This document shows, piece after piece, positions 1 through 64,000 of a DNA stretch of 64,000 nucleotides (position 1 is the stretch's first letter; the number at the start of each line of letters is the position of its first letter). The stretch lies in the IMG/VR virus record IMGVR_UViG_3300020548_000009, positions 20,685 to 84,684 of that record, one strand, 5' to 3'. Both the position numbers and the translations under genes were made by a program. Origin of the DNA: a virus. The notes under the pieces were generated by a model. The model did no database searches. It had not been told where the DNA came from and saw only the letters and a program-made list of their open reading frames with translations.

Positions 1-1
1 A

Positions 2-397
2 ATATCCAAGGGCGACGGCTCTCGTGTTGCATGGGCCCGGATACTCCCAGAAAAAATGTGGGTGTCATTCCCGCGCAAATGGAGGAACGACTTCACCGTC
101 ATCCATCAAATCGCCCATCTGCTCACACCACCGGATGTTCAGGAACACGGAAGAGAGTTTTGCCGAACGTACCTGCATTTAGTACTTGTCATGATGGGCC
201 GGGAAAAGCAAAAACAACTGAAGGCCGCGATGAAGAAACATAACTGTAAGTACTCCAAGAGACACACGCCATACAAAAGACCATTCACTCAGGAGGAAAA
301 GGACGCAATGCTCGCTAGATTGATGAAGAACAACTATGGCAACAAATCACAAATGGAACACGCTGAACATCATGCGCTTTTACGCGCGAATCGGTAA
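2..397 (+). CDS. SprT/Rv0185-like zinc-metallopeptidase-fold protein, 5'-truncated, with HQxxH instead of HExxH
   Basis: Frame open from the window edge. VIHQIAH...HGREF..Y..LV resembles LHELAH...HGPEF. Confidence 0.5.
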   Translation: MSKGDGSRVAWARILPEKMWVSFPRKWRNDFTVIHQIAHLLTPPDVQEHGREFCRTYLHLVLVMMGREKQKQLKAAMKKHNCKYSKRHTPYKRPFTQEEKDAMLARLMKNNYGNKSQMEHAEHHALLRANR

Positions 398-662
398 GCA
401 ATTCAACGCTGATATCTACCTACAGTTCATTGGACCACAGGAAGCATCACACGCAAAGGTCAAAACACTCCCATCACGCTCTGAAATCCTCAATATCATC
501 AGACGACACGTCGAAAATGGTTGGTGTATCAGAGTGGGGAACAATGTGGTGATTACCGACAAGGGGATTGCTGCACTGATGGCGTGGGAAAAACAAAAAT
601 ATCTACGGGAAGCAGAAGTTTCTTCCGAAACACTACGACGGAGAAAATTATTGCAGGACTAG
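336..662 (+). CDS. hypothetical protein, possible winged helix
   Basis: 108-aa ORF with LNIIRRHVENGW...VITDKG wing-like motif. Confidence 0.5.
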   Translation: MATNHKWNTLNIMRFYARIGKQFNADIYLQFIGPQEASHAKVKTLPSRSEILNIIRRHVENGWCIRVGNNVVITDKGIAALMAWEKQKYLREAEVSSETLRRRKLLQD

Positions 663-774
663 GTTACGAAAAAATGGTGTTCCAGCCGATTTGGGTTTAA
701 TTCGCGCCGTTTCTTCAAAAAATTATCGCGCACACACGTGTCGATTTTTTAACCTTTCGCCTAACTAATTGTAC

Positions 775-1329
775 TTATCGCCGTTTTTTCGGCTTCAACG
801 GTCTCTTCCTGACAGTCTTTTTACCGGACTTATTTACTTTCTTCCCATTTGACTTTCCAGATTTTTTGCTCGCTCGTGTGCGAGAGTATGCTACTGTATG
901 CGACAGTGTGCTTGACGTACGGCGTACCGGCACTTTTGGCAGAGTCAAGTGCGGTGCAATCATCTCTGCCAGCGCATCCGTTACCCTCTCATTGACGTAA
1001 TCAATTCCCTTCTTGCGTTCTGAGAACGTACGGGGTGATAACTCTTCCAAGTGTTCTTCTGCGATTTCGTTTATTGCGTTTAGGTGGCAGTGCATAAGTT
1101 CGTGAGCAATCGTGCTTCGCATCACGCTTGGTGACCACTTACGCCAGTCCCGGCATAGCGAGAGTTGTGCGGAGTGTTGTGCGGGGGAGACCAAGATTTC
1201 TGCGAATGCTGTATCGATGCAATAGTTGTTTTCAAACTCGATGTTCCAGTGAGCCAGTTTCATCTCGTTCTGGAGCCTCTTGACATAGTTCTTCAGCCAG
1301 GTCGGGTAAGAGGTTTTCCGTCCAGTCAT
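775..1329 (-). CDS. HExxH metallopeptidase-like protein with Lys/Arg-rich tail
   Basis: TIAHELMHCH plus downstream NERV; TACACT 7 nt before ATG. Confidence 0.6.
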   Translation of the reverse strand: MTGRKTSYPTWLKNYVKRLQNEMKLAHWNIEFENNYCIDTAFAEILVSPAQHSAQLSLCRDWRKWSPSVMRSTIAHELMHCHLNAINEIAEEHLEELSPRTFSERKKGIDYVNERVTDALAEMIAPHLTLPKVPVRRTSSTLSHTVAYSRTRASKKSGKSNGKKVNKSGKKTVRKRPLKPKKRR

Positions 1330-1470
1330 GTGCCTCAGTGTAGGGTCATGCCTTGTGTATCGTTGTGATAGTACCGCGAGTATAGAGTCTATGTATGAAT
1401 CGAATTGTGGGGTTTGAGGATGAGTTCAACAGCCATCGGTAACAGAACGGGCGTCAACAAAGGCACCCAC

Positions 1471-2016
1471 ATGGAGTTCATGATGTTCACGCCCGAGGAG
1501 TGCCAGCACATCGTGGACTGGGCTATCCGGCATGGCTATGCCCAACCTGGCCTTGTCCACCGATATAAGACCGGAGAAGCCGTAGGAACCGATTTAAGGC
1601 GTTGTAAAGAGTATTTGGTAGAACCGGGCGATATTCGCTTTAAAAACGATTCTACGCTCTCTGAGAGGGTTCTGGCGGGGTTTGAGCGTGGAAATGTCTG
1701 GGGCCTGTCCTATACCGGGGTTCCTTCCATCCGAGTACTGGAGTATCAGGCCGGAGACGGGTACGGCTGCCATACCGATTGGTCATACGGTGCAGCACGG
1801 GAGCGCAAGTTGTCCATGACCGTGCAGTTGTCTTCCCACTACCACTACAAGGGCGGGCGGGTTGTGTTGTATGCGGGGCCGCAGGATGACTCCATCTCCG
1901 TTGTTCAGGGGATGGCGACCGTGTGGCCGTCATGGACCCTTCACGAGGTCTTGCCAGTGGAGTCGGGGGTTCGCTATGCCCTAACGACGTGGGCACATGG
2001 AGAGGCGTACCGATAG
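1471..2016 (+). CDS. 2OG-Fe(II) oxygenase (PKHD-like)
   Basis: HTD...KLSMTVQLS..YKGG...PSWTLHEVLPVESGVRYALTTW; start reassigned to ATG 1471. Confidence 0.85.
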   Translation: MEFMMFTPEECQHIVDWAIRHGYAQPGLVHRYKTGEAVGTDLRRCKEYLVEPGDIRFKNDSTLSERVLAGFERGNVWGLSYTGVPSIRVLEYQAGDGYGCHTDWSYGAARERKLSMTVQLSSHYHYKGGRVVLYAGPQDDSISVVQGMATVWPSWTLHEVLPVESGVRYALTTWAHGEAYR

Positions 2017-2041
2017 CGTTTGAGGTGAGAGAGGAAAACTT

Positions 2042-2332
2042 ATGGCAAACAAAAAACAGCATGGCACGTTAGGCAAAATCTCAATCAAAGGACAACTGAC
2101 TGATTGTGTTTACGTGATTTGGCATACCAGGGACCCAAGGAAGACTTGGTTCGTGAATGCAAAATCTAAAGACGGCTTTTTTAGATGCAGACTCAAATCA
2201 CTTATTGACCGGCGTCCTCATGAAGTGAACAGCGGGTTCACTCAGGATGCGTGGTCGTACGAGATTGTCGACGAAGATACGTTTTTGCAGATTCAAAGGG
2301 GTGGCGTTCCGATACCACCCAGGGACTTGTAA
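2042..2332 (+). CDS. hypothetical protein
   Basis: 96-aa ORF with GAGG SD upstream. Confidence 0.6.
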   Translation: MANKKQHGTLGKISIKGQLTDCVYVIWHTRDPRKTWFVNAKSKDGFFRCRLKSLIDRRPHEVNSGFTQDAWSYEIVDEDTFLQIQRGGVPIPPRDL

Positions 2333-2333
2333 C

Positions 2334-2546
2334 TCAGTAGTCGTCGCGTTCTTCGCGGCGCTTTTTTTCTGCCCAGAGGCGCAGTCTCTTGAGGTGTGGG
2401 TTGTAAGACTCATACAAATCGCGCATTGAGGTTTTATATGCCTTGCCTGCGTAGTCAAAGCCCATTTGCTTGATTGCACTGTTGTACTCATTGAGTATCC
2501 GCATTCTCTTGGAGATTGGCGGGTGTGTGACTGTCTCGTCGTTCAT
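2334..2546 (-). CDS. hypothetical protein
   Basis: 70-aa ORF, TAGTAT 6 nt upstream of ATG. Confidence 0.55.
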   Translation of the reverse strand: MNDETVTHPPISKRMRILNEYNSAIKQMGFDYAGKAYKTSMRDLYESYNPHLKRLRLWAEKKRREERDDY

Positions 2547-2588
2547 ACCGTAATACTACCGGGGTAGCAAAATGATGTTCGGGGTTTC

Positions 2589-2804
2589 TTAGTCTTCTTG
2601 GCTTCTACGCTGACTCTTGGTCAACTTCTTCTTTTTCCCGACGGGGCCGTGAAGGTCGTGGGTGCGTAGTGGGTCTCCGTAAGAAAGTCGCGTCCGGCGT
2701 TTTCCGGCTTTTGTTCCGGGAACAATCTCGGTCTTTCCGGTCAGGTAGTTGAAGCGTTCGCGCTGTTGTGCGCCGCGGGCGACCTTCTTATTCTTCTTAC
2801 CCAT
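2589..2804 (-). CDS. small basic protein
   Basis: 71 aa, K/R-rich, directly after the AdoMetDC-like gene. Confidence 0.6.
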   Translation of the reverse strand: MGKKNKKVARGAQQRERFNYLTGKTEIVPGTKAGKRRTRLSYGDPLRTHDLHGPVGKKKKLTKSQRRSQED

Positions 2805-2806
2805 GA

Positions 2807-3196
2807 CTACACGCGCTGGCCTGTTTTCTCAATCACGAAGCCATCTTCGCGGTTCAGTACGACATAGTGATAATCGACCAAGTCAAAGTACTTTTCGCAT
2901 GCTTCAAGTACTGCGTCGGTTGGGAGTGTTGAGCATGTGTAGAGGTCAAATTGCACGCGCGCCGGAACTTCTTCATCCCACACGTGAAATGCGATGTGAG
3001 AAGTTTCAATGCACACTGCTGCAGTGATGCCGCGGTTGCCTTCTGCTTCTACGTAGTGAGCATGAGGACCTGTAACAATCTTCATGCCGATATTGCTAAC
3101 TAATTCAGTCAACCAAGCCTTGACTGATTCGACGTCGCGCGGTGGCTGATAAGCCTGACCGTTCATCAAAAGGTGGTTGTGCAAGATTTTTGTCAT
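2807..3196 (-). CDS. speD: S-adenosylmethionine decarboxylase-family pyruvoyl enzyme
   Basis: GITAAVCIETSHIAFHVWDE...QFDLYTCS matches the class 1b AdoMetDC pattern (SH.SIHTWPE...D.FTC). Confidence 0.8.
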   Translation of the reverse strand: MTKILHNHLLMNGQAYQPPRDVESVKAWLTELVSNIGMKIVTGPHAHYVEAEGNRGITAAVCIETSHIAFHVWDEEVPARVQFDLYTCSTLPTDAVLEACEKYFDLVDYHYVVLNREDGFVIEKTGQRV

Positions 3197-3659
3197 GGGC
3201 TACTTTCTTGATAAATGCAATATCTTCTGGATGGACAATATAGTCGACAATGTTCCTATACCTCAAGAAGGATGCCCTGATGTTCCACGTCCTTTTGTTT
3301 TCGATTCCCCAAAAGCGTCCGACTATCGCCCTGACCTGTTCTGGGAATCCACCCCAAATCCCTTGTGGCTCAAACTCCAGGGAGTACAAAAAGCACTCTT
3401 GGCGGATAGGGCAAGAGCGGCACATCTCAATGGCTTCTCTTCGCTTTGACACTTGGTCTTTTGTGTAGTGCCCGTTCACCTGAGAGGGGAAGAACATTGA
3501 GGTGTCTTGACCTTCGCAGGCGCCGCCGCGCGGCGCTTTCTGATTTCCTTCAACCAGATATTTGTTGTTCTGAAGAAACAGGTCTTGCGGTACCTGCATT
3601 CGAAACTTTGGGTCCGGGCTAAATGCTCCGTTTTCGCGCATTCGATTTTGTGTGGTCAT
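3105..3659 (-). CDS. whiB: WhiB-family Fe-S transcriptional regulator
   Basis: AC...FFP...CRSCPIRQEC...GIWGG with four Cys. Confidence 0.9.
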   Translation of the reverse strand: MTTQNRMRENGAFSPDPKFRMQVPQDLFLQNNKYLVEGNQKAPRGGACEGQDTSMFFPSQVNGHYTKDQVSKRREAIEMCRSCPIRQECFLYSLEFEPQGIWGGFPEQVRAIVGRFWGIENKRTWNIRASFLRYRNIVDYIVHPEDIAFIKKVAHDKNLAQPPFDERSGLSATARRRISQGLVD

Positions 3660-3886
3660 TATTCTTCTTCCTTATCGTTGGATTGTTGGCCATTACCATA
3701 CGACCATGTATGTCGTTCTTCCAACATCAATACGGCAATTTTGAACACGACATCTTCTTCGTCGGTAAAGATTCCGTTTGATGTGCAGAGATGATGTATT
3801 TCCTGGCTTCTCAGCATCTGGCACTCACTGGGGTCAAGTGAGTGGCGCTGGAGAGTGTGAGTTAGTACAACCGCCGAGGCGTACAT
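3659..3886 (-). CDS. hypothetical protein (start uncertain)
   Basis: Stop overlaps the whiB ATG (TAATG). Confidence 0.45.
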   Translation of the reverse strand: MYASAVVLTHTLQRHSLDPSECQMLRSQEIHHLCTSNGIFTDEEDVVFKIAVLMLEERHTWSYGNGQQSNDKEEE

Positions 3887-4140
3887 GCGCTGCCAGTATT
3901 TCGCGCTGCCGCCTTCAGAACTAAAGGGGATACCACCCTCTTTGAATACAAATCGATGACGTTGTCCCAAGTTTCTTCTGATGGTGCGGGGAATCCTGCT
4001 TCGTTGGCAATTTTCGCACGGTACTTGATTGACATATTTTTTACATTGAATAAGTGAAGTCCGAGTTGTTCAATTCGGTCAACAATTCTTACTGCCTTGT
4101 AGAATCGGTTTTGACGCCGATATGGGTTTGGTTCAGTCAC
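3862..4140 (-). CDS. hypothetical protein
   Basis: GTG at 4140 overlaps the end of the upstream gene (GTGACTGA). Confidence 0.5.
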   Translation of the reverse strand: MTEPNPYRRQNRFYKAVRIVDRIEQLGLHLFNVKNMSIKYRAKIANEAGFPAPSEETWDNVIDLYSKRVVSPLVLKAAARNTGSACTPRRLY

Positions 4141-4330
4141 TGAATGGGACTTCCTTTCGTAACGCCCATACGCTAGTGCTTGACTTTGGCTTCTCAAAAT
4201 CCTTTGTCTTGTTTTTCAATTCCTCGTGCTCAGCCAAGAGAGCGCCGAAAGATAGAGAAACTACCGCAAGCATTGACATCAATAAAATTGCGCCGAACCA
4301 TCCAAGGATGGCAGCAACCATCCAAAACAT
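4133..4330 (-). CDS. small membrane protein
   Basis: N-terminal hydrophobic helix; GGAG SD. Confidence 0.55.
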   Translation of the reverse strand: MFWMVAAILGWFGAILLMSMLAVVSLSFGALLAEHEELKNKTKDFEKPKSSTSVWALRKEVPFSD

Positions 4331-4332
4331 AT

Positions 4333-4617
4333 TTACTCCAGAGGTGCGCGACCACCAGCAACGATTTTGCGGGCAAGCGCAACCATCTGCTGGATGAGTG
4401 GCTTTGATACGGTGAGTTCGCCAGCCATTTCAGAGTAAGAAAGTCCTTCTGCGTCTGCTCCGCCAAATTCGCATGACTCTTTGATTGCAAGAGCGCGCTG
4501 CTCGATGATGTTGCGACGGATTTCTGCAACTGCAGGGAGAAGTTCAAAATGAAGAACGCGAGCGCGCTCGACTGGGTCAGAAATCTTTGTGACCTCTTTT
4601 AGTTTGTTCTCAATCAT
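4333..4617 (-). CDS. HTH DNA-binding protein
   Basis: GLSYSEMAGELTVSKPLIQQMV helix-turn-helix; GGAG..AGGA SD. Confidence 0.7.
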   Translation of the reverse strand: MIENKLKEVTKISDPVERARVLHFELLPAVAEIRRNIIEQRALAIKESCEFGGADAEGLSYSEMAGELTVSKPLIQQMVALARKIVAGGRAPLE

Positions 4618-4620
4618 GTC

Positions 4621-4995
4621 CTACTCCAACTCGATAATTTCTATAGTCGCCTTACTCTCGCCAGAGATGACCGGCGCCTCGAATATCAGTCTACGCACAG
4701 TATCCGGTCCATCGCCAGTAAGGATGCCGGCATCTACGAGCCCGTCAATCATGGCTTTTGCTACTGGGAAGTGCCCACCAGTGTCTGCTAGGCCCCGTTT
4801 GTTCACACGGTGGGGGGTGAAGCGGACCTCGATTGCCGTCATCTTGGGAATCTTGCGGGCAATGGCAGACACGCAGGCGGCCTCACGCCATTCCTTGACC
4901 TTCTTGGCGCGGGTGAAGTGATGAAGCGTGCGTTCTTTGTTGAGGGTCCACATTTCACCCCAAACCTCAAGCGTGTAGGTCTTTGGCTTCTTCAT
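4621..4995 (-). CDS. rusA: RusA-like Holliday junction resolvase
   Basis: D....P.AK..IDGLVDAGIL..D...V pattern; ATGA-coupled to the CmoA-like gene. Confidence 0.75.
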   Translation of the reverse strand: MKKPKTYTLEVWGEMWTLNKERTLHHFTRAKKVKEWREAACVSAIARKIPKMTAIEVRFTPHRVNKRGLADTGGHFPVAKAMIDGLVDAGILTGDGPDTVRRLIFEAPVISGESKATIEIIELE

Positions 4996-5711
4996 TTGAA
5001 TGCCACCCAACCAGCAAAGTTCAGGCACTGCCAGAAACGCTGCACATTGGTGAACCCAGCGTCTTTGAGCATCTGCTCGTTTTCTGAACCACGCAACGGG
5101 ACGAGCACACCCTGAAGTGCCTTTCTCTTTTCCTCTATCTGTTCTTGTGTATAACCTTTATCGGCTTTGAATGTGTGATAAATGTCAACCAACAAATCCT
5201 GACAAAGCGGTGTCTCGCCAAGTATCTTCTCCACGAGAATAAACGCACCATTTAAGGACAAACCATTATGCACTTGCTGATAGAAGTTTTGGCGAATATC
5301 AAGGTGAATGAATTGCGCGGTGAGTACCGACGTGATAAGCGAGTATTCGAGGGGCCGTATCTCGATATCGCTGACATCCGCACAAACAAAACGAACGTTG
5401 TTAAAGTTCCCAAAAAGTTTAGTAGCAGCGTCAATCATGGGCTGACTGGAGTCGACACCAACAGCGGTAGCCGGAACGTCGGCAGGAAGAGCGTCAAGGA
5501 TTTGGTAGATAGTTTCACCACGGCTGCAACCAATATCCAAAAAATTTGACACGTTCGCTGAGCAGAGAATCGGCGCAGCAACTCGCACAACAGAATCGCG
5601 CATGGTCTGATACCCAGGGATTGACCTAGAAATCATGTCGTCAAATACTTTTGTTACGCCTTCATCAAAGGCCCACTTGCCAGTTGGCTTGTAGTTATCG
5701 CGCTCGCTCAT
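4992..5711 (-). CDS. cmoA: CmoA-like carboxy-S-adenosylmethionine synthase
   Basis: WAFDE.V..VFDDMISRSIPGY, DIGCSRG, LVEK, KRKALQGVL, WQCLNF match CmoA along its whole length. Confidence 0.8.
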   Translation of the reverse strand: MSERDNYKPTGKWAFDEGVTKVFDDMISRSIPGYQTMRDSVVRVAAPILCSANVSNFLDIGCSRGETIYQILDALPADVPATAVGVDSSQPMIDAATKLFGNFNNVRFVCADVSDIEIRPLEYSLITSVLTAQFIHLDIRQNFYQQVHNGLSLNGAFILVEKILGETPLCQDLLVDIYHTFKADKGYTQEQIEEKRKALQGVLVPLRGSENEQMLKDAGFTNVQRFWQCLNFAGWVAFK

Positions 5712-7255
5712 AACTTCATTCCCAAGCGCTTGGAAAATGCTGCCTTTGCCTCTTCTGCCATTCCGAGTCGGCGTCCTTCTGGATGCGGGACATTGAACTC
5801 AAACTCAATAGCGGCGCGCAATTCGTCTTCCCCAATTTGCCTAGCGTTAAACCCGACTGCCTGCACCAGTCCGTTCTTTGCGGTCAAGAACGTAAGAACC
5901 TGTTTATAGCCGTGAGAGATAAGAGCACCAAACTCTGTTTCGGTGTGGTACTTCTGGACCTTTGGCTTTAGCGCTATATCGGAGATGATGATGCGTGGCT
6001 CATAATCAAGGGCAAATCCGTTGCTTGATGTGTCGTGACCCTTCTTTAAATCACCACGAGTGTGATTGAACCAGCGGTCTGACTCCGTGCAGATTGCGGC
6101 TGTATGGAGTTTTGTATGCGGCGAAGATAGGGCGGCAACGATTGCGATGACGTGTTTACGGTCCTGGAGAAACGGAATGCTATTGAATACCGAGGCAATG
6201 AAGATGCTGTCCCATTCCGTACCGTCAGCCACGCGTTCTAGGAATTTTGCTGTTAGTTCGCGCGCTGCGTCGGTATCAATAGTTTCGTTATCTTTTGCAA
6301 GGAAGAATGGCTCAAATGCAACCGCATCCACTCCCATGTTCTTGAGAATCTCTGTTTTATCGCAAAGGCCTGCACCGAAGTCGATGACATGATTGCCGTA
6401 GTAGTCCTTCCACAACTCAACGTGACGTGGATTGTTTAGGTCAAATGCGCCGTTGCGATTGCCGGAGTTGATGAAGTGGCGGAGAAAGTCCTCCAAGAAC
6501 GTCGGGGTGAGAATCTGGACTCGCTGATTCTTGCGCCGGAAAGAGTTGTAGCGCAGAAGGTCTTCGTAGCGCTCTTGAATGTTGTAGTCCATTGTGAGAA
6601 GGTTCAGCATCGCACGAACTTCTTCGGCAATTTCTGGCGCCACCTGAACCGTCTGTACGGTGTCTTCGTTTACCGATATCGCGTAGGTCAATCGAGCGAG
6701 GCCATTGAGAACCTTGTAATCAGTTGTGCAGATAACGGGCATTTGCGGGAGGCCGTTTGTCTTCAACTGGGCTGCCATTGCAACTGCGTGTTGTTCTGGC
6801 CATTTGCCGTTTAGTTGGATGAGCCTGAGCGTAGAGACTGGCTTGGTCTTCAGTACTGGATACCATTCCGGAGAATCAACAGGGATGTCCGGGAGCATCT
6901 TGATTTTCTCAAGGTCTCCAAGTTTTGTCATCAGGTCATCTTTGAGTTCTGTGGTCGAACGGGTTTTGTACATGTCGTTCGTGGCGCGGTTGTATAAAAC
7001 GTTGATTCCCATGCGTCGCTCAATCTTGAACGTGGGCACCCGCACAACGGGAACCATCGTGGCTCCCATGTTCGTAGCAACCATGTGGCGCTGGTGACCA
7101 CTGAGAATCTCGCCATCTTTGTCTGCGTAGATGGGCAGCAGCCAGCCAAACTTACGCAGCGATAATTCGACAAGTTCCAGCCTCTCTGCATCCGCTTTGC
7201 GCGGGTTGTATGCAGATGGCCTTAAGTCTGTTACTGGCGTAAGAACTGGCTTCAT
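5708..7255 (-). CDS. ParB/Srx domains fused to a class I SAM-dependent methyltransferase-like domain
   Basis: N-term YNPRK...SLRKFGWLLPI...ILSGHQR, second ParB-like VLNGLARL; C-term VIDFGAG...FEPF...WDSIFIASVFNSIP. Confidence 0.75.
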   Translation of the reverse strand: MKPVLTPVTDLRPSAYNPRKADAERLELVELSLRKFGWLLPIYADKDGEILSGHQRHMVATNMGATMVPVVRVPTFKIERRMGINVLYNRATNDMYKTRSTTELKDDLMTKLGDLEKIKMLPDIPVDSPEWYPVLKTKPVSTLRLIQLNGKWPEQHAVAMAAQLKTNGLPQMPVICTTDYKVLNGLARLTYAISVNEDTVQTVQVAPEIAEEVRAMLNLLTMDYNIQERYEDLLRYNSFRRKNQRVQILTPTFLEDFLRHFINSGNRNGAFDLNNPRHVELWKDYYGNHVIDFGAGLCDKTEILKNMGVDAVAFEPFFLAKDNETIDTDAARELTAKFLERVADGTEWDSIFIASVFNSIPFLQDRKHVIAIVAALSSPHTKLHTAAICTESDRWFNHTRGDLKKGHDTSSNGFALDYEPRIIISDIALKPKVQKYHTETEFGALISHGYKQVLTFLTAKNGLVQAVGFNARQIGEDELRAAIEFEFNVPHPEGRRLGMAEEAKAAFSKRLGMKL

Positions 7256-8574
7256 TATTCTCCGTTTGCTCTACGCGGGCTGACTTTCTTTGAGCGTCGC
7301 TGTCGTGTAGAAACCCATGCATCGTTCTGAATATCAAGAAGAGAGACGATTCCTGCGCATACTTCGTCGTATGAGTATCCAAACTCAACGAACATTGCCT
7401 CTTCCCAATCCTCGTAAAAGTTCGGCGCCATCTTGAATTCCCACTTACCGATAATCGCAGTCACGTTTCTTGGCTTGTCGTTCTTTTCCTTAACCGGCTT
7501 TTCTTTGATGCCCCAACCGGCGACCTCATGCATCAGTTCATCTAGGTCATCTCCTGTGTATCCAGTTCCGTCAAACACCGGGAGGGACTGAAGAATCTCT
7601 GCAAGTTCTACGTGGTCGTACGAGCCAAGGTCGGCAGTTTTGTTATCAACCAGGACAATCTTTGCCGCAGATTCTTCATCACAGTCAACAAATGTTGTGG
7701 CGATTTGCTTCCAGCCAAGCATCTTGGCGGCTTTCCATGTGTGATTGCCAACGAGAATCGAGTTATCTCGCTTGTTCACCACAATTGGCCTGAACTGACC
7801 GTTCTTGCTCAGAGACTCTGCAATAAGGCCGATATCGCCCTGTCGTGCATTCATCGGGTATGGGAAAACACTGTTGATATCCACGTTCTCAGTGGACAGC
7901 ATGACTGAGTGCATTTGCTGCCTGTCGATGTTGCGCTTTTGACGCTTGGGCTTTGATTTTTCCGGCGGCAAATGATTCACATCCGAAAGACGCAAACGCT
8001 TCTTGAGTTCCACAAGAACCTTGTCCTCATCTCCAACCTTTCCAATAAGGTCATCTGCCCAATCGGAATAAACATCGTCATCCACAAGAATTCTGTAACT
8101 GCCCACGCAAACGCGAATCTCTTTGCCGACAGCGCCTGTTCTATCCCGATTCGGCGCTTCGAATTCTCCGTCACCACTAATCAGCGCCTCAAGTTGGTCG
8201 AGGTCAACTTGCTGGAATCCAGTTCCCTCCAAGGTTGAAAGCGACTGAAGAAGGTCAAGCAATTTTGAATCGTCGTATGACGACATGTCGGATGTTCTGT
8301 TGTCTGCAAGGACAATCTTCTGTGCACCGTAGTCGTCCACGTCCACAAACGAAGCAGAGATGTGAGTCCACCCAAGGCTTCTAGCGGCTCTCCATGTGTG
8401 GTTTCCGGCAAGAATCGTGTTATCGCGCTTGTTGACGACAATCGGCTTGTATTGTCCGTTGACCTGCAGCGATTGAGCAATAGCCTCAACATCTCCACGC
8501 CGTGGATTCTTTGGGTATGGCTTTACGCTGGTGATTTCAACAACTTCAGTATTTACCTTGATATTGTCCGACAT
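7255..8574 (-). CDS. protein with two tandem ParB/Srx domains
   Basis: Two repeats of PYP.N.R.GD...IA.SL..NGQ..PIVVNKRDN.IL.GNHTW.AA..LGW...KIVL.DN. Confidence 0.85.
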   Translation of the reverse strand: MSDNIKVNTEVVEITSVKPYPKNPRRGDVEAIAQSLQVNGQYKPIVVNKRDNTILAGNHTWRAARSLGWTHISASFVDVDDYGAQKIVLADNRTSDMSSYDDSKLLDLLQSLSTLEGTGFQQVDLDQLEALISGDGEFEAPNRDRTGAVGKEIRVCVGSYRILVDDDVYSDWADDLIGKVGDEDKVLVELKKRLRLSDVNHLPPEKSKPKRQKRNIDRQQMHSVMLSTENVDINSVFPYPMNARQGDIGLIAESLSKNGQFRPIVVNKRDNSILVGNHTWKAAKMLGWKQIATTFVDCDEESAAKIVLVDNKTADLGSYDHVELAEILQSLPVFDGTGYTGDDLDELMHEVAGWGIKEKPVKEKNDKPRNVTAIIGKWEFKMAPNFYEDWEEAMFVEFGYSYDEVCAGIVSLLDIQNDAWVSTRQRRSKKVSPRRANGE

Positions 8575-8597
8575 GCGGACAAGTATAGTTCAGGTAT

Positions 8598-8945
8598 TTA
8601 CTTGGGAGCGGACAGCCCTGCTCGTATCTCAGCGATGATTGCAGAGATTCTTTGCCTGTCCTCTTCGGTTTCGGGCTTCTCAAGCGCCTTACGCTCTGAG
8701 TCACGACGCTCTTTTTCGAGCCAAATTCGATGTTCATGAAGGGGCGCGATTGCTTCCCTAAATTCAGCCCAAGATGGGAAGAATTTGCTGTGGTCTTCAA
8801 TCTTCTTTACTGCGCGTCGCGCATCCTCAAAATGGAATATTTCCAGATTTTGTTCCCAACGACGAACCTCTTCTACTACAAGATTCTTTGAAGGAAAACA
8901 AATGTTGAGTTCCGCGATAATTGCGTCTGCTTGGTCAGGTGTCAT
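8598..8945 (-). CDS. replicative helicase loader/inhibitor (G39P-like)
   Basis: MT..QA..II..L...FP...W...L...F.DA..AV...KFFPS.AE; lies downstream of the initiator. Confidence 0.65.
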   Translation of the reverse strand: MTPDQADAIIAELNICFPSKNLVVEEVRRWEQNLEIFHFEDARRAVKKIEDHSKFFPSWAEFREAIAPLHEHRIWLEKERRDSERKALEKPETEEDRQRISAIIAEIRAGLSAPK

Positions 8946-9235
8946 TTTGTGTAACTGTTTCTCCATTGGCTTGGCGAATGAGCATCCTCAACCGCCTTTT
9001 TGTGGGTGTCATCTTGGTAGAGGCGAATCATATGCATGCATGGGTCATTGGATTCAAACTCCTCAATTTCGTCTTCCGACATTGGCAGTCCATCGTGGGT
9101 ATAGCAGACCGGAGGACCGCACCAACCGCGGCTGATACCAAAGGCCATCCAATCGTCAAACGATGTTTCGCCAGGGATTGGATTTCTACCAACTCCTAGG
9201 TAATTCTTTTCGGGGTCATAAAATGACTCAGACAT
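8942..9235 (-). CDS. hypothetical phage protein
   Basis: GWCGPPVCYTHDGLP...DPCMH, possible Cys/His metal site; coupled to neighbours. Confidence 0.6.
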   Translation of the reverse strand: MSESFYDPEKNYLGVGRNPIPGETSFDDWMAFGISRGWCGPPVCYTHDGLPMSEDEIEEFESNDPCMHMIRLYQDDTHKKAVEDAHSPSQWRNSYTK

Positions 9236-9896
9236 TCAACTCACCTTTCACTGTTACTGTTTCGGACAGGCGTTGCTCGCGCGCAGCCTTGATTGCGTTC
9301 CAGCCTTTAGGTACGACTCCATTGAGGCCGTTCATTGGCTGATTTGCTGGGTCACACTCTGACCAGCGATTCACAAGCGCAGACGGTGTCATCGTTGCGT
9401 TTGGAAACTTTTGTCTATAAATAGCGGCTCTTGCCTGAATGTCTTCAGGCGTAGCCTCGCACTCATTGAGCACTCGTACCATTCGCCCATAGCGAGATGC
9501 CTCAGAAGAGTTCACTTTGTCTGGGTTTACGTTGCAGACAACCAAGAGCGTGTCCCAAATTGGGTTTCTTTCGCGCTTGGAAACTGCCTTTTTCTTCTGT
9601 GGGGCAACAACCTCAACTTCCGTAGAGATGGAAGCCTTTTTGTGAGTCACAATTTTGTAGAGGCTTGAGGTTCCATGACGCTTTACTACTTCAAGTTCGC
9701 CAAGGGCCACCAAGTCCTGCAAACGGCGCTTCACCGTTCGCTCAGACACATTTGCGCGCCTAGCAATAACGCTGATGCGCGGAAAAGCATCCTCACCTTC
9801 GCTATTGCAATGGTCTGCAATAACCAAAAGGATTAGGCGCTCAATGCCTTGAGCCTTTGAGTTCTCAAAGACCCAGTCCATGATTTTAATTGACAT
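9228..9896 (-). CDS. HTH replication initiator-like protein
   Basis: LILLVIAD...AFP.I..IA......ERTV.R.L..L...G.L winged helix; C-term TPSAL..RW. Confidence 0.75.
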   Translation of the reverse strand: MSIKIMDWVFENSKAQGIERLILLVIADHCNSEGEDAFPRISVIARRANVSERTVKRRLQDLVALGELEVVKRHGTSSLYKIVTHKKASISTEVEVVAPQKKKAVSKRERNPIWDTLLVVCNVNPDKVNSSEASRYGRMVRVLNECEATPEDIQARAAIYRQKFPNATMTPSALVNRWSECDPANQPMNGLNGVVPKGWNAIKAAREQRLSETVTVKGELNV

Positions 9897-10065
9897 TCTT
9901 CCTCGCTGATTCTGTTGCTATCCGAACTAATGACTGCGCAATGACCTCTCGACTGTACCGGAGTGCGGAAGCAATACCGTGTATTGAGGGCGTCTTTTTT
10001 GCTTTGCGCAAGTACTGAAAAACCGTTATATCCACAATATCTGGATTGTCGCGTGTAGGAATCAT
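9886..10065 (-). CDS. 59-aa HTH protein absent from the ORF track
   Basis: MIPTRDNPDIVDITVFQYLRKAKKTPSIHGIASALRYSREVIAQSLVRIATESARKNVN; ATGA-coupled to the upstream gene. Confidence 0.6.
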   Translation of the reverse strand: MIPTRDNPDIVDITVFQYLRKAKKTPSIHGIASALRYSREVIAQSLVRIATESARKNVN

Positions 10066-10604
10066 TGTTTCTTCCTAATCGAAACCCGCTCACTCTTTTC
10101 TACTTCACAAAAATCGTCTGGGTTGAGGCCCGGAATCATTGCCCGCAAGGCAGTGACACGCCAGTCGGCGACTCGCGCCGCCTTCGTTACGTGGTCAACG
10201 ACAGTGTCAATAAGTGGCTTTGCCACCGTTGATAGGTCGATTACTTCGCCAGTGGCTGGGTCAACGACAATTGATGATTCCTCAGCAAGAGCCTTGTTTA
10301 CTACAGCCTCAAGAAGAACCTGATGGTCCCAATTCTTTCTGGTTGAAGCAATTTTTCGCTCAGCGGTGTAACTGCCACGCTCAAGGAACTTATCGCCGTT
10401 CATCCTCATGTGCTCGGTAAGAAGAGCATTAAGTTTGCCTTCCACATCACGAACAATGTGCTTTAGTTCGCCAATGTGGACGAGCGTGTCAAACACCTCG
10501 TCCTGATTGATTTCTTCTGCTCCACGCTCAATTCTGGCAATTGTCTTGCCAAGCGAGTCAGAAAGTGTTTCTGATACTGAATCAATTACTTCGTGCATTT
10601 GCAT
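10062..10604 (-). CDS. hypothetical protein in replication/recombination module
   Basis: 180 aa with coiled coil and VDPATGEV motif. Confidence 0.65.
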   Translation of the reverse strand: MQMHEVIDSVSETLSDSLGKTIARIERGAEEINQDEVFDTLVHIGELKHIVRDVEGKLNALLTEHMRMNGDKFLERGSYTAERKIASTRKNWDHQVLLEAVVNKALAEESSIVVDPATGEVIDLSTVAKPLIDTVVDHVTKAARVADWRVTALRAMIPGLNPDDFCEVEKSERVSIRKKQ

Positions 10605-10605
10605 T

Positions 10606-10953
10606 TCACTCTCTCCAAACGTTGATTTTTAAACCTGGTTGATTGACATTTGTGCTTGATACGACAATGGAATGGACGGATGCATTCCATTTTTCTCCAG
10701 CATCAAGTTTTGGCGCCATGATTAACGCAATAAGTCGTGGCAAATGGCCAATCGTGCCATTTGCTGTGTCCACGCGAATTGAGTTTTCGTCGTGCTCGTT
10801 GTCGGGCTCACGCACCAAGGAGCACGGAGCATTCATGACTGCCGTATCTTTGGCAAGTGCATAAATGTTTTCCGGATAGTCCTTGGAGAACGATACCCCT
10901 ACAACTTTGGTGACGAATTGTTCTGGCATTGTTCCGTCGATGTACGACGTCAT
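10606..10953 (-). CDS. stand-alone HIRAN domain protein
   Basis: KVVGVSF...LVREPDNEHDENSIRV...IGHLPR..A..MAP.LD. Confidence 0.85.
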   Translation of the reverse strand: MTSYIDGTMPEQFVTKVVGVSFSKDYPENIYALAKDTAVMNAPCSLVREPDNEHDENSIRVDTANGTIGHLPRLIALIMAPKLDAGEKWNASVHSIVVSSTNVNQPGLKINVWRE

Positions 10954-11798
10954 TCAGTTTCCGAAGCAGCCTCGAATACCTGAACCATCTTGTCGTACTC
11001 TTGCTCGCTCAACTCAGCAGGCCAAGTTGTTGGGTCACCAAGTTGCTCGCGAACAATTTCCTGAATCCGAGGCGAGGAAAAATCAAACATTGACTTAACA
11101 GCCATGACGTCAATCTTTCCGTCATCATCTTTCTTGTTTGCACGGATGCCTTCAAGTGTGATGATGAGGGTGTTCAATTCGGCTTTCTGCATGGGCCAAG
11201 CGCGATTGTTGAGTTTTTCATGCGCGTCACGCAGTGTCTCAAGGTCATCTGGGGAAAGGTCTGAGCAAGACTGCTTGAACAATCGGTGCGCCTCTTCGCG
11301 CTCAGTGTCTGAGCGCCAATCCATAAGCGGCTTTACTGGCTGTTCTTTTGACTCAATCGGGAGTTGTGGCTGTGTCAGCGCAACGCCAGCGACAACGGAT
11401 TTGGTCTCAGTCTGTGGCGCTTGCTTTGGCGGTGTGGGAGTTGCACTTCCAGTTGCTTCGCGAAAACGCATCCACACCTTGAGGTCGTTCATGTTGTCTG
11501 GGTAGCCAGCCTTCTTTAGTGCTCGCCCCATTGCCTTTGAGCAAAGGACGTTCCACGAATCGGTATCGCGACCTTTAGCGTCAGAAAGGGTCTTGTAGCC
11601 AATCATTTGGCGCTCGTCACCAGAGAAGCGAGTGATGGTCGCAATACATACCTTCTCGTCTTTCTTGGAAAACGATGAGGGGATTCCGGCTTCGCCAGCG
11701 GTCCCTTCCGAGAATTCGACAGTGGCATCAGGCCAATCTGCCTTGAACATTGCCCACCTCAGTGAAGTGGAGATGTAATCGTCAAAGTTTATGGGCAT
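10950..11798 (-). CDS. putative single-strand annealing protein (Rad52/Sak-like)
   Basis: N-term FDDY...R...F..D.P and S.AMGRAL..AGY; first gene of the replication module. Confidence 0.4.
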   Translation of the reverse strand: MPINFDDYISTSLRWAMFKADWPDATVEFSEGTAGEAGIPSSFSKKDEKVCIATITRFSGDERQMIGYKTLSDAKGRDTDSWNVLCSKAMGRALKKAGYPDNMNDLKVWMRFREATGSATPTPPKQAPQTETKSVVAGVALTQPQLPIESKEQPVKPLMDWRSDTEREEAHRLFKQSCSDLSPDDLETLRDAHEKLNNRAWPMQKAELNTLIITLEGIRANKKDDDGKIDVMAVKSMFDFSSPRIQEIVREQLGDPTTWPAELSEQEYDKMVQVFEAASETE

Positions 11799-11838
11799 AC
11801 GCCCTCCTAACTTGTTTGTGGTTTATTCGGTTGCGAAC

Positions 11839-11867
11839 ACTATACAGGGGGTGTTCTAGTTTTGCAA
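11839..11867 (-). promoter_or_regulatory. sigma70-type promoter for the replication operon
   Basis: TTGCAA-N17-TATAGT, then AGGAGG SD before ATG 11798. Confidence 0.65.
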
Positions 11868-12026
11868 CTCTCCGCCATCGGTAATCGAATTTTGCTGATT
11901 TTGCTCCTGAAATGCAGCAATTGTGGCCTTGAGGATTGCATTTTCCCGAACCAAGTTTGCTATCTGCATGGTGAGTTCGCCGATAACACGATTCACATCT
12001 GGGGCAATCTGACTTGAAGGGCTCAT
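11856..12026 (-). CDS. 56-aa coiled-coil protein absent from the ORF track
   Basis: MSPSSQIAPDVNRVIGELTMQIANLVRENAILKATIAAFQEQNQQNSITDGGELQN; GGAG SD. Confidence 0.6.
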   Translation of the reverse strand: MSPSSQIAPDVNRVIGELTMQIANLVRENAILKATIAAFQEQNQQNSITDGGELQN

Positions 12027-12029
12027 GAT

Positions 12030-13385
12030 TTATTCTCCGTAGGCTTTCTTGTTTTTATAACTGTACCAAGTAACCGCAGTATGCCTATTCCCAAACAAAA
12101 CTGGATTGACCCTGTGGACAAAAGGAAACGATGATGAAAAAAGGACTATTTTTCCTGCTTTTGGTTCGACAACCAAATTGTGATTTTCAAATACCAGTTC
12201 CCCACCAGAAAAATCATCGTTCAGGAACATAATAACTGATATCACTCTTGGAAATTCAGCACAATCATCTGTGTGGTTATGAAACTTATCGCTTCGTTCA
12301 TACCTCAAAAGAGACCAGGTATGAGACTCTAAATCCAAGATATTATACATTTTTGCAAAGTCTTTTACTATCGGCTCCACTCCTGCCTGAAGGCTTGAAT
12401 ATAAGCGGTTTGCCGGGTCGTGAGGATGGCACTCTTCCGCAGAACTGTTTAAGAAATTTACATAGCAGCGCCTTGCGTTATAGTCGACAGTCGGTTTCCT
12501 GTCCGGACTCAAAACCTCAGCGCGCTTCCAAAATCTAAAACAAACATTTCTAGTGAGTCCGTCAAGAGTGAGCGATGCTTCTCGTGGAACCATGTACTCG
12601 ACAATTCCTGGAGCAAGAACCTTTTTTGACAATATTGGCAATTCGGTTATCTCCACCTCGTCATCAGTAAACTTGCTAAACATTTCCGTGTATGTTCCCA
12701 AAACATTTGAGTAGTCGTGGCACGGGCAAACTGGCTGTTCAACTGGACAATCTGGAAGTGGTATGTATCTGTTTTTATTAAAATATCGAATGTCTCCATC
12801 TCTTCCATATTTTTGCACGCCGTTTTTTTCAGTTTGAATCCAGTGGCTTGGCTGAGTGAAATGCATGAACAAAACAACAGTGCTCAATGAGTCATCCGTG
12901 GTTGGATACGGTGGCCGTGCGTGCATGTGCTGTTGACCAGCGAAAATGATTGCGCTGTTCGCTTCTTGCTTGTAGTCAACCCTCTCAACACGAAGGTCCC
13001 AATTAGCAGTGTTTTCAATTGTTAAATCTATTGTTGTCTGGGTGCCATTCTGGTCATAGTGTTCCCAAAGAGATGGTGTGCAGCCATTTTGAATTTGATA
13101 TCTAGAAACAAAGAAATATGCCTTCTCTAATGTGTCGTCATTAAAGATTTCTCTTGCCATTTTTAGACAGTATTCCTCAATGTCTGGGTCTAGGGATATT
13201 GACGATTCCCATCTACCTATCATCGTGTGATATTGCTTGTTGCCACTTGGGCCAAGTTTTAAATCATCTACAGATTTTTTTACTCTTTTAAATAATTCTT
13301 CTGGCAGAAAATTATTGATTAATTGTGGCTCATCAACCAGCGGCGTTGGCAAATCAAACTTAATTACGCCGTCACGCCTTGGCAT
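12030..13385 (-). CDS. two-domain 2OG-Fe(II) oxygenase, C-terminal domain prolyl-4-hydroxylase-like
   Basis: Domain 1 HYD...HARP; domain 2 HTD...FLNDDFSGGELVF...HRVNPVLFGNR. Confidence 0.85.
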   Translation of the reverse strand: MPRRDGVIKFDLPTPLVDEPQLINNFLPEELFKRVKKSVDDLKLGPSGNKQYHTMIGRWESSISLDPDIEEYCLKMAREIFNDDTLEKAYFFVSRYQIQNGCTPSLWEHYDQNGTQTTIDLTIENTANWDLRVERVDYKQEANSAIIFAGQQHMHARPPYPTTDDSLSTVVLFMHFTQPSHWIQTEKNGVQKYGRDGDIRYFNKNRYIPLPDCPVEQPVCPCHDYSNVLGTYTEMFSKFTDDEVEITELPILSKKVLAPGIVEYMVPREASLTLDGLTRNVCFRFWKRAEVLSPDRKPTVDYNARRCYVNFLNSSAEECHPHDPANRLYSSLQAGVEPIVKDFAKMYNILDLESHTWSLLRYERSDKFHNHTDDCAEFPRVISVIMFLNDDFSGGELVFENHNLVVEPKAGKIVLFSSSFPFVHRVNPVLFGNRHTAVTWYSYKNKKAYGE

Positions 13386-13388
13386 AAA

Positions 13389-13646
13389 TCACCACTTATT
13401 GAGTGGACAAACAGCATGGCCAAGCCTTGCCTTAAGCGGCATTATGCATCCACACTCGCGACATTGGCTTGTTTTGCTAATAAATGAATCGCAACCCTTG
13501 CAAATTTCAAGCCTTGCAGCAACTACATCGTCTGGGACGTGCATTCCAGGATTCAATAGATGCCATGGCCGCGCCTGACCTTGAGCAGCAAGTTTTTTCT
13601 TAAACTTATCCCAGTTTGTTTCAGGTTGGTTCTGTGAAGTTTCCAT
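13389..13646 (-). CDS. small Cys-rich protein (DUF6171-like)
   Basis: RLEICKGC...CRECGC...K.......CP..KW. Confidence 0.65.
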   Translation of the reverse strand: METSQNQPETNWDKFKKKLAAQGQARPWHLLNPGMHVPDDVVAARLEICKGCDSFISKTSQCRECGCIMPLKARLGHAVCPLNKW

Positions 13647-14031
13647 TTGAGTATCCCCATCCAGCCATAACCGCGTAGTTGTCAGCCTCTATCCTTGCAA
13701 GTGTAGCCCCACTTGTTAGCGCGGCAGCAAGAAGTTCACTTGAGATATGTAATACGTATTGAGTATTGCCTTCTTTTTGAATTTCTATTACTGCGTGTCC
13801 TTCTTGAACATTGTGATTGCCAGATTCAGTTACGTCAACAATGTTGCCACCGTTTAGGGCTTCCCAAATTGGCGGGTAGGTTGGGAATGTTGCCACTACC
13901 TGATTGCCCATTATCACCGCAACTGCGACACCCAAAGAAGAGCCCTTTTCCAAGCCGCGTTGCTCGGAGGGAATCCACCTATACCCACACTCGACCCCAT
14001 CGTAAAAAAGCCCAGATGTTTCTGTAATCAT
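13621..14031 (-). CDS. tail-tip accessory/fibre-assembly-like protein
   Basis: C-term AAAL.S...GWGYSNGNF..P, paralogous to the adjacent 66-aa gene. Confidence 0.5.
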   Translation of the reverse strand: MITETSGLFYDGVECGYRWIPSEQRGLEKGSSLGVAVAVIMGNQVVATFPTYPPIWEALNGGNIVDVTESGNHNVQEGHAVIEIQKEGNTQYVLHISSELLAAALTSGATLARIEADNYAVMAGWGYSNGNFTEPT

Positions 14032-14060
14032 TTCATCCTCACAATTTCGTTAGTAAATGC

Positions 14061-14261
14061 TTATTCTTCTGGAGCGTGAAAAGAAGTCCCATCGTATGTC
14101 CACCCAGGCAAAACCTCTGGTGAATCAGTAACTTCGACAACTGTTGGATTACTAGAAAGTCCAGCGGCCCACATAGGCGCTTTTGAATCATAATCATCCT
14201 GCATTACAAGTTGCATAAATACATCGCCTTGAGCGATAAATACGAAACGACGGCGTGCCAT
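14061..14261 (-). CDS. tail-tip accessory/fibre-assembly-like protein
   Basis: AAGLSSNP...GWTYDGTSF..P, directly after Tal. Confidence 0.55.
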   Translation of the reverse strand: MARRRFVFIAQGDVFMQLVMQDDYDSKAPMWAAGLSSNPTVVEVTDSPEVLPGWTYDGTSFHAPEE

Positions 14262-14273
14262 AGTTGTTAAATC

Positions 14274-17200
14274 TTATCCTATGCAGGTATTGGTCGCTAC
14301 ACACGTAAATCCTGGTTCGCATGGCGGGTCACAGACAGGAGGAGGGCTTACTGGCGGAGTAACAGGAGGTGTCACCGGCGGAGTAACTGGCGGAGTAACT
14401 GGCGGCGTGACCGGCGGAGTAACAGGCGGCGTGACCGGCGGAGTAACAGGCGGCGTGACCGGCGGAGTTACCGGCGGCGTTACCGGGGGAGTGTAGATGC
14501 CGTTACAGTCATTCGGCGCGTTCTGGAATGGCGCAAGGCATTGATTTTCATAACCACAAATTTCGTTAATGTAAAGGAACGTCGTGCATAGTTGACCCTC
14601 ATAGGAAGGTTCCACTGGAGATACTGGGTCAACCGGGGCAACTGGACCAACTGGGTCGACCGGGGATACTGGGTCAACTGGGCTTGGCGAACCAGCGCAC
14701 TCTTCAAGACAATAAATTGTTTCCGTGTTGTCATCATGAACAATGCGGGCAAATAACGTAAGGGTATCTGCGTCCCAAAAGAATCCGATTCTGTCCGTGT
14801 AATCATTTGCTTGATATTGAATTCCTTCTTTCCATACTGCAAGTTTTTCTGTTGTTGCCGGGTTGCCATCAGATGCCCACAACTCAAGTTTTTCCCATGT
14901 CAAAATTGATTTTGAACCAAATGAGTCAATGCTTTCTGGACCATTCAATTTCATTCCTGCCGCGTCATACCCTTGACTGTCCGCCCATCCTTCAGCAGAA
15001 TCAAGGTTTCCAATAAACATATTCCCCAAGAATGTGCCGCCAAGTTGTAGATATCCAGGTTGTATTTCCAGGTCTCCGATTTTTCCTGTTGCTGCAGTCA
15101 TGTAACCAGCATTTGTTACCGAAAATGGAGCATTGCTTATGCTGGCGGAACCGGACCACATGTCTCCATTTGCACCAACGTGGAAAGATGTGGCGTCAAA
15201 ACCACCAATATCAATTGTTGAACCAATAATTTGACCAGCAAAATATCCGTCAACTGTGTAAAGGTCACCAGTCACGGAACTAATTTGAGTTACCAAATCT
15301 CCGGCGTTATTGAATGCTCGGAGTCCTGAAGAATCTATGATAATTCGAGGATTAGATGTAGATGTTTGGAGCGTTGGTGCGGTAAGTGTTCCTTGAACCC
15401 ATGTGCCATTTCGTACTGTTACTGAGTTGAGTTCTGCATCTCCAGATGCTTCAATTGTCCATCCGCTTGTGTCTGCAACATAGTTGTTTGAGCGGATTGC
15501 TCCGTTGAACAAGACCTGAGCGCTTGCCGAAGCGGTGAAGGAAAACGGAGGAGATGGCACGCCGGACTGACCGTTTGTCGTATATGGAAGAATTGTAAAT
15601 TGGTATTCTCGCCCAGGAGCAGCAAGATTCTCAAACACTGCAGAGTTTTTGTCTGCGGCAACCGTGGCCGAGTGACGCTCAACAATTCGAGTTACGTCTC
15701 CGACAGATGCTGTTCCTGTTGGGATGTCTGGGCCTACGTCGTCAAATGTAAAAAAAGTTGCTGACGCACTTGTCAAAAACACAAGAGTTCTGTCAAAGTA
15801 TCCGTCTGTAGTGCCAGTGATATTGATTAAGTCGCCAACATTAAAGCCATGCTGGTCATCGACTTCTGCATAAGCAATATTTCCGTCACGGTAGATGTCG
15901 ACAATTGGATAACTAATTGCTATTCCAACACTGTTTTGCTCTTCTCGGTAAACAATCGCTTCGTAATGAGTAGCGCTTGTGTTGTCTGGGGATTCCCAAG
16001 AGGCAACAACTCTGTTGCTCATCCCAACAACTTCAGCGCCAACAGAAGTTCCTGTTGGCGCCAACGGCTTTGATGATGTGCCGCGAAGCGTAAATGTTGG
16101 TATTTCAGCAGCACCGAGACGCCCGTAGTTTGCTGCGTACTTTAGGTTGCTTGCAATATCCTGAAAGATGTCTCCGAAAGTGACTTCAATTGTTTCGTTG
16201 CCGTTTTCGTCGATAGAAGCACTTATCGCACTGATAATTCGTTCGCTGAATACTCCTGTATCAATTTCCACGAGTACTTTGTCGCCAATGTCAAAGTCTT
16301 CCCACGCGGTCATGCCGTCTCGCTCAGCAAATGATGTGGTTATTTGCAACTTGCCATCGCGAACCTGGCGAACCGCAGAGGCAGTGATATTTGCAACGGC
16401 CGGAGCATCTTCCGACGTATTCTCAATAAACATTTCACGGAAACCGTAAGTTCCTGTGCGGTCAGAGATTTGCCTATCCAGATTGAACCCGTCCGAGCCA
16501 TAAACAACTGTTCGTAGTTCAGAAACTGACGTTCGTGTTTCTACGGTCTCCAGCATTGGAAGACTAAAAATGAGTGCTGCAGAACCACTGGTCATGTCAT
16601 CGCCAAATGGTTCGTCAAACACAATTGTGTCAGTGGTAAACGGCCTTACTGCAACACTGATAACGCCGCTTGGCGAGACATGCCAATCCACGCCAGTATT
16701 TGCGGAAACTTCGTTTATTACATCAAGAAGAGTTCGGCCAACTGCAATGTTGAAGTTTCCTCCATCTCGAACGACTCGCCCTTTCGAGTCTGTTTTACCC
16801 AAAGATGATGTGAGGGTTGCATCAAGAGAAAGTGGCCAGTCAACCGCGTATCCGATTCCTCCACGGCCGTTAAGAGTTTTGATTGCGCCAAAGTCTTCCT
16901 TCTTTGTCGAATACTCATAGCCAGTATCTGCTTCTGTAAAGAGGATGTAAAAGGCAGATATTCCAGTGAACGCACCAAGCGAAACTTCGGTCCAGACAAT
17001 GCTTACTGAGCCAACTTGATTTGATGATGTCAGACCACCATTTGATGTAATAGCAAAAGATTTATACCCATTAGTTGTTCCTTCATTTACGAAGGCTGCG
17101 TTGCCGACTTCAAGGTCTGAGATTGGACTTCCGTCTGCCCTTGCAGTGCGCTGAATAACCCAAGGATTTGAAGAGCCACCAATAGAAACAATCCAATAGA

Positions 17201-17834
17201 CACCGTTATGGGCTTGTGTTGTTTGGTTTTTTACAAGGATGGTGTCGCCGACGACCAGGTCTGTAACGCCATCAATTCCGGAGTTGTTTATAGAACCATT
17301 GGCAGTTGCTGTAAGGCGTGCTCCAGCACCAGCCACATCTGTCTGTGGACCAGATTCATAGGTGGCAGAGAGATTGCCAGTCGTTGCAACTCTTACGTTA
17401 TATGCGTAACCGGGGAACAGTCGGTCAAAAAACTTCGGTCGCTGTGTTGTGCCTGCAGTTGCTCGTGCCTGATTGCTGAAATCCTCTGGAAGGACAATTC
17501 CCCACCCAAGAGCAGAAGCAATGCCGCGCCCACCAATAACAAGCGGCTGACTTACTCCGGCGCGGTCAACTTGCACATCCTCAATAAAAAACGTAAATAC
17601 CGGGTCTCCATCTCTGCGAACTTGCAGAGCGTATGGACCGTCAAGCAAAGAATCTCCACGCTCTGCTTGAAAAGCATCAAAGAATGGGTCTGAAAAATCG
17701 TGCTCCAAAGTTGCTGAGCCAACGTCGTTTAATTGGTCGGATAACTGAATTGACTTCCAGCGCGGCAAATACGCAATTGTTTGGTTTGGGTCGTTTGCTA
17801 GAACAACCCAAACATCCCAGGTTGTTTTAGCCAT
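14274..17834 (-). CDS. Tal/baseplate hub-central fibre protein with FN3 and Pro/Cys-rich C-terminus
   Basis: Follows Dit; DFDIGDKVLV...RII.I....E...VTFG hub motif, FN3-like segment, (TPPV)12. Confidence 0.8.
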   Translation of the reverse strand: MAKTTWDVWVVLANDPNQTIAYLPRWKSIQLSDQLNDVGSATLEHDFSDPFFDAFQAERGDSLLDGPYALQVRRDGDPVFTFFIEDVQVDRAGVSQPLVIGGRGIASALGWGIVLPEDFSNQARATAGTTQRPKFFDRLFPGYAYNVRVATTGNLSATYESGPQTDVAGAGARLTATANGSINNSGIDGVTDLVVGDTILVKNQTTQAHNGVYWIVSIGGSSNPWVIQRTARADGSPISDLEVGNAAFVNEGTTNGYKSFAITSNGGLTSSNQVGSVSIVWTEVSLGAFTGISAFYILFTEADTGYEYSTKKEDFGAIKTLNGRGGIGYAVDWPLSLDATLTSSLGKTDSKGRVVRDGGNFNIAVGRTLLDVINEVSANTGVDWHVSPSGVISVAVRPFTTDTIVFDEPFGDDMTSGSAALIFSLPMLETVETRTSVSELRTVVYGSDGFNLDRQISDRTGTYGFREMFIENTSEDAPAVANITASAVRQVRDGKLQITTSFAERDGMTAWEDFDIGDKVLVEIDTGVFSERIISAISASIDENGNETIEVTFGDIFQDIASNLKYAANYGRLGAAEIPTFTLRGTSSKPLAPTGTSVGAEVVGMSNRVVASWESPDNTSATHYEAIVYREEQNSVGIAISYPIVDIYRDGNIAYAEVDDQHGFNVGDLINITGTTDGYFDRTLVFLTSASATFFTFDDVGPDIPTGTASVGDVTRIVERHSATVAADKNSAVFENLAAPGREYQFTILPYTTNGQSGVPSPPFSFTASASAQVLFNGAIRSNNYVADTSGWTIEASGDAELNSVTVRNGTWVQGTLTAPTLQTSTSNPRIIIDSSGLRAFNNAGDLVTQISSVTGDLYTVDGYFAGQIIGSTIDIGGFDATSFHVGANGDMWSGSASISNAPFSVTNAGYMTAATGKIGDLEIQPGYLQLGGTFLGNMFIGNLDSAEGWADSQGYDAAGMKLNGPESIDSFGSKSILTWEKLELWASDGNPATTEKLAVWKEGIQYQANDYTDRIGFFWDADTLTLFARIVHDDNTETIYCLEECAGSPSPVDPVSPVDPVGPVAPVDPVSPVEPSYEGQLCTTFLYINEICGYENQCLAPFQNAPNDCNGIYTPPVTPPVTPPVTPPVTPPVTPPVTPPVTPPVTPPVTPPVTPPVTPPVSPPPVCDPPCEPGFTCVATNTCIG
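14350..14493 (-). repeat. 12 x 12-bp coding repeat, (TPPV)12
   Basis: Units such as ACTCCGCCGGTC and ACGCCGCCTGTT with synonymous variation. Confidence 0.95.
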
Positions 17835-18706
17835 TAGTAATAGGCCTTCCGATAGGAAATTGTCACTGTTCCGGACCCGGATGTGCGGCTACATGAAATC
17901 GTGTTGCTTAATGGGAATATCTCAAACCATGATTGACGAGCGCCAGCACGATACAAATTGGCAATATCATTAACGTTATTTTTCTTTAGCGTCAAAGCGT
18001 CAGTATCAATAACAACAGATTGTCCAGTTGGTATTGTGCCGTTGTAACCAATTGCTGTTTGACTCGAAGCGTAGGTTTCGTTAACAAGGCGAGGATTGGT
18101 CAGATTGTTAGTGGAAGTAAAAGTAATTGTCATATAGGTAATCGGCGCAGTGCCTACTGCGCTCGCGGACATCGGAACCGCAACCGGAGTGGTGGAGAAG
18201 TTTGCAGATGCTGAAGTGCTTGTAAGGGCAAACCATCTTGGGTCAGGAAACTGAACATCAACTGTAAATTCAGTTACGTTCAAGTCACGATGGTCCGAAA
18301 CAGTTACTGCGCCAACAACTTCACCGTAAGCAACTCGCGAAGAATAATTCAAAGGGTTGTCTGGATTGATGCGAACATGGGTGACCGTAAGAAGTTCAGG
18401 CATTTCGTTAAGCAGATTAAAAACCGTGTCGTAGTTTTCGTTGAACTGTGAGCGTCGTCCAGCCTCAGTCGCTGCGACCGAGCCGCTTACTGGGTCATTG
18501 TCACTAACCCAAATGGTCCATGTTTCTGTACGTGTGTCAAGCCGTTTTTCACGCCATTGTGTTCCGTGAATAATGGCCGAGCCAACATTTTCTCCCTTTT
18601 TAGCGGGAATGCCGCGCTCAACACTTGAAAGCATGTAGCCGTGAGTGGCAAGTTCTACCCCATTGACGTCGTACCACTCAAGAACATTTGGAAGCGCTGT
18701 AGACAC
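17834..18706 (-). CDS. distal tail protein (Dit)
   Basis: After tape measure; F...DPRWF, NPRL.N, V.IDT; TAATG-coupled to Tal. Confidence 0.8.
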   Translation of the reverse strand: MSTALPNVLEWYDVNGVELATHGYMLSSVERGIPAKKGENVGSAIIHGTQWREKRLDTRTETWTIWVSDNDPVSGSVAATEAGRRSQFNENYDTVFNLLNEMPELLTVTHVRINPDNPLNYSSRVAYGEVVGAVTVSDHRDLNVTEFTVDVQFPDPRWFALTSTSASANFSTTPVAVPMSASAVGTAPITYMTITFTSTNNLTNPRLVNETYASSQTAIGYNGTIPTGQSVVIDTDALTLKKNNVNDIANLYRAGARQSWFEIFPLSNTISCSRTSGSGTVTISYRKAYY

Positions 18707-18711
18707 CTATA

Positions 18712-21700
18712 TCACCCGAACAATCCACTGTTTGCCAGAACCTTCATGCGGCGGGTGATTGAATCTTCCGCTGCTGCAGGTACTGGGTTATTGACCGTGA
18801 CAATAATAGGCTGGCCAGACGACGTCTGTGGTGTCGCTGTTTGACGTTGTGTGTTTCTGGTGTATCGCTCAAGAGCGGAATTCGTGACGATTGTTCCGGA
18901 AACCTTTGGAATAAACATTTCCGGGCCACGCTCCCCAACAACATATGGCATTTCACCGGAAACAGGCCCACCAACAGCCCTAAAGCCCGCAAGATACTTA
19001 TTCCATTCACTATTCAAAATGCTCTTGTATCGAGTATCGAACGCCCCAGAGGCAACCAACTGGTTCCGGAACTCTTGGCCGCCTCCTGCATACTGGCCGC
19101 CAAAACTTGCCAATGTGGCGTTCTCGACCGACTTCTTATTTGCACTCAGCCATTGCGAATATGTCATCGGCTTTGTGCCAAGTCCGCTTTGTGATGAGTC
19201 TGGGTTTATCCCGCCACCGCCGCCGCCATCAACGATTGCAGTAACTGGAATTCGCAAAACAAGTGGCGACTTGGCAAATGATTCGTTCGCCGAAAACTGG
19301 ATTGCCTTAAAAATTGCTGGACCCAATGAGTTAAGGTCCTTCCACATTTGACTGTCTTTATTGAGGAGCCCGGCAGCAAGATTTTTAAATTCAGCCCCAA
19401 TGCCGGCGGTCAGTGTATTGAGATTTCCACCAGCCTTTACAATCTTTGCAAATACTCCGTCTGGACCGTCAAGAGTTGTGTTGAATGCTTGACCAGTTAC
19501 TTCAATATTGTTACCAAGAGTAGAAACATAACCGCCAACAGTTGACACATAGCCACCGTATGTGCCAACTTGGGTTCCAAGGGTGGTTAGGTTGGTTGTG
19601 CCAACTTGCAACTTGCCACTAGCAATTCCAGTCGCTGTTGCCAAATTGTTATAAACAGTCTCAAGTTCTTTATGATTTGCGTAAAGTTCTGCTGCTGCTT
19701 CTTGTACTCCTTGGTAAGCGGAAAGGACGTTTACCGTTGCATCAGCAAGATTAAGTTGTTTGTTTTCAACATCAACAGATGCATCGATGAACTTGTTTTG
19801 CGAATCAATAACTGTGTCGTTTACCTCGGATGCTGCTGCACGCGCTTCAAATAGGGCGATTTCTGCATCTACAAGTTGGACATATGATGCGCGCCCCATT
19901 GCATAGTCGCGTGAGACACGTTCAAATTCCAATTGCAATTCATCAAGTTGTGCTTGTTCGTACCCTGTTACTTGTGCGCCTCCACCAACGCCAAAGCGCG
20001 TTTCCGCATACTGCTGTTCACGAGCGGCTCGTTTTCTGCGGTCATCAAGCGCTCGCTGCATGTTGATGAGTTTTGCCAAGTCGGCTTGAGCCTTGCGGAA
20101 GTTTAACTGCGACTTGATATAACCAGAAAGTGAGCCAATAATGTCCTTCATTCGACCCATTACTGCTTTTACGTAATCTGTGGCGGGTGTTTCGACATTG
20201 TCTTTTTGCTCAAGGAACTTTTTGAAGAAAGCGCCAGCACCCCTATAGCCACCCTTCTTGTATGCGTTCATAATGGCATTTTGCATTGACTTCTCAATTA
20301 CACGACCAGAACGACCAGCCATTTCTGCCTGGAATCCAACAGCGACACCTTCTGCGGACGGTGTACCAACTTCTTTTGCCATTACCGTTGACGGGCTCTT
20401 GATGCCGAGGCGGCGCTTCAGACGAGCAATTACATCATCGCCAACAGCGTCAATCGCTTGCGAAACATATGGTCGACCATTTTCAATACCCATGGCAAAT
20501 CCAGCCATGAGGTCATTGCCGACTTGTTGCATTTCCTTGCCTTGTGCATCTTTTGCGCCAAAAAGAGTTTTAATTATGTCCGGCATGATTCCATCACTGC
20601 TCGTACCAAATTGATGCATTTCCAAGAACTTAGTAATGTCCACTTCGCTCAATCCGGCTGCCATTCCGTCCCCAACGATTCGAGCAATTCCTTCGCCTAG
20701 CGCACGTGTTGCTCCAGCCTCGTCTCCAGCAAGTGCAAATTGATTTACGACCTCAAGAACACTGTCCATTGCATCAAGAAGGCCTTCTTGGGCCTTGTCG
20801 GCGTTAACACTTCCGGAGAACAGGTCGCCACCGGCTTTCGATGCATCCTCCCTGAAGTTACGCATAGAATCACGGAAGTCAATTTGTGCTTCTGTCATTC
20901 CTCTCGTGACACCCATAAGGGCTTCTTGGCCTCGTTGGAAATTCTTAAGTGCTGCTTGCGCTGCATCAAAATCATCAACCAGACCCTGTATTTCAGGATG
21001 CAAGCCTTCAGAGAAACGGTCGCCAAGAGCAGTTACCGCAGTATCAAGGCTGTAAACGCTGCGCACAACCTCCTCTGATTTAACGCTCATTTCCCCAAGG
21101 GCATCAACTAAAACTTTTGCCGATGCGGCAGCACCTTTTGCGCCAGATGGGATAGCCCTCATTCGGTCTCGAAGAACCTCTAATATTTCAAGTGCGCGCT
21201 GTCCCTCAACACCAAATGTATTTTCAATAAACTTAATGGCAGCAGTTTCATTTGCAGTCTTTAGAAAAACATCCCTAAAGTTTCCGGCCGATTCGCCAAC
21301 AAGTTCAAAATCTCCAGTCAGACCCTTAAGTGCTGGACCAACGATTTGAGAAATAACTTCTGCTTGAGTATTTGAGGATGTTCCAGCAGATTCAAAATAT
21401 GCTTGCCACTTTCTAATATTTGCAACAAGCGGGTTGAGTTGTCCAGTATTTTGAATTGTGTCAGTAAATGCTTGACCGTACGCACCAAGCGCTTCTTTGC
21501 TTCGGTACGCATGTTCTTCCATTTCTGTGTCGGTAACTTTTTTAATAAATGTTTCGAGTCCATCGCCAGCCTTAATTGATTCGCTGGAAATTACATCTGC
21601 CCCACTTGCCACAGCAGATGCAAGAGCCTGAAATGTCTCCGCATTGGTAAGTGGGTCACCAAATGCTTCGTTGTAGTCAACACTTGCGCCAAGTTCTCTA

Positions 21701-23628
21701 AAGGCTTTTGCAACATCTGGTCGCACCGAAAGCATCAGGGCAACAAAAGTGTCTTTAAATTCTTTTGTATTTCCGGCAAATGCGGTATCAAGCATTGACT
21801 GGATATATAGCGCTCCTGCTTGTGCGCCCTGCTTTGTGACCATGCTCTTAAAATCAGGAATGAGGTCTGGCGACTGTTCTTCAATTTCTTCCCTCATTCG
21901 CTTAACAGCCGCCATTGCATCGGCGTTATCCGTATTAATTGTTACGTCAAATACAAGATTTGACCTTCCGTATTTAACGGCTTCGTCTAGCAACGTGTTT
22001 AGTTTTCCAACACTTCCCGCAAGAGAGTCAGCGCCTTCCTTACCACTATTGAACATTCCAGCAATAAACTTGAAACCCTCAAACAACAACAAGCCAATTG
22101 TTAGAACTGGGATGATATAAGCCATTGATTTAGTCAAGAAATTCATGGAGAGGGCAACCATTCTGATTGAGCCTGCCAAAAATCCGTTTGCCGCAGTCCA
22201 TGCACCGATTGACTTTGTTACTGTTCCTGTAGCCGTACTAGCAGTCATTGTTGCTGTTGTGTATTTTGTAATCGCGCCAGTTGTTGCGTTGTATCTAAAT
22301 TGAGTTCCGAACAATGTAATATTTAAGTTTGAGCCCAAGCGAATGAGTGCCGACATTGTTTTCATAACTGTTGCAAGTGCAGCAACAGCGATTACCGCAC
22401 CAGCGGCAACACGAGCAAATCCCCTACCAAATCCAGTTCCCAAAAATGCGCCAAAAGTTTTGGTTATCGCGGTTCCAAGTTTTAACAACGATGTTATGAC
22501 TGGCTTTAAGCCTTCGCCAAGTTTAATTAACATTGTCTGTTGTTCCGCCATCGCCTTATTAAATTGCGCATCTGTTGTATTCGCGTAAGCAGAAAATGCA
22601 TAATCCAAGTCTCCAGTGGCAGATTGCATGCGCTCGAAGATTTGTGCATTTTCTTCTGCGGCAGGACCAACCAAAGAAAGCACTGCCGTAAGGGCTCGTA
22701 CGTTTCCGAATACTTTTGTAAAGTCCGCAGCGTTTTCAATGCCGCCAAGTTGGTCTCGCAATTCAATCAGGGCCGGAAATAAACCTTTTTCTTGGATATT
22801 CTTGCGAATTTCGTCTGCGTTAGTTCCAACACCAGCAAGAACTTCTTGCGCTTGCTTTGATGGCTTTAGCAACTGAGACAATGTTTGACGAACATAAATA
22901 GCAGCAGTTCCAGCGGACAAACCACCTCGCGAAAGAGCGGCGATTGCAGCAGATACGTCTTCAAATGATGCGCCGTATGCCGCGGCAACTGGCAAAACCT
23001 TACCGAGTGCCGGAGCAAACGTATCTGCTTCCGCCTTACCTTCACGTACAGTTGCAACAAGAATGTCAGTGGCTTTTGCCGCTGAGTAATTTTCTTGTCC
23101 GTATGCATTCAATGTAGAAGTGACGGCGTCGGCAACAGTGTTAGTTGTTCCCAGACCAGCAGCGGCCGCCTTTGCTGAAGCCTCAAGTACTTCAAGCGCA
23201 GTGCTTGCCTCTTTAATACCGGCAGAAGTGATGTAGTAAAGAGCGTCAGCGAGTTCCAATGGTGCTCTGGTTGTTTCTCCGGCAAGAGAAAGAACCTTTT
23301 CTCGCATCGTGTCAATGCTGTCACCACCAACGACGACCAAGCCCCTAATGCGGGAAAATGCCAACTCAAACTGTCTCTGCATTTGAATTGCCTGTTTGCC
23401 GGCATTCATAAATGCACCAACAACCGTGTACTTCATCAGGGTCGCTGTCATTCGCATTGCATCGCCAAGAGTTCTGGTGGATATTGAACTGGCAGCAAGC
23501 GACTTGCTCATTGAGCCGCCAGCGCGCGTGACGGCGCTCATTCCGCGCGCAGCAGCATTTACACCAGTGGTGGTGATGCGCACCTGTACGTTAAGTGGGC
23601 TTACCCCACCAGTTCCTGCCGCGGCCAT
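18712..23628 (-). CDS. tape measure protein (TP901-like core)
   Basis: 1638 aa, Ala-rich helical; GIKSPS and C-term GGPV....YVVGERGPEMF. Confidence 0.95.
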   Translation of the reverse strand: MAAAGTGGVSPLNVQVRITTTGVNAAARGMSAVTRAGGSMSKSLAASSISTRTLGDAMRMTATLMKYTVVGAFMNAGKQAIQMQRQFELAFSRIRGLVVVGGDSIDTMREKVLSLAGETTRAPLELADALYYITSAGIKEASTALEVLEASAKAAAAGLGTTNTVADAVTSTLNAYGQENYSAAKATDILVATVREGKAEADTFAPALGKVLPVAAAYGASFEDVSAAIAALSRGGLSAGTAAIYVRQTLSQLLKPSKQAQEVLAGVGTNADEIRKNIQEKGLFPALIELRDQLGGIENAADFTKVFGNVRALTAVLSLVGPAAEENAQIFERMQSATGDLDYAFSAYANTTDAQFNKAMAEQQTMLIKLGEGLKPVITSLLKLGTAITKTFGAFLGTGFGRGFARVAAGAVIAVAALATVMKTMSALIRLGSNLNITLFGTQFRYNATTGAITKYTTATMTASTATGTVTKSIGAWTAANGFLAGSIRMVALSMNFLTKSMAYIIPVLTIGLLLFEGFKFIAGMFNSGKEGADSLAGSVGKLNTLLDEAVKYGRSNLVFDVTINTDNADAMAAVKRMREEIEEQSPDLIPDFKSMVTKQGAQAGALYIQSMLDTAFAGNTKEFKDTFVALMLSVRPDVAKAFRELGASVDYNEAFGDPLTNAETFQALASAVASGADVISSESIKAGDGLETFIKKVTDTEMEEHAYRSKEALGAYGQAFTDTIQNTGQLNPLVANIRKWQAYFESAGTSSNTQAEVISQIVGPALKGLTGDFELVGESAGNFRDVFLKTANETAAIKFIENTFGVEGQRALEILEVLRDRMRAIPSGAKGAAASAKVLVDALGEMSVKSEEVVRSVYSLDTAVTALGDRFSEGLHPEIQGLVDDFDAAQAALKNFQRGQEALMGVTRGMTEAQIDFRDSMRNFREDASKAGGDLFSGSVNADKAQEGLLDAMDSVLEVVNQFALAGDEAGATRALGEGIARIVGDGMAAGLSEVDITKFLEMHQFGTSSDGIMPDIIKTLFGAKDAQGKEMQQVGNDLMAGFAMGIENGRPYVSQAIDAVGDDVIARLKRRLGIKSPSTVMAKEVGTPSAEGVAVGFQAEMAGRSGRVIEKSMQNAIMNAYKKGGYRGAGAFFKKFLEQKDNVETPATDYVKAVMGRMKDIIGSLSGYIKSQLNFRKAQADLAKLINMQRALDDRRKRAAREQQYAETRFGVGGGAQVTGYEQAQLDELQLEFERVSRDYAMGRASYVQLVDAEIALFEARAAASEVNDTVIDSQNKFIDASVDVENKQLNLADATVNVLSAYQGVQEAAAELYANHKELETVYNNLATATGIASGKLQVGTTNLTTLGTQVGTYGGYVSTVGGYVSTLGNNIEVTGQAFNTTLDGPDGVFAKIVKAGGNLNTLTAGIGAEFKNLAAGLLNKDSQMWKDLNSLGPAIFKAIQFSANESFAKSPLVLRIPVTAIVDGGGGGGINPDSSQSGLGTKPMTYSQWLSANKKSVENATLASFGGQYAGGGQEFRNQLVASGAFDTRYKSILNSEWNKYLAGFRAVGGPVSGEMPYVVGERGPEMFIPKVSGTIVTNSALERYTRNTQRQTATPQTSSGQPIIVTVNNPVPAAAEDSITRRMKVLANSGLFG

Positions 23629-23676
23629 ATAAATATTTTCGCACAGGCTGTGGAAATGTCAAATTTGCGAAAAGCC

Positions 23677-23900
23677 TTACTTTTCTATCTTTAGCCCCAT
23701 CTGAGCAGCAAAGGACATAAGTTGTTCTTGTCCTGCTCGCTGCTTCATCCAGCCACGCGCTTCAAAAACTACGCCCAACTGGGCCGGACTTAGTTCCCAG
23801 AATTCTTCGAGCGGCTGGCCCGTTTGGGCCCAGAGTCCGAGCCACTGTTTCCAGTCTGCAAATCCGGTAGTGCTTGGGCCAGACTTTCTGCCAGACGCTT
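23677..23900 (-). CDS. tail assembly chaperone, -1 frameshift extension (gpT-like)
   Basis: DWKQW...FWELSPAQL in the -1 frame between chaperone and TMP; no good start of its own. Confidence 0.7.
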
Positions 23901-24320
23901 TTTGTTTTCTTCGGCGAGTGCGATTGTCTGAGTGAGCATTCGACTCGCCACGATAGGGTCCACGCCATTGGCAATTGACCACGCCGTTCCAATCACGTTT
24001 GAGTAGCCGACAATTTCTCCATCAAGCATTGCTTCGCCAACATCGTAAATTGAGCGCTTCAGAACGAATGCAAGTGTCTGCCTGAGTGTTGTGTATGGCT
24101 TTTGCTCAAGTGTTTCTTGCCATTTTTCAAGATTGCCGAAAAATTCTTCAATGTCAGAAATTGAATTGTTTGTGAATCTGACGTGAATCGTTTCGGTGAT
24201 TGGCTCACCTTCTTCTGTCGTCAGGCGACCCCAATCTTCTTCGGAAGGTCCGGTTTTTGTTGTTTTTACAAAAAGGCAAGGGACGCCTTTGTTCTTGAGT
24301 ACTAGCGGTGTATAGTCCAT
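23790..24320 (-). CDS. tail assembly chaperone (gpG-like)
   Basis: Between major tail and TMP; TATGCT 6 nt before ATG 24320. Confidence 0.75.
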   Translation of the reverse strand: MDYTPLVLKNKGVPCLFVKTTKTGPSEEDWGRLTTEEGEPITETIHVRFTNNSISDIEEFFGNLEKWQETLEQKPYTTLRQTLAFVLKRSIYDVGEAMLDGEIVGYSNVIGTAWSIANGVDPIVASRMLTQTIALAEENKKRLAESLAQALPDLQTGNSGSDSGPKRASRSKNSGN

Positions 24321-24355
24321 GCACACAGCATACATACATAGTCATAAACGCGCAA

Positions 24356-24395
24356 ACGCCAGTCTTGGGGCCACACAAATCCCCAAGACTGGCGT
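24356..24395 (-). terminator. stem-loop after the major tail gene
   Basis: Perfect 15-bp inverted repeat ACGCCAGTCTTGGGG-N10-CCCCAAGACTGGCGT, weak U tail. Confidence 0.7.
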
Positions 24396-24420
24396 GAACG
24401 CCAGCAGAACTATTCAGTTA

Positions 24421-24978
24421 TTAAGCGGAAAGACCCGATGCAGCCTCGCGGAGCGTGACTGTTCCGAAGCCGATACCTGTTGCAATCGGGAGGATTGCTT
24501 CGGCGTCGAACGACGGTGTCGAGAAGTTGTCTGTCGAGCCGGACATAATCGTGCCACCAGTAATCTGGCACTTGTTCAGCGTGAAGACCATTTCTGCAAG
24601 GTCGGACTCAAGGTCGTTGACCAAGACTTCAATCTTGAAGTACGGAAGGGTGTCGCCATCGAACTCGTAAGCCGCTGCTTCAGCCGAACCGCTGCCCGAT
24701 GTCGTTGTCGAACCACCGAAGATGGTTGCGAGAACATCGAGGCTCAATTCGCTGTATGTTGCGGAGAAGTTGAGACGGTCGACCTTACCCTTCTTGGCAA
24801 GAACCTTTCCGTCACCCTTCAACTCAACCGAGATGAAGTTTGGCTCAACCGAGACTTCCTGGATACCAGGAACGTCAACGGCAGCGCCGTAGGTGATGCC
24901 ACCAGTGGCATCTGATGCGACGGGGTAGACCTTGCAGTCATGAACGTCAAATGAAATTGTTGATGTGGATGCAGCCAT
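24421..24978 (-). CDS. major tail protein
   Basis: 185 aa, acidic beta-rich; AAGGAG SD; upstream of chaperone/TMP. Confidence 0.85.
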   Translation of the reverse strand: MAASTSTISFDVHDCKVYPVASDATGGITYGAAVDVPGIQEVSVEPNFISVELKGDGKVLAKKGKVDRLNFSATYSELSLDVLATIFGGSTTTSGSGSAEAAAYEFDGDTLPYFKIEVLVNDLESDLAEMVFTLNKCQITGGTIMSGSTDNFSTPSFDAEAILPIATGIGFGTVTLREAASGLSA

Positions 24979-25063
24979 TGTTATGACTCCTTTGTTCTGC
25001 TAGTTATTCACTTTCGTGAACGGGTAAAGTCTCACAGGTTTATATGTATAGATGAAGTATTCT

Positions 25064-25930
25064 CTACGGATTTACTTTCGCCCAAGTCTTGTGATTGACA
25101 ATGCCCGTTTCTTCCAGACCAACTTTCTTCTGGAACTCCTTCACGGCCTGTTCAGTCTTTGGACCGAAGTCGCCGTCTGTTGCGCACTTCACTCCTGCTT
25201 TGTTCAGGAGTTGCTGAAGAGTTCTTACTGCGGCGCCGCTTGAGCCGACCTGCAAAATCGGATTTGACGCCGCGTTTGCTTTTCCCCTCTTGACAGCCTC
25301 TCCACCGCTCTGCGGAGCAACGGCTGGTGTTGTGATGGGGCGAGGGGCTGCAGCAGGTTCTGCTGCTGGTGCTGCAACTTCACCTGGCTTGCACACTTCG
25401 GCAGGATTTGCGTCCATCCATGCCTTTACGGCTTCTGGAACATCATCGCCTTTGGTATAACGAATATGCCATGGCTCTTCTGGCACCACTTCCCAACTCC
25501 AGCCAAACTTGCGACAGTTTGCAATCATCCACTTGAGGCGCTCACCACTTGCCGTATGAACGTCAACAGCCAAACCGCTATTGTGCTGAGATGTGCCTGG
25601 GGCCGCAAGGCTGGCAAGTTTTTCAGACTTCTTGTACCACTTCACGCCTTCAAATGTGCGTGTGCTATTGCCGTTCGGCTCTTTTGTATAGCGCTCAAGA
25701 AACACCTTGAGTTGTGCATCGTACGAACGATACAGGTCGCCGGCAGATGTTGGCTTAAGTTCAACGCCTTCCGCAGCAGCAGCGGCTTTGAGTGCCTTCC
25801 AAGCATTTGCGGCGAGCCAGTGCAGGCGTCCACCATCGACTTTGGAAAGAAGTCCATCTGGCAATCTTCCTGGCTTGTGTCCGGCAACATCCTTTGGTGG
25901 TGTCAGTTTGTCAATGTACAGTTCGGACAT
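25064..25930 (-). CDS. endolysin: M15 zinc peptidase plus peptidoglycan-binding domain
   Basis: YRSYDAQ, APGTSQH..GLAVD, EPWH; C-term L..GS.G.AV..LQ.LL...DGDFGPKT..AVK.FQ. Confidence 0.9.
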   Translation of the reverse strand: MSELYIDKLTPPKDVAGHKPGRLPDGLLSKVDGGRLHWLAANAWKALKAAAAAEGVELKPTSAGDLYRSYDAQLKVFLERYTKEPNGNSTRTFEGVKWYKKSEKLASLAAPGTSQHNSGLAVDVHTASGERLKWMIANCRKFGWSWEVVPEEPWHIRYTKGDDVPEAVKAWMDANPAEVCKPGEVAAPAAEPAAAPRPITTPAVAPQSGGEAVKRGKANAASNPILQVGSSGAAVRTLQQLLNKAGVKCATDGDFGPKTEQAVKEFQKKVGLEETGIVNHKTWAKVNP

Positions 25931-25940
25931 CTTCTATCTC

Positions 25941-26189
25941 CTATTGGTGTGCTGGATTTTCTTGTTCAACTTTTGCAAACACCTGGTTCACTTCATCTTC
26001 AGACAGTTTTCCGTCAGTAAGGAAAGCACGAGCCAAGCCTTCAAGAACATTCGCCACGCCGCCGATTCCTGCCATAAATACGGCCTTCTCCATTGATACG
26101 CCAGCAATGGTGCCTGCGCCAATGACTCCGAGACCGGTCACAACGAAAGTTGCGAAGATTCGCAGAATTACATTTTTGATGAGTTCCAT
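25941..26189 (-). CDS. putative holin
   Basis: 82 aa, two hydrophobic segments, next to endolysin. Confidence 0.6.
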   Translation of the reverse strand: MELIKNVILRIFATFVVTGLGVIGAGTIAGVSMEKAVFMAGIGGVANVLEGLARAFLTDGKLSEDEVNQVFAKVEQENPAHQ

Positions 26190-26259
26190 AATTATTCAGC
26201 CAGAGTGTGCGCCCAGCGGAGTGTTTACGCACTGAGCGCACACACCGAGGTAGCGATAC

Positions 26260-26469
26260 CTATTTCTTGGCTTCCTCCTTTTTCGCAAGGAACGAGGCAA
26301 CCGACGGGTCGCCGACCTTTGTGCTCGCCCATGCAAAAACGGCGGCAGCAAGCGGCATCAAAAGAGCCGTGAGTGTTGGGTCGACGTTGTACTTGTCGCA
26401 AAGGTAAACAACGACGCCGAGTGCGCCACCCTTAACGACTTGGTCGATTGTCTGGTTCTTCTTGTCCAT
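26260..26469 (-). CDS. small two-TM protein (holin/antiholin-like)
   Basis: AAGGAG SD before ATG 26469; two TMs; basic C-terminus. Confidence 0.55.
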   Translation of the reverse strand: MDKKNQTIDQVVKGGALGVVVYLCDKYNVDPTLTALLMPLAAAVFAWASTKVGDPSVASFLAKKEEAKK

Positions 26470-26544
26470 GATGACTCCTTTGTTAGGGCATAACGCCACT
26501 AACAGTCTCAACTAAGGAGTCGTATAGCCGGACTATGGTCCGAT

Positions 26545-28737
26545 TTATTCTGCTTTAGCCAAAAGCCTCTTCATCAAATCTTTGACAACAGATTGCTGCT
26601 CAACTTCATCACCTTCTGTAACTGCATCAACGATTTTTCTCTTTGCATCAACGAGGTCATAGATATCTTCGTCAATCGTGTCTGCGGCAAGTAGATACCA
26701 CGCTTGCACATTGTTCTTTTGACCGATTCGGTGACAGCGGTCTTCTGCTTGGTCATGCTCGCCTGGCGTCCAGCCCATTTGAACAAATACAACATCTGAA
26801 CCAGCAGTAAGTGTGATACCAACTCCACCAGCCTGCAAGTTGAGAACAATCACTCGTGCTTCCTTGTCATTTTGAAAAGCGTCAACTGCGCGCTGTCGCT
26901 CTTCGAGCGTGTCGCGACCAGAAACCCTAAAGCCTCCGTATTTGTTTGAAAGGTGGTCAACTACATCAACGTTGTGGGCGAACACAACAAGTTTGCGGTC
27001 GCATGACTCCAAGAAAGAATCAATCCACTCTTCTACCGCGTCCATCTTTGCCCACGCCGCAAGTTTTTTTAGAACCTGCGTTCTTGCCAGATGTTCAGAT
27101 GAGTCTTTTGCTTTGTAGCCGTTTGCGCTTAGGAATGAGACAAGGTCATTTTCTGCATTTCTGTAGTCCTTGAATCCAGCACCGGATACATCAAGGTGAA
27201 CGACATTTCGCACCTTGTCTGGAAGTTCTTGTAGCACCTCGTCTTTTGTTCTGCGGATGTAGCAGTTCTGACGGAGTTTTGTATTCAGTTCAACAAGGTT
27301 GCTGGCACCACCGGTATCCCAGCCAAATCCATTGTGATGAGCATTTGCATACCGTTTCAGGAATGACCACTTACCACCAAAGCGACTCAGCATTCCCATA
27401 ATCTCCAACTGAGATACAAGTTCTGCTGGTCGGTTCATAACTGGAGTTCCGGACAAAAGAAGAACTGCGCCAGACCTGCTTACCGAAGCGGCAATATCTT
27501 TTGCTGCCTTGGCACGTTTTGATGTCGCATTTTTTACATAGTGCGACTCATCAAGTATCAGTCCATTTGGTTCTAGGTGCTTGATTGGCTCAACAAACTT
27601 ATACAGAATGTCGTAGTTCACCACGTTCACATCACATGAAACAATATCAGTTTTCCCAGATACAACATTGACCGTTCTGTGGGGCAGCCATTTTGCAAAC
27701 TCTCTGCGCCAGTTTTCCTTCAGGGATGCAGGGCACACGATGATTGCCGGGAATGCATCCTTTGATTCCAGCGTTGCAATCGCCTCAACCGTCTTGCCAA
27801 GACCCATCTGGTCAGCGATAAGACACCTTCCAACTGTTGATGCATATGCAACTCCGGCCTTTTGATAAGGCATAAGAGTTCCAGAAAGAGTGGGGATTAC
27901 CACATCTGCATCGGTAGATGTGGACGCCTCAAGCAATTCAGTTTCGCGCTTTGCTGCCTTTAGCAGCGTGTCGCGCAGGGACTTGGAAATCGAAAACCCG
28001 TATTTGTCTGCAATCTCAACTGCGCTCAGCGAGGGCGGGGCTGTCCATACCCGCTTCTTTACATCCCACAAGCGACCTTGAAGTTGCTTGATTTCAGCAA
28101 CAATATCTTGGTCGTAGGGAAACTCAAAGACAAGACGGCCGCTCTTTGAGACCGTTATTGTTCTGGTCGTATCTACGGTTTGTTCTTCTGCAACTATTTT
28201 CATATCATCGAATTCTTTCGTTGTGTTGAACTTGTACTGCTTTATCAAAGACGCTACCTGCTCTTTGCTTGAGAGCGGAGCCAGCCACATGCTTGCTTCT
28301 TGGTTCCATAGGGCGCCAGGTATTTTTTGTAGTTCGCCTATCAGTTGCTCATCGTACTCGCACTCAATAGCAAACACTTCGCCATTTGTTGAGACCCTAT
28401 TGACTCCCTTTTGGCGAAGTTCTGACATTATTGATGTTGCATCTGCACCTAAATAATTCTTGGGTCTTGGGGGCGGAACTATTTGGTCATAGTCAATTCC
28501 ATGACTTTTGAGTTGGCCAACATAACGTCCAAGAACCGTCCAGGCTATGTACGAAATTGCTGGCGACCACTTTGTGTCCGGAAGCAACGAAGCGAGCGCC
28601 CCGAAACGAGAATCTGCCTTACTGAAACCAACACCATCCTGCTGCTCTGCGCCATCGCACAGACCTGCAATTTTTCTAAATGCCGTTGCTAGTGGCTTTA
28701 CATCGTAGGCATTTGTTATGCCTGGACTGTCGACCAT
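26545..28737 (-). CDS. SNF2-family ATPase with tandem HARP-like domains (SMARCAL1-like)
   Basis: LIADQMGLGKT, ILDESH, LSGTP, QAEDRCHRIGQ; two N-terminal Y...I..(L/I)..(I/L).G..W.....W repeats. Confidence 0.9.
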   Translation of the reverse strand: MVDSPGITNAYDVKPLATAFRKIAGLCDGAEQQDGVGFSKADSRFGALASLLPDTKWSPAISYIAWTVLGRYVGQLKSHGIDYDQIVPPPRPKNYLGADATSIMSELRQKGVNRVSTNGEVFAIECEYDEQLIGELQKIPGALWNQEASMWLAPLSSKEQVASLIKQYKFNTTKEFDDMKIVAEEQTVDTTRTITVSKSGRLVFEFPYDQDIVAEIKQLQGRLWDVKKRVWTAPPSLSAVEIADKYGFSISKSLRDTLLKAAKRETELLEASTSTDADVVIPTLSGTLMPYQKAGVAYASTVGRCLIADQMGLGKTVEAIATLESKDAFPAIIVCPASLKENWRREFAKWLPHRTVNVVSGKTDIVSCDVNVVNYDILYKFVEPIKHLEPNGLILDESHYVKNATSKRAKAAKDIAASVSRSGAVLLLSGTPVMNRPAELVSQLEIMGMLSRFGGKWSFLKRYANAHHNGFGWDTGGASNLVELNTKLRQNCYIRRTKDEVLQELPDKVRNVVHLDVSGAGFKDYRNAENDLVSFLSANGYKAKDSSEHLARTQVLKKLAAWAKMDAVEEWIDSFLESCDRKLVVFAHNVDVVDHLSNKYGGFRVSGRDTLEERQRAVDAFQNDKEARVIVLNLQAGGVGITLTAGSDVVFVQMGWTPGEHDQAEDRCHRIGQKNNVQAWYLLAADTIDEDIYDLVDAKRKIVDAVTEGDEVEQQSVVKDLMKRLLAKAE

Positions 28738-29183
28738 AGCCTGATGTCGTGCGGTTCTGCTGTGTACTCGCCCTCAAACGACGCGCGCTTGTGTTCAATA
28801 ATCGCCTTGTAAAGTTTGGCGTTTTCTTCCACGAGGTCTAGCGAAGTTGTGTCGGCAAGTATCGTTTTTACTTCGGAGAGGCGCTTACTAATCCCGTTCC
28901 GGTACCGCTGGGATTTGCGGACCCACTCGTCAAACTTTTGCTTTTCTTCGTAGTAGTCATTTGCGTCTTTGATGCCGAGTTCCACATCTTTTGCCATCAT
29001 GTCAATCCGGCTCTTGTGGAACACAACCTGAGACTCGCTATCTGACAAGGCTGTAATTAGCGCATGGCACCATGCCAGCCGATTTTCTTCGGCGTGAAGC
29101 CATTCAATTTCATGGTCTGTTGCCAAGCCTTTGCACTCGCGCTTGGCCATATCGAGAACATCTAGTTCTGGTTGCATTTGCAC
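28716..29183 (-). CDS. hypothetical helical protein
   Basis: 155-aa ORF overlapping the SNF2 start. Confidence 0.6.
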   Translation of the reverse strand: MQMQPELDVLDMAKRECKGLATDHEIEWLHAEENRLAWCHALITALSDSESQVVFHKSRIDMMAKDVELGIKDANDYYEEKQKFDEWVRKSQRYRNGISKRLSEVKTILADTTSLDLVEENAKLYKAIIEHKRASFEGEYTAEPHDIRLWSTVQA

Positions 29184-29226
29184 CTCTTTGGGTTGGGGGT
29201 ATTCGGTGCGCTTAGTCTAGCGTCAA

Positions 29227-31920
29227 TCAGCCTTCTTCAGGCTCTTTCATGTGCAAATACATGGCGGCGGCGATTGCCAGAACTGTTGATACTCCAGCAA
29301 TTCTCTGAATAGGCCCAGACAAAGTTAAATACACAACAAGTGAGCCAGCAATCGTAAAGCCCATGTTGAGCAAGCCGTAGACGAACTTCTTGATAAATGC
29401 TTTCCAGTTCATAACCTTCACCCCATTTACATATCTGTAAATACTTATACTCTTAATCCAATCCAGACCGTCGCCGGCAATTTCGCCAGCAGCCTCAGAT
29501 TCTTCCTCTTCATTCCGTCTAGTGGCTGTGTCTTGCTTTGTAGTCGGAGAAGAACCGCTAGGGCCACCGGAACCACCGGAACTTGGCCCGATTGGACCAC
29601 TGGCGCTCAGCGCGGCTGCGGATGCCGTGAGCAGGCTTGCGGCAACGACGGTACGACGCTGTCCAACATCGATGGTTTGGCCCAGCATCGTGTAATTATC
29701 AAATGCACCCTGGAATAGGTCCACAACCTCTTCAAACACCCCTCTAATGGCTTCTGGAGCGCTCTGGACGGCCTCTACGACTGCCTCTGCCTGCTCATCG
29801 CTAAGGCTTTCTGCGGATACCTGCTCAAAGACCGCCTCTGCTTGGGAGGAATCTATGGACTCAAGTACGGCTGCGCTAGAGGCCAACTCTGCAGCCACCG
29901 AGGAATCAACACCAGCGCTTAAGACCGCCTCAACCACAGCGACAATCTTCTCCTTTTCTTCCTCTGTGAGTTCTTCAACTGGCTTGTCTTCTGAAATTGA
30001 GTCAAGAATGGCCCCTACGACGGCGACCAATTCCTCTTCGTCAGTGATTGATTCTAGAACTTCCCCAACAGCCTCAATGATTTCTTCCGCCGAAGCATCA
30101 TCATTAAGAACTGCATCTAGTTCCTCAACTATTTCTGTTACAGTTTCATCTTGTGGGGATTCTGATTCTGTTTGGCTTTCTTGGTTTTCTGGTTCTGTCG
30201 TCTGTGGCTCTTCTTGCTGTCCTGCTTCTTCATCAAGTGGAAGAGTTTGCTCCTCATCAGGCTGAGTCTCAATCGGAGTAGTCGTTGCTGTTTCGTCTTC
30301 TTCTTGAGGCGGTAAAGTCGTGGGTGTCGTTACTGAAGGCTCTTCGTCTTCATCGGGAAGAGTCGTATCAGTCTCATCAGGCACAGTCGTTCCAGGCTCG
30401 GTCTCTTCTGGCTCAGGAACAGTGGTTGTCGGGGGAGGCGTTGTCTCCACGGGAGGAACAGTCGTCGTGGTCTGAGGGGCGACATAAACAGTCGTAGTTG
30501 TCGTAGTTGTGGTTGTAGTAGTTGTAGTTGAATTCGGGTCAATAACAGTTGCATCAACAGTTACTTCGGGTCCGTATACACACGGACCTACGCCTTCGCC
30601 AGAGAAGCAACTTTGATTTCCCGCTTTAATGCCAAAGCGCACAGGTCCAAATCCAGTAGTTACGGGGTTGCTTCCAGAAAACATTCCAGTACTTAGCGAG
30701 TAGTTGGTGCCTTGGTTAGTCCACACACCCCAGCCACCTGACGTTGTTCCGCCAATTTCATCAAGGTCGTAAAAACTAACTGAGTAGCCGTAGACATTTA
30801 AGTTGCTTGATGCTGGAGCATCCCAGTCAAGGTCTATGCTTCCATCTGCGTTTGCTACAGCAGTGAGATTTGTGACTGCGTTGTAATATGGCGCAACCGT
30901 CGTTGTTGTAGTCGGCGGAACAGTAGTAGTTGTGGAAGTAGTCGTAGTTGTAGTCGTTTCAATTGCAGGGGCAGTTTCATTATTTGGCTGCACGCCACCA
31001 AATGTTGTGCAATTGCTTCCATCTGTGGCGCAACGATTTGTTACGCCAGCCGTATCATCAATCATTAACACTGGAGACAATGCGGTGTCGCCAAGGTTGA
31101 AAGATGCAAATCCAAGTTTGTATGTTCCGGTTACGGAAACTTCATAAGTGGAGGTTTGCCAGCCAGTTGAACCGTATGAATTAACCGAGTAGTCGCCAGT
31201 TCCTGGATTTGTAAATCCCAAAAGTGCATACTGTGCTGTGTAGTTGTTAACTTTTATTACTGGAGTTGACCCAACCGTCACCGGAACAAGGGAAGTTATC
31301 GAGCCGTCGTTAAATGGAACATAGTCAGTACCGACATAGTTCCAGGACATCGTGTATGTAACATCTGCCGTCAACTCGACTTCTTTGGTAATCCAAGCAG
31401 CATTGGTTGGATTTGGGCTTCCGTTGCCGGATGCCTGTGCATCTGCTATCAATTCATTTTGTATTGCTGTTTGCGGTGAGCCGGACAAGCCGAGTGCTGA
31501 CATTGCGGCCGAAAAGGTTGCCTCGTTATTCTTTGGCTGCAGTAAAGCAGCGTATGAATTGTTGTTTGGAGAAAATGTCCAACTTCCTGCTGCAACAGCA
31601 GGCGCATAATACTTATTTGGCTGACCGTTTACCGTTGGACTGCCCATCGCGCCGTGGGGGCCATGCGTAAATGTTCTGGAACCGTTAAAAACAGAAACAC
31701 CTGTTCCATTTCCGTTAATGGATGCACCAAGAGTCCCAGTCTGTGAGCCTTTGTCCCACCCAGTTAGGTTGCCAGCCTCAAATCCAGCACCTTGTATCGA
31801 TTGTGATGGTATTCCAGTTGAATCTGCTACGGCCGGATACACGCCTATCAGCGCAATAAGAAGGGACACCGGGCCAAGAATGCGGGCAAGTGCTTTTCGG
31901 TGGCGGTTCAGCGTAGACAT
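29227..31920 (-). CDS. secreted, membrane-anchored mucin-like surface protein with FN3 domain
   Basis: Signal peptide (..YPAVA/DS), beta-rich domain, poly-Thr/Pro linkers flanking an FN3, acidic stalk, C-terminal TM helices. Confidence 0.75.
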   Translation of the reverse strand: MSTLNRHRKALARILGPVSLLIALIGVYPAVADSTGIPSQSIQGAGFEAGNLTGWDKGSQTGTLGASINGNGTGVSVFNGSRTFTHGPHGAMGSPTVNGQPNKYYAPAVAAGSWTFSPNNNSYAALLQPKNNEATFSAAMSALGLSGSPQTAIQNELIADAQASGNGSPNPTNAAWITKEVELTADVTYTMSWNYVGTDYVPFNDGSITSLVPVTVGSTPVIKVNNYTAQYALLGFTNPGTGDYSVNSYGSTGWQTSTYEVSVTGTYKLGFASFNLGDTALSPVLMIDDTAGVTNRCATDGSNCTTFGGVQPNNETAPAIETTTTTTTSTTTTVPPTTTTTVAPYYNAVTNLTAVANADGSIDLDWDAPASSNLNVYGYSVSFYDLDEIGGTTSGGWGVWTNQGTNYSLSTGMFSGSNPVTTGFGPVRFGIKAGNQSCFSGEGVGPCVYGPEVTVDATVIDPNSTTTTTTTTTTTTTVYVAPQTTTTVPPVETTPPPTTTVPEPEETEPGTTVPDETDTTLPDEDEEPSVTTPTTLPPQEEDETATTTPIETQPDEEQTLPLDEEAGQQEEPQTTEPENQESQTESESPQDETVTEIVEELDAVLNDDASAEEIIEAVGEVLESITDEEELVAVVGAILDSISEDKPVEELTEEEKEKIVAVVEAVLSAGVDSSVAAELASSAAVLESIDSSQAEAVFEQVSAESLSDEQAEAVVEAVQSAPEAIRGVFEEVVDLFQGAFDNYTMLGQTIDVGQRRTVVAASLLTASAAALSASGPIGPSSGGSGGPSGSSPTTKQDTATRRNEEEESEAAGEIAGDGLDWIKSISIYRYVNGVKVMNWKAFIKKFVYGLLNMGFTIAGSLVVYLTLSGPIQRIAGVSTVLAIAAAMYLHMKEPEEG

Positions 31921-31985
31921 TTTGCAACAAAGTTATGTTGCAAAAACAAATAGTCTTCATAAGACCCAGTACCTGTATAGGCAAA

Positions 31986-33080
31986 CTACAAACTACTTAT
32001 TTCCTTAAACACAGACACCCATTCCGGTCCAGTCTTTGACATAGTAAATTCTTTTTCAATAATCTTGTTTATCTTTTTTGACTCTTCTTCGCGTACCTTG
32101 AACTTCATAAGTTCATCAAAATGACCTATCCAATCGGCATCGCATTTTGCAATTCTTCCAACTCCCATCGATGAGAGATACTCATATTCCGGCAAAGCAG
32201 AAGCAACAAAAGGTATTCCAGAGGCGGCATACTCAACGCCTTTGATAAAGGATTTTGCCCTATTAAACGGAATATCATTTAGCGGTACTACACCGATGTC
32301 AAATTTTGCGTGGGCGTCCTGCATTTCAAACAGTGGAACCATTCCGCTAACTGTGCAGTTCTTGGGATTTATGCCAAGCCTCAAGTATGCCGCTGGAGCC
32401 CATATCAGGTGGCCTGCGTGATGAAATTTTATTTTATTTTTTTCCAAGTACGAATCCAAGAAAGGTTGCATTACCTCAAGGTCCATTGACCGCCACGGTG
32501 TAGCGCCAAGCCAGCCGATTACTGGCGCTCTGTTAACCGCTTTTAAGCGCTTAAATGAATTGTTCTGTATGGCGTTGCGAACCATAAATATTGGCTTTGA
32601 CGGATACTTCTTTGAAAAGTAATCGCGTATAAATGGGGTTGAGCAAATTAGCGCATCAGAGACTTTGATTATCTCTGCGTATATTTCTCTATTGTTATCT
32701 TTGTTGGAATTTGGCGAACTGGATTGATATGCCAAATTGGTTGAATGCAGTTCGTCATAAAGGTCATCTATGTCAACAACTATCTTTTGACCACGTGACT
32801 GTGCCTTTGGAATTCGCTCAAGAACTTCCTTTGACATAATAACTTTCAACACAATAATATTGTTGTTGTTAGAAAAACTTTTATTCAATCTTTTGATTGC
32901 AAACTCTCCATTTGGTTTTACTGACAAAAATCCAAAAGCAGATGCAGCGCCAGCAAGATTTAACTGCTGCGACGGAAGTATGGACCGATACCAAGTGCAC
33001 CCATTTGGAACATGCTGGCCGTCAACGACTGACCAGTCAAGAGATGCAAATCCAACATTCATTTTGGATAATTTGTTCAT
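31986..33080 (-). CDS. glycosyltransferase (GT-B, GT4-like)
   Basis: VVDIDD, IGWLG, DIGVVPL...FN..KS.IK..EYAASGIP.VAS. Confidence 0.9.
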   Translation of the reverse strand: MNKLSKMNVGFASLDWSVVDGQHVPNGCTWYRSILPSQQLNLAGAASAFGFLSVKPNGEFAIKRLNKSFSNNNNIIVLKVIMSKEVLERIPKAQSRGQKIVVDIDDLYDELHSTNLAYQSSSPNSNKDNNREIYAEIIKVSDALICSTPFIRDYFSKKYPSKPIFMVRNAIQNNSFKRLKAVNRAPVIGWLGATPWRSMDLEVMQPFLDSYLEKNKIKFHHAGHLIWAPAAYLRLGINPKNCTVSGMVPLFEMQDAHAKFDIGVVPLNDIPFNRAKSFIKGVEYAASGIPFVASALPEYEYLSSMGVGRIAKCDADWIGHFDELMKFKVREEESKKINKIIEKEFTMSKTGPEWVSVFKEISSL

Positions 33081-34190
33081 TTACTTGATGTCCATAATAT
33101 TCATGAATACGTTTTCCCATTCTTTTGCAATGACGTCCATAGAGAATTGTTCTTTAAGTATTTCTTGAGAAACTTCTGCTTCATCATTTCGCATATTGTG
33201 ATTCAGTAACTCATCAAAATGGTAAAGCCAATCCGACTCTGAATAGGCTACTCTCCCAATACCGCTTTGGGCAAGGACTTCGTATTCCGGCGAATAAGAA
33301 GCAACAAAAGGTATTCCTGCCGCCGCATACTCAAGGCCCTTCAGGTAGGACTTGGCATGATTGAACGGAATATTGTTCAGGGGAACAATGCCGATATCTA
33401 TTTTCTTAAAAAGTTCTGGCAAGTTGAGTATTGGAATCATTCCTTGTGTCGTTGACTTATCACTTGGAGCCCCAATAAGTTCAGATGCTTTTTGCGCGCC
33501 GTCTATGTGGCCCGAATGGTGAAAGGTCAACTTATTTCGCAAGAGATAATCTCCAAAAAAGCCACTTAGTTGCTCCAGGTCATTGCCCCTCCATGGAGTT
33601 GCCCCGACCCATCCAATAACCGGTTTTTTGTAAAAGTGCTTTTTCTTCTTCCATCTACCCAGGTCAATTCCATTTCTAACCATAAATATCGGCTTCGATG
33701 GGTATTTGAGTTTGTATTGCTCATATAGAAATGGAGTTGAACAAATGAGGGCGTGGGCTCTATTAATTACTGAAAAGTAGATATCTCTGTTGTTCTCTTT
33801 ATTTGTTTCTGGATTTGTAGTTTCAAATGCCCTATTTGATTCCGGCAAGCCGTCAAACCAGTCATCGATATCTACAACAATCTTTTGCCCGCTTGACTCT
33901 GCTTTTTCAATTGCGGTCAAGTTGGATATGTGCATGGCAAGTTTGAACACGATTATGTTGAGTCCACTTGCCGTTCCTTCTTGTGAATAAAGTGGCTTTC
34001 GTATACCTATGCCTATTTCTCCGCTAGAAGATGATGCAACAGTTCCGACAACAGCACCATGTCCAAACTTTTGAAGTTCTTTTAGCGGGAGCACACACCT
34101 ATACCAAGTGCATCCATTTGGGATTAGCAGTTCTCCAACTTTGGACCAGTCCTGAGAAGCAAACCCGACAGAAAACTTAGACACATTCAC
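33081..34190 (-). CDS. glycosyltransferase (GT-B, GT4-like), paralog
   Basis: Same motifs; both share PNGCTWYR at the N-terminus. Confidence 0.9.
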   Translation of the reverse strand: MNVSKFSVGFASQDWSKVGELLIPNGCTWYRCVLPLKELQKFGHGAVVGTVASSSSGEIGIGIRKPLYSQEGTASGLNIIVFKLAMHISNLTAIEKAESSGQKIVVDIDDWFDGLPESNRAFETTNPETNKENNRDIYFSVINRAHALICSTPFLYEQYKLKYPSKPIFMVRNGIDLGRWKKKKHFYKKPVIGWVGATPWRGNDLEQLSGFFGDYLLRNKLTFHHSGHIDGAQKASELIGAPSDKSTTQGMIPILNLPELFKKIDIGIVPLNNIPFNHAKSYLKGLEYAAAGIPFVASYSPEYEVLAQSGIGRVAYSESDWLYHFDELLNHNMRNDEAEVSQEILKEQFSMDVIAKEWENVFMNIMDIK

Positions 34191-34197
34191 AATGTAA

Positions 34198-35061
34198 CTA
34201 TTTTGTATCTAAACCAATGACAAAGTAATGTCCACCACCTAAATGGTCCGGCACATTTACTGGCGAAGCAAACACGTTACCGACTGGAATATGTCGATTC
34301 TCAAGGTTGCCATGCGTAAGTTTGGATGCATCTTCCCTGAGATTTTTTACCCACTTGATTGAATCGAGTTCCGATGTTTTTTGACTTGGGGATGGTGTTG
34401 ATTCGTTCCTGCCTTGGGCAAACCAAGACAGATACGCATAACGAACACCTTGGATAACTGGCTTTATGCTGTGGCAGCCAGCATAAGAAGATGGGTACAT
34501 GAGAATGTCTCCCACCTTTGGCTTGAATTCAATACCCCAAGGTGCATAAGAGACCTCTCCTCCAACATAATCATCATTGAGGATGACCGCTGCGGTGACA
34601 GTATTACAGATAGGGAAGGACGAAAGCGGAGTTGCGTTGTCTTCACCGTATGGCAAATCGCAGTCCGAGTGAGGTCCTATTCCTTGACCCTCTTCATATC
34701 TGATGAAATAACCTCTTGTTCTCCATCGAATTGAATTAATCACTACCGGGAATAGCGCAGCATACTGAACCATGCTTTGATAAAGGGCATTTTCCAACGA
34801 AAGAATGAAATCAACATGCTCTTTCGGCATGTCCTGATAAAGATAATTGTTGTACCTTATTGGAGCAGATTGGATGTCTTCATCTGAATATTCGTATAAA
34901 CCGTTGTTTAGTTTTACATCTTTCGATATTGGCGATTCCGTGTACCCTTGAGGCAGTGTATTTTTTTCAATACCACTCATTACCTCTTTAAATAAATCTT
35001 GATTTATCAAAGACAAGTTTCCAAATTGGACAATTCCTGAGCCGTGATGATGGATGTTCAT
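34198..35061 (-). CDS. 2OG-Fe(II) oxygenase, P4H-like, paralog group A
   Basis: HSD...LNDDYVGGE...HSIKPVIQGVRY; TAATG-coupled. Confidence 0.9.
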   Translation of the reverse strand: MNIHHHGSGIVQFGNLSLINQDLFKEVMSGIEKNTLPQGYTESPISKDVKLNNGLYEYSDEDIQSAPIRYNNYLYQDMPKEHVDFILSLENALYQSMVQYAALFPVVINSIRWRTRGYFIRYEEGQGIGPHSDCDLPYGEDNATPLSSFPICNTVTAAVILNDDYVGGEVSYAPWGIEFKPKVGDILMYPSSYAGCHSIKPVIQGVRYAYLSWFAQGRNESTPSPSQKTSELDSIKWVKNLREDASKLTHGNLENRHIPVGNVFASPVNVPDHLGGGHYFVIGLDTK

Positions 35062-35936
35062 TACCAAATCCTTGATACGAGTGTGTGTAGGTGAGAACTG
35101 CCAGATGGGTCTTTTTTGTTGGCAAAAGCCAAAACATCCTCACGGAGTGAAGGCATGTACACATTAGTGGCCGATGAGTTAACCGAAGGGTCCACTACAT
35201 ATTCTCCAACTGCCTGATTTGGCGTTCCGTGCGCATACCAGCCCAAGTACGAGTACCTGTGCCCTCCAGTGACGGTTCTCACTTCGTGTCCTGCAACATA
35301 GTTGGAAGGAAACATCAGCACGTCACCCTTTTGTGGCTTGTATGTTATGTTCAAATAATTAAAGTGATGGTGGCCGCCAGTAAAGTTTTTTCCGTCTAAT
35401 TCTTCTTCTGTATCAACGCAATCGTTGAGATAAATCAAACATGAAACACTGTTTCTTGTGGCCAACTGTTGCTTTGGGTGGTCAAAACCATATGCATAGT
35501 CGGCACTCGTATCGCTATGAATCCCCAAGTAAAGTCCGCCCTTTGTTGGCGAATAAGAAACGAAATGCCCCTTAACTTTCCACCACACAACCTTGTAGGC
35601 CAACGGATATTCCCAAAAATAATGAAGCAGGCATTCATCTCTTGTTGATTCAAGCGCGTTAAGCAAGTTGACAACATCGGCATCATTTGATTGGTGCGCC
35701 ACCGAGCATCTGCGGGGCATGTCGCCTGCTGCGTCTTCGGAATAGATATAGTCGCTTTTGTTTGAAAGAATCTTTTCGCCAGTTTCTGGGTCTATTGCCG
35801 GCTTGTACATTGATGGCGAATCAAGGTCTACCAGTTCCTCGGCAATATCAAATACCGAGTCCCAATCCAGGGAGATTGCGTTCTTGAACAAAACTACGCC
35901 ACCGCCCAAGTTCTCTATCAAGCAATTGCTATTCAT
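35061..35936 (-). CDS. 2OG-Fe(II) oxygenase, P4H-like, paralog group A
   Basis: HSD...YLND...FTGG...HEVRTVTGGHRY. Confidence 0.9.
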   Translation of the reverse strand: MNSNCLIENLGGGVVLFKNAISLDWDSVFDIAEELVDLDSPSMYKPAIDPETGEKILSNKSDYIYSEDAAGDMPRRCSVAHQSNDADVVNLLNALESTRDECLLHYFWEYPLAYKVVWWKVKGHFVSYSPTKGGLYLGIHSDTSADYAYGFDHPKQQLATRNSVSCLIYLNDCVDTEEELDGKNFTGGHHHFNYLNITYKPQKGDVLMFPSNYVAGHEVRTVTGGHRYSYLGWYAHGTPNQAVGEYVVDPSVNSSATNVYMPSLREDVLAFANKKDPSGSSHLHTLVSRIW

Positions 35937-36840
35937 TTACAATGTTCCTGCTTTGCGGTAAATATTTTTTAGTGCTTGAACTATGAGTTCTTGTTGGAAC
36001 CCCAGTCATCAATGGCTTTAGTTTACTTGATGAATGCTTTTCACTAATGTACGAAACATAATCGTCAACAATAGTTGGCAGCCAAACCTGGCTTTGCTTG
36101 CCAACCGGGACACTTGGTCCTGGCTGTATGCCTCGTTCGATATGGGCTGAGCCATGCGAAAAATAAGAAATGTAAACGTATCTCTCCCCACTCAGGCATG
36201 GCCTCACTTCATGTGTGCCAAGGTAGTTTGATGGGAATATGAGCAAATCGCCAGATTTTGGTTGATGTACAGAATTGGCATATACGAATTCAATTTCTCC
36301 ACCGCTGTATTCATATTTGCCTAGTTCTTTTTGACTCCCAACGGACGAATTTAAATACAGCAACACACTCAATACATGCCTTGTAGCAAGTTGTAAATCC
36401 GGCTCAAAACCAACTTGATAATTCACTTCGTTGTCGTTGTGAGTCCCCATGCTGCTGCCTGCGCCATAAGCGGCCACATGGCCAGTTTCCGTCCACCATA
36501 TATTTGGGAGAACATGCGGGTACATTTCTATGTACATCAAAAGATGTTCATAGATGGTTTTTTCACATTCATTAAAAAATTCAACCAACTCTTTCGGACT
36601 ATCTTCGTTGATGAAGTCCATGATGTGACTTGCGCTCTTTTTTATGTCTTCAATTTCGTATCTGTGGCCGCTTCTGTTTATCGCATAAGGCTCTTGTCCA
36701 TCCTCATGAACAATGGTGTAATCGTCTTTAATTGCCTTCTCTTTGAGCGATGAAAAATATGGAATAACCAGGTCTTGGTCAACTTCTATAGAATTTGGGA
36801 AACAGACAATGCCCATGCCGTAATTTATTGAAGTTTCCAT
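35929..36840 (-). CDS. 2OG-Fe(II) oxygenase, P4H-like, paralog group A
   Basis: HND...YLN...YSGGE...HEVRPCLSGERY; TAGTAT 6 nt before ATG 36840. Confidence 0.9.
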   Translation of the reverse strand: METSINYGMGIVCFPNSIEVDQDLVIPYFSSLKEKAIKDDYTIVHEDGQEPYAINRSGHRYEIEDIKKSASHIMDFINEDSPKELVEFFNECEKTIYEHLLMYIEMYPHVLPNIWWTETGHVAAYGAGSSMGTHNDNEVNYQVGFEPDLQLATRHVLSVLLYLNSSVGSQKELGKYEYSGGEIEFVYANSVHQPKSGDLLIFPSNYLGTHEVRPCLSGERYVYISYFSHGSAHIERGIQPGPSVPVGKQSQVWLPTIVDDYVSYISEKHSSSKLKPLMTGVPTRTHSSSTKKYLPQSRNIVNE

Positions 36841-36879
36841 ACACAAATACTATATGGGCACAAACCCACAAGCAAGAAT

Positions 36880-37626
36880 CTAATTCTTTACAAAAACCGT
36901 AACCCCGTAAAATTGCGGAAAATGATACGAGGTTCCCGACAAGCCTTTGAGATTTTCATGGAACTGGTAATACGGGTGCCAAGTGTATGAGGACGAGTAC
37001 ATATTTGATGCATCGTTTGTTGCGGAAATAACAAGCGTCCCGCCCGGAGCCAAAGCGTTGACCAACGAATCGAGATACTCCATATCAAACGCCACATCCC
37101 AGGATTGAACTGCAATCATTTCAAATTGTTCATCGATTCCAGAAATAAGTTCTGACTTGTCGTACACCGAGTACCCAAAGGAGGTGTGCTCGTAAACGTT
37201 TTTTAGATTTTTCTCATACATGAAAAGGCCGACATCGTTCACAAAATTTATATTTGCATTTTTGAAACCGTCAAAAACATTTTCTGGCGCCAAAAGAAAA
37301 CGAGACACCGAACTGCTAAGTCCCCCAACAAACAGTATTGATGTTGGTTGCTTGGTGCGAATTAAAAAATCCTCTATTGCCATTTGGGGAATTATCGCGC
37401 CAACCCAAAATTCATCAGTCATGTCTTTTGAAACTCGCCACTGCATTGACACGGTGGACAAACCCACAGCGTTATGGCTCAAGTCAACACTTGCCTCGGC
37501 CATCGTGTTCCAGCACTTGGTTGACCAGTCTTCCATGTTTGTTTTAAATTCATTGGAGACCAGCGACGTGCCAGACGAAGAAAGTTGTGTACTTACCATT
37601 CCGGCGAAAAGGACTTCTGGTTTCAT
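36880..37626 (-). CDS. divergent class I SAM-dependent (O-)methyltransferase-like protein
   Basis: KQPTSILFVG (degenerate motif I), EQFEMIAV, LVNALAPGGTLVI. Confidence 0.55.
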   Translation of the reverse strand: MKPEVLFAGMVSTQLSSSGTSLVSNEFKTNMEDWSTKCWNTMAEASVDLSHNAVGLSTVSMQWRVSKDMTDEFWVGAIIPQMAIEDFLIRTKQPTSILFVGGLSSSVSRFLLAPENVFDGFKNANINFVNDVGLFMYEKNLKNVYEHTSFGYSVYDKSELISGIDEQFEMIAVQSWDVAFDMEYLDSLVNALAPGGTLVISATNDASNMYSSSYTWHPYYQFHENLKGLSGTSYHFPQFYGVTVFVKN

Positions 37627-37925
37627 AGTTCTTTCCCGTATTTAGATACTTGCAAATAGAAAAAAGCATTTCTAAGTTTCGGTATAAAGAAACTGTAATT
37701 GCGATAAATAAATGGATACGCTGGGTCTCTTCCAAATCCAGAATCTTTTGTGGAAAAAGTTTCTCTTAGGGCAGTGATAATTTGACCAATTTCGTAACTT
37801 TCAAAGTTGGCAGGGTCGAGACCGGTAACAAAAAGAATTTCAGCGATGTCTTGCCACAAATCCACAATATGCTTATCTGCGTCAAAAAGTTTTTCTGCTG
37901 AATTGGCAGCACACGACCTTGGCAT
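37623..37925 (-). CDS. small protein with G(L/V)D-motif, paralog 3
   Basis: ILFVTGLDPANFE. Confidence 0.6.
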   Translation of the reverse strand: MPRSCAANSAEKLFDADKHIVDLWQDIAEILFVTGLDPANFESYEIGQIITALRETFSTKDSGFGRDPAYPFIYRNYSFFIPKLRNAFFYLQVSKYGKEL

Positions 37926-37929
37926 ATCT

Positions 37930-38118
37930 TTACTGCTCTTTCGCTAAAAATCGGTCAGTGATATCGCAATTCATCATTTGACCGTTTTTAAATTCCCACT
38001 GCCTTGTGTCTGGGTTCCATTGAGCAACATTGTTCTCATAATCCTTATACCTCAGCATGCGCGGCTTTTCTTCCTTTGCCTCATCTAGGTGAAGTGGAAC
38101 AACTGGCTTTGGAATCAT
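37930..38118 (-). CDS. hypothetical 62-aa protein
   Basis: Tightly packed ORF; QWNPDTRQW. Confidence 0.55.
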   Translation of the reverse strand: MIPKPVVPLHLDEAKEEKPRMLRYKDYENNVAQWNPDTRQWEFKNGQMMNCDITDRFLAKEQ

Positions 38119-38120
38119 GT

Positions 38121-38336
38121 CTAAGAGTCAGAAATCAAAACGTAATTGGCTACTTGACGCTTCAGCGATTCATGAGCAGCATATTCCGAATGCCCCTCTG
38201 GCAAATCGTGGTCGTATGAATCATCAATTGTCGATACGTCGACGCCAAGCGACATGCACAAGACGCCGATTGAGTGCTCAAGAAGTTTTTTTGCTTCTTG
38301 TTTTGCCTTGGCAAGTTGCGCTTCTGAGAGGTTCAT
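38121..38336 (-). CDS. small protein with G(L/V)D-motif, paralog 2
   Basis: LCMSLGVDVSTIDD. Confidence 0.6.
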   Translation of the reverse strand: MNLSEAQLAKAKQEAKKLLEHSIGVLCMSLGVDVSTIDDSYDHDLPEGHSEYAAHESLKRQVANYVLISDS

Positions 38337-38339
38337 TGA

Positions 38340-38588
38340 TTACCCAAGTTTTTCTAGACGTGATTTGAGGGACGCAATCGTTTCAAGTTTTTTCTTTACG
38401 TCCAGTTTCCATTGCTGAACATCTGTCTGGTTCTCGGCGAAAGACTCAGAAAAAGTGGCTTCGTCAAAGGTGTCAACGTCTACCCCGTAGCGAAGCAGTA
38501 CGCCAAATACTTCTGTTTCCTGCGCTGCAATTGCCTCTTCCACAAGGCGCTTTTGTGTCGCTACGTCAATATTTGTGTTGAGTTTCAT
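38340..38588 (-). CDS. small protein with G(L/V)D-motif, paralog 1
   Basis: LLRYGVDVDTFDE; AAGGAG SD. Confidence 0.65.
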   Translation of the reverse strand: MKLNTNIDVATQKRLVEEAIAAQETEVFGVLLRYGVDVDTFDEATFSESFAENQTDVQQWKLDVKKKLETIASLKSRLEKLG

Positions 38589-38669
38589 TGGTCTCCTTTT
38601 AGCCGCGTCTTGACCGTTGTTGATTCAATAATAGCACTGCTACTCAAAAAAAGGCAAAGGTGGCGACGC

Positions 38670-39701
38670 CTATAGCGACTGAACCTTGCCTCGTTTATTG
38701 TTGGCATCAAATACGTCTGAGTGCCTGTACGCCTGCTTCAGGCCATCCTCCCCTTCTAGCGACCTATTTTGGAAAAGGGGATTTGGCTTACCGCTTAACT
38801 CCTCCTCGGATTTACCAAACTCCTCAATGCCACAGTACTTTTTATAATCTTCGTATAATGGCTCTAACCAATGCGGCTCGCACCACGCCTTTACCGTATC
38901 AACGTCGAATACTTCCACGAGCACATTGGGGTCACTGCTTCCTTGAGCGTAAAAAGTTAAATATCCGTACCGATTTCCTTCGGTGACAGTGCGAACGCCA
39001 TGAGTCGCAATGAAATTACATGGAAACACAACTATGTCTCCTGCTTTGGCCTGATACTCAACCCCCAAATAAGGAAAGAATAATTCGCCGCCTGAATACT
39101 GGTTCTCGCCAACCGTTCCCTCATCGACGCAATCGTTGAAATAAGCCATGATTGCAATTGTCTGACGTGCACCCAATTGTCCCTTCGGTATGTACTTCTT
39201 ACCTTTTTCGGCTCTAAAATTTGTGTCGTTGTCATTGTGAACTCCCAAGTAGTTGCCCTTGGAGTATCTCAAAGCATGCCCTCTAGTCCTCCACCAAAGA
39301 GTTGGCAAAACCATTGGAAATTCGTGTATGTATTTCAGTACACATTTATAAATTGAATCTTCCAGATATCGAAAGAAATCAATCATATTTTGTTCGGTGT
39401 TCTCGTTGACAACCTGAAGCACTCTCACCGGCACTTCGTTCATCTGCTCTATGGAGAATTTATTGCCGTCTTCGTTTACGGCATATTTATTTCCTTCTAG
39501 GTCGTAGTCAAATTTCCATCTTTGCTCATGCGCATGCTTCCCTTCTTTGTCAATCCATGGAAGTAATTGTTCTTGATTTACCTTGAAGGCATTTGGAAAT
39601 GCGATTACACCGCCACCAAGTTTGACCATGTCCATAGCCATGATTTCCTTGACTGCTTGGTCATCAATTGTTGGATAATAACCAAAGTATCTATCGTCCA
39701 T
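38670..39701 (-). CDS. 2OG-Fe(II) oxygenase, P4H-like, paralog group A
   Basis: HND...YFND...YSGGELFF...HGVRTVTEGNRY; TATAAT 7 nt before ATG. Confidence 0.9.
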   Translation of the reverse strand: MDDRYFGYYPTIDDQAVKEIMAMDMVKLGGGVIAFPNAFKVNQEQLLPWIDKEGKHAHEQRWKFDYDLEGNKYAVNEDGNKFSIEQMNEVPVRVLQVVNENTEQNMIDFFRYLEDSIYKCVLKYIHEFPMVLPTLWWRTRGHALRYSKGNYLGVHNDNDTNFRAEKGKKYIPKGQLGARQTIAIMAYFNDCVDEGTVGENQYSGGELFFPYLGVEYQAKAGDIVVFPCNFIATHGVRTVTEGNRYGYLTFYAQGSSDPNVLVEVFDVDTVKAWCEPHWLEPLYEDYKKYCGIEEFGKSEEELSGKPNPLFQNRSLEGEDGLKQAYRHSDVFDANNKRGKVQSL

Positions 39702-39717
39702 AAGGCAAATTATAACA

Positions 39718-40425
39718 TTATTGATTTGGAACAGAAATTACAGGAAGTCCTGTGAATGTTGGCCCAATAGTATTGCCATCAGCGTCAAGACCTGTCTTTA
39801 TGCCTTTTGTCCATGTCCATGGACGTTCATTATTGTTGTCGCTCTTTAGTTGTCCATATTTCATTCTTTGTTCCATAAGTTCTTTGTCATCCCATAAATT
39901 TGATACCGAAACGGTCGCATCCGTCATAACCCTGTTGTCGTATATGTTAAAGAAGCAAATTGGCTCACCGGCCTTGAATGTGACAGGCGCGCCAATGACA
40001 TTAATTTTCCAGTTCATTTGAACCTCGTCTGGCCACCAAAATGTAGGAACAGTTGCTGAAAGTGCCTGTGCGTCACTTCTCAAATAGTTTGGCGAACCAG
40101 AAAACCAAGTACTGTAATTTTTTTCTGTTCTCACGACCCAGCCCATTGCAAAAGAAACCATTCCAATTATTGAGCAGTGGACTTGTGTAAAACCGCTTGA
40201 TGTTTTTTCGCCAGACAATATTTTGGGGACTGAGTTGCCGCCATCCCACTGGACAACAACATCCTCACTCAGCACCAGTTCCCAACCTAAAACATTCGCG
40301 ACAGACATTGGCATGCATTGATAAGCATGCTTTTTGTAGGTCTCATCCATCCAGTCTCGCTTGATTCGCGACTGTCTAATTTCTGGCGGGTTTTGTGTCG
40401 TTTTTACAAACTGAACATTTGTCAC
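39718..40425 (-). CDS. DUF6065-like protein
   Basis: RDWMD....HAY.C.P...AN..GWEL...MNW......VTF..GEP.C. Confidence 0.7.
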   Translation of the reverse strand: MTNVQFVKTTQNPPEIRQSRIKRDWMDETYKKHAYQCMPMSVANVLGWELVLSEDVVVQWDGGNSVPKILSGEKTSSGFTQVHCSIIGMVSFAMGWVVRTEKNYSTWFSGSPNYLRSDAQALSATVPTFWWPDEVQMNWKINVIGAPVTFKAGEPICFFNIYDNRVMTDATVSVSNLWDDKELMEQRMKYGQLKSDNNNERPWTWTKGIKTGLDADGNTIGPTFTGLPVISVPNQ

Positions 40426-41111
40426 TGTGATGTGCTCACCCCACGTGTTGCCGCAACTGGAGAATAAGACTGAACCTGCTTGTGGTTCTTGTCGTTGTAG
40501 TCAAACATTGTGACGGCAGAATATTTCACTCCGCTCTGAACTGGAAGTGCTGCGTGAGCGAAAATGTATGTCGATGGGAAGAAAACAATGTCTCCTGCTT
40601 CTGGCTTGAACTTCAAGTCAAAATATGGGAAGAACAGTTCTCCACCTTCATAATCATCGTTTAGATACATGATGGACGATATCGTGCATGTGTAAGAAAA
40701 TCCGTGGTCGGTGTGAGTTTGAAAGTGTTGTTTTGGTCCGTACTTGACGTAATTAATTGCTTCCATCCATTCCATTTTTACGTTGTACATTGACTCATAA
40801 TGACGCAAGCACGGCGTGAGTCTTTCGATTGTGTCTGACCAAATGGCCTTTATTTCCAAGAACTCGCCTGGCGCCTGGTTCGCAAGTTGTTCGCTAATTT
40901 TGCAGTCAAAACAGTCCCTGTAGTCGGGCATCTTTTCCTGGTGTCCGACAAGGGCCTCCATCCACATGTACGGGGGTGTTGTGCTCGTCCCTATCGTCTC
41001 CTCCAAGCGCTCTATCAAACGCAGTTCTTTGGGGAGCATATTTCTGTAGACCATAATCGCGAAGCGAGGGTCTCCAAGATATTCGCACGAAACATTTATG
41101 GCTGAGTTCAT
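40422..41111 (-). CDS. prolyl-4-hydroxylase-like 2OG-Fe(II) oxygenase
   Basis: HTD...YLNDDYEGGELFF...HAALPVQSGVKYS, with the Lys-type 2OG ligand of P4Hs. Confidence 0.9.
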   Translation of the reverse strand: MNSAINVSCEYLGDPRFAIMVYRNMLPKELRLIERLEETIGTSTTPPYMWMEALVGHQEKMPDYRDCFDCKISEQLANQAPGEFLEIKAIWSDTIERLTPCLRHYESMYNVKMEWMEAINYVKYGPKQHFQTHTDHGFSYTCTISSIMYLNDDYEGGELFFPYFDLKFKPEAGDIVFFPSTYIFAHAALPVQSGVKYSAVTMFDYNDKNHKQVQSYSPVAATRGVSTSQ

Positions 41112-41160
41112 TGTATTGGACCTTTCTTGACCTGGGATGTCGTGATAGTAGAATGTTCTT

Positions 41161-42024
41161 ATGAGTATAGCGCCTATTTCGGGGGCAATCGAAACCCTGC
41201 CATTGTCTATTTACGACATAAAAATCAAGTCAGCCGACGGGAAAAACAGTGACGTTTTGGGTGACGCAAGGGGTAAGGTAACCCTGCTTTTCAATGTCGC
41301 CGCAGGCTGCGGGAATATTCCTCAACACGGCGTAATTGAGCAACTTCATCAAATGTATAAGGGAAACCCAGATTTTAAAATTTTGGCTGTGGTTGTTGAC
41401 GACTTTGTGTGTCACGGATACGAACAGTTCCAGGGCGGACTCGCTTCTTATGCTGAAAAAAATGCGCTGAGCATGACCCCAGGTCAAATAGCACAGGATT
41501 ATGCCAAGACCCATTTCGGCTCAACATACGAATTCACTGAGTTGACAAACGGTAGATACGACAAGCACTCGTACAGCGAAGACTATGTTCCAAATGCTCA
41601 AAAGATTCAGGACATTCATGAATTGTGGTTTTATTTGACTGGTTGTCATTCGGCAGATTTTCAAGAAAACGGAACCCCCTATACTGACGAATTTATTCCT
41701 TGGGCAAAAGTAAAGGCGTCAAAGCCAGATGACAAAAGGGGAATGTCCAATTTGACTGGTAATTTTACAAAGTTTTTGATTGATAGGACAGGAACGCAAT
41801 ATTTGCGCTATCACAATGGATTTCTTCTCGGTGAACGAACACCGCATGGCGAGCCATTCCCTTGGTGGCAGGGTGAGGGTTTGGAAAAACTCAAACAAGA
41901 ATTGGGAGAAAAAGAATTTTTTGAGTGGACAAACGCCCCGTATCCAACAAAGTTGCAACAAAAGGGAATTAACGAATCCCTGAGAATAATCAAAAACGAT
42001 ATCGATTACATGCTCGGGATGTAA
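41161..42024 (+). CDS. divergent glutathione peroxidase-family protein
   Basis: GKVTLLFNVAAGCG..PQ and GNFTKFLIDRTG (canonical WNFTKFL). Confidence 0.75.
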   Translation: MSIAPISGAIETLPLSIYDIKIKSADGKNSDVLGDARGKVTLLFNVAAGCGNIPQHGVIEQLHQMYKGNPDFKILAVVVDDFVCHGYEQFQGGLASYAEKNALSMTPGQIAQDYAKTHFGSTYEFTELTNGRYDKHSYSEDYVPNAQKIQDIHELWFYLTGCHSADFQENGTPYTDEFIPWAKVKASKPDDKRGMSNLTGNFTKFLIDRTGTQYLRYHNGFLLGERTPHGEPFPWWQGEGLEKLKQELGEKEFFEWTNAPYPTKLQQKGINESLRIIKNDIDYMLGM

Positions 42025-43044
42025 TCACTTAATCAGAAACAACTTATTCCTATTTGGGATGGGTAGCAAAGAGTCTTTATTGTCCTCAATATTGACTTTT
42101 TCAAATATGCCAAACAGCGCGTTTCTCGTTAGTGATTTTTCGTTGTTTGGTATCGCATCGCAATACAATGACTTCCCTTGCCATGCGATTGCGTCGCCTT
42201 CCATGGGCATGTGTTGATATATTTTCCCAACATCTGCATTTGCCAACCTGTGACAGTAGTGAATATATTCGTTGTATTTTTCATTGGAGGTTAGGTCCCC
42301 AATGATGTTTTGGTCAAGGTCCAGCGCATGCGAACCTGCCGCTATTTGTAATACTCCAGAAATTGGATGATGGTCTTCTATGGCAACCATTTCTATAACT
42401 GTGCCCGGCGAAGTGATTGGCTCATTGCACCATGGCGCCTCCATCTTCCAATGGTGCTGCGACGACCATGTAAAAGCATGAACAAATCTAAGTCCATATG
42501 CCGTGTTCATTGAATCTGCCAATGACTCCATGAAGTCGTTGCACAGAATAGAGACAATTGACTCCGATACAAGATATTCTTTTGTTGAAAACAAATAAGA
42601 CTTTTTTTTGGTGCCCGTCTTTAAAAGCATTTCTTTTGCATATTTTGATTTGTAGTCGCTAATCGCATCTTTTGGTGCTCCGCCTAAACAAACGGAATAA
42701 CCCTTATCTACAAAATCACCATGATTTTCGCTAGAGGTGTACTGCTCAAGTAATCGATAGTCAATATATGATTTACGTCCGCCATTTGTTTTATGCCCAT
42801 ATCCGTTGATATGAATGTTTTTCCCAAAAGTATTTAAAGCATGAAGGAAGCCAACGGACTCAACAAAACCCACATCCAAACCAAGTTCGTCTATTTTTCC
42901 TTCTGCTATTTGTGCCCATGCATTGGCTACGGCTTGATATCCAGTTGTTTCCCCAACCCAGAAGTGTCTAGCAATAATTTCGGTAACTGTGTAGTCGTGC
43001 CACGCAGTTGATGTATCAAAATCTTTTGGTTTATTTACACTCAC
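42025..43044 (-). CDS. degenerate PhyH-like dioxygenase-fold protein
   Basis: VAIED....G.LQ..AGSH and PMEGDAIAW, but no clear HxD...H triad. Confidence 0.55.
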   Translation of the reverse strand: MSVNKPKDFDTSTAWHDYTVTEIIARHFWVGETTGYQAVANAWAQIAEGKIDELGLDVGFVESVGFLHALNTFGKNIHINGYGHKTNGGRKSYIDYRLLEQYTSSENHGDFVDKGYSVCLGGAPKDAISDYKSKYAKEMLLKTGTKKKSYLFSTKEYLVSESIVSILCNDFMESLADSMNTAYGLRFVHAFTWSSQHHWKMEAPWCNEPITSPGTVIEMVAIEDHHPISGVLQIAAGSHALDLDQNIIGDLTSNEKYNEYIHYCHRLANADVGKIYQHMPMEGDAIAWQGKSLYCDAIPNNEKSLTRNALFGIFEKVNIEDNKDSLLPIPNRNKLFLIK

Positions 43045-43066
43045 AAATTCAGACTATCATAACTAT

Positions 43067-43630
43067 ATGGGAATAAACCGTGTCGTCGGCCTTGTTTCTC
43101 TTGGAGTAATGGGGTCATCGCTTGCGTCATCATTGCTTTCGTCTGGGCATTCGGTTATATGGGCCTCCCATGGTCGTTCACAAAAAACAATTGACAGGGC
43201 TCGCTCTGTGGGCGCCATTGATGTTGGGACAATCAAAGAACTTTCAGACCGTTCTGATGTAATTATGTCTGTTGGGTTTGGCAATAGCGGGCCAGAAACC
43301 GCAGAACGTTTGATACATGTGGGCTTTGACAAAATTCTTGTTGACTTCAATTCATTGTGGGGAGAGTCATCAGAGCATTCTTTTTATGAGACTGTGGCGC
43401 AAGGTAAGTATGATTACGTTGACGGAGCAATCCATGGATACCCGCTCAACAGTTCTTTTGATAAAGATGGGTTGACTCGCTTGATGCTCCTGCATGGCGA
43501 GCATGCTCAATTTATTGGGTCTCTGTTTACTGATGATATTTGGACAATCATCTACTGTAAAGAAAAGGCAAAAAAGGAAAATAGGATTATGAGCCAACGA
43601 CCGTATAGAACGATGGAGTCGTATACCTAA
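43067..43630 (+). CDS. NAD(P)-binding domain of 6PGD/3-hydroxyisobutyrate dehydrogenase family
   Basis: VGLVSLGVMGSSLA...GHSVIWAS.GRS..T..RA, SDVIMS, YVDGAI.G. Confidence 0.7.
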   Translation: MGINRVVGLVSLGVMGSSLASSLLSSGHSVIWASHGRSQKTIDRARSVGAIDVGTIKELSDRSDVIMSVGFGNSGPETAERLIHVGFDKILVDFNSLWGESSEHSFYETVAQGKYDYVDGAIHGYPLNSSFDKDGLTRLMLLHGEHAQFIGSLFTDDIWTIIYCKEKAKKENRIMSQRPYRTMESYT

Positions 43631-44225
43631 ATCCTTTTGTAATCATTGTTACCCCATGCAGATAATTGACATCACCGGGGTGCATGACGGCCAAGCCTGG
43701 CTTTGGCCTTACCGTGAGGTCGTGTTGTGGATAAAACAAATCTCCGCCTTCAAAATCGTCGTTGTAATAAAACAGAGAGTTGAGGTCATAGTCAACAAAT
43801 GCATTTGGTCTTCCGTCATTCAATTGTTTGTCCGCGTGAGGTTTTTGCTCAATTCCAGGACGCCATTTCATTATTACGGGAGGGCGTTTGCTGACTTTCA
43901 CTTTGTAAAAGTCTTCAATCGTTTTCTGCATTTTGTCAATATATTTGTCAACAAGTATCCATACCTGTTTGTTGAGCCGTTCTAATATCTCGCTACTGCA
44001 CTGTCTGTCGTTCCAATAATCTGCGTTATATAAACAAGTTCCATCTTCGGCGTACACGCTTTCAGCAGAATTGTTCCACTGATTAATGGTTGGGCAAAAC
44101 TCCTGAATAAGTTTCAAATCTTCCAATTCAATAAAATTGTCAATGACAACAATATTTGATGAACTGTTTCCGAAATGTCCCGGCTTGATTTTCCATGGGC
44201 TTTCTGCTGTAACGTCCGTGCTCAT
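43587..44225 (-). CDS. prolyl-hydroxylase-like 2OG-Fe(II) oxygenase resembling prolyl 3-hydroxylases
   Basis: PHAD...DY...YYNDDFEGG...HGVT.IT.G.R. Confidence 0.85.
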   Translation of the reverse strand: MSTDVTAESPWKIKPGHFGNSSSNIVVIDNFIELEDLKLIQEFCPTINQWNNSAESVYAEDGTCLYNADYWNDRQCSSEILERLNKQVWILVDKYIDKMQKTIEDFYKVKVSKRPPVIMKWRPGIEQKPHADKQLNDGRPNAFVDYDLNSLFYYNDDFEGGDLFYPQHDLTVRPKPGLAVMHPGDVNYLHGVTMITKGFRYTTPSFYTVVGS

Positions 44226-44271
44226 GTCATAACCCTAACAGCCACTGCATTGGAGTTCTGGATTTAACTAA

Positions 44272-44763
44272 TCAGCACGGGCCCAATTTTGGATTAAAGC
44301 AGGGTGGGAAATATGGCGGGAAGAAAGGTGGGAAGAATGGCGGGAAGAAAGGTGGGAAGAACGGCGGGAAGTATGGGGGGAAAAAGGGCGGGAAGAACGG
44401 TGGGAAAAACGGAGGGAAAAAAGGCGGAAAATACGGAGGAGTTACCGATGGTGATGCCGCTGAAACATCTGATGGAACGCCATAATTTGTATTTGCGACA
44501 ACCGTAAATGTGTAAGAAGTTCCAGAAGTTAAGCCAGATACGGTTATCGGTGAAGATGAGCCAGTCGCAGTCAAACCGCCAGGGCTTGAGGTCGCCGTAT
44601 ATGTAACTGTTCCCTTGCCAATGTAAGAAGACGGTGTGAAAGCAACGCTTACCTGCTGTGCGTTGTTCGGGTTTGTGTTATTGACAACGGGAACGACCGT
44701 CCCTGTTGGGGACGACGGTGTCGTTGGCTTTTTGCCGCCACTGTCCTTTGGTGCCCTTGCCAT
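44272..44763 (-). CDS. FN3-domain protein with (PP[F/Y/C]F)12 tail, probable fibre-tip/adhesin
   Basis: FN3 (V.FT...YT.T..PGG.T.TG.SSPITV.GL..GT.YTFTV.A); starts 3 nt after the long fibre gene. Confidence 0.8.
   Translation of the reverse strand: MARAPKDSGGKKPTTPSSPTGTVVPVVNNTNPNNAQQVSVAFTPSSYIGKGTVTYTATSSPGGLTATGSSSPITVSGLTSGTSYTFTVVANTNYGVPSDVSAASPSVTPPYFPPFFPPFFPPFFPPFFPPYFPPFFPPFFPPFFPPFFPPYFPPCFNPKLGPC
44296..44439 (-). repeat. 12 x 12-bp coding repeat [PPYF(PPFF)4]2-PPYF-PPCF
   Basis: Direct translation; all four Pro codons and both Phe codons used. Confidence 0.95.
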
Positions 44764-44766
44764 AAA

Positions 44767-47700
44767 TTATGCCGAAATATCTCCTACGAGAACCCACGTA
44801 TTTTCTGCTCGCTTGATAAGCGTAGCATAGGACCACTGTGCTCGCATCTTCAAGCCTGGTGCTGCGTTAATTGTTACCCCACCAGTTGCAACAATTGTTG
44901 TCTGGCCAGCACCTGTCTGCAAAATGTTGATTTGTGAGCCCACAGGGAAGGCAACGGATGAGTTCAGTGGAACGGTCAAGTTGTTTGCAGAGGCAACGTT
45001 CATTTCTACAATCTTGTTCTTATCCGCAAGGACAAGTGTATAACTGGCTGTTTGAGCGTTTGTTGAGATGTCTGCCAATTTGCCAAGTTCAATTGCCGCA
45101 GTCGCGCTTACATCAGCATTAACAATCACGCCGGAAGAAATCGCCGTAACGCCAGATGAGTCAATTGTTATATCGCCGGTTTCCGTTACCCATGTCGGTA
45201 CACCAGATGCGTTGGCAACAATGATTTGTCCAGCAGTTCCGCTAGATACTGCAATTGAGGCACTAGAACCCTCTCCTGGCGTGTGCGTAACCGTAATTAG
45301 GTTGCCAGCAGCAACGTTCGACATATAGTTACCAGTTGTATCTGTCCCTAGGTCAATTGCGTCATTGACCCATGCAGTTCCATTCCATTTCAGGAATTGG
45401 CCAGATGTAGCGCTCGTAATTGTTACGTCAGCGATGTCATCGAGGGAATTGATGGTTGTGCCGCCTGCTGCGTCATTTACCCATGCAGTTCCATTCCATT
45501 TTAGAACTTGACCGGCAGATGCAGATGTAATTGATACGTCACCGATGTCATCGAGTGAAGCAACCGTTTGCCCATCAACATAAAATGTTGTAGCAATGTC
45601 GTAATACGTAGAGCCATCTTCAGTGATTTCCCACTTATCGCTTGTTTCATTCCAGCGGACGGCAACGTTTGCCGACGTTCCACGTTCAACTTCAATACCA
45701 GCATTCTGTGATGGCGCGCTTGTCTCATTGCTATTGAGAACAATGATGTTGTCAGCGAGATTGATTGTCTCCGTATTGACAGTCGTTGTCGTTCCATTGA
45801 TTGTTAAATCTCCGCCAACAGTGACGTTTCCAGTTGTGGTGATTTGAGCAAATTGAACCGAAGCGGAAGTGCCAACAGCCTGACCGATTGCAACTGTGGG
45901 GCTTGAACCCTCTCCTGGGGTGTGGCTAACGGTTACACCAGTTCCTGCGGTTACATCAGAAACATAATTTCCTGTTGTGTCTGTCCCTAGGGCAACTGAG
46001 TTAGCCGCGATTGTTGCGTTTATGGTTACATTAGAGGAACCATTAAATGAAGCAGAACCACTCAGGTCACCGCCCAGAGAGATTGTGCGAGATGTGGCAA
46101 GGGCCGTTGCGGTAGACGCATTGCCGATAAGTGGAGCCGTGACTGCCGCAAATGTCACCGATGATGAAGTGCCAACAGCCTGACCAATGGCAATCGTCGG
46201 GCTTGAGCCTTCGCCAGGAGTATGTGTGACGGTGACACCAGTGCCTGCGGTTACATCAGAAACATAGTTTCCTGTTGTGTCGGTGCCAAGAGCAACGCTG
46301 TTCGGCTCAACTGCCGCAGTGATTGTTACATCCGATGTTCCGTTAAACGACACCGAACCGCTGAGGTCTCCACCAAGAGAGATTGTTCGAGCATTCTGAA
46401 GAGCGGTCGCCGTTCCAGAATTTCCTGTCACATCGCCTGTTATGTTGCCTGTTACCGGCGCAGAAACATGTGCAAATGTGACAGACGATGAAGTCCCAAC
46501 ATCTTGGCCAATTGCAATTGTTGCGTTTGAGCCTTCTGCCGGAGTATGTGTAATTGCAACACCCGTACCAGCAGTGAGGTCAGACATGTAGTTTCCGGTC
46601 GTATCTGTTCCGAGCGCAACTGAGTTCGCTGCAATAGTCGCAGTGATTGAAGCATTTGTAGAGCCATCAAAAGAAACCGAACCAGTTACATCGCCAGAAA
46701 GGCTTATCGTCCTTGCGTTTTGCAACGTTGTGGCTGTTGATGCATTACCAACAAGATTTGCGCTTACAGTATTGAATGTAACCGATGCGCTTGTCGCCAC
46801 ATCTTGACCGATAGACAGTGTGTTTCCCGTCTTCGTAATTCCTGTACCGGCAACAATGTTTGCAGCACCAGTAAACTGCGTAAAGGTTATTGCGTCAGTA
46901 CCGATGATGTGAGCACCACCTGTTCCTGTTCCCTCTGAATTGATAATAAAACCTTGGTTGATATGCGTTGCGCCGTTTGCAACATAAACAGCATCTCCGC
47001 GTACAACTTCATCAAGGTTTCCATCATGGTCAGATGAGCGAGTAAGAATCCATGCTGCAGAAACCGAGCCCTGATTTGTTACATCATAAATTCCGTTATG
47101 AACACTATTTGCCTGATTCTGCACCAAGACTCTGTCGCCGGTTGTCGCATTTACTCCGTCAATAATGAGTCGCGCACTTGCGCTAGCGGTAAGGGTCGCA
47201 CCAACACCACTTGTTCCATTGTCGTAAGTTGGTGAGTTCGGCAGAACCGCCGCTGTCGCGAGTTCCACGGAATCGTGCCAGTTGATTCCCGCTGCTATTG
47301 AGTCGGCGTACGACTTTGTAACTGCGTGGGTTGTTTCAGTCGGCTGACCAGTGAGTGTAAGGACAGCGAATGTTGGCGATGCTGATGTTGCAACACTTTG
47401 AGGAATGGATATTGTCGCCGTTGAGCCTTCGCTTGGAGTGTGGCTGATTGTGATTCCTGTTCCAGCGGTCACATCAACCATGTAGTTGCCGACGGTGTCG
47501 GTGCCGAGGTTAATTTGGTCGTTAATCCAGACAGATGATGCGCTGTTCCACATCAAGACATCTTTGTCAACCTTGCCGTTGGTCTTGACATCATGCAGTT
47601 CATTCAGTTCATATCCGTTCTGAACTGCAACATAGATGATTCCGTTGTTTGTTGCACGAACGACAACGCCGATGAACACTGTGTTCAGCGGAGCAGAAGG

Positions 47701-50205
47701 CTTAGTGGTGGTGACACCACCATTTGTTCCAAGCCACAGGATGTCGCCGACGCTGTAGGCAGAAAGGTTAATTCCATCGACATATCCGCGTGTGATGACT
47801 GGACCGTTTTGGTTCGACGCAACTGCCGTACCCATAACGCCGACAGTCTTGGAAGACGTTGTCTCCAGCGCATTATCGGCGCGCTTGACCGAAGCATGGT
47901 CGCCGTTTCCACCAAAGAGGTATACAACTGTGCCTGATGCAAGTGTCGTTGCTTCCGCATTGCGGACATACGAGACAACCGGTGTGTATGTCGGAACCCA
48001 GCCAGAACCGTCGTAGGCAAGGGCCTGGAATTCTTCTGGTGTCCCAACAACCACATCGTTGAGGTCGTTCAATGATGCATTCAGGGCAACCGATGCGCTA
48101 GAGCCCTCACCGGGTGTATGGGTAACCGTGATAGCAGAGCCAGCAACAATGTCGTTGACGTAATTGCCGGTTGTATCGGTACCGAGGGCTACAGAGTTTG
48201 GCTGAACCGTTGCGGTAATCGTGACATCAGCAGTTCCGTTGAAGGATGCAGAGCCAGACAAATCGCCCGAGAGAGAAATTGCGCGCGAAGTCTGCAGCGA
48301 GGTTGCTGTGTCAGCATTTCCAGTCAGATTTCCGGTGACATTACCCGTTACGTTCCCCGTTACTGGCGCAGAGACGTGCGCGAATGTCACAGATGACGAT
48401 GTTCCGACATCCTGTCCGATTGCTACCGTTGGAGAAGAACCTTCGCCAGGAGTGTGCGTTACAGTAACGCCCGTTCCAGCGGTCAAATCATTGACATAGT
48501 TGCCAGTCGTGTCTGTTCCGAGTTCAATAGCCCCAAGTGCAGCGATGTCACCGTATGTGGTGCCGTCGTTCGTGAACTCCCATTGGTCGTTTGTTTCGTT
48601 CCAGCGAATTAGAACATTTGCTGAAGTTCCGCGCTCAACTTCAATTCCAGCATTTTCTGTTGGTGAGCCAGTGACATTGCTATTCAGAACAACAATGTTG
48701 TCCTCAATCGCCAGTGTCTCTGTGTTTAGGGTGGTTGTGGTTCCGTTTACTGTCAGGTTTCCGCCAACAGTGATGTCGCCAGTTGTGTCAAGTTTTGCGA
48801 AAGTAACCGATGCGCTAGTTGCTACAGACTGACCGATTGCGATTGTTGGGCTTGAGCCCTCTGCCGGCGTGTGTGTAACGGTTACACCAGTGCCAGCGAC
48901 AACATCTGAAACATAGTTTCCTACGGTGTCAGTCCCGAGGTTGATTGTGTCGTTTACCCATACGGTTGAGGCGCTGTTATAGCGCAGGAATTGACCGTCT
49001 GTTGGAGATGTCAAAAGAACATCATGCAAATCTTGAATGTGCTCACCTACAGATGGCCTTACAAGCAAAACGCCAGTTGATGCATTCCTGACAACTAGAG
49101 TTGCAACAAGAACCGAATGACGCGGAGCAACGTTTGTCAGTTTGCCAGCGACTGTTGGGTGAACATAGAGAAGGTCTCCAACAGCCCATGTTTCATCGCC
49201 AACGCTGATTGCTGTTGAAGAATTTCCTCTTGTGTCAAGTCCTCTTACAAAACCAAAAGTTTGAACAAATCCACTGCCGCCATTGGTTATTGATTCAGTT
49301 GCAAGTCCAATAAAACTTTCTTCACGGATAGTTCCATCTGCAGTATATGGAAATACTTCAACTTTTCCGTCTTCCTCTACCCCGGAAGCGTAAAGCGCAG
49401 TGCCTTTTTGAATTTGCGAACCAGTTGTGTTGCGAACACGGAATACCGATTCCTCTCCAAGATGTATGTGTTTATCTGCTGTCAAGCCAAGATTGAGTGT
49501 TCCCTCAACAGAATCCCATGTAAGCATTCCAGCAGCAGGTGCCACACTCGCTGTTGTATCAAACTGAACGGAATCGATATCTGATAGCGAGTCAACCGTC
49601 AAGCCACCAGAGAAAGTGATTGATGTTCCATCACTCGTGATTTCTGCCCCACCAAGATTGATGCTTGTGCCAGACAAATAGATATCCCTGAATCGCGCCG
49701 AAGCAGAGCCAAGGTCGTATGCTTCTGTTGTGCTTGGAATTACATGACCGGCAATATTTGTTTGACCATTTACCGTAAGTTGACCAAACGAAACTGATGC
49801 GGAAGTGCCCACATCTTGCCCGATTGCAATAGAGGCAGTTGAACCTTCGCCTGGGGTGTGAGTGACGGTGACACCAGTGCCGCCAGCCACATCGACCATG
49901 TAGTTGCCGACGGTGTCGGTTGAAAGGTTTACGGCGTCGTTAATCCAGACGGAAGCGGAACTGTCGTAACGCAAAAAATCCCCACCGCTGACGCTGGTGA
50001 TGGTTACATCACTAAGGTCATTCAGTGAACTAAGGGAAATCGGGATAACCGTATACGAAAGCGAATTCCATGCTGTAGTGCCGTCGCCAATTTTGACTTT
50101 TTTCGTGTCGGTTTCAAAACCGATTTCACCCGCGTAAAGAACAGGGTTATTGCTTGTCCAAGATGAGGCTGTACCGCGCTTGACCTGAATCCTTGCTCCA
50201 GCCAT
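44767..50205 (-). CDS. long fibre protein (Mtd-N-like N-terminus, nine internal repeats)
   Basis: RIQVKRGT...NPVL..GEIGFETDT...KIGDG; nine TDT.GNY...G..(V/I)...HTP.EGS repeats; 1812 aa Thr/Gly/Ser-rich. Confidence 0.85.
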   Translation of the reverse strand: MAGARIQVKRGTASSWTSNNPVLYAGEIGFETDTKKVKIGDGTTAWNSLSYTVIPISLSSLNDLSDVTITSVSGGDFLRYDSSASVWINDAVNLSTDTVGNYMVDVAGGTGVTVTHTPGEGSTASIAIGQDVGTSASVSFGQLTVNGQTNIAGHVIPSTTEAYDLGSASARFRDIYLSGTSINLGGAEITSDGTSITFSGGLTVDSLSDIDSVQFDTTASVAPAAGMLTWDSVEGTLNLGLTADKHIHLGEESVFRVRNTTGSQIQKGTALYASGVEEDGKVEVFPYTADGTIREESFIGLATESITNGGSGFVQTFGFVRGLDTRGNSSTAISVGDETWAVGDLLYVHPTVAGKLTNVAPRHSVLVATLVVRNASTGVLLVRPSVGEHIQDLHDVLLTSPTDGQFLRYNSASTVWVNDTINLGTDTVGNYVSDVVAGTGVTVTHTPAEGSSPTIAIGQSVATSASVTFAKLDTTGDITVGGNLTVNGTTTTLNTETLAIEDNIVVLNSNVTGSPTENAGIEVERGTSANVLIRWNETNDQWEFTNDGTTYGDIAALGAIELGTDTTGNYVNDLTAGTGVTVTHTPGEGSSPTVAIGQDVGTSSSVTFAHVSAPVTGNVTGNVTGNLTGNADTATSLQTSRAISLSGDLSGSASFNGTADVTITATVQPNSVALGTDTTGNYVNDIVAGSAITVTHTPGEGSSASVALNASLNDLNDVVVGTPEEFQALAYDGSGWVPTYTPVVSYVRNAEATTLASGTVVYLFGGNGDHASVKRADNALETTSSKTVGVMGTAVASNQNGPVITRGYVDGINLSAYSVGDILWLGTNGGVTTTKPSAPLNTVFIGVVVRATNNGIIYVAVQNGYELNELHDVKTNGKVDKDVLMWNSASSVWINDQINLGTDTVGNYMVDVTAGTGITISHTPSEGSTATISIPQSVATSASPTFAVLTLTGQPTETTHAVTKSYADSIAAGINWHDSVELATAAVLPNSPTYDNGTSGVGATLTASASARLIIDGVNATTGDRVLVQNQANSVHNGIYDVTNQGSVSAAWILTRSSDHDGNLDEVVRGDAVYVANGATHINQGFIINSEGTGTGGAHIIGTDAITFTQFTGAANIVAGTGITKTGNTLSIGQDVATSASVTFNTVSANLVGNASTATTLQNARTISLSGDVTGSVSFDGSTNASITATIAANSVALGTDTTGNYMSDLTAGTGVAITHTPAEGSNATIAIGQDVGTSSSVTFAHVSAPVTGNITGDVTGNSGTATALQNARTISLGGDLSGSVSFNGTSDVTITAAVEPNSVALGTDTTGNYVSDVTAGTGVTVTHTPGEGSSPTIAIGQAVGTSSSVTFAAVTAPLIGNASTATALATSRTISLGGDLSGSASFNGSSNVTINATIAANSVALGTDTTGNYVSDVTAGTGVTVSHTPGEGSSPTVAIGQAVGTSASVQFAQITTTGNVTVGGDLTINGTTTTVNTETINLADNIIVLNSNETSAPSQNAGIEVERGTSANVAVRWNETSDKWEITEDGSTYYDIATTFYVDGQTVASLDDIGDVSITSASAGQVLKWNGTAWVNDAAGGTTINSLDDIADVTITSATSGQFLKWNGTAWVNDAIDLGTDTTGNYMSNVAAGNLITVTHTPGEGSSASIAVSSGTAGQIIVANASGVPTWVTETGDITIDSSGVTAISSGVIVNADVSATAAIELGKLADISTNAQTASYTLVLADKNKIVEMNVASANNLTVPLNSSVAFPVGSQINILQTGAGQTTIVATGGVTINAAPGLKMRAQWSYATLIKRAENTWVLVGDISA

Positions 50206-50660
50206 TACACCGCACCTCCGTCAAAGCCAACGATTACATAATTTGTAACTTCCGCTTCATATATTTCTGGAGAAATAATACCACCATCTACGTCTCCAGA
50301 TAACAAACCTGCTCCGCCGCTTACTTCAGTCCATGTTGAGTTAGAGCGGAAAAAGAACTTGTTATTTGTTGTATCTACTGCGATGGCTCCGTTAGGAAGT
50401 TCCGAAGTAGGCGTCCCATTTGTCGTCAGTGTCACGAGCCCAAGGGCGGCCTGAAATACGTCATCCGTATAGAGGGTGTTTGCACTTGTGCGGTAGAGGT
50501 TGGTATCTCCAGCCGCTGAACCAGAAGACCACGTAAGGCGACCGCCAGCATCAATGCGAATTCTTGCATGTGCATCAAGATTTACGCGCGTAGAGAATGA
50601 TTCGTCGCTTGGACTAGAAAACTCAATGCCGCGTAGGGGCGTTCCAACAAATCGTGTCAT
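50205..50660 (-). CDS. fibre-associated structural protein
   Basis: 151 aa beta-rich; TAATG-coupled to the long fibre. Confidence 0.6.
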   Translation of the reverse strand: MTRFVGTPLRGIEFSSPSDESFSTRVNLDAHARIRIDAGGRLTWSSGSAAGDTNLYRTSANTLYTDDVFQAALGLVTLTTNGTPTSELPNGAIAVDTTNNKFFFRSNSTWTEVSGGAGLLSGDVDGGIISPEIYEAEVTNYVIVGFDGGAV

Positions 50661-50720
50661 ATGAATACAGCCTCGACTGCCTTCTGGTTGTGTGTGCCCC
50701 GCAAGGCACTATGGGTATTA

Positions 50721-52181
50721 CTAACCAGTGACGACGACTGTATATGCGTTCGAAGAAGGGGCGACCGAGAAGGAAACCGTAACGGTGTCCGTGGTCGTCC
50801 GCACTACGTCTGCAATGACGGTGTCATAACTGGAGGAATCATAAACCTGCACAACAACTGCACGTGTGCCGAAGTTGTGAGTTACGGCAAACGATGTATT
50901 TGCACCGTCGCCGACAACCTTGTTAGCAACTCGGGCCAAGACCGGCGTGCTGGTATTTGCGCCAGTCGGGCTTGTGTAAGCAAGGTTCTGGCGGGCTGTT
51001 GCCTCGTCGCTGGCGTTAGTACCGCCATTTGCAATCGGTAGGACACCAGTTACGCCACCACCAGATGCGGAAGAAAGGCTAACTGCATCGACAGACAGTG
51101 TTCCGGCCGTGAATGTAATGCCAGTTCCTGCGATGTTCGAGTTAAGGGCAAGTCCATCACCTGTTGTAGTAAGACCATTTACCGCACCATCAAGTTTGAT
51201 TTGGACTTCATCCCCATCAATCTCAAGGCCGCCAGTGCCATGCAGGGCTACGCTGAGAACACCAGCGGAAGCGGAAAGACCTGCGCCAGCAGCGCCATCA
51301 GCAATGCTGAGTTCATCGTTGACGATATGGATGCCAACACCGTCGACAAGAACGTTGAGTGTTGAGCCGACTTTCTCAAGGGCTTCACCAGCGGTAATCT
51401 GACCAGTTCCCGAGAACTGAGCAAATGTGAGCGGGGTTGTGCCAAGAGTAATCGGGTTGTTTGTAGTAAGAACCCAACCAGTGTCACCGTATGTAGTTCC
51501 GTTCGTGACGAACGTGAACATGCCAGAGGTAACTTCAGCACTTGTATCAGCATCGGTTGCGCGCTGAGCGGTTCCAGATGCGGACACAACATAAATGCCG
51601 TTTTCAGAAGCAGTTACCTGGTCCTTGACGAGAACTCGGTCGCCAGTTTCAAGTACGTGGCTATCAATTGTGTCGCCGGTATTGAGGTCGCTCGCAAGAT
51701 TGACCGGGCCAGTCGTTGCAACATGTACTGATTCCTTAACGTCAAGACCACTGCGTGCTGCATCAACATACGCCTTGTTGGCAGCATCCAGTGCGTTGAC
51801 TGGTTCGGCAACTTGGAACCTACCATCACCATTGCGCTTGACAAGAGTATTTACGCCATCAGATGAACTTGCATTATCAAGCAATGACTTGTCCGATGTG
51901 GACATGACGCCAGGGTTAGATGTTGTGGCAAGATTCGGCTCAATAGAAATTGTTCCATTGGACTCGTTGATTGTGAGTGCTGCAGAAGCGCTGCCGGCTG
52001 TTTGAACAGCGATAATCGCTTTCTTCCAACTTGTACCATCAAAATATTTGACCGTCTTCTCGGTCGAGTTGTAAATGAGGCGACCCTCAAAGTTCCCAGT
52101 GCTCGGGTCAGAAGCAACGACCTGGAACTTTCCGTTCTGGAGTTCGTTCTGATTAAGATTTAAGTTTGTTACGAATTTCAT
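50721..52181 (-). CDS. fibre/virion structural protein
   Basis: DAANKAYVD, GDRVLVKDQ...NGIY, C-term THNFG.R.V.VQVYD; GGAGG SD. Confidence 0.75.
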   Translation of the reverse strand: MKFVTNLNLNQNELQNGKFQVVASDPSTGNFEGRLIYNSTEKTVKYFDGTSWKKAIIAVQTAGSASAALTINESNGTISIEPNLATTSNPGVMSTSDKSLLDNASSSDGVNTLVKRNGDGRFQVAEPVNALDAANKAYVDAARSGLDVKESVHVATTGPVNLASDLNTGDTIDSHVLETGDRVLVKDQVTASENGIYVVSASGTAQRATDADTSAEVTSGMFTFVTNGTTYGDTGWVLTTNNPITLGTTPLTFAQFSGTGQITAGEALEKVGSTLNVLVDGVGIHIVNDELSIADGAAGAGLSASAGVLSVALHGTGGLEIDGDEVQIKLDGAVNGLTTTGDGLALNSNIAGTGITFTAGTLSVDAVSLSSASGGGVTGVLPIANGGTNASDEATARQNLAYTSPTGANTSTPVLARVANKVVGDGANTSFAVTHNFGTRAVVVQVYDSSSYDTVIADVVRTTTDTVTVSFSVAPSSNAYTVVVTG

Positions 52182-52204
52182 GTGGGTCTACCTCCAGAGT
52201 TCTC

Positions 52205-52882
52205 CTATGAAAGATACGCCTTTCCAGCGAAAGAGTGTGAGAAGGTCACCGTTAGGGCATTTTCCGACACATACGTGACCTCCCCCACAACTTTGCTGAG
52301 GGCGCTATCAACAATGCTGACATTTGGGTAAAACTTCATATTGTGCGTGATATTCCATGTATTCGATGCAGTTGGTTGGTCGTGTACATACCTAGAACGG
52401 GTTCTTAATTCCTCTATTGCGTCCTGAACATTGACAGAGGTGATTTCTGATGTCGGAACAAAAATGATGTTCTCTGCTGAACCAGCATCCGAAAAAGCGT
52501 CATTGACATACTCAACAGTCGCATAGTTCTCCTGCACGACTGGAGCAATATTTGGGGCAAGGTCCGCCAAGTCAACAGCACCAAGAATCGCGTCCTTGTC
52601 AATCTCGATAAAGTATTTATTTAGTGCGCATCCAGAAATTCGCTCTGTCACTTCATAGGTAACGCCAAGGGGTTCTGTTGCGGTGTCGTTGGTCGCGTAC
52701 AAGACAACCGAAAAAGAGCCAGATGCACTGAGTGTCGCGGTAACCAAAGATGGAGCAACTGTGAGATTGAATTGAGGTTGACGCATTGGTGCAGTAAGGA
52801 GGAACGTGACGCGACCGGACTGCGGGTTGCCAGTTCCTGTCTCAACATACGTTCCCGTAACGGTGATTGGTGTAAATGCCAT
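52205..52882 (-). CDS. fibre-anchoring/virion structural protein
   Basis: TAATG-coupled to the tail terminator; C-term HDQ..AS.TW.ITHN...P.V.IVD. Confidence 0.65.
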   Translation of the reverse strand: MAFTPITVTGTYVETGTGNPQSGRVTFLLTAPMRQPQFNLTVAPSLVTATLSASGSFSVVLYATNDTATEPLGVTYEVTERISGCALNKYFIEIDKDAILGAVDLADLAPNIAPVVQENYATVEYVNDAFSDAGSAENIIFVPTSEITSVNVQDAIEELRTRSRYVHDQPTASNTWNITHNMKFYPNVSIVDSALSKVVGEVTYVSENALTVTFSHSFAGKAYLS

Positions 52883-53274
52883 TACTGCGCCTTTTGTATG
52901 ACGTTGAGGGTTACTGCGTGTAAAATAGTATCATCCTCGGAGTCGAAGGCTCTTTGTATGTCTGCGACACGAACCCTGTAAACAAACTTGTTTGCGCTCA
53001 AATTTGCATTGTCTAGCGCAGCAACAACCTCGTCAATAATTGCTGTGTTTTCTGATTGGCGCAACTGCCACAGGCTGACCTGAACGAGCCGTGTCCTTGC
53101 CAGTACAACCTGGTCTCCAATCAGTGCCGGGGTATTCCCAAGTTCGTCAAAGATTGTGATATATGGATATGCAGTTTCCGGTGGAGCGATATCTCTATAA
53201 ATACGCGAACCAACGCTTGTTATCGAATCATTGACCAGCACGGTCCGGATAGCGCCGCCGATGGAAGCCATCAC
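52882..53274 (-). CDS. tail terminator (DUF3168-like)
   Basis: VGSRIY...AP....YPYITI...VQVSLW; synteny. Confidence 0.75.
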   Translation of the reverse strand: MMASIGGAIRTVLVNDSITSVGSRIYRDIAPPETAYPYITIFDELGNTPALIGDQVVLARTRLVQVSLWQLRQSENTAIIDEVVAALDNANLSANKFVYRVRVADIQRAFDSEDDTILHAVTLNVIQKAQ

Positions 53275-53783
53275 ATCTCCAAATCAAGGGTGAACACCGA
53301 ACCCTTAAGGGAGCGGGTCTTGCGGGAATAAGCAATCTTTAGGTGGCGGGCAACATTTGACGCGGCAACAGCCGCTACTTTATCTTTTGCTGGCCTAATG
53401 AATGGTCGTGGCTGTGTCGTTGTTGTGCCGAATTCCAAATCTTTTGCAAATGATGCATTGCTGCCAAACTCTGCAATTGCCGGATTTTGATTTGGCCCAC
53501 TAACCACCTTGTTGTAGATACTTGGCTCAAGCGTTTCACCGCGCATTGCTGCCGGTGGTTCACCTGGAGCAGAAGACATTCTTTTCTTTCCGTTCTTAAA
53601 ATACGGTCTGTAACTACCTTTTTGGAGAATAAAGCGGGTTGTCTCGTTAAAGCCAATTACAGACAAATCTTCTGCTGCTTTACGCATCTGATATACGCCG
53701 GCCAAAATAATGCTCTTGACTTGTGGCTCTAATGAATCCAGGATTTTGTAAAGTTTTTGCGTTGGTGTCAATTTGGAAGCCAT
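53271..53783 (-). CDS. HK97 gp10-like tail completion protein
   Basis: SAPGEPPA...L..SI...LEFGT....PRPFIRPA. Confidence 0.8.
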   Translation of the reverse strand: MASKLTPTQKLYKILDSLEPQVKSIILAGVYQMRKAAEDLSVIGFNETTRFILQKGSYRPYFKNGKKRMSSAPGEPPAAMRGETLEPSIYNKVVSGPNQNPAIAEFGSNASFAKDLEFGTTTTQPRPFIRPAKDKVAAVAASNVARHLKIAYSRKTRSLKGSVFTLDLEM

Positions 53784-54115
53784 TATCGCATTGTCCTTCT
53801 GCATTCTGCGCGAATGTGTGTTTTCGTAAACAGCAAAGAATCTATTTCGTAAACGCCATTCACAACTTGATGAAAATTATTAATAACAACTTGGTCACCA
53901 TAGGTCACGCTTGCGCTAAGTGGAAGTCGGCAAACAATGTTGCGCTCTTCACTTATTTGACCAACAGTGTTCTCCATCACTTCCTCGGATGCTTTTTGAT
54001 GGATTGAACCGTAAACTGTTGTATCGGAACCTGTATTGCTCCAGATTCCTTCTGATTCATTTGCATAACCAGCAATCATGTTTCGGATTACTATCGGCGT
54101 GTAGGCACCTCGCAT
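53783..54115 (-). CDS. head closure (stopper) protein
   Basis: Synteny; GDQVVI...YEI pattern. Confidence 0.65.
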   Translation of the reverse strand: MRGAYTPIVIRNMIAGYANESEGIWSNTGSDTTVYGSIHQKASEEVMENTVGQISEERNIVCRLPLSASVTYGDQVVINNFHQVVNGVYEIDSLLFTKTHIRAECRRTMR

Positions 54116-54116
54116 A

Positions 54117-54677
54117 TCACACAATCACCCTTCGCTTAAATCTCTTTACGGAGTTAAGTTCACGCTCGGTAAATCCGCCTTCCCCACCGTCGGGAAAAAT
54201 GTAATCAGTTCCCTCAACATTGAGCCTTGCAAGACCCTGAGCGTCGATGAGGAACTTACTCATTTCGCGTGTTGCTGCTGTGTAGAGCACGCGCTCAAGT
54301 GCGACAGTGTCGCTAGAGGTCATTCCTGCGGTGTAGGTGACAAGTGCTTGATTGCCTGTTCCAGCAATTCGGATGTTGTCAATACCCCAAGGGAAAATGT
54401 CAAAGTCGGCAATATTTTGCTCTTCTTCTTCTCCTGGCATTCCAACATAAAAAGATGTGACACTCTGGACTGGAGCATGGCGCAGGAATATCTGGCGCTG
54501 TCCGGGGACCAACTTGTGCTCTTCTTCTGAATAGAGCCTGGCGCCGAGAGGGCGGTTCAAAAAGTATTCAAGTTCAGCCTCAAGAGATGCAAGAATCGAC
54601 ATGGCGGCGTCTTGTTGGGCTGCCGTGAATGTCTTCCCCATGAATATTTCGAGGTCGTCATAGGTGAGAATGGCCAT
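54117..54677 (-). CDS. head-tail adaptor
   Basis: L..FLNR.L...E......L...PV.SV...VTYTAG; synteny. Confidence 0.75.
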   Translation of the reverse strand: MAILTYDDLEIFMGKTFTAAQQDAAMSILASLEAELEYFLNRPLGARLYSEEEHKLVPGQRQIFLRHAPVQSVTSFYVGMPGEEEEQNIADFDIFPWGIDNIRIAGTGNQALVTYTAGMTSSDTVALERVLYTAATREMSKFLIDAQGLARLNVEGTDYIFPDGGEGGFTERELNSVKRFKRRVIV

Positions 54678-54718
54678 AAAGCCGATAATACACCAGACGT
54701 CAAAATTATTTTATTTGG

Positions 54719-55117
54719 CTACTCTTCTGCTTCGCATACCCAGAATATGTTCTTGTATGCGAATACCCCGTAATCGCCATCTCCGAGGTCCAGCATGAAG
54801 CCCATATCCTCTGCGTTAATGCGCACATCCACCTTGTCGACATACCCAAAACATGAGTGCATGATGATGTTGTTATCGTCAAGCAGTTCCCAGCCGTACC
54901 GAACTTCAATGCGCTTATCTAGGTCGTAGGCGCTACGAATCATCCCAGTAGTGGCAACGCGACCAATCAGGCTTTCGTAAGGGTTCTCCGGGTTGAAGTC
55001 ATCCCTCTCCATGAAAATCTTGAAGATTGCCGCCTTGATGAGGGCATAGGCGTGTGGGTGCGACCACGCCCCAGAGAAGTCCAGGTCCAGCGACTCTTCG
55101 TCGTCCGGCTCTTGCAC
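54719..55117 (-). CDS. hypothetical acidic protein
   Basis: Start reassigned to GTG 55117, just after the 52-aa gene. Confidence 0.55.
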   Translation of the reverse strand: MQEPDDEESLDLDFSGAWSHPHAYALIKAAIFKIFMERDDFNPENPYESLIGRVATTGMIRSAYDLDKRIEVRYGWELLDDNNIIMHSCFGYVDKVDVRINAEDMGFMLDLGDGDYGVFAYKNIFWVCEAEE

Positions 55118-55121
55118 GGCG

Positions 55122-55280
55122 TTACTTTGTTTCGATATTTGCGAAAGAAGAAACAGCGATTGGAAGCACTTTGTACTTCTTGGCCTCATCAATCGTAAGC
55201 CTGTCGCCTTTACTGTGGACTCGGACGGCAACGCCGTTGCGTGTCTCGAAGATATCGCGTGGGGAAATTACGTGTGTCAT
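55122..55280 (-). CDS. 52-aa protein absent from the ORF track
   Basis: MTHVISPRDIFETRNGVAVRVHSKGDRLTIDEAKKYKVLPIAVSSFANIETK; TAGAGT 6 nt upstream. Confidence 0.6.
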   Translation of the reverse strand: MTHVISPRDIFETRNGVAVRVHSKGDRLTIDEAKKYKVLPIAVSSFANIETK

Positions 55281-55289
55281 GCCAACACT

Positions 55290-55820
55290 CTAGCAGGCAT
55301 CAATAATCAAATGCACACGGTCTATTTTTGAGCCATTTTGCACGCTGTGAAGTTTCCCAGTGTTGTTTATTTCCCAAATCTCGCCCATGGGGATATGCAT
55401 CTCTTCGCCATCTACTTCGAACGTGCACTTTTGGTCTGTCGTTACCGGGAGGTGAAATCGTCTTGTTACTTGCAATAATTCTGTTGCATCCTTATGTCTG
55501 CCGATTGATTTGCCCGCTTTTAGAAGCACAAGATTTGCTCTGCGAATATTGCTGTGCTGTCCAATGCTAGATAAATAATTTTCTATTTCTTTTAGATGAT
55601 TTGCAAATGAGTCATAGAACCGCGGGGCTATTTTTCTTGCTTGTGGAAGTTCATTGAACAAGATTGGAATCGTCAATGTGTCACGATGGCCAATGATGTT
55701 GTCCTGCCTATAGGTAAATGCTTCCCACGATGATGGAGAGAGTGAATTGACTGTGTTTGCTATTGAAGACGTGTCGTGATATCCAACAAATCTAAAATTG
55801 AAATCTTTATCTAATGCCAT
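55290..55820 (-). CDS. aspartyl/asparaginyl beta-hydroxylase-family oxygenase
   Basis: L.AG..I..HKD...RFHLP..T...GE.WEINN...HSV.N....RVHLIID. Confidence 0.85.
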   Translation of the reverse strand: MALDKDFNFRFVGYHDTSSIANTVNSLSPSSWEAFTYRQDNIIGHRDTLTIPILFNELPQARKIAPRFYDSFANHLKEIENYLSSIGQHSNIRRANLVLLKAGKSIGRHKDATELLQVTRRFHLPVTTDQKCTFEVDGEEMHIPMGEIWEINNTGKLHSVQNGSKIDRVHLIIDAC

Positions 55821-55827
55821 ATGTCCA

Positions 55828-55876
55828 TAAAAGCCGAAGCCCCCGCCTTTGTCCATTGCTGGACTCGGGCGGGGGC
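55828..55876 (-). terminator. intrinsic terminator after major capsid gene
   Basis: GCCCCCGCC...GTCCA/TGGAC...GGCGGGGGC stem followed by TTCGGCTTTT. Confidence 0.7.
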
Positions 55877-55898
55877 AACGACTAAGCCGTTAGGCTAA

Positions 55899-57170
55899 TC
55901 ACTCAGGTGCGCCGTCGAATTCAACTTCGACAAACGACTCTGGGCGCTTCACCGCGAGGGCAAGGCGCTCTTCGGCCAGAATCGCCACGGCGTTCCGGAT
56001 GAAGAAGTCGCTGTGCTGCTCAGCAACGCGGATGTTGCCTTCCATGCGGTCGTACAGCGTGGCGCCGATACCGAACGCACCGACGAGAGCGTAGCCCTCG
56101 GTGATGGCCGGAGTGGCAACCATTGGCAGACGCCACAGGCGGGCTTCAGCACCCATCGACACCGACATGACCATCAGGTGACGGCTCTCGCCATCCTTGG
56201 TCAGTTCGAGGTCTTCCATGTCGTTCGGGTGAACGATGATGCCCGTTGGCTCGTAGTAGGCGAGCAAGGCCTTGGTGATACCACGGCGAATCGCATCGAT
56301 TCGTGTGTCACCAGTGGCGCCTGCGCTCCACGCATGAGTCTGGATGCCCGATGTCTCACGGATACCGGTCAGGTTCGAGCCTGTTCCGTCACCGTTCAAA
56401 ATCTGGTCGTCCTCGACGAGGCGGAGGCCGTAGAGCAATTCGTTGTCGATGATGCCACGGAGTGTGGGCTCGTCATCAAGAACGTTGCGGTGGGCAACCT
56501 CGTAGTGGGCAATCGTGCGAACCGGAGCCTGCACGCCAACAACGGTCATCGAAGACTGCGGCTTGGTTGCAAACACTGCGGGCGAACCCGAGCGCTCTGC
56601 GACTGTCGACGCATTGTTCGTGAAACCGCTGACGCGGAAGAACTCAATCATGTTCGTGTTTGTCTGCTGTACCGGGAACAGGTCACGGACTCGCATCACG
56701 CGCTTGGCGCGCTCAACGATGCCATCTCGCTGCGGGTTGCCGAAGTCACCGGGGGTTCCCGACGGCAGTGCAGTGAAGATGTCCTTCACCTGGTACGGAG
56801 CATGCATGGTGAAACCATTGCGGCCATTGCCCATGCTCTTGAACTCGTCAGAATCAACGAAGCGCTGGCCGAGCGACTTGCGCTCGTCACCAGGGACGTA
56901 GAGAGTCTTCGGGGCTGCCGCGACTGCAGGCTGCGAACCAGCAGCCCAAGCCTTGACTTCCTGAAGGCCCTCAAGGGCTTCAATTTCTGAACGGATTTCG
57001 CGAGCCTTGGCAAGTCCCGAACGGAACGCCTCGACATGCTTTGCTTCAACTTGAACTTCTGGGCCGCCCTCTTCGCGATTGGCCTCGACATGGTCGACGA
57101 TTGCGTCGTTCTGCGCGAGGACATCCTTGAGTGCACCCTTAAGTTCCTTAAGACGGCTATCGTAAGCCAT
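55899..57170 (-). CDS. HK97-fold major capsid protein
   Basis: Delta-domain coil, KSLGQRFV.S, EDDQILNGDG, LWRLP.V.T, F.RN.VAILAEERLALAV.RP; AAGGAG SD. Confidence 0.95.
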   Translation of the reverse strand: MAYDSRLKELKGALKDVLAQNDAIVDHVEANREEGGPEVQVEAKHVEAFRSGLAKAREIRSEIEALEGLQEVKAWAAGSQPAVAAAPKTLYVPGDERKSLGQRFVDSDEFKSMGNGRNGFTMHAPYQVKDIFTALPSGTPGDFGNPQRDGIVERAKRVMRVRDLFPVQQTNTNMIEFFRVSGFTNNASTVAERSGSPAVFATKPQSSMTVVGVQAPVRTIAHYEVAHRNVLDDEPTLRGIIDNELLYGLRLVEDDQILNGDGTGSNLTGIRETSGIQTHAWSAGATGDTRIDAIRRGITKALLAYYEPTGIIVHPNDMEDLELTKDGESRHLMVMSVSMGAEARLWRLPMVATPAITEGYALVGAFGIGATLYDRMEGNIRVAEQHSDFFIRNAVAILAEERLALAVKRPESFVEVEFDGAPE

Positions 57171-57234
57171 AGTAGGTACTCCTTTTAGAGTGTTTGTACT
57201 TATAGGACACAAGGTAAGCACCTCGTTATGACAT

Positions 57235-57263
57235 AGTATGCTAGAGCATTGTCATCCTGTCAA
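57235..57263 (-). promoter_or_regulatory. sigma70-type promoter for major capsid gene
   Basis: TTGACA-N17-CATACT. Confidence 0.7.
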
Positions 57264-57271
57264 GCAGGCAA

Positions 57272-57577
57272 CTACTTTTCTTCTTCGTCGTCTCCGTCTT
57301 CGTTGAACAGGTCTTCAACGAAGGAGTCAAAGTCGATAACCGTAGGGATAAATGGCTCTGCTATAACCATGCCCTTAAAGGTGACTTTCGGGGCTGGAAC
57401 AGCCATTTTGAGTATTGAAACCACCTTTTCGAGCACCGATGAAGCCACAAATGGGGGGATTGACCCAAGGTCTACGTGGATTGGCTCATTCAGGTCGTCT
57501 TGAGAGACCGAAATCGTAATTACCGAAAACTTTAGGTCTCCGTCATCCTCAAAATTGTTTGGTGTGCTGGCTGACAT
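57272..57577 (-). CDS. hypothetical acidic protein
   Basis: 101 aa, abuts the upstream gene. Confidence 0.6.
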   Translation of the reverse strand: MSASTPNNFEDDGDLKFSVITISVSQDDLNEPIHVDLGSIPPFVASSVLEKVVSILKMAVPAPKVTFKGMVIAEPFIPTVIDFDSFVEDLFNEDGDDEEEK

Positions 57578-57784
57578 TTACTCTTCCCCTCCATCCGCAA
57601 ACCAATCAAACTGGTCCAATAGTCCAGCATCCATGACCGCCTGATAGAGATTTTTGCCTTTTTCAGTTGCCTGATACAGCCATTCTCCGCGCTCGTTTAT
57701 GCCGATGACTTCAATGAGTCCGTTCTCAATCATCAAATCAAACTGACGATTGAACTCGTCTCTTTCGTCATCACTAAGCGACAT
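57578..57784 (-). CDS. small winged-helix-like protein
   Basis: MIENGLIEV.G....GEWLY..TEKG; start reassigned to ATG 57784. Confidence 0.55.
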   Translation of the reverse strand: MSLSDDERDEFNRQFDLMIENGLIEVIGINERGEWLYQATEKGKNLYQAVMDAGLLDQFDWFADGGEE

Positions 57785-58958
57785 ACTCCACGCCTCTAAA
57801 GATGCCGCGGCCGCTGTAAATCCACATCTGCTCATAGTTGAACCATTCTTCGCCAACACCCTTTGGCTGGTACTGAACAACTGCCAAGCCTTGCTGCCAG
57901 TTTTCTGCACCCTGCATAAGTGGTCGGCCAAATTCATCTGCGCCAGACTTTGTTGACGGAACAGCACCGTCAATTCTGCACAAGCATCCTGGGCTTGCTG
58001 CCATGACTGTTCGCGGACCAGCCTCAGAAACTCGTGTGCGATACGCAACCTCAACTCTGTGAATGTGTCCGTAGATGACAGATTTATGTGCATCGTTCAA
58101 ATACTTTGTTGTAGTTGAACCATTTGATGTAACCCTGTCACCGTGACGAATGATGAGATTTTCATTCAACGCCAAGAACGACTCTGGATATCCCGACAAG
58201 TAGTCGACACCAAAGTCATCCATTCTGCAGAGATTAGGGACCGACAGAACTGGCCAGTTTTCGCGCAGTTCGTCCATCAGTTTTCCGCGTGTCAATCCAA
58301 ATGCTGCTTCCGCATTTGTCTGAATGTATCTAGCAAGACGCGCTTCGTGATTCCCAGCAATCCAAGTGATTTTTGCATTTGGTGCCGCATTGCGCAATTG
58401 AGCACATAGCAATGTTGCTCGGTCAATTGTTGCTTGCGTCAACTGCTTGAATGTTGGAGCAGTCAGATATTTGCCAAACTCAGCAAAGTCAAGATTGTCT
58501 CCGAGCATTACGATTTGGTCAGGCTTGATGTCTTCGATAAGTTTGATTGCTATCGAAATTGCAGACTCGTCGTGAATTGGCTCCAACTCTGCGTTCAGTT
58601 CAAGTGACTTTTTGTAATAGCCCATCTGCATGTCCGGAAGAATCACAGCGGTTTCCCACTGCTTTGGCTTGCGAGACTTTGCTTTTCCTTTCGGAACGCT
58701 GTACTTAGGGCCTTGTGTTATTACCGGCCACTCCGGACCCATATCCCACTTTGGACTAAGAACAATGCTGGCGCCCTTGAGGTCATGTATTTGCGCTTCG
58801 CCCGCTTCGTCTTTCGTAACTGTTTGCCATTTGCCAACCTTCATCGACTTGATTGAGCCGACTTCTTCTGGCTTAATGTTGTGCTCTTTCAGCAGTTTTG
58901 CAACTGCTTCTATGTGTGCTTGTTCTGTCACCTTGGAAAAATCGTCAGACAAAGGCAT
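57774..58958 (-). CDS. calcineurin-like metallophosphoesterase
   Basis: PDMQ, GDNLD, GNHE, HGD, GHIH. Confidence 0.9.
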   Translation of the reverse strand: MPLSDDFSKVTEQAHIEAVAKLLKEHNIKPEEVGSIKSMKVGKWQTVTKDEAGEAQIHDLKGASIVLSPKWDMGPEWPVITQGPKYSVPKGKAKSRKPKQWETAVILPDMQMGYYKKSLELNAELEPIHDESAISIAIKLIEDIKPDQIVMLGDNLDFAEFGKYLTAPTFKQLTQATIDRATLLCAQLRNAAPNAKITWIAGNHEARLARYIQTNAEAAFGLTRGKLMDELRENWPVLSVPNLCRMDDFGVDYLSGYPESFLALNENLIIRHGDRVTSNGSTTTKYLNDAHKSVIYGHIHRVEVAYRTRVSEAGPRTVMAASPGCLCRIDGAVPSTKSGADEFGRPLMQGAENWQQGLAVVQYQPKGVGEEWFNYEQMWIYSGRGIFRGVEYVA

Positions 58959-58960
58959 TG

Positions 58961-59221
58961 TTATTTGTTCTCCTTAATGAGTGTGTGTGTTGATGAAAGC
59001 GCAATACCCTTTTGCCTGCGCCACTTATTAATTGCCCATACGCCACATTCAATTTTGTTGCTTTCAAGCACTCGCGCAATTGTGCGAGTGGAAATTGCTG
59101 GGTCCAGCAGAGCCTTCTTTAGGCTTTCTGCATCTTTTTTGTTTAACGTCTCAAGAAGCACCTCAACTTTATTGGTTGAGGACTTGATTGCTTCCTGCTT
59201 GCATTCTTCGTAGATATCCAT
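58961..59221 (-). CDS. small HTH-like partner of the phosphoesterase
   Basis: AAGGAG SD; ISTRTIARVL......WAINKWR. Confidence 0.6.
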   Translation of the reverse strand: MDIYEECKQEAIKSSTNKVEVLLETLNKKDAESLKKALLDPAISTRTIARVLESNKIECGVWAINKWRRQKGIALSSTHTLIKENK

Positions 59222-59298
59222 GAGTCTCCTTGTTTGGTTCCGCCCAAACAAAGATTAGCACATGATTGGTCCCCGATTGGGGATTTAGTGGACGAAGA

Positions 59299-60765
59299 TT
59301 ACTTCGACATTTCCTTCAAAAGGAGATGGAATTCCTTCAGGTCATCAAACGAAATGGCCGCAGTTTGCTTTTGGTCGTCGGCGGCCTTTTCCTCAACAAC
59401 TTCTGTTGTGGCTTCAGTGGTCTCTGTTTGTTCTGCTGCTGCTTCTTCTGACTTCACTTCTTCAACAGTCTCGGTTGTCTCAACTGCGGGAATTTCTTCC
59501 GCTGCTTTTTCCTCAACAATCTCTGCTGTTTCCGCTGCGACTTCTGTTGCAACTTCGTCGGACTTTGCTTCTTCTGCAACTGGAGCGACTTCTTCGGTCA
59601 CATCACCGCTGTCGTACTGTGCCAAACGCTCAAGAATCTCCGCGTTCTGTTTCATGGCCCGCTCAACCAGCGCCATGAACTCGGTGTCCATCTTTTTCAT
59701 TGCACTCTCCTCTTCATCCTCCCCTTCAGAATAGCCTTCTTCGGGGTCTCCTGTGGGCAAGGCTTCCTCTACCTTGAGGGCATCCCCCCTCGCCACGACT
59801 GTTACGTTGGTTGGGTGCCATTCCCCTGCTGACTTCAGCGAAGCCTCTTCTTCGGGCATATCCTCGTCATCCTCGGCCTCATCCTCTTCCTCCGCGGCCT
59901 CCTGCATCCATACCCTGATGAGGTAAGCGGGGTTTTCTTCAGTCCCCTCAAGTTCTAGGCCTTGGGGCTCTCCACGGACCTTGCCGTCTGTCTCGACCGA
60001 GACCACATCCCCATAGAAAGTCCCTTGGGTGGTCTCCCAAGAAACGATGGCTCCTGCTTCTGCCATGCCGTCAACCTTCTCCATGACAACAAATGTGCGG
60101 AGTTTCATTTCTGCATAGTCAAGTTCAAAGAACTCGCCGGTACGTTCGCCTTTTTCGTCCACTTGCTCAACAAGTGCGGAATCATCATCGGCCTCGACAA
60201 CGATGCCTTTCATCTCGGTTTTACCCTCAATCCAGGCGACATCGCTCTCGACGTCGATGATGTTATCCAAATCTTGCAATCCCTTGACGGTCAAGTCAAG
60301 CGACTCAGCCAATGGGGCATCAATTAGGCCCTTAAACATCATGATTGCATCAACATCCTCATCTGACTTGAGTTCGGGTGCTTGCATATCCGCATCAGCA
60401 TAGTGCGCGGCGATGTGGCGGTAAACGCCCTGACGTGCCGCTCCTCGCAAAACTGTTCCCTGTCGTCCACCATTGAGAACTGCCACGGAGTTGGAAAGTG
60501 CTCGGCCAGAGGCGGCTCCTGCTCGGCCACCTTCGCCAACAAAGTGATGGACGAAGGAGTAGTGAGTCTTGCGTGTTCCCTTTGTGTTTGGGAGTTGAAA
60601 CGCAAAAATGTCGTCGTAGTAAGACGGTGTTGCAGGTGAGCGCATCTTGCGGAACTGTACTGTCCTGTCCCAAGCAGATGTCCGGTCAACCGATGTTGAG
60701 TGCGATGGAATGACGCGGCCGTTTGGGCCAGCATCTTTAATCTCAACTTCGTTATTCTCAGACAT
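59299..60765 (-). CDS. head-module protein with domains paralogous to the protease and an acidic scaffold-like tail
   Basis: Duplicated GTRKTHY.F.HH...LNG.R.G...VY.HIA.HY domain, Tudor-like domain, Glu/Ala-rich C-terminus. Confidence 0.65.
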   Translation of the reverse strand: MSENNEVEIKDAGPNGRVIPSHSTSVDRTSAWDRTVQFRKMRSPATPSYYDDIFAFQLPNTKGTRKTHYSFVHHFVGEGGRAGAASGRALSNSVAVLNGGRQGTVLRGAARQGVYRHIAAHYADADMQAPELKSDEDVDAIMMFKGLIDAPLAESLDLTVKGLQDLDNIIDVESDVAWIEGKTEMKGIVVEADDDSALVEQVDEKGERTGEFFELDYAEMKLRTFVVMEKVDGMAEAGAIVSWETTQGTFYGDVVSVETDGKVRGEPQGLELEGTEENPAYLIRVWMQEAAEEEDEAEDDEDMPEEEASLKSAGEWHPTNVTVVARGDALKVEEALPTGDPEEGYSEGEDEEESAMKKMDTEFMALVERAMKQNAEILERLAQYDSGDVTEEVAPVAEEAKSDEVATEVAAETAEIVEEKAAEEIPAVETTETVEEVKSEEAAAEQTETTEATTEVVEEKAADDQKQTAAISFDDLKEFHLLLKEMSK

Positions 60766-63016
60766 CAGTATCTTCTTTCGTCAGTGGCTCAGAAATATAA
60801 CCACGCTTAATCATTAGATTATCCACTTCTTGGTCAGACTTCAATGAAGGTGGTGTCTCTCCCCCGTCACGGTAGTGACGAGCGATGTGGTTGTACACCG
60901 CCTTTCGGTCTGCGCCGCGCAACTTCGTTCCACCGCGTGCCCCGTTAAGAATCGCCATTTGCACTCTCAACTCCGACATTGCGGCAGCACCAGGGCGTCC
61001 GTCTTGTGAAACGTGATGGTGAATAAATGTGTAGTGGGTCTTGCGTGTCCCGTCTGTTCCTGGAATGTGATAGGCAAAAATCTTTCGATAGTACGCCGGG
61101 TCTTCCGGTGAGCGAGTACTGAGAATCGCATTACGGTTCAGCGTCTCATCATCACGAACCGCTGTTGAGTGGCTGCGAATTGGACCGCCATTTGCCTTTG
61201 CCTCAATGGCATCCCACTCTTCGTCCTTCATTTCAAAGGACAACTCTTCGCTCTTCATGTCATTCCACTGAACAACTCCATCTGGAATCACGGCAAATCG
61301 ACACTTGCCGTTTTCCTGAACTTCTTGCTTAATGATGGCGCACTTTCCTTCACCCATATACAGGGTGCAGTTTGCGCACTTAACTCCGATTGACTTTTCG
61401 TCGTTTTCGGCTGGCGATTCATAGCCTGCCCAGATTCCAGAACCGTCTTCGTCAAACTTGCCATATTCGTCAGCAATGCGCACTAGCGCATCATGGAGTG
61501 CTTGTTCATCTGCAGTCAGGCTTGGGTGGAATCTTCCATAAGAGTCTTTTTCTTCAATGTCGGAAAGACCATCTTTTGGCGTTTCTGCTGCGTAGAGAGC
61601 AGCCATGTGACGACGCGCGTCAGCAAGGGTCTCGTGACAGCCGCCAGGGACTGGCGTACTTTCGCCTTCCTTGATTACTGCGTACCCGCTGCATCCTTGC
61701 ATGTTTCGCGAAATGCGGTATGGCTTACCTTCGTCTGTTCGACGACGGCGACGTGGGCGCGGGCGACCAACAACGCCTGGTCGTTGCGGTGTGCCGAATG
61801 AACCAGGATTTCCTTCTGGCATATCGGTATAAATATCCTTGAGCGCTTCAATCTTGCGCAAGGTAGAAAACCTATGACCGACCATCGTGTCAGTTGGCTC
61901 CCAACCATCGCCAGTATTGCGGTAAACGCGAATCATTGCTGCGGGGTCTTCTGGAGTTGCAGTGATGGTAAAACTGCTGTCAGGAACATTCATGCGTCCA
62001 CGACGCAGGATGCGAGTAATTTTTCCGCGAGCAGTTCCGCCAGAAGAATTCCAACTTACAAAATCGCCAACACGCAAATCTCCTGGTTCGGCTTTGATGT
62101 CCAGTGACTTCTCCTCATCTCGGCGATTCATCGCCTCAACGAGTTTTGTTGCCCATGTCCTACCAGCGTCTCCGCCCCACAGTTTCCACGCAATGAGGCC
62201 AGCACCTGGATACCCATCTGCGCCTGGCCTGCTGTTTGCCGGCGTGCGAAGGTCCACTTCGTGGCGAGGGAAATACTTGGCGATATGGCGAACTTTACGC
62301 GGTGCTGCAGTCGTGTTGTTAATCAGATAGTTGGCGGTGTTCTTGCCAACTGATGTTCCGCCGCGATTATATTCGCGTGACCAGCGGAGTCCGGTTTCTG
62401 CTTGCTTCTTTGCACCATCAGGGATTCTGAAATTTAGGTCTGAGTAATCTCCGGCTTTTGACTCATCCCAATCGATGTCATCATCATCTTCCTCAATGCC
62501 GACCAGGTCATCTTTGACGCTCAGAGTGCGCGTGTTTGGGGCAGCGCCGAAAATGACGGGCGAGTACTCGTAGAGTTCCAACTGTTTGATAAAGCGAACG
62601 CCAGTCTTTTCATCAGTTGTTGACTTGCCTTCTGGCACCGAATATCCAATTGACCATTCTTGCTCTTCAGCAAAAAACTGCACGTCGTGGAAGGCATCTC
62701 GCCCACGGCTTGTGTTCAAATTGAACTGCATTTTTACCATGAGCGCGCCAGCGCCCTGTGAGCGCAAATCTTCCGGAAGACGTTCGTCTCCAGGCATGAG
62801 TTCTTCGACCTTGAGTGTTTTTGCGACTGGAATATTGGTGTCGTGCGACCAAACGCCTTTTGGATTCCTCTTGCGCAAAGTGTTCCTGTAAGCACCCGGC
62901 TCAATTACGTCGTTGACTGAGTCAACAATATTCGTGACCGAGACTATTGCCTCGACAATCCCATCAGCATCGCTCAGTCCGCGAACTGATGAAACCGGAA
63001 CATTTTTGCGGTCCAT
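60758..63016 (-). CDS. multidomain HK97-type prohead protease
   Basis: D...DVI.PGA, WSHD, EWSIGY, LYEYSPV.FGA; extra domains follow; TATAAT and AGGAGG upstream. Confidence 0.9.
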   Translation of the reverse strand: MDRKNVPVSSVRGLSDADGIVEAIVSVTNIVDSVNDVIEPGAYRNTLRKRNPKGVWSHDTNIPVAKTLKVEELMPGDERLPEDLRSQGAGALMVKMQFNLNTSRGRDAFHDVQFFAEEQEWSIGYSVPEGKSTTDEKTGVRFIKQLELYEYSPVIFGAAPNTRTLSVKDDLVGIEEDDDDIDWDESKAGDYSDLNFRIPDGAKKQAETGLRWSREYNRGGTSVGKNTANYLINNTTAAPRKVRHIAKYFPRHEVDLRTPANSRPGADGYPGAGLIAWKLWGGDAGRTWATKLVEAMNRRDEEKSLDIKAEPGDLRVGDFVSWNSSGGTARGKITRILRRGRMNVPDSSFTITATPEDPAAMIRVYRNTGDGWEPTDTMVGHRFSTLRKIEALKDIYTDMPEGNPGSFGTPQRPGVVGRPRPRRRRRTDEGKPYRISRNMQGCSGYAVIKEGESTPVPGGCHETLADARRHMAALYAAETPKDGLSDIEEKDSYGRFHPSLTADEQALHDALVRIADEYGKFDEDGSGIWAGYESPAENDEKSIGVKCANCTLYMGEGKCAIIKQEVQENGKCRFAVIPDGVVQWNDMKSEELSFEMKDEEWDAIEAKANGGPIRSHSTAVRDDETLNRNAILSTRSPEDPAYYRKIFAYHIPGTDGTRKTHYTFIHHHVSQDGRPGAAAMSELRVQMAILNGARGGTKLRGADRKAVYNHIARHYRDGGETPPSLKSDQEVDNLMIKRGYISEPLTKEDTDV

Positions 63017-63081
63017 CTGGCCTCCTGCATGCGATTATACACACGCGTAAACGGAAAGACTAACTTAACTTGCCGTATAGG

Positions 63082-64000
63082 TTAAGCAAACGACAGTGTG
63101 CATCGGCAGTTGATGACTGATGCCCCGTCATTGACAAAGTCTCCTGGGAACATTACGGACTTGCCTTCAATCTGAAAGCCATCATCAATCCCAACCGTTG
63201 TGTCGGCAACATGGTGATGTTCTGCTCTGCCATCTTCATTTGTGGCGTGAATCCATGTTTTTTGCGTAAACCCAAGTTGGCGGGCTGCCCACAGAAGTCC
63301 GGCATTAAAAGCACCAGAGACCTCTGTTCGCACAATTGTCTTGATTCGCTTAGTGAATGATTCGGCCATCCATGAGGCAAGTTCGTTCGTAAACGATGAA
63401 TGCGGTCTTCCAGCGTAGGAATTCAACATCTTTTCCATGTTGATTCGAGTGGTCGTATTGACGAGGAGGAGATTACTGATTCGGTCTTGAATCAGTTCCT
63501 GGACCTGCTTGCCTTGCATATCGAGTTTGTCAAAGCCATCACTTGAAACGTCAATTGCCCCGTCAAGGAAGACGGCAGATATCCAAGTCTTGCCGTCCAT
63601 CTCAAGTTGCTCGTTCCATACCTCAATATCAAAGAAGTCATCTACGGAAATCTTTTCACCAGAATCCCAGCGTTCCTTCATCTTCTTTGAAGATGCCTTC
63701 TCCATGACGACTCGCTGCTGCCTCTTAAAGAAGGAGGCGATTTGGAGGGTAACGCTGGCCTCAAGACGGTCAAGTTGGCGGGTTCGACGCTGCACAACTG
63801 AAACATCTTTTACAGCATCTCCCATGGGGTGGGAAAGTGGAGCAAGGGTTGGCTCATAGATTGCGCGCGGGGATGGATTCTCCGTATTGTCCGTGGTGAG
63901 TCGCGGCGAAGTTGGAGATGGTGAACCGGCACCAGGAACAGCCTCGTCTGGCTGGTCATTTGGTCTGCGGCCAGGGCGCTGATTTGGGTTGACTCTTTCG
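63082..64000 (-). CDS. MuF-like head morphogenesis domain, 5'-truncated, probably fused to portal
   Basis: RI.TIVRTE..A.N, KTW...R..H...F......PGD...INCRCT; frame open to the window end through a Pro-rich linker. Confidence 0.8.
   Translation of the reverse strand, partial: ERVNPNQRPGRRPNDQPDEAVPGAGSPSPTSPRLTTDNTENPSPRAIYEPTLAPLSHPMGDAVKDVSVVQRRTRQLDRLEASVTLQIASFFKRQQRVVMEKASSKKMKERWDSGEKISVDDFFDIEVWNEQLEMDGKTWISAVFLDGAIDVSSDGFDKLDMQGKQVQELIQDRISNLLLVNTTTRINMEKMLNSYAGRPHSSFTNELASWMAESFTKRIKTIVRTEVSGAFNAGLLWAARQLGFTQKTWIHATNEDGRAEHHHVADTTVGIDDGFQIEGKSVMFPGDFVNDGASVINCRCTLSFA

Follow-up and report, generated by a model that had tools for sequence, protein, structure and literature searches.

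The window, as we call the 64,000-nucleotide stretch of DNA from an uncultured lake phage analyzed here, encodes a tail-tip protein that ends in a (TPPV)12 array and is followed by small proteins, a six-Cys DUF6171 protein, and a two-domain oxygenase. In IMG/VR phage contigs, this array-DUF6171-oxygenase combination recurs as a conserved cassette. We read the whole, with a probability of about 0.6, as a cassette in a late operon that would mature an appendage of the virion: the oxygenases would hydroxylate a proline-rich stalk. The modification is most likely prolyl hydroxylation.

The tail-tip position of the array-bearing protein, called Tal in an earlier sequence-only reading, is confirmed by the tape measure protein (TMP; PF10145) and Dit (PF22768) genes upstream, and Sipho_Gp37 gives a partial match; domain searches found no lysin domain in the protein. 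Its C terminus consists of eight xPV triplets (SPVDPVSPVDPVGPVAPVDPVSPV), a 6-Cys segment (Cys1042, Cys1046, Cys1083, Cys1093, Cys1099, and Cys1110), exactly 12 TPPV units without interruption, and a 4-Cys end, and the translation bears out the earlier description of this order. The count of 12 units is that of the assembly, and no independent record spans the array; in four lake runs, Logan contigs cover this part of the window without differences and break in the array core (14415-14468). The synonymous codons of the TPPV units are scrambled (TRF, period 12, 78% matches), which points to protein-level selection rather than recent slippage. The protein combines a conserved N-terminal core of ~920 residues with a swappable C-terminal array module of ~260 residues: residues 1 to 920 are 62 to 93% identical in three relatives (L015, L019, and L038) whose C termini differ, and residues 929 to 1185 are 29% identical to stand-alone array proteins of 510 to 544 aa (L010 to L013).

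Table 1. Features of the TPPV module and neighboring tail genes in the window
Feature	Position	Strand	Basis or remarks
p56, small coiled-coil-like protein, last tail-operon gene	11856..12026	-	phrog_1399
Oxygenase C-terminal domain, prolyl-4-hydroxylase-like DSBH (aa 246-451 + stop)	12030..12650	-	PF13640, 59.9 (cut-off 27)
Oxygenase N-terminal domain, divergent DSBH 2OG-oxygenase (aa 1-215)	12741..13385	-	Alignments; model pLDDT 93.9
DUF6171 six-Cys protein	13389..13646	-	PF19668, 33.4 bits (cut-off 27); phrog_13558, E 3e-17
p136, distant p66 paralogue	13621..14031	-	Ends ..GWGYSNGNF..; profile match to p66
p66, small GWxYDGxxF protein, cassette member	14061..14261	-	Ends ..GWTYDGTSF..; weak phrog_14370 match
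Tail-tip (Tal-position) protein, 1186 aa, array-bearing C terminus	14274..17834	-	Translation
SPPPV degenerate unit + 4-Cys end, CDPPCEPGFTCVATNTCIG	14277..14348	-	Translation
(TPPV)12 array (aa 1115-1162), candidate substrate	14349..14492	-	Translation and TRF
First Cys-rich segment (C1042-C1110) around xPV triplets	14505..14711	-	Translation, regular-expression search
xPV triplets (aa 1051-1074)	14613-14684	-	TRF, period 9 at 14623-14682
Dit	17834-18706	-	Pfam PF22768
Tape measure protein (TMP)	18712-23628	-	Pfam PF10145

All module genes lie on the minus strand, and the intergenic spacing from the Tal stop through p56 is only -26 to +29 nt, so that the region reads as a single tail operon. 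The two GW proteins had been described as paralogs; iterated profiles do join p136 and p66 into one family (E = 2e-10, small database), but pairwise BLASTP yields no alignment between them. Orthologues of p136 occur in L014, L015, and L019, and in most loci jackhmmer finds members of the p66/p136 family encoded after the array protein and before DUF6171. The six-Cys protein described as following this pair is there and is DUF6171. It has the consensus C-x2-C ... C-x2-CGC ... CP-x-GKW with all six cysteines invariant, immediately precedes the oxygenase in virtually every locus, and is the sole copy in this genome. Behind the oxygenase, p56 is kept in some relatives (tblastn matches in L009 to L015, L019, L038, and L046).

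The oxygenase (12030-13385, minus strand, 451 aa) is encoded four genes downstream of the tail-tip gene and comprises two fused DSBH domains (pLDDT 92.4 for the full-length model). HxD...H is conserved in each; in fold and in metal triads, the enzyme matches the double-domain hydroxylase proposed earlier. The top structural matches of the C domain (motif residues His371, Asp373, His424, and Arg434) are protein prolyl hydroxylases without exception: the best is an algal P4H with (Ser-Pro)5 (3gze; Z 21.7, rmsd 2.2 Å over 179 residues), and the others include PPHD complexed with EF-Tu (Z 20.7) and the viral PBCV-1 enzyme vCPH (Z 18.1). By HMM, the domain aligns to Bacillus anthracis P4H and PKHD hydroxylases; HxD...H...R is kept in 28 family members and aligns with the B. 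anthracis P4H motifs. In the N domain, His109, Asp111, His155, and Arg157 are invariant in alignments that include stand-alone homologues. Pfam and PDB sequence searches with this domain gave no match, and its fold matches are generic (best 6n1f, Z 14.3; prolyl hydroxylases, Z 12.6 to 13.2), with HalB, AviO1, and natural-product oxygenases among the neighbors. No residue of this domain could be assigned as its 2-oxoglutarate ligand, which, like the generic fold matches, speaks against the main reading. N-type and C-type domains occur as separate adjacent genes in other cassettes, a Rosetta stone arrangement.

Several known enzymes resemble the C domain. Its best structural match, Chlamydomonas Cr-P4H-1 (3gze/2jig) of the algal/plant Hyp-rich glycoprotein pathway, binds PPII-type (Ser-Pro)5, and the substrates of that pathway are rod-like Pro-rich repeats of extracellular structural proteins. 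Sequence identity is only ~19%, however, and the unit there is Ser-Pro(n) rather than xPPV; the algal pathway lies in the ER/Golgi, whereas the window's TPPV module, which has no glycosyltransferase, would act in the bacterial cytoplasm. The nearest solved structure by sequence profile (E = 1e-7) is B. anthracis P4H, a prokaryotic peptidyl-prolyl hydroxylase, but this is a single-domain cellular enzyme that binds 2-oxoglutarate by a Lys where the window C domain has Arg. The Gly-X-Y periodicity of bacterial collagen-like proteins does not occur in the window's array. PBCV-1 vCPH (5c5t) is a viral P4H-like DSBH enzyme, and its presumed substrates are Pro-rich tandem repeats encoded by the same virus. 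In contrast to the cassette described here, it is a single-domain protein of a eukaryotic giant virus and does not share a cassette with the repeats; neither DUF6171 nor a GW protein accompanies it, and there are no enzyme clades specific to array type. Hydroxyproline was not detected in PBCV-1 virions (PMC7019647), and this best-known viral precedent counts against the prolyl-hydroxylation reading, as does the lack of a glycosyltransferase in the window's module.

Across phage contigs, 44 dereplicated DUF6171 loci have 1.5 kb or more of upstream sequence. Of these, 39 carry an xPPV-type array ORF no more than 3 kb upstream of DUF6171 on the same strand, with homologous arrays that range from 7 to over 30 units; three of the five other loci have variant arrays (APVI, GFPVDP). 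Oxygenase domains are present in 43 of the 45 DUF6171 loci with enough downstream sequence and, among loci with enough flank, the oxygenase always lies near an array-bearing gene. The cassette sits on at least five different carrier proteins, which include Tal, fn3 proteins of ~200 aa, proteins of 440 to 540 aa, and a 1,328-aa protein with Listeria-Bacteroides repeats. Both sipho- and podovirus-type structural modules are represented; the window phage is a siphovirus, and L016 has the cassette within an SU10-like podovirus structural module. Gene order (Tal-array, small protein, DUF6171, and oxygenase) is unchanged in the close relatives L015 and L038, in line with the synteny that the sequence-only reading had suggested checking. 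No relative of the oxygenase turned up among 185,579 prokaryote species, each represented by a single genome, and our literature search found no paper describing a Pro-array/oxygenase cassette.

Behind all 35 dereplicated xPPV arrays that close with a Cys-rich segment lie DUF6171 and one or more oxygenases, whereas enzymes follow only 2 of 11 xPPV arrays without such an end. Scans made without enzyme bait gave the same picture for Cys-ended arrays (20/20). In a bait-free (TPPV)5 DNA-pattern scan, DUF6171 lay downstream of 33/33 Cys-ended arrays versus 0/19 linker arrays, that is, internal arrays without a Cys-rich end (Fisher p = 1e-12; two further odd cases). A Cys-rich end predicts DUF6171 irrespective of the type of array; the sequence-only reading had recognized neither this link nor the conserved membership of the small GW proteins.

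The type of oxygenase goes with the type of array. With oxygenase domains clustered at 40% identity, loci behind xPPV arrays with a Cys end (n = 35) have 24 N-type, 20 C-type, and no ox229- or ox212-type domains, and those behind PPFF arrays (n = 50) have no N- or C-type, 34 ox229-type, and 34 ox212-type domains; no cluster is common to both. The specificity also holds in the pattern-scan loci alone (p = 3e-10) and within two-module genomes (the window, L035, and L047). Some 30 kb from the TPPV module, the window's PPFF protein (44272-44763) agrees with the earlier description. The fn3 protein of the window is 50 to 81% identical to other phages' xPPV carriers yet bears PPFF, and a different enzyme set lies downstream. 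The earlier proposal of a dedicated hydroxylase for every Pro-rich virion protein is partly supported: in genome comparisons it stands up well for the bait-free arrays and the disjoint clusters, with one lineage (L014 and L019, discussed below) as the exception. On an oxygenase tree of 188 tips, the array label changes 5 times, versus ~46 times with labels shuffled. With so few switches, much of the association could be the inheritance of linked genes in a mobile cassette and not the outcome of independent selection on several occasions.

We propose that the tail-tip C terminus would serve as a display module with what is presumably a rod-and-knob architecture: the Pro-rich (TPPV)12 stalk, a presumed polyproline-II rod of ~15 nm, would end in a small Cys-rich knob. 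The fused oxygenase would hydroxylate the stalk in the host cytoplasm, ahead of tail assembly. Its C-terminal P4H-like domain would target a peptidyl proline of the xPPV units, and the N domain may modify a second position, which could be the other proline, a different carbon of the same ring, or Thr/Val. For the knob, DUF6171 and the GW proteins are the most likely helpers, possibly in metal or disulfide maturation or as chaperones.

It is unlikely that the oxygenases modify the same appendage at residues other than its prolines, either in the knob or at Thr/Val of the units, in which case the array would act only as a spacer or for docking. Asp/Asn beta-hydroxylation of EGF-like domains is a model for knob hydroxylation. 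Since xPPV arrays without a Cys end almost never occur with enzymes, the knob could, on that alone, be the target; the generic fold matches of the N domain and a weak Asp_Arg_Hydrox match in one stand-alone N-type member (E = 0.005) are also consistent with such a target. However, the Cys-rich ends behind the arrays are hypervariable in sequence and Cys number (4 to 10 Cys in related loci), whereas the oxygenases are 45 to 89% identical across cassettes and it is the xPPV unit that is conserved. Further, the oxygenase clade tracks array type while the Cys end is tracked by DUF6171, Cys-less PPFF arrays (ending ..PPxFK) retain oxygenases, and the nearest structures of the C domain, all prolyl hydroxylases, argue for proline.

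We consider it quite improbable that the linkage merely reflects descent, with a host-directed or "auxiliary" oxygenase (for example, one that hydroxylates a ribosomal protein or translation factor of the host, in the manner of PPHD and OGFOD1) hitch-hiking in a mobile tail-accessory cassette. Phage 2OG oxygenases are viewed as auxiliary metabolic genes in the literature, and the few array switches on the tree and the similarity to PPHD in its EF-Tu complex would fit such an origin. Whole-protein Foldseek searches have OGFOD1 and Tpa1, two-DSBH ribosomal prolyl hydroxylases, as top matches (E = 4e-12), and the tandem DSBH architecture is shared with OGFOD1/Tpa1/Ofd1. Global superposition on that family is poor (rmsd ~20 Å), though, indicating a different domain arrangement, and a Pfam search detected no OGFOD1-family domains in the oxygenase. 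In OGFOD1/Tpa1/Ofd1, which act on a ribosomal protein, only the N-terminal DSBH is catalytic; the window oxygenase has HxD...H in both domains, and its P4H-like domain is C-terminal. Another point in favor of descent is that L014 and L019, one lineage from two samples, retain DUF6171 and an intact oxygenase without the TPPV array, an outcome that the sequence-only reading had named as evidence against its proposal. Their Tal is 93% identical up to the array and ends ..GIFTP at the first TP; the Cys end and p66 are absent as well, and the xPV triplets and first Cys segment are still there. Against descent stand the location of the oxygenase gene at the 3' end of a late tail operon, its invariable place near an array-bearing gene in loci with enough flank, the array-type-specific pairing inside two-module genomes, and the lack of relatives in the prokaryote genomes searched.

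Tailoring of a small molecule or of a non-ribosomal/ribosomal peptide metabolite is very improbable: natural-product oxygenases are among the N-domain fold neighbors, and the tandem dioxygenase arrays of cyanophage Syn9 (gp41-gp54) have been read as secondary-metabolite genes (Iyer et al. 2010; PMC2938197), but the cassette has no synthetase, halogenase, transporter, or precursor-peptide gene, strictly adjoins a virion protein bearing a repetitive array, and encodes a C domain whose fold is nearest to protein prolyl hydroxylases. The Syn9 arrays resemble the present case in that several classical 2OG oxygenases are clustered in a phage genome, and Syn9 is among the cyanophages that encode DUF6171; no Pro array lies within 4 kb of the cyanophage DUF6171 loci checked. 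A Pro-array substrate, the DUF6171 link, and a fused N+C enzyme are all undescribed in that paper, which did propose a co-encoded structural protein as substrate for bacterial dioxygenase operons with collagen-like/tail-collar proteins (PMC2938197). For the phages described here, the same stalk-oxygenase pairing recurs in dozens of unrelated contigs, and because of this recurrence the (TPPV)12 stalk is probably the oxygenase's own substrate.

The gene order tape measure protein (TMP), Dit, tip protein places the tail-tip protein in the siphovirus tail-tip (Tal) position, within the 64 kb at the right end of an IMG/VR virus record of 84.7 kb. All genes of the studied region are on the minus strand. 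In Pfam and PHROG searches, the tip protein matches only part of Sipho_Gp37 and minor-tail families, with no lysin or peptidoglycan-hydrolase domain. The sequence-only reading had described its last 150 residues as xPV triplets and a Cys-rich segment followed by exactly 12 TPPV units and a Cys-containing end, and the translation bears this out. The array is not collagen-like, as its unit is a tetrapeptide without Gly and so has no Gly at every third residue. Synonymous codons are scrambled across the 12 units, indicating that the array is kept up at the protein level; Logan contigs end at 14415-14468, inside the array, and the copy number of 12 is as assembled.

Intergenic spacing downstream of the tail-tip gene is -26 to +29 nt, and promoter- and terminator-like sites in the run from this gene to p56 are no commoner than in shuffled sequence. 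We therefore read the run as the 3' end of a late tail operon. Between p56 and the replication genes is a 57-nt gap (window positions 11798-11856), where two modules may meet at a terminator or promoter; an inverted repeat lies at 11835-11856, and the minus strand has a sigma-70-like site at 11867-11839. The small GW-motif proteins p66 and p136 give no BLASTP alignment with each other and are united only by iterated profiles, and a protein atlas search with p136 returned only unnamed viral clusters with scores below 0.8. Cultured phages yielded no blastn match to 11000-18000.

Features of the tail-tip region and of the C terminus of the tail-tip protein
Feature	Position	Strand	Remarks
Tape measure protein (TMP)	18712-23628	-	PF10145
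Dit	17834-18706	-	PF22768
Tail-tip protein, 1186 aa	14274-17834	-	directly after Dit
Eight xPV triplets	aa 1051-1074		within six-Cys segment of tail-tip protein
TPPV array, exactly 12 units	aa 1115-1162, DNA 14349-14492	-	
Degenerate SPPPV unit + CDPPCEPGFTCVATNTCIG			after the twelve TPPV units of tail-tip protein
p66	14061-14261	-	
p136	13621-14031	-	
DUF6171 protein	13389-13646	-	PF19668
Oxygenase, 451 aa	12030-13385	-	
p56	11856-12026	-	replication genes begin beyond p56

An alignment-based scan of IMG/VR, which succeeded where a single-protein query gave no loci, recovered 42 loci with full-length homologues of the oxygenase. A DUF6171 gene is directly upstream in essentially all of these, and in nearly all a protein with an xPPV array and a Cys-rich end is encoded 0.2 to 2.5 kb further upstream on the same strand, where x is T, V, S, N, E, D, or A. 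Among 44 dereplicated DUF6171 loci with at least 1.5 kb of upstream sequence, 39 contain an xPPV array by strict pattern; three of the remaining five have variant arrays, (APVI)5 or (GFPVDP)n, the others being extra copies of DUF6171. In 33 of the 44 loci, the interval from the array gene to DUF6171 encodes a small p66/p136-family protein, and of 45 loci whose downstream sequence is long enough, 43 have oxygenase domains. The order array gene, small protein, DUF6171, oxygenase is conserved in most of these IMG/VR loci. At some related contig loci (L008, L032, L038, L041, L047, and L048), the array gene and DUF6171 flank an extra protein of about 160 aa; it has a GNAT-like motif (..HPxxQRQG..) and weak Pfam matches to Acetyltransf_7/Acetyltransf_1. 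Two of the same contigs encode one small protein each (L041:8615-9154 and L047:8587-9240) that combines short PPFF-type and APVI- or xPV-type arrays with a Cys-/Gly-rich segment between them.

We also scanned IMG/VR for DNA encoding (TPPV)5, with no enzyme as bait, and counted informative loci. DUF6171 is found downstream of all Cys-ended arrays (33/33), 30 of which also have an oxygenase by tblastn, and neither gene accompanies any of the 19 arrays that lack a Cys-rich end and sit inside large TMP-like or other proteins (P = 1e-12). In two odd loci, DUF6171 and an oxygenase follow arrays whose ends do not qualify as Cys-rich. Long internal TPPV linkers occur in proteins ending in ..NVKRGGRIF and in large TMP-like proteins (L057, L099, L115, and others), and in one giant-virus MAG (L089); DUF6171 and oxygenases are absent nearby.

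The only DUF6171 gene of the window lies in the TPPV module, and its product matches the family profile at 33.4 bits (cut-off, 27). The consensus of 54 unique sequences is C-x2-C...QC-x2-CGC...CP-x-GKW, in which the invariance of the Cys residues is partly built in, since the sequences were picked by a Cys-pattern regular expression. DUF6171 accompanies 35/35 xPPV arrays with a Cys end and 2/11 without one (short tail); among the matches listed, it accompanies 7/10 PPFF arrays with a Cys end and 1/36 that end in ..PPxFK with no Cys. With the pattern-scan loci pooled, the association has an odds ratio of 70 (P = 6e-13). DUF6171 tracks the Cys-rich end, not the array type. The family is also found near fibre or tail genes in the cultured cyanophages Syn9 and P-SS2, and in the cyanomyovirus Synechococcus phage Sf-FS3 (PV340856.1, 183681-185090) its gene overlaps the start of a gene for a P4H-like (prolyl 4-hydroxylase-like) oxygenase, which is followed by a second oxygenase, sugar-nucleotide enzymes, and a glycosyltransferase. 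There is no Pro array within 4 kb of the DUF6171 gene in these three phages, and a literature search found no paper on DUF6171.

The 451-aa oxygenase belongs to a family of at least 114 database protein clusters, 44 to 89% identical over the full length, every one of them drawn from viral or metagenome records. A search of prokaryotes, with one genome for each of 185,579 species, found no relative, and in cultured phages tblastn aligned the C domain alone, at 24% identity, with cyanophage genes annotated as "ferrochelatase." The AlphaFold model of the whole protein has two domains (pLDDT, 92.4). The C domain (aa ~246 to 451) matches PF13640 over aa 359 to 441 (59.9 bits; cut-off, 27). D373, H424, and R434 are invariant in 28 sequences and H371 is kept in at least 90%, and H371-x-D373...H424...R434 aligns with the HxD, H, and R/K (iron/2-oxoglutarate) positions of PKHD hydroxylase and Bacillus anthracis P4H. 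Its best superposition is on Chlamydomonas prolyl 4-hydroxylase with a (Ser-Pro)5 peptide (3gze; Z 21.7, rmsd 2.2 Å over 179 residues), followed by Pseudomonas PPHD (Z 20.7), PHD2 (about Z 20), and the PBCV-1 viral P4H, vCPH (Z 18.1). By profile, triad, and fold, the C domain is a P4H-like 2OG-Fe(II) oxygenase and a predicted peptidyl-proline hydroxylase. That the enzymes would instead modify non-Pro residues of the same array protein is less well supported than hydroxylation of the Pro-rich stalk.

Modelled alone, the N domain (aa 1 to 215) is also a double-stranded beta-helix (DSBH; pLDDT, 93.9). Its best fold match is 6n1f (Z 14.3, rmsd 2.5 Å over 156 residues), with prolyl hydroxylases at Z 12.6 to 13.2; 102 chains match at Z of at least 8, the best 50 of the 102 all being 2OG oxygenases, and Foldseek E is about 1e-6. 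There is no Pfam match at E up to 0.01 and no PDB sequence match; a match to phrog_2954 is weak. H109, D111, H155, and R157 are invariant in alignments of fused and stand-alone homologues. The only invariant basic residues are R58 and R157, two past H155; the classical 2OG-binding Arg/Lys sits about 10 past the distal His. Since both domains are DSBHs with a conserved HxD...H, the description "double-domain hydroxylase" given from the sequence alone is right as to fold and metal ligands, and activity at each site is a prediction. Two neighbouring genes encode the N-type and C-type domains separately in several cassettes, a Rosetta-stone relation which argues that the two act in one pathway. 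The inter-domain region (aa 216 to 330) has an invariant Q217 and an invariant C319-H320-x2-D323-P324 (CHPxDP) motif, which may be a further metal or structural site.

To compare array types, we scanned IMG/VR for PPFF-type arrays (at least 119 stretches) and clustered the oxygenase domains of every locus at 40% identity and 70% coverage. The 35 xPPV arrays with a Cys end are accompanied by N-type (24) and C-type (20) domains and by none of the ox229 or ox212 type, and all have an oxygenase. The 50 PPFF arrays among the matches listed have no N-type or C-type domain; 34 have the ox229 type, 34 have the ox212 type, and 8 have no oxygenase. The split persists with pattern-scan loci only (P = 3e-10). 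A FastTree of the non-N-type domains (188 tips) shows 5 changes of the array label; shuffled labels average 46 changes and never give fewer than 39. This cuts both ways: the pairing of array and oxygenase is very stable, yet it is based on few independent switches. Linkage by descent, with a host target for the oxygenase, would draw on that small number of switches but is less well supported than a maturation cassette for a virion appendage. A full partition of enzyme families by array type is ruled out by xPPV-cassette oxygenases of the type found at locus L058, which below 40% identity resemble the ox229/ox212 families more closely than they do the fused N and C domains, placing specificity at the subfamily level. 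PPFF-type arrays (including those at loci L163 to L242) are commoner in viral contigs than TPPV arrays and, among the matches listed, most directly precede homologues of the window's ox212 and ox229 oxygenases and DUF6065. At L168, L199, L219, L220, and L240, the PPFF-array proteins extend into a domain that starts G|C-I/V-x-x-DT and has an ..HN-like end; intein, Hint, and PT-HINT Pfam matches are below threshold, and a self-cleaving Hint domain is a lead only.

Carriers of xPPV arrays include Tal proteins (the window, L015, and L038), fn3 proteins of about 200 aa placed after a fibre gene, proteins of 440 to 540 aa, and one 1328-aa protein with Listeria-Bacteroides repeats; the cassette at L016 accompanies an SU10-like podovirus structural module (portal, capsid, and adaptor). 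The fn3 domain of the window's own fn3 protein (44272-44763) is 50 to 81% identical to those of xPPV-bearing fn3 carriers, and the C terminus of the fibre upstream is 48 to 68% identical to the fibres of xPPV carriers. The array on this fn3 protein is nonetheless of the PPFF type, with the other enzyme set behind it and no DUF6171. One carrier with another array and other enzymes is the closest thing to a natural swap experiment. Loci L014 and L019, from two samples, are an exception. Their Tal protein is 93% identical to that of the window up to residue 1119 and ends in ..GIFTP, so these loci lack p66 along with the TPPV array and the Cys end, and p136, DUF6171, and an intact oxygenase are present at only 48 to 57% identity to those of the window. 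The break in Tal followed by divergent downstream genes indicates a recombination joint exactly at the array. Relatives that keep the oxygenase without the Pro array would, by the sequence-only reading's own condition, refute the pairing, and these loci are a partial counter-example of that kind; the xPV triplets and the first Cys segment remain in their Tal.

The most economical reading is a virion-appendage maturation cassette, in which the oxygenases, with their P4H-like C domain, would hydroxylate the Pro-rich stalk, and DUF6171 and the GW proteins would serve the Cys knob. More broadly, aquatic phages may use a modular post-translational "code" on host-binding appendages: short C-terminal Pro-array modules, with an optional Cys knob, would move among tail-tip, fibre-accessory, and further carrier proteins and take their own maturation genes along; xPPV and PPFF would each have a dedicated prolyl-hydroxylase-like clade; DUF6171 would be a Cys-knob maturation factor; and the products would be hydroxyproline-rich stalks or adhesives on virions, akin to extensins or mussel foot proteins. 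We give this joint reading a probability of roughly one in three.

Known parallels include the algal/plant HRGP pathway and, for the 451-aa oxygenase, the two-DSBH OGFOD1/Tpa1 enzymes. An extensin/HRGP-type system, in which Hyp glycosyltransferases would be encoded beside the hydroxylase, was rejected, as the unit here is xPPV, not Ser-Pro(3-5). No glycosyltransferase was found within 11856-14274 (Pfam, PHROG); two GT-B-like genes with weak matches lie 18 kb off, in the PPFF island. The OGFOD1/Tpa1/Ofd1 family has its own Pfam domains, an N-terminal oxygenase domain and an Ofd1-type C-terminal domain. Membership in that family was rejected because Pfam gives only PF13640, in the C-terminal half of the oxygenase, as was its domain arrangement (whole-chain superposition, rmsd about 20 Å, TM 0.30). 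Another parallel is the P4H of PBCV-1 together with that virus's Pro-rich ORFs, although Hyp was never found in PBCV-1 virions (PMC7019647). Iyer et al. (2010) noted cyanophage dioxygenase arrays and interpreted them as metabolite genes, and for bacteria proposed co-encoded collagen-like or tail-collar proteins as substrates (PMC2938197). That the oxygenases tailor a metabolite is less well supported here than the maturation cassette. Our literature search found no paper tying phage oxygenases to such Pro arrays.

In at least 20 freshwater or lake metagenome runs, 98% of sampled words from the 2.7-kb stretch 12030-14700 are present; the record itself may derive from some of them. Runs whose assemblies contain the stretch are dated 2016, 2020, and 2024, and four runs compared show zero differences over it. 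The N terminus of the 60758-63016 product is closest to Gordonia phage proteins (56% identity), mostly annotated as capsid maturation protease, a similarity that hints at an actinobacterial host.

Few unexplained genes of aquatic phages are as common as those for 2OG-Fe(II) oxygenases, which are usually filed as auxiliary metabolic genes or, in one earlier interpretation, as secondary-metabolite genes. The cassette supplies a candidate substrate for one well-conserved family of them, and xPPV and PPFF arrays, each with its own enzyme clade, offer a natural specificity contrast that makes the question directly testable. If confirmed, no earlier case of prolyl hydroxylation on a virion protein of a bacteriophage would be on record; DUF6171 would gain its first function, and the oxygenase would exemplify a protein hydroxylase with two fused active sites. 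The broader "code," if true, would assign some of the abundant 2OG-Fe(II) oxygenase "auxiliary genes" in these phages a concrete structural role.

What the first reader, a model, noticed from the sequence alone, without database searches (positions are those of the whole stretch)
31986..44763. Candidate phage hydroxyproline-glycoprotein system: (PPFF)-repeat fibre protein followed by a prolyl-hydroxylase/methyltransferase/glycosyltransferase island
Seen: a small FN3 protein directly after the long fibre gene ends in 12 PP-x-F units. The next 12 kb encode six intact HxD...H 2OG-Fe(II) oxygenases, a degenerate PhyH-like protein, a DUF6065-like protein, a methyltransferase-like protein, small paralogs and two GT-B glycosyltransferases. 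No nucleotide-kinase or nucleotide-synthesis genes are present. Established: in plants and algae, Pro-repeat proteins are hydroxylated by P4Hs and then O-glycosylated. Inference: the phage makes a hydroxylated, possibly methylated and glycosylated polyproline fibre tip, which would give a substrate for the otherwise unexplained oxygenase arrays of aquatic phages.
Basis: partly seen in the sequence, partly recalled or inferred. Interest (0 to 1): 0.92.

Follow-up and report, generated by a model that had tools for sequence, protein, structure and literature searches.

The report
Phage proline-repeat fibre tail with hydroxylases
An uncultured lake phage ends a small fibre-associated protein in twelve Pro-Pro-Phe/Tyr-Phe units and encodes collagen-type proline-hydroxylase-like enzymes right behind it; across hundreds of phage fragments repeat and enzymes travel together, so the repeat is a testable candidate substrate for phage oxygenases of long-unknown role, though no chemistry has been shown.

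Summary
A 163-aa FN3-like protein directly after the 1812-aa fibre gene ends in 12 PP[YF]F units, and six intact PF13640 oxygenases, DUF6065, a methyltransferase-fold protein and two paralogous GT-B transferases follow. The hydroxylation reading is supported by comparative genomics only. In FN3-homologue loci, Pro-rich tails and downstream oxygenases co-occur (58 both, 15 neither, 3 oxygenase only, 0 tail only). In contigs found by a PPFF DNA pattern alone, an oxygenase lies within 4 kb downstream in 45/56 and upstream in 1/29. A second repeat, (TPPV)n, which also ends this phage's Tal protein, gives 24/51 downstream against 0/48 upstream, with different oxygenase classes and no cross-over. 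The conserved core is tail, ox212, ox229, DUF6065, a 71-aa protein and the methyltransferase-fold protein. DUF6065 has a dUTPase-like fold and is translationally coupled to the P4H-like ox229. The glycosylation step is not supported for this window's GT-B pair, which occurs in only 4 fetched loci, each time with a homologue of a Thr-rich mucin-like gene in the same locus. Sister phages carry a Gnt1-type (hydroxyproline-GlcNAc transferase family) gene near that position instead. This scan has reported the same Pro/Phe-tail plus hydroxylase system before on other DNA. I found no publication describing it.

The parts
44767..50205 (-). 1812-aa repetitive tail-fibre protein; its stop lies 3 nt before the start of the FN3-PPxF gene
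   Evidence: ORF and translation; fibre homologues lie upstream of the FN3 gene in most related loci
44272..44763 (-). 163-aa FN3-like protein ending in 12 PP[YF]F units plus the cap PPCFNPKLGPC. Candidate substrate and probable fibre-tip or adhesin-associated protein.
   Evidence: More than 373 homologues in viral contigs with variable tails. Unchanged in lake contigs of 2016, 2020 and 2024.
44296..44439 (-). The PPxF repeat itself: 12 units of 12 nt with synonymous scrambling
43587..44225 (-). ox212: 2OG-Fe(II) oxygenase with H130, D132, H190, R200. Core partner of PPxF tails.
   Evidence: Pfam PF13640 weak hit. PDB: B. anthracis P4H 2.7e-4, LH3 2.4e-3, P3H1 2.5e-3. 65 distinct orthologues lie within 3 kb downstream of PPxF tails.
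43067..43630 (+). 187-aa NAD(P)-binding Rossmann protein (NAD_binding_2), convergent with ox212
   Evidence: homologues in L046, L058, L059, L040, L085
42025..43044 (-).
   Evidence: no hits; found only in close relatives
41161..42024 (+). 287-aa glutathione-peroxidase-fold protein, a frequent member of the module
   Evidence: GSHPx E 6e-6, NCBIfam glutathione peroxidase 3e-8; 23 homologous ORFs, often directly after the PPxF gene
40422..41111 (-). ox229: P4H-like oxygenase with H133, D135, H186, K196. Core partner of PPxF tails; its stop overlaps the DUF6065 start by 4 nt.
   Evidence: PF13640 5e-13. PDB best hits are B. anthracis P4H at 3e-7 and PBCV-1 P4H at 7.6e-3. Invariant residues; 79 distinct orthologues after PPxF tails.
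39718..40425 (-). DUF6065 protein (235 aa), dUTPase-like beta-barrel plus a C-terminal helix. Probable partner of ox229.
   Evidence: PF19541 3e-43. AF2 pLDDT 74.7. Foldseek and VIA top hits are all dUTPases, Z 11.2 against 4.6 for the next unrelated fold. Lies downstream of PPFF tails in 26/31 loci.
38670..39701 (-). ox343: first of four diverged paralogous oxygenases (26-32% identical to each other)
   Evidence: variably present in relatives
37623..38588 (-). Four small ORFs (82, 71, 62, 100 aa). The 71-aa one is conserved in 27 related ORFs.
36880..37626 (-). 248-aa class I methyltransferase-fold protein of the cation-dependent O-methyltransferase type, with a degenerate Gly loop
   Evidence: AF2 pLDDT 77, pTM 0.80. 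Foldseek top hits are TrmR, CCoAOMT and catechol-type OMTs at E 1e-7. Atlas result. 30 homologous ORFs.
34198..36846 (-). ox305, ox291, ox289: three further PF13640 oxygenases with intact triads
31986..34190 (-). Two tandem paralogous GT-B (GT4-like) glycosyltransferases, 47% identical. Not a core part of the module.
   Evidence: present only in L003, L005, L082, L083
29227..31920 (-). 897-aa protein with an N-terminal hydrophobic segment, long Thr/Pro runs, an acidic region and C-terminal hydrophobic segments. Alternative acceptor for the GT pair.
   Evidence: translation; a homologue is present in each locus that has the GT pair
14274..17834 (-). 1186-aa Tal-like tail protein ending in (TPPV)12 and a Cys-rich knot: a second candidate substrate
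12030..13385 (-). ox451: 451-aa oxygenase with a C-terminal PF13640 domain (H371, D373, H424, R434) and an N-terminal domain carrying an HxD motif. Partner class of (TPPV)n tails.
   Evidence: the L004 FN3-(TPPV)14 protein is followed by a 52% homologue; 10 distinct orthologues after TPPV tails

Best explanation
The island is a virion-protein tailoring module.

Substrate (inferred). The small FN3 protein made together with the long fibre carries a 48-residue PP[YF]F stalk. In sister phages the same position holds Gly-rich or Cys-rich adhesin-type tails.

Hydroxylation (inferred). During infection the stalk's prolines are hydroxylated by the two conserved Fe(II)/2-oxoglutarate oxygenases encoded downstream. 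ox229 is collagen/viral-P4H-like with Lys at +10. ox212 is LH/P3H-like with Arg at +10. ox229 probably works with its translationally coupled dUTPase-fold partner DUF6065.

Accessory steps (speculative). The GPx-fold and NAD-binding proteins may keep iron or thiols reduced. The O-methyltransferase-fold protein may cap hydroxyls. The four ox343-type paralogs add further, lineage-variable hydroxylations.

Second module. The same logic works elsewhere in this genome, where the Tal protein's (TPPV)12 stalk is paired with ox451.

What is shown: gene content, intact catalytic motifs, folds, and the neighbourhood statistics. What is inferred: that the tail is the substrate, that proline is the residue modified, and every downstream step. 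The GT-B pair more likely serves the adjacent Thr-rich mucin-like protein.
For: (1) In 76 FN3-homologue loci, a Pro-rich tail and any downstream oxygenase co-occur: 58 both, 15 neither, 3 oxygenase only, 0 tail only. Non-redundant Fisher p = 3e-12. Gly-rich-tail sisters such as L065, L066, L013 and L028 have no oxygenase in about 9 kb.

(2) In contigs found by a (PPFF)4 DNA pattern alone, an oxygenase lies within 4 kb downstream in 45/56 and upstream in 1/29. DUF6065 lies downstream in 26/31.

(3) In contigs found by a (TPPV)4 pattern alone, the figures are 24/51 downstream and 0/48 upstream. Of the downstream oxygenases, 51/52 are on the same strand. The rate is 19/27 when the repeat is C-terminal. 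The repeat sits on at least seven unrelated carrier proteins.

(4) Repeat type predicts enzyme class. PPxF goes with the ox212 class (65) and the ox229 class (79). TPPV goes with ox451 (10), t190a (13) and t190b (7). There is no cross-over between the two main sets.

(5) L085, fetched through ox343 alone, has a PPHF/PPFF ORF directly upstream of its ox212 homologue.

(6) The nearest solved relatives of ox229 and ox212 are peptidyl-prolyl and peptidyl-lysyl hydroxylases: B. anthracis P4H, PBCV-1 P4H, LH3, P3H1. The triads and the +10 Lys/Arg are intact.

(7) The ox229 stop and the DUF6065 start overlap by 4 nt here and in L083, L035, L034, L029 and L012.

(8) A Gnt1-family (PF11397) transferase sits in the module of sister phages. 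Gnt1 acts only on hydroxyproline (PMC6939170).
Against: No biochemical or proteomic datum exists; everything is guilt by association.

The phylogenetically corrected test had no power. Only 2 independent pairs lay on supported branches, so part of the association may be shared ancestry and conserved gene order downstream of fibre genes.

The four ox343-type paralogs gave no sequence match to any solved structure.

DUF6065 (dUTPase fold) and the TrmR/CCoAOMT-like fold would also fit nucleotide chemistry.

Cellular DUF6065 homologues lie next to RNase D, Ppx and Ppk genes with no oxygenase nearby.

Eleven of 56 PPFF loci had no oxygenase within 4 kb downstream; two of these have one about 4.5 kb away.

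PPxF has no precedent as a P4H substrate.
Confidence: 0.55

Rival explanations
1. Accessory-gene hot spot. The region behind the fibre genes is where this phage lineage collects auxiliary genes. The oxygenases act on host metabolites, secondary metabolites or 2-oxoglutarate levels, as proposed for cyanophage arrays. The PPxF tail is merely a neighbouring structural feature inherited with them.
For: The island has lower GC (0.41-0.44) than its flanks (0.47-0.50). Its content varies between close relatives, with GTs, paralogs and the 339-aa gene swapped. The published readings of phage 2OG arrays are secondary-metabolite synthesis (PMC2938197) and 2OG/N-stress or DNA repair (PMC3037559). The phylogenetically independent test lacked power.
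Against: It does not explain why two unrelated repeat types each have their own oxygenase classes immediately downstream on the same strand and never upstream, on at least seven carrier scaffolds. It also does not explain why FN3 sisters without Pro tails have no oxygenase.
Confidence: 0.17
2. The tail is the substrate, but proline 4-hydroxylation is not the chemistry, or not the only one. The enzymes hydroxylate other positions: Phe/Tyr beta-carbons, Pro C3, or the conserved Lys near the C-terminus (...F-K in most tails, NPKLGPC here). Alternatively they cross-link the stalk.
For: ox212 matches lysyl hydroxylase LH3 and P3H1 about as well as it matches P4H. Nearly all PPxF tails end in x-F-K, and this one carries a Lys in its cap. 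Up to six or more different oxygenases per locus is more than one Pro-4 position needs. An O-methyltransferase fold of the catechol/diol type is conserved.
Against: The only feature common to the PPxF, TPPV, SPPP and Pn tails that have downstream oxygenases is the Pro-Pro content. TPPV tails have no aromatic residues and no terminal Lys.
Confidence: 0.15
3. Nucleotide or nucleic-acid modification. A dUTPase-fold protein, a TrmR-like O-methyltransferase fold, oxygenases and glycosyltransferases together make a hypermodified base.
For: DUF6065 folds like trimeric dUTPases and dCTP deaminases, Z 11. The best fold hits of the 248-aa protein include the 5-hydroxyuridine O-methyltransferase TrmR. 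A GT-B pair is present.
Against: The oxygenases are PF13640/P4H-type. No TET/JBP or AlkB family was hit. DUF6065 gave no Pfam dUTPase hit, and by eye the phosphate-binding Arg and Gly-rich motifs are absent. No nucleotide kinase, synthase or DNA-modification gene lies in the island. This reading does not explain the repeat-to-enzyme pairing.
Confidence: 0.05

Closest known systems
Chlorovirus PBCV-1 prolyl 4-hydroxylase (A085R; PDB 5c5t) and that virus's own Pro-rich repeat proteins such as (PAPK)n (Eriksson et al. 1999, own knowledge)
   Same: A virus encodes both a small soluble P4H-type enzyme and proteins with Pro-rich tandem repeats that can serve as its substrates. ox229 matches 5c5t by sequence (E 7.6e-3) and B. 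anthracis P4H better (3e-7).
   Different: That is a eukaryotic virus with one enzyme and substrates scattered over the genome. Here a bacteriophage has enzyme batteries placed directly behind each repeat gene, repeat-specific enzyme classes, a dUTPase-fold partner, and hydrophobic PPxF units for which no hydroxylation is known.
Tandem dioxygenase arrays of cyanophages, e.g. Syn9 gp41-gp54 (Iyer et al. 2010, PMC2938197; Sullivan et al. 2010, PMC3037559)
   Same: Several diverged 2OG-Fe(II) oxygenases in a row in an aquatic phage, of unknown function. ox229 hits cyanophage oxygenases at 27-35% identity.
   Different: Those arrays were read as secondary-metabolite, 2OG-level or DNA-repair functions, and no substrate gene was named. 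Here a candidate protein substrate lies at the head of the array. No cultured phage record carried DUF6065 by tblastn.
Skp1 hydroxyproline glycosylation in protists (PhyA P4H, then Gnt1 of CAZy GT60; PMC6939170)
   Same: A cytoplasmic P4H followed by a Hyp-specific GlcNAc transferase. A PF11397 (Gnt1-family, own knowledge of the Pfam entry) gene sits in the module of the sister phages L081/L084 and in 15 other fetched loci.
   Different: The window itself has no PF11397 gene; it has two GT4-like GT-B paralogs. Skp1 has a single target proline, not a repeat.
Plant and algal hydroxyproline-rich glycoproteins such as extensins with Ser-Pro(n) repeats
   Different: The known Hyp-glycosyltransferases are of other families. 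None was hit here. PPxF units lack the Ser/Thr context.
Gly-rich polyproline-II bundle at the fibre tip, gp38 adhesin of Salmonella phage S16 (bioRxiv 10.1101/2023.11.25.568672)
   Same: A small protein encoded after the long fibre gene whose low-complexity, PPII-prone C-terminal part forms the receptor-binding tip. FN3 sisters of this protein end in Gly-rich tails.
   Different: gp38 is Gly-rich and has no known modification. No homology was tested.
GtfA/GtfB O-glycosylation of serine-rich repeat adhesins in Gram-positive bacteria (own knowledge)
   Same: Two tandem paralogous GT-B proteins next to a Ser/Thr-rich surface protein.
   Different: No sequence membership was tested. It concerns the 897-aa gene, not the PPxF tail.

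Membership tests
Collagen-type / viral prolyl 4-hydroxylases (P4Hc, Pfam PF13640) | HxD...H iron triad | tested here: met
   Present in all six island oxygenases, ox451 and the reference TPPV-linked enzymes
Collagen-type / viral prolyl 4-hydroxylases (P4Hc, Pfam PF13640) | Basic residue binding the 2OG C5 carboxylate 10 residues after the distal His (Lys in collagen, algal and viral P4H; own knowledge) | tested here: met
   ox229 has K196, invariant in 15 orthologues. The other five have Arg at +10, as in lysyl and prolyl-3-hydroxylases.
Collagen-type / viral prolyl 4-hydroxylases (P4Hc, Pfam PF13640) | Detectable sequence homology to solved P4Hs | tested here: met
   ox229: 3itq/5hv0 at E 3e-7 and 5c5t at 7.6e-3. 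ox212: 2.7e-4. ox343 gave no PDB hit, so this holds for two of the six only.
Collagen-type / viral prolyl 4-hydroxylases (P4Hc, Pfam PF13640) | Hydroxylation of peptidyl proline | not testable with these tools
   Needs an enzyme assay or mass spectrometry
Trimeric dUTPase / dCTP deaminase superfamily (for DUF6065) | Jelly-roll beta-barrel fold | tested here: met
   Foldseek E 2e-5, with 119 hits at E<=1e-3 and every listed hit a dUTPase. VIA Z 11.2, rmsd 3.1 over 116 residues; the next unrelated fold scores Z 4.6.
Trimeric dUTPase / dCTP deaminase superfamily (for DUF6065) | Five dUTPase motifs, including the phosphate-binding Arg residues and the C-terminal Gly-rich arm | tested here: inconclusive
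   No Pfam dUTPase hit. By eye, GSPNY, WWPD and AGxP stand where motifs II-IV would be, and a helix replaces motif V. No residue-level structural alignment was available.
Cation-dependent class I O-methyltransferases (PF01596; CCoAOMT/TrmR type) for the 248-aa protein | Rossmann-like methyltransferase fold of this subfamily | tested here: met
   The top Foldseek hits listed are all O-methyltransferases, E 1e-7, TM 0.45-0.62. Atlas structural neighbours agree.
Cation-dependent class I O-methyltransferases (PF01596; CCoAOMT/TrmR type) for the 248-aa protein | Sequence membership and a conserved Gly-rich SAM-binding loop | tested here: not met
   No Pfam or NCBIfam hit. The loop after beta-1 is not conserved among 13 homologues. 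It may be a pseudo-enzyme or an unusual binder.
Hydroxyproline O-glycosylation systems (Gnt1/GT60, PF11397) | A PF11397 transferase encoded with the P4H | tested here: not met
   None in the window. Present in sister loci L081/L084 (E 3.6e-32) and in 15 other fetched loci.
GT-B glycosyltransferases (GT4-like) | Sequence match to GT-B families | tested here: met
   PHROG 7162 at 1e-31 and 4e-29. Pfam Glyco_transf_4 and Glyco_trans_1_4 are below cut-off. TuaH-like at 4e-11, far below cut-off.
Nucleic-acid oxygenases (TET/JBP, AlkB) | Pfam match to those families | tested here: not met
   Only PF13640 and PF03171 were hit

The most novel reading that the evidence does not exclude
Lake phages of actinobacteria use a modular substrate-enzyme code. 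Each class of Pro-Pro repeat stalk at a fibre or tail tip (PPxF, TPPV, SPPP/Pn) brings its own pair of dedicated hydroxylases. For PPxF this includes a dUTPase-fold subunit coupled to the P4H. The product would be a hydroxyproline-rich, sometimes glycosylated or O-methylated, polyproline-II rod: a bacteriophage counterpart of collagen and extensin maturation, and the first natural substrate for the oxygenase arrays of aquatic phages.
Probability: 0.35. Interest if true: 0.85.

Novelty: new variant of a known kind. Interest (0 to 1): 0.7.

Why it matters
2OG-Fe(II) oxygenases are among the commonest unexplained genes of aquatic phages. Arrays of them have been known since about 2007-2010, with only speculative roles.

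This system names a concrete protein substrate that can be synthesised as a peptide. It also offers an internal control, because two repeat types with different enzyme classes occur in one genome.

If confirmed, it would show enzymatic post-translational maturation of phage receptor-binding appendages. It would give DUF6065 (about a thousand mostly viral members in one Atlas cluster) a functional context. It would also provide new small P4H-type enzymes with unusual sequence specificities.

If the tails prove unmodified, the tight repeat-enzyme linkage would itself need another explanation.

Tried and rejected
Complex prediction (ox229 with DUF6065) was not available, so no binding test was made.

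treekit independent_pairs on the FN3-domain tree gave only 2-4 usable pairs. The tree rests on 100 columns and most forks are open, so it gave no verdict.

megablast of the island against GenBank phages found no match. tblastn of DUF6065 against the same set found no match. The search for related loci with ox451 alone found nothing.

PDB sequence searches gave nothing meaningful with the DUF6065 profile, the methyltransferase-like profile, ox343, GT369 or the 339-aa protein.

The neighbourhoods of five cellular DUF6065 homologues (RNase D, Ppx, Ppk, amidase) gave no functional hint, and no repeat peptide was seen there.

The promoter and terminator scan gave promoter-like sites at chance level and terminator-like matches I could not interpret.

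No RNA holder is listed among the public runs.

Full-text searches found no paper with DUF6065 and none on hydroxyproline in phage virions.

I rejected reading DUF6065 as a working dUTPase, because the motifs are absent by eye. I rejected reading the GT-B pair as a core part of the module, because it is present in only 4 loci.

Full report
**Setting.** The window is bases 20685-84684 of an 84.7-kb IMG/VR virus record, estimated 64% complete. It has a siphovirus-type structural module: HK97-type major head protein, head protease, Dit, and a 1638-aa tape-measure-sized gene. The major head protein is 43-45% identical to those of Brevibacterium and Gordonia phages, so an actinobacterial host is likely but not shown. 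The stretch 39000-44800 is held nearly word for word in 20 freshwater or lake metagenome runs of 2016, 2020 and 2024. Long contigs from three of those years span 43500-45100 without a single difference. These runs may include the source sample.

**The observation.** It is confirmed. Genes run on the - strand. The 1812-aa fibre gene (44767-50205) is followed after 3 nt by a 163-aa protein (44272-44763). That protein has a marginal fn3 match and a tail of 12 PPxF units, PPYF (PPFF)4 PPYF (PPFF)4 PPYF PPCF, closed by NPKLGPC. The 12-nt DNA units are only about 80% alike and differ synonymously, so this is selection on the peptide rather than fresh slippage.

Downstream lie, in order:
- ox212
- a convergent NAD-binding gene
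- an unassignable 339-aa gene
- a + strand GPx-fold gene
- ox229
- DUF6065
- ox343
- four small ORFs
- a 248-aa protein
- ox305, ox291 and ox289
- two GT-B genes
- an 897-aa Thr/Pro-rich protein with hydrophobic ends

All six oxygenases keep HxD...H and a basic residue at +10. The 'PhyH-like' label of the 339-aa protein could not be verified.

**Is the tail linked to the enzymes?** The FN3 protein has more than 373 relatives in viral contigs. Their N-terminal FN3 parts are alike, but the C-terminal parts differ: PP[YFHW]F runs of 8-27 units usually ending in x-F-K, irregular Pro/Phe tails, Pro runs with Cys-rich knots, or Gly-rich tails.

In 76 loci with enough downstream sequence, a Pro-rich tail and a downstream PF13640-type oxygenase co-occur in 58. 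Neither is present in 15, three have an oxygenase only, and none has a tail only. The non-redundant Fisher test gives p = 3e-12.

This is not corrected for relatedness. The FN3 tree is too poorly resolved for the independent-pairs test. Several neighbouring pairs on that tree do differ in both traits, for example L065 against L001/L002 and L066 against L040. L004 against L013/L028 is similar, with a TPPV tail rather than PPxF.

To escape the FN3-based sampling, I scanned viral contigs for a back-translated (PPFF)4 pattern. Of loci with at least 4 kb on the relevant side, 45/56 have an oxygenase within 4 kb downstream and 1/29 upstream. DUF6065 follows in 26/31 loci with at least 7 kb downstream. 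L085, fetched through ox343 alone, also has a PPHF/PPFF ORF directly before its ox212 homologue. The same module occurs on five phage-like contigs binned into MAGs of unrelated phyla, with GC from 0.35 to 0.48.

**A second, independent repeat.** An earlier first-reader note on this genome (e1-6109453) pointed to the Tal protein (14274-17834), which ends in (TPPV)12 plus a Cys knot. It is followed by the two-domain ox451.

A (TPPV)4 DNA scan returned 116 loci with an in-frame repeat. An oxygenase lies within 4 kb downstream in 24/51 and upstream in 0/48. Of the downstream oxygenases, 51/52 are on the same strand. The rate is 19/27 where the repeat is within 60 residues of the C-terminus. The non-repeat parts of the carrier proteins with a downstream oxygenase fall into at least seven unrelated clusters.

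The enzyme classes differ by repeat. PPxF tails are followed by ox212-class (65 distinct sequences) and ox229-class (79) enzymes. TPPV tails are followed by ox451-class (10) enzymes or by two ~190-aa classes (13 and 7). The two sets do not cross over. L004 shows the swap directly: an FN3 protein of the same family carries (TPPV)14 and is followed by a 52% homologue of ox451 rather than by ox212/ox229.

Further pairs exist in the fetched loci. FN3 proteins ending in (SPPP)n, (TP)n or P33 plus a ...DPKLGPICC-like cap are followed by a 195-aa oxygenase. In both main repeat types there are usually two different enzymes, or one two-domain enzyme, per Pro-Pro unit. This fits position- or regio-specific hydroxylation, but it is only a pattern.

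**What the proteins are.** The best solved relatives of ox229 are Bacillus anthracis P4H (E 3e-7) and PBCV-1 P4H. ox229 has Lys at +10, as collagen-type P4Hs do (the Lys rule is my own knowledge). ox212 matches P4H, LH3 and P3H1 about equally and has Arg at +10. ox343 and its three paralogs are 26-32% alike and have no PDB sequence match.

DUF6065 was modelled from 13 homologues (pLDDT 74.7). It is a dUTPase/dCTP-deaminase-type barrel with an added C-terminal helix. VIA gives Z 11.2, against 4.6 for the next unrelated fold. There is no Pfam dUTPase hit, and by eye the phosphate-binding motifs are replaced by invariant GSPNY, WWPD and AGxP. An invariant but poorly modelled N-terminal segment reads RxWMDxT..KHAYxCxP. 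The DUF6065 start overlaps the ox229 stop by 4 nt here and in many relatives, which suggests a complex. The complex predictor was unavailable.

The 248-aa protein (pLDDT 77) folds like cation-dependent O-methyltransferases (TrmR, CCoAOMT, catechol-type), but it lacks a conserved Gly loop.

Across loci the recurrent core is: tail gene, often a GPx-fold gene, ox212, ox229, DUF6065, a 71-aa protein and the methyltransferase-fold protein.

**Glycosylation.** The two GT-B genes are 47% identical paralogs of PHROG 7162. They occur in only L003, L005, L082 and L083, and each of those loci also holds a homologue of the Thr-rich 897-aa gene. For this window they are therefore more economically read as serving that mucin-like protein.

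The nearest relatives that lack them (L081/L084) instead carry a PF11397 transferase (E 3.6e-32) between the oxygenase array and the mucin-like gene. PF11397-like genes occur in 17 fetched loci, several of them directly behind Pro-repeat/Cys-knot tails. PF11397 is the Gnt1/GT60 family (own knowledge of the Pfam entry), and Gnt1 glycosylates only hydroxyproline of Skp1 (PMC6939170). Hydroxyproline glycosylation is thus plausible in the lineage but not shown for this phage.

**Rivals.**
- Pure accessory-island reading. It is favoured by lower GC, variable content, and the published interpretations of cyanophage arrays. It does not explain the strand-specific, downstream-only, repeat-type-specific pairing.
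- Nucleotide-modification reading. It draws on the dUTPase and TrmR-like folds, but it lacks any nucleic-acid oxygenase family and any nucleotide-metabolism gene.
- Other chemistry on the same tail, such as Lys, Phe/Tyr or Pro-C3 hydroxylation. This remains open.

**Comparison and novelty.** The closest known case is PBCV-1, a eukaryotic virus with one P4H and Pro-rich repeat proteins. The closest phage precedent is the unexplained dioxygenase arrays of cyanophages. I found no paper that names phage Pro-repeat proteins as substrates or that mentions DUF6065.

Within this scan, the same Pro/Phe-tail plus hydroxylase plus dUTPase-fold system has been reported in many other genomes with the same verdict. 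This window is a further instance. The parts I did not see followed up among the notes that my look-ups returned are:
- the (TPPV)n statistics
- the repeat-to-enzyme-class matrix
- the placement of the GT-B pair with the mucin-like gene
- the O-methyltransferase fold

**Verdict.** The feature is real. It is a new variant of virus-encoded prolyl hydroxylation, supported by strong but purely genomic evidence.

Noticed in passing
window 14274-17834 and 12030-13385: A second substrate-enzyme pair in the same genome. The Tal-like protein ends in (TPPV)12 plus a Cys knot, and the two-domain oxygenase ox451 lies about 0.9 kb downstream with small ORFs between. Across viral contigs, TPPV tails have their own oxygenase classes downstream (24/51) and never upstream (0/48).
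   Followed up: yes
window 1405-2016 (+): An eighth PF13640 oxygenase (203 aa, HTD...H...R), far from both repeat genes and on the other strand. Its context was not examined.
   Followed up: no
window 44275-44295; L016:475-1446; L081/L084 tails: A shared short cap, C-F-x-(N/D)-P-K-L-G-P-(I)-C(C), closes otherwise different Pro repeats, (PPFF)n here and (SPPP)n in L016-L020. Most other PPxF tails end in x-F-K instead.
   Followed up: partly
L325-L329 (genome contigs): Cellular DUF6065 homologues (27-33% identical) on large proteobacterial and planctomycete contigs lie beside RNase D, exopolyphosphatase and polyphosphate kinase genes. They have no oxygenase or Pro-rich gene nearby, so the family is not restricted to the hydroxylase context.
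   Followed up: partly
L320-L324 (genome contigs): Five contigs carrying the complete PPxF, oxygenase and DUF6065 module are binned into MAGs of unrelated phyla (Cyclobacteriaceae, Acidibacter, Verrucomicrobiales, Gammaproteobacteria). Most likely these are phage contigs mis-binned, so they are no guide to the host.
   Followed up: no
window 29227-31920: An 897-aa protein with an N-terminal hydrophobic segment, runs of up to 13 Thr, a very acidic stalk and C-terminal hydrophobic helices, directly after the GT-B pair. In L081 the homologue carries a weak C-type lectin match.
   Followed up: partly
window 44310-44417 in runs X1, X7, X10, X20: Summed contig depth over the PPFF-coding repeat is 3 to more than 100 times that of the flanks. 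Many short contigs are about 90% alike there, so many other PPFF-coding genes appear to be present in the same lake samples.
   Followed up: no
window 5708-8574: Two adjacent ParB-like N-terminal-domain proteins (439 and 515 aa), one with a duplicated ParB-like domain. They are not related to the finding.
   Followed up: no

What the first reader, a model, noticed from the sequence alone, without database searches (positions are those of the whole stretch)
44272..44439. Ordered aromatic polyproline array [PPYF(PPFF)4]2-PPYF-PPCF with a Cys-closed C-terminus
Seen: Tyr recurs every fifth unit, codons are synonymously scrambled, and the tail ends PPCFNPKLGPC. Inference: the array is selected at protein level rather than being recent slippage. 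A 48-residue Pro/aromatic tract is very hydrophobic and could be an adhesive or self-assembling element. Phe/Tyr could also be hydroxylation or cross-linking sites, which might explain the several oxygenase paralogs.
Basis: partly seen in the sequence, partly recalled or inferred. Interest (0 to 1): 0.75.

Follow-up and report, generated by a model that had tools for sequence, protein, structure and literature searches.

The report
Phage fibre Pro-Phe tail with hydroxylases
An uncultured lake phage, probably of actinobacteria, ends a small tail-fibre-linked protein in twelve strictly conserved Pro-Pro-Phe/Tyr-Phe units, and such tails always sit next to collagen-type proline-hydroxylase-like genes, so they are probably the enzymes' substrate, though no chemistry has been shown.

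Summary
ORF 44272-44763 (-) encodes 163 aa: a Lys/Pro-rich N-terminus, an FN3 domain, PPYF(PPFF)4-PPYF(PPFF)4-PPYF-PPCF, then NPKLGPC.

The array is selected at protein level. Against 12-unit orthologues, pN/pS is 0.01-0.04 for the array and 0.15-0.18 for the FN3 part, with near-saturated synonymous change.

The "Tyr every fifth unit" order is not conserved. Close relatives have Tyr at units 1,4,11 or 1,6,7,11. What is conserved is PPYF first, a non-aromatic cap unit last, 12 units and the Cys pair.

The gene is translationally coupled to the 1812-aa fibre gene (TAA-TTT-ATG). It belongs to a large family of uncultured-phage proteins: FN3 x1-5 plus (PP[FYH]F)3-30.

- Every Pro-rich-tailed family member has P4H/P3H-like oxygenases downstream (53 of 53).
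- 15 of 19 members without such a tail have none.
- Every close orthologue of the downstream oxygenase (43587-44225) with enough flank has a PPxF protein upstream.
- A second pairing, PPV[TV] arrays with a two-domain oxygenase, holds in 11 of 11 loci on unrelated carrier proteins.

Best reading: a hydroxylase-modified polyproline-II rod at the fibre tip. Hydroxylation is inferred, not shown. This scan has found the same system before on other DNA. I found no published description.

The parts
44272..44763 (-). Gene for the 163-aa FN3-(PPxF)12 protein: N-terminal KDSGGKKP motif, FN3 domain, aromatic Pro-Pro array and Cys-containing tail
   Evidence: ORF and translation. 663 homologues at E<=1e-3. 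373 viral-contig relatives.
44470..44670 (-). FN3 domain (residues 32-98)
   Evidence: Pfam fn3 E 4.5e-5, 24 bits, just under the 25-bit cut-off. AF2 pLDDT is above 90 over this part. Foldseek top hit is the FN3 of chitinase A1, 1k85, TM 0.83.
44296..44439 (-). Array of 12 PPxF units: PPYF(PPFF)4 PPYF(PPFF)4 PPYF PPCF, residues 109-156
   Evidence: pN/pS 0.01-0.04 against orthologous 12-unit arrays. AF2 models it as extended with no DSSP secondary structure, pLDDT 52-74.
44275..44295 (-). C-terminal tail NPKLGPC. Its last Cys, with the Cys of the PPCF cap unit, forms a conserved Cys pair.
   Evidence: Relatives end PPCF-NPKLGPC, PPCF-KFAPC or PPCF-KFNNGPC.
44761..44769 (-). Junction TAA-TTT-ATG between the fibre gene stop and the start of the FN3-PPxF gene (translational coupling)
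   Evidence: The junction ...GD[IL]SA*-NNN-ATG is conserved in most related loci. Others have TAATG or ATGA overlaps in other frames, which argues against read-through.
44767..50205 (-). 1812-aa tail fibre gene (Mtd_N N-terminus, repetitive fibre body, conserved C-terminus ...WVLVGDISA)
   Evidence: Pfam Mtd_N E 1.3e-15. PHROG tail-fibre and minor-tail families. Homologues lie upstream of the FN3 gene in related loci.
43587..44225 (-). 212-aa 2OG-Fe(II) oxygenase of prolyl-hydroxylase type, 46 nt downstream of the array gene. It is the enzyme type paired with PPxF arrays.
   Evidence: - Invariant H130-x-D132, H190 and R200 in 15 orthologues.
- PDB profile hits: P3H1 7e-8, B. anthracis P4H 7e-7.
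- AF2 pLDDT 91; Foldseek top hits P3H1, BaP4H, PBCV-1 vCPH, PHD2.
- Close orthologues always have a PPxF protein upstream.
34198..41111 (-). Rest of the oxygenase island: five PF13640 oxygenases (40422-41111, 38670-39701, 35929-36846, 35061-35936, 34198-35067), DUF6065 (39718-40425) and a conserved 248-aa protein (36880-37626)
   Evidence: Pfam. PHROG 61. Orthologues of 40422, DUF6065 and 36880 follow PPxF genes in most related loci.
31986..34190 (-). Two GT-B-like glycosyltransferase genes at the end of the island. They could glycosylate hydroxylated residues; this is inferred only.
   Evidence: PHROG 7162 E 1e-31 and 4e-29. Weak Pfam Glyco_trans_1_4 hits. Orthologues are present in L006 and L008.
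14274..17834 (-). Second carrier: 1186-aa tail-tip (Tal-like) protein ending in PVxPVx repeats, a Cys knot, (PPVT)11 at 14334-14489, and a Cys-rich tail
12030..13385 (-). 451-aa oxygenase with a C-terminal PF13640 domain, paired with PPV[TV] arrays
   Evidence: Pfam E 5e-16. All 11 loci with an orthologue and enough flank have a PPV[TV]-array protein ending 760-980 nt upstream, on Tal-like or FN3 carriers.

Best explanation
The 163-aa protein is a small accessory subunit of the long tail fibre. It is made in step with the fibre by translational coupling.

Its FN3 domain carries a 48-residue Pro-Pro-aromatic-Phe array. The array most likely forms an extended polyproline-II-type rod about 15 nm long. 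The rod has a fixed start (PPYF), a fixed cap (PPCF) and a C-terminal Cys pair. The Cys pair may clasp chains by disulfides once outside the cell.

The array is the dedicated substrate of the prolyl-hydroxylase-type 2OG/Fe(II) oxygenase encoded 46 nt downstream, and probably of further paralogues in the 10-kb island. Hydroxylation in the infected cell, most likely of proline, would do three things:
- bias the twelve aromatic-Pro peptide bonds to trans and stabilise the polyproline-II form;
- make an otherwise extremely hydrophobic tract soluble;
- possibly give attachment sites for the two glycosyltransferases.

The finished rod occupies the position where sister phages carry other swappable distal modules (lectin-like Lcl_C, Gly-rich domains, DUF7483). 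It therefore probably contacts the host envelope.

Shown: the sequence, its conservation and selection, the gene coupling, the family, the co-occurrence with oxygenases, and the enzyme class.

Inferred: the polyproline-II rod, presence in the virion, the hydroxylation itself and its target atom, glycosylation and host contact.
For: 1. Protein-level constraint. Array pN/pS is 0.01-0.04, against 0.15-0.18 for the FN3 part.

2. A defined architecture across 63 distinct arrays. First unit PPYF in 50 of 63. Internal X is only F, Y or H. The last unit has a non-aromatic X and is followed by K (26), a short tail ending in K (8) or a Cys-containing tail (18).

3. Fibre linkage. The gene follows a fibre gene with the conserved end GD[IL]SA*, as TAA-NNN-ATG, TAATG or ATGA.

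4. Co-occurrence among 72 scorable FN3-family loci:
- Pro-rich tail with oxygenase: 53.
- Neither: 15.
- Tail without oxygenase: 0.
- Oxygenase without tail: 4. One of these is a truncated PPxF gene and two have poly-Thr plus PPSF plus a Cys domain.

5. Reverse search. Of the 71 newly fetched loci with >=72%-identical orthologues of the downstream oxygenase, all 57 with at least 2.3 kb of upstream flank have a PPxF protein 0.2-3.5 kb upstream. The other 14 have 2.1 kb or less.

6. Type-specific pairing on unrelated carriers. PPV[TV] arrays go with the two-domain oxygenase in 11 of 11 loci. Carriers are either Tal-like or FN3 proteins. No other oxygenase lies within 6 kb.

7. Enzyme class. HxD...H...R is invariant. 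Profile hits and Foldseek top hits are all protein prolyl or lysyl hydroxylases: P3H1, B. anthracis P4H, PBCV-1 vCPH, PHD2, Chlamydomonas P4H, LH3.

8. AF2 models the array as extended and non-regular next to a confident FN3.

9. Sister phages carry other distal modules at the same position.

10. From established knowledge: viral and algal P4Hs hydroxylate polyproline-II-type Pro-rich repeats (Eriksson et al. 1999, cited in PMC7019647).
Against: - No chemistry, expression or virion data exist for any member. No RNA holder was listed.
- The co-occurrence rests on few independent evolutionary events. There are about 7 changes of repeat state and 6 of oxygenase state on the FN3 tree. The independent-pairs test is underpowered, with 3 supported pairs.
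- Orthologue-based searches sample related phages, so shared ancestry explains part of the pattern.
- Regions downstream of fibre genes collect accessory genes in many phages.
- For PBCV-1, whose P4H works on Pro-rich peptides in vitro, an unpublished analysis cited in PMC7019647 (ref. 162) found no hydroxyproline in virions.
- Iyer et al. 2010 (PMC2938197) proposed secondary-metabolite roles for tandem phage dioxygenases.
- The AF2 confidence for the array is only 52-74.
- A gene directly after a fibre gene is also the classic position of a fibre assembly chaperone.
Confidence: 0.55

Rival explanations
1. The array is an unmodified structural element, either a rigid spacer or a hydrophobic adhesin at the fibre tip. 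The neighbouring oxygenases act on something else: host proteins, small molecules, or only other phage proteins. They lie beside it because both belong to the same inherited accessory region.
For: - Few independent co-transitions.
- Iyer et al. 2010 proposed metabolite roles for phage dioxygenase arrays.
- No hydroxyproline was found in PBCV-1 virions (ref. 162 of PMC7019647).
- The island also holds an NAD-binding and a GSHPx-like gene on the other strand.
Against: - Repeat type and oxygenase type are paired one to one in two separate modules, and on unrelated carriers.
- Sister phages with the same fibre/FN3 cassette but other C-terminal modules lack oxygenases, 15 of 19.
- The oxygenase gene often starts 4-46 nt after the array gene.
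Confidence: 0.25
2. The protein is a tail-fibre assembly chaperone, like lambda/Mu Tfa or T4 gp38. It helps the 1812-aa fibre fold, and the array is a transient binding surface rather than a virion part.
For: It lies immediately downstream of the fibre gene and is translationally coupled to it. It is small.
Against: - No PHROG or Pfam chaperone family matches.
- Members carry 1-5 FN3 domains and swappable distal modules such as Lcl_C and DUF7483. These are typical of exposed fibre parts.
- The extracellular-type Cys-rich ends also point to an exposed part.
Confidence: 0.12
3. The array is a slippage-prone low-complexity tract with no sequence-specific role. It is tolerated junk, or a length-variable contingency tract.
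For: - Unit number ranges from 3 to 30 in the family.
- A sister clade differs by whole 36-nt blocks, with 21, 24, 27 and 30 units and some identical adjacent blocks.
- There is one 25-nt internal exact repeat in the window.
Against: - pN/pS is 0.01-0.04 with saturated synonymous sites.
- 12 units are kept in three relatives whose paired oxygenases are 91-94% identical to the window's.
- The first and cap units are fixed, and only F, Y or H occur at position 3.
Confidence: 0.03

Closest known systems
Chlorovirus PBCV-1 prolyl 4-hydroxylase (vCPH, PDB 5c5t) and that virus's Pro-rich repeat ORFs (Eriksson et al. 1999, J Biol Chem 274:22131, as cited in PMC7019647)
   Same: A virus-encoded 2OG/Fe(II) prolyl-hydroxylase-type enzyme together with virus-encoded Pro-rich short tandem repeats. 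The window's oxygenase model matches 5c5t (Foldseek E 2.9e-9; profile E 0.029).
   Different: - The host is a eukaryotic alga, not a bacterium.
- The PBCV-1 repeats are PAPK-type rather than aromatic PPxF (my recollection of Eriksson 1999).
- PBCV-1 has one enzyme rather than eight paralogues.
- No enzyme-substrate gene adjacency is described there.
- There activity was shown in vitro, but no hydroxyproline was found in virions. Here nothing has been assayed.
Tandem dioxygenase array of Synechococcus phage Syn9 (Iyer, Abhiman, de Souza and Aravind 2010, PMC2938197)
   Same: Many tandem, mutually divergent classical 2OG/Fe(II) dioxygenase genes in a phage genome, with unknown substrates.
   Different: - Syn9 is a T4-like cyanophage. 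Its array includes a JmjC/MINA member and tryptophan halogenases.
- Its array was proposed to make secondary metabolites.
- No repeat protein was linked to it.
- Here the arrays sit directly behind Pro-rich repeat tails of fibre or tail-tip proteins, and I found no halogenase.
Plant and algal hydroxyproline-rich glycoproteins (extensins) with their P4Hs and glycosyltransferases
   Same: Contiguous Pro residues in polyproline-II rods with interspersed Tyr. There is a P4H-type enzyme (Foldseek hit to Chlamydomonas P4H 2jig) and glycosyltransferases in the same system.
   Different: - There is no Ser-Pro(3-5) motif.
- Half of the residues are Phe or Tyr.
- The context is a bacteriophage.
- No secretory pathway is involved.
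- Modification is unproven.
Collagen-like phage tail fibre segments and the B. anthracis P4H (PDB 3itq/5hv0)
   Same: Pro-rich extended helical repeats in phage fibres. A bacterial P4H is the second-best sequence and fold match of the oxygenase.
   Different: The array has no Gly at every third residue, so it cannot form a collagen triple helix. It has a 4-residue unit, not a 3-residue unit.
T-even gp38-type fibre-tip adhesins with a polyglycine-II sandwich (Salmonella phage S16; from my own knowledge, not checked here)
   Same: A small protein encoded right after the distal fibre gene. It sits at the fibre tip and is built from left-handed extended helices.
   Different: The gp38 helices are Gly-rich, not Pro/aromatic. 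There is no sequence similarity and no associated oxygenases.

Membership tests
Fibronectin type III domain (Pfam PF00041) | Sequence match to the fn3 profile at or above the gathering score | tested here: inconclusive
   E 4.5e-5 and 24.0 bits against a cut-off of 25. Many homologues carry a precomputed PF00041 hit.
Fibronectin type III domain (Pfam PF00041) | Seven-strand beta-sandwich fold | tested here: met
   The AF2 model has pLDDT above 90 over residues 40-110 and six or more strands. All Foldseek top hits are FN3 domains; the best is 1k85, TM 0.83, E 2.9e-5.
Collagen-like triple helix | Gly at every third residue (Gly-X-Y) | tested here: not met
   The 48-residue array has no Gly. Its unit is 4 residues.
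Prolyl/lysyl hydroxylase-type 2OG-Fe(II) oxygenases (PF13640, P4Hc) - for the paired enzyme 43587-44225 | HxD...H iron triad and a basic 2OG-binding residue | tested here: met
   H130, D132, H190 and R200 are invariant in 15 orthologues.
Prolyl/lysyl hydroxylase-type 2OG-Fe(II) oxygenases (PF13640, P4Hc) - for the paired enzyme 43587-44225 | Profile match above the Pfam cut-off | tested here: not met
   PF13640 gives 20.1 bits against a cut-off of 27 for this paralogue. Seven other genes in the contig pass the cut-off. A PDB profile search gives P3H1 at 7e-8 and BaP4H at 7e-7.
Prolyl/lysyl hydroxylase-type 2OG-Fe(II) oxygenases (PF13640, P4Hc) - for the paired enzyme 43587-44225 | Double-stranded beta-helix fold closest to protein prolyl hydroxylases | tested here: met
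   AF2 pLDDT 91. Foldseek top hits are 8k0m (P3H1), 3itq, 5c5t, PHD2 and 2jig, with E from 9e-10 to 2e-8.
Prolyl/lysyl hydroxylase-type 2OG-Fe(II) oxygenases (PF13640, P4Hc) - for the paired enzyme 43587-44225 | Hydroxylation of peptidyl proline | not testable with these tools
   This needs an enzyme assay or mass spectrometry.
Hydroxyproline-rich glycoprotein (extensin-like) system | Ser-Pro(3-5) repeats, Hyp formation and Hyp O-glycosylation | tested here: not met
   The sequence motif is absent. P4H-like genes and GT genes are present. The chemistry is not testable.
Tail fibre assembly chaperone (Tfa / gp38-like) | Match to known chaperone or adhesin families | tested here: not met
   No PHROG family at E<=0.01. 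Pfam gives only fn3.
Uncultured-phage FN3-(PPxF)n fibre-associated family (unnamed) | N-terminal GGKKP motif, at least one FN3, a C-terminal PP[FYH]F array, and a gene directly after a fibre gene ending GD[IL]SA | tested here: met
   The nearest members are 79% identical (L004, L005).
Syn9-type tandem phage dioxygenase array (Iyer et al. 2010) | Several tandem divergent 2OGFeDO genes together with a JmjC/MINA member and halogenases | tested here: inconclusive
   Tandem divergent 2OGFeDOs are present. No halogenase or JmjC hit appeared among the ORFs I scanned. I did not scan every ORF.

The most novel reading that the evidence does not exclude
Freshwater actinophage-like viruses run a dedicated virion-protein tailoring system. 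Batteries of prolyl-hydroxylase-type oxygenases, each type matched to its own Pro-Pro-X-X repeat (PPxF or PPV[TV]), convert fibre and tail-tip tails into hydroxylated and perhaps glycosylated polyproline-II rods. This would be a phage counterpart of extensins or mussel adhesive proteins. It would also give the first substrate for the orphan tandem dioxygenases of aquatic phages.
Probability: 0.4. Interest if true: 0.85.

Novelty: new variant of a known kind. Interest (0 to 1): 0.68.

Why it matters
Tandem 2OG/Fe(II) oxygenase genes have been noted in aquatic phage genomes since 2010 without a known substrate (PMC2938197). This window offers a concrete and cheap test. The candidate substrate is a 163-aa protein, or short PPYF/PPFF and PPVT peptides. 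The candidate enzymes are two matched oxygenase types that allow a built-in specificity cross-check.

If confirmed, it would be the first post-translational hydroxylation system for bacteriophage virion proteins. It would add a new kind of protein rod, an aromatic polyproline array, whose solubility and shape depend on modification. It would also give a new handle on how uncultured lake phages recognise their hosts.

If refuted, the array still stands as an unusually constrained repeat whose structure is unknown.

Tried and rejected
- Read-through fusion of the fibre and the FN3 protein. The two are in frame, separated by TAA-TTT. Rejected because related loci use TAATG or ATGA overlaps in other frames.
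- Five-unit Tyr period as a designed order. Rejected. TRF found no 60-nt period.
- Collagen-like helix. Rejected because there is no Gly.
- An artefact of the opposite-strand ORF 44304-44507 (+). That ORF is only the complement of the repeat.
- tblastn of the protein against 50,697 phage records: no match. The paired oxygenase has only distant hits, at most 41% identity, in marine viruses and S-SKS1. So no cultured relative is known.
Neighbourhoods came from the search for related loci instead.
- A single-sequence search for relatives of the 12030-13385 oxygenase found nothing. A two-sequence alignment then worked.
- The treekit independent-pairs test was underpowered, with 3 supported pairs.
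- ESM Atlas: no usable hit.
- Sequencing runs: the DNA stands in freshwater and lake metagenomes of 2016, 2020 and 2024. These may include the source sample. No RNA holder was listed.
- Read laying: the three raw-read runs laid no reads. One contig run holds the stretch unchanged. This gave no information on length polymorphism.
- The genome-contig scan returned only generic FN3 domains of diverse bacteria. None of the 79 loci has a PPxF or PPxx array. This gave no host clue.
- DUF6065 has no solved relative.
- A possible link between Cys-rich tails and the four longer oxygenases was looked at and found inconsistent.
- Paper searches found no description of PPFF-type arrays or of hydroxylated phage fibres.
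Full report
**What is there.** The minus-strand ORF 44272-44763 encodes 163 residues:
- a Lys/Pro/Ser-rich N-terminus (MARAPKDSGGKKPTTP...);
- an FN3 domain;
- the array PPYF(PPFF)4-PPYF(PPFF)4-PPYF-PPCF (residues 109-156, window 44296-44439);
- the tail NPKLGPC.

The FN3 assignment rests on three results. Pfam gives E 4.5e-5, one bit under the cut-off. AF2 gives pLDDT above 90. The Foldseek top hit is the FN3 of chitinase A1, TM 0.83. AF2 draws the array as extended with no regular secondary structure, at pLDDT 52-74.

**Context.** The window is the last 64 kb of an 84.7-kb IMG/VR contig. CheckV rates it 64% complete.

The minus strand carries a siphovirus-type structural module:
- protease, major capsid protein and head-tail adaptors;
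- fibre-like proteins, including an 1812-aa fibre with an Mtd_N start;
- a 1638-aa tape-measure protein and a 1186-aa tail-tip protein.

The host is probably a freshwater actinobacterium. The nearest capsid proteins are those of Brevibacterium and Gordonia phages, at about 45% identity. The contig encodes a WhiB-like protein. The DNA stands in freshwater and lake metagenomes.

**Selection on the array.** The twelve 12-nt units are 76% identical on average, and only 1 of 66 unit pairs is identical. One 25-nt exact internal repeat is slightly longer than a codon-random null predicts (16.8 +/- 3.9, P = 0.04). So one small recent duplication is possible.

The decisive test is the comparison with orthologous 12-unit arrays in L084 and L086:
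- array: pN/pS 0.010-0.039 at pS 0.53-0.88;
- N-terminus plus FN3: pN/pS 0.15-0.18.

The only amino-acid changes in the array are F<->Y. The array is therefore under stronger purifying selection than the folded domain beside it. This assumes an in-register alignment, which is natural because all three arrays have 12 units.

**The ordered Tyr pattern.** It does not hold up.
- Near relatives have Tyr at units 1,4,11 (L084/L085) or 1,6,7,11 (L086/L087), against 1,6,11 in the window.
- Across 63 distinct arrays, Tyr-Tyr spacings are mostly 1 (73 times) or 3 (48 times). A spacing of 5 occurs only 5 times.

What is conserved is the following:
- a PPYF first unit (50 of 63);
- only F, Y or H at position 3 inside the array;
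- a last "cap" unit with a non-aromatic residue, followed by a single Lys (26 of 63), a short tail ending in Lys (8) or a Cys-containing tail (18);
- in this sub-clade, 12 units and a Cys pair (PPCF, 4-7 residues, then a C-terminal Cys).

A spacing of three units equals 12 residues. That is four turns of a polyproline-II helix, so it would line all Tyr hydroxyls on one face. In the sister clade, arrays of 21, 24, 27 and 30 units differ by whole 36-nt blocks. This fits a polyproline-II rod. It could equally be a by-product of 36-nt block duplication.

**The family.** The large protein collection holds 663 relatives at E <= 1e-3. IMG/VR holds 373. The common plan is as follows:
- an N-terminal GGKKP motif;
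- one to five FN3 domains;
- (PP[FYH]F)3-30.

Variants have PFF/PPFF mixtures, PNF or PSFG units, or PPVT units (L007).

The same N-terminus and FN3 also occur with quite different C-terminal modules. These include Lcl_C lectin-like domains, DUF7483, Gly-rich domains and a roughly 170-aa domain ending ALYGIKG. The array therefore occupies a swappable distal position.

The gene always follows a fibre gene whose product ends W.L.GD[IL]SA. The junction is TAA-NNN-ATG in most loci, as here, and TAATG or ATGA in others. That pattern means translational coupling, not read-through.

**Link to the oxygenases.** The window encodes an oxygenase 46 nt after the array gene (43587-44225). Five more PF13640 oxygenases follow within 10 kb, together with DUF6065, a conserved 248-aa protein and two glycosyltransferase-like genes. 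The contig has seven PF13640 hits over the cut-off, plus the 43587 paralogue.

*First test.* In the 80 loci found through the FN3 protein, 72 could be scored.

| Pro-rich tail | Oxygenase downstream | Loci |
|---|---|---|
| yes | yes | 53 |
| no | no (at least 3 kb of flank) | 15 |
| yes | no | 0 |
| no | yes | 4 |

Of the last four, one is a truncated PPxF gene and two carry poly-Thr plus PPSF plus a Cys-rich domain.

*Second test.* The reverse search used a profile of the 43587 orthologues. It found 549 loci, of which the best 80 (at least 72% identical) were kept. Of the 71 that were new, all 57 with at least 2.3 kb of upstream flank have a PPxF protein 0.2-3.5 kb upstream. The 14 without one have 2.1 kb or less.

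*Third test.* This is the most telling one. The window's tail-tip protein ends in (PPVT)11 plus a Cys-rich tail. It is followed 0.9 kb later by a different, two-domain oxygenase (12030-13385).
- All 11 loci with an orthologue of that enzyme and enough flank have a PPV[TV] array ending 760-980 nt upstream.
- The carriers are of two unrelated kinds, Tal-like proteins and FN3 proteins.
- No other oxygenase type lies within 6 kb.

So repeat type and enzyme type travel as matched pairs.

*Caveat.* On a tree of the first FN3 domain there are only about 7 changes of repeat state and 6 of oxygenase state. The independent-pairs test has too few pairs to reach significance. Shared ancestry explains part of the raw counts.

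**Enzyme class.** Fifteen orthologues of the 43587 enzyme keep H130-x-D132, H190 and R200.
- Their profile matches human P3H1 (7e-8), B. anthracis P4H (7e-7), PiuC, LH3 and PBCV-1 P4H.
- The AF2 model has pLDDT 91.
- Its best Foldseek matches are P3H1, B. anthracis P4H, PBCV-1 vCPH, PHD2 and Chlamydomonas P4H.

The enzyme is therefore a protein prolyl/lysyl-hydroxylase-type dioxygenase. Which atom it attacks cannot be told from sequence.

**Most likely mechanism (inference).** The protein has no signal peptide. It would therefore meet the soluble oxygenases in the infected cell before assembly.

A run of twelve aromatic-Pro junctions is prone to cis peptide bonds and is extremely hydrophobic. 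From established proline chemistry, 4R-hydroxylation favours the trans bond and the polyproline-II form and adds polarity. Hydroxyl groups could then be glycosylated by the two transferases.

The result would be a rod of about 15 nm (48 residues at 3.1 Å each) on an FN3 stalk at the fibre. After lysis it would be clasped by the Cys pair in oxic water. The rod would present a regular row of aromatic rings, and perhaps hydroxyls or sugars, to the host envelope.

**Rivals.**
- An unmodified spacer or adhesin whose neighbouring oxygenases have other targets (0.25).
- A fibre assembly chaperone (0.12).
- A functionless slippage tract (0.03, largely excluded).

**Literature.** Iyer et al. 2010 (PMC2938197) described the tandem dioxygenase array of phage Syn9 and proposed secondary-metabolite roles. 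For some bacterial operons they proposed collagen-like or tail-collar proteins as substrates. They named no phage repeat protein.

The chlorovirus review PMC7019647 cites the PBCV-1 P4H work of Eriksson et al. 1999. It also cites an unpublished finding that PBCV-1 virions lack hydroxyproline.

My searches found no paper on PPFF-type arrays or on hydroxylated phage fibres. No cultured phage has a close relative of either gene.

**Earlier notes of this scan.** The same system was found before on other DNA, in at least eight followed-up windows from other genomes. Their conclusions match mine. Two first-reader notes on this window flag the island and the PPVT module.

New in this report:
- the pN/pS measurement;
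- the rejection of the five-unit Tyr order;
- the start and cap grammar of the arrays;
- the conserved coupling junction;
- the test of the PPV[TV]/two-domain-oxygenase pairing on unrelated carriers.

**Verdict.** The array is real and strongly selected. It belongs to a large, unnamed family of phage fibre-associated proteins. The specific ordered Tyr pattern is incidental. The proposed hydroxylation is well supported by genomic association and enzyme class, but it is chemically unproven.

Noticed in passing
window 14274-17834 (-) and 12030-13385 (-): The 1186-aa tail-tip protein ends in PVxPVx repeats, a Cys knot, (PPVT)11 and a Cys-rich tail. A two-domain PF13640 oxygenase follows 0.9 kb downstream. 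The same pairing holds in 11 of 11 related loci, on Tal-like or FN3 carriers.
   Followed up: yes
window 44761-44769 and loci L004-L083: Fibre genes end in a conserved W.L.GD[IL]SA motif. The FN3 gene starts 3 nt after the TAA stop (TAA-NNN-ATG) or overlaps it (TAATG or ATGA). The GGAGA that encodes Gly-Asp lies about 16 nt upstream of the ATG.
   Followed up: partly
L156:3781-5289 and L158:3650-5275: These proteins alternate (APVT)n or (PPVV/PPVT)n rods with small four-Cys knots of the form C.PGD[IV]GF.GC..PG.C(7-8)C, like beads on a string. The same knot ends the PPVT protein of L007/L164.
   Followed up: no
L005, L147, L004, L114: In a sister clade, arrays of (PPYF PPFF PPFF)n have 21, 24, 27 and 30 units. 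They differ by whole 36-nt blocks, and some adjacent blocks are identical. L004 and L005 have identical FN3 parts. Array length is evolvable in 12-residue steps.
   Followed up: partly
window 3105-3659 (-): A WhiB-like gene (PF02467, E 1.4e-14) points to an actinobacterial host. So do the nearest capsid relatives, which are Brevibacterium and Gordonia phages at about 45% identity.
   Followed up: partly
window 43067-43630 (+) and 41161-42024 (+): Two opposite-strand genes lie inside the oxygenase island. One is an NAD(P)-binding 6PGDH/F420-oxidoreductase-like protein. The other is a glutathione-peroxidase-like (thioredoxin-fold) protein. They may supply redox support for the Fe(II) enzymes.
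   Followed up: no
window 1405-2016 (+): A further PF13640 oxygenase (E 2e-16) lies in the early region, 30 kb from the island and on the other strand.
   Followed up: no
L043, L057, L041/L045, L079: FN3 proteins with long Cys-rich C-terminal domains lack the 43587-type orthologue. Instead they are followed by orthologues of the four longer oxygenases (38670, 35929, 35061, 34198). Other Cys-tailed members (L006, L034, L065) do not follow this pattern, so no rule emerged.
   Followed up: partly
window 44296-44439: Phe codons in the array are TTC in 15 of 20 cases. Large genes of the window use TTT in 63% of Phe codons. The array may avoid long T runs. Twelve consecutive Pro-Pro motifs also imply strong dependence on elongation factor P.
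   Followed up: no
window 39718-40425 (-): A DUF6065 protein (E 3e-43) is conserved next to the oxygenases in most PPxF loci. It has no solved relative by sequence. Its role is unknown.
   Followed up: partly
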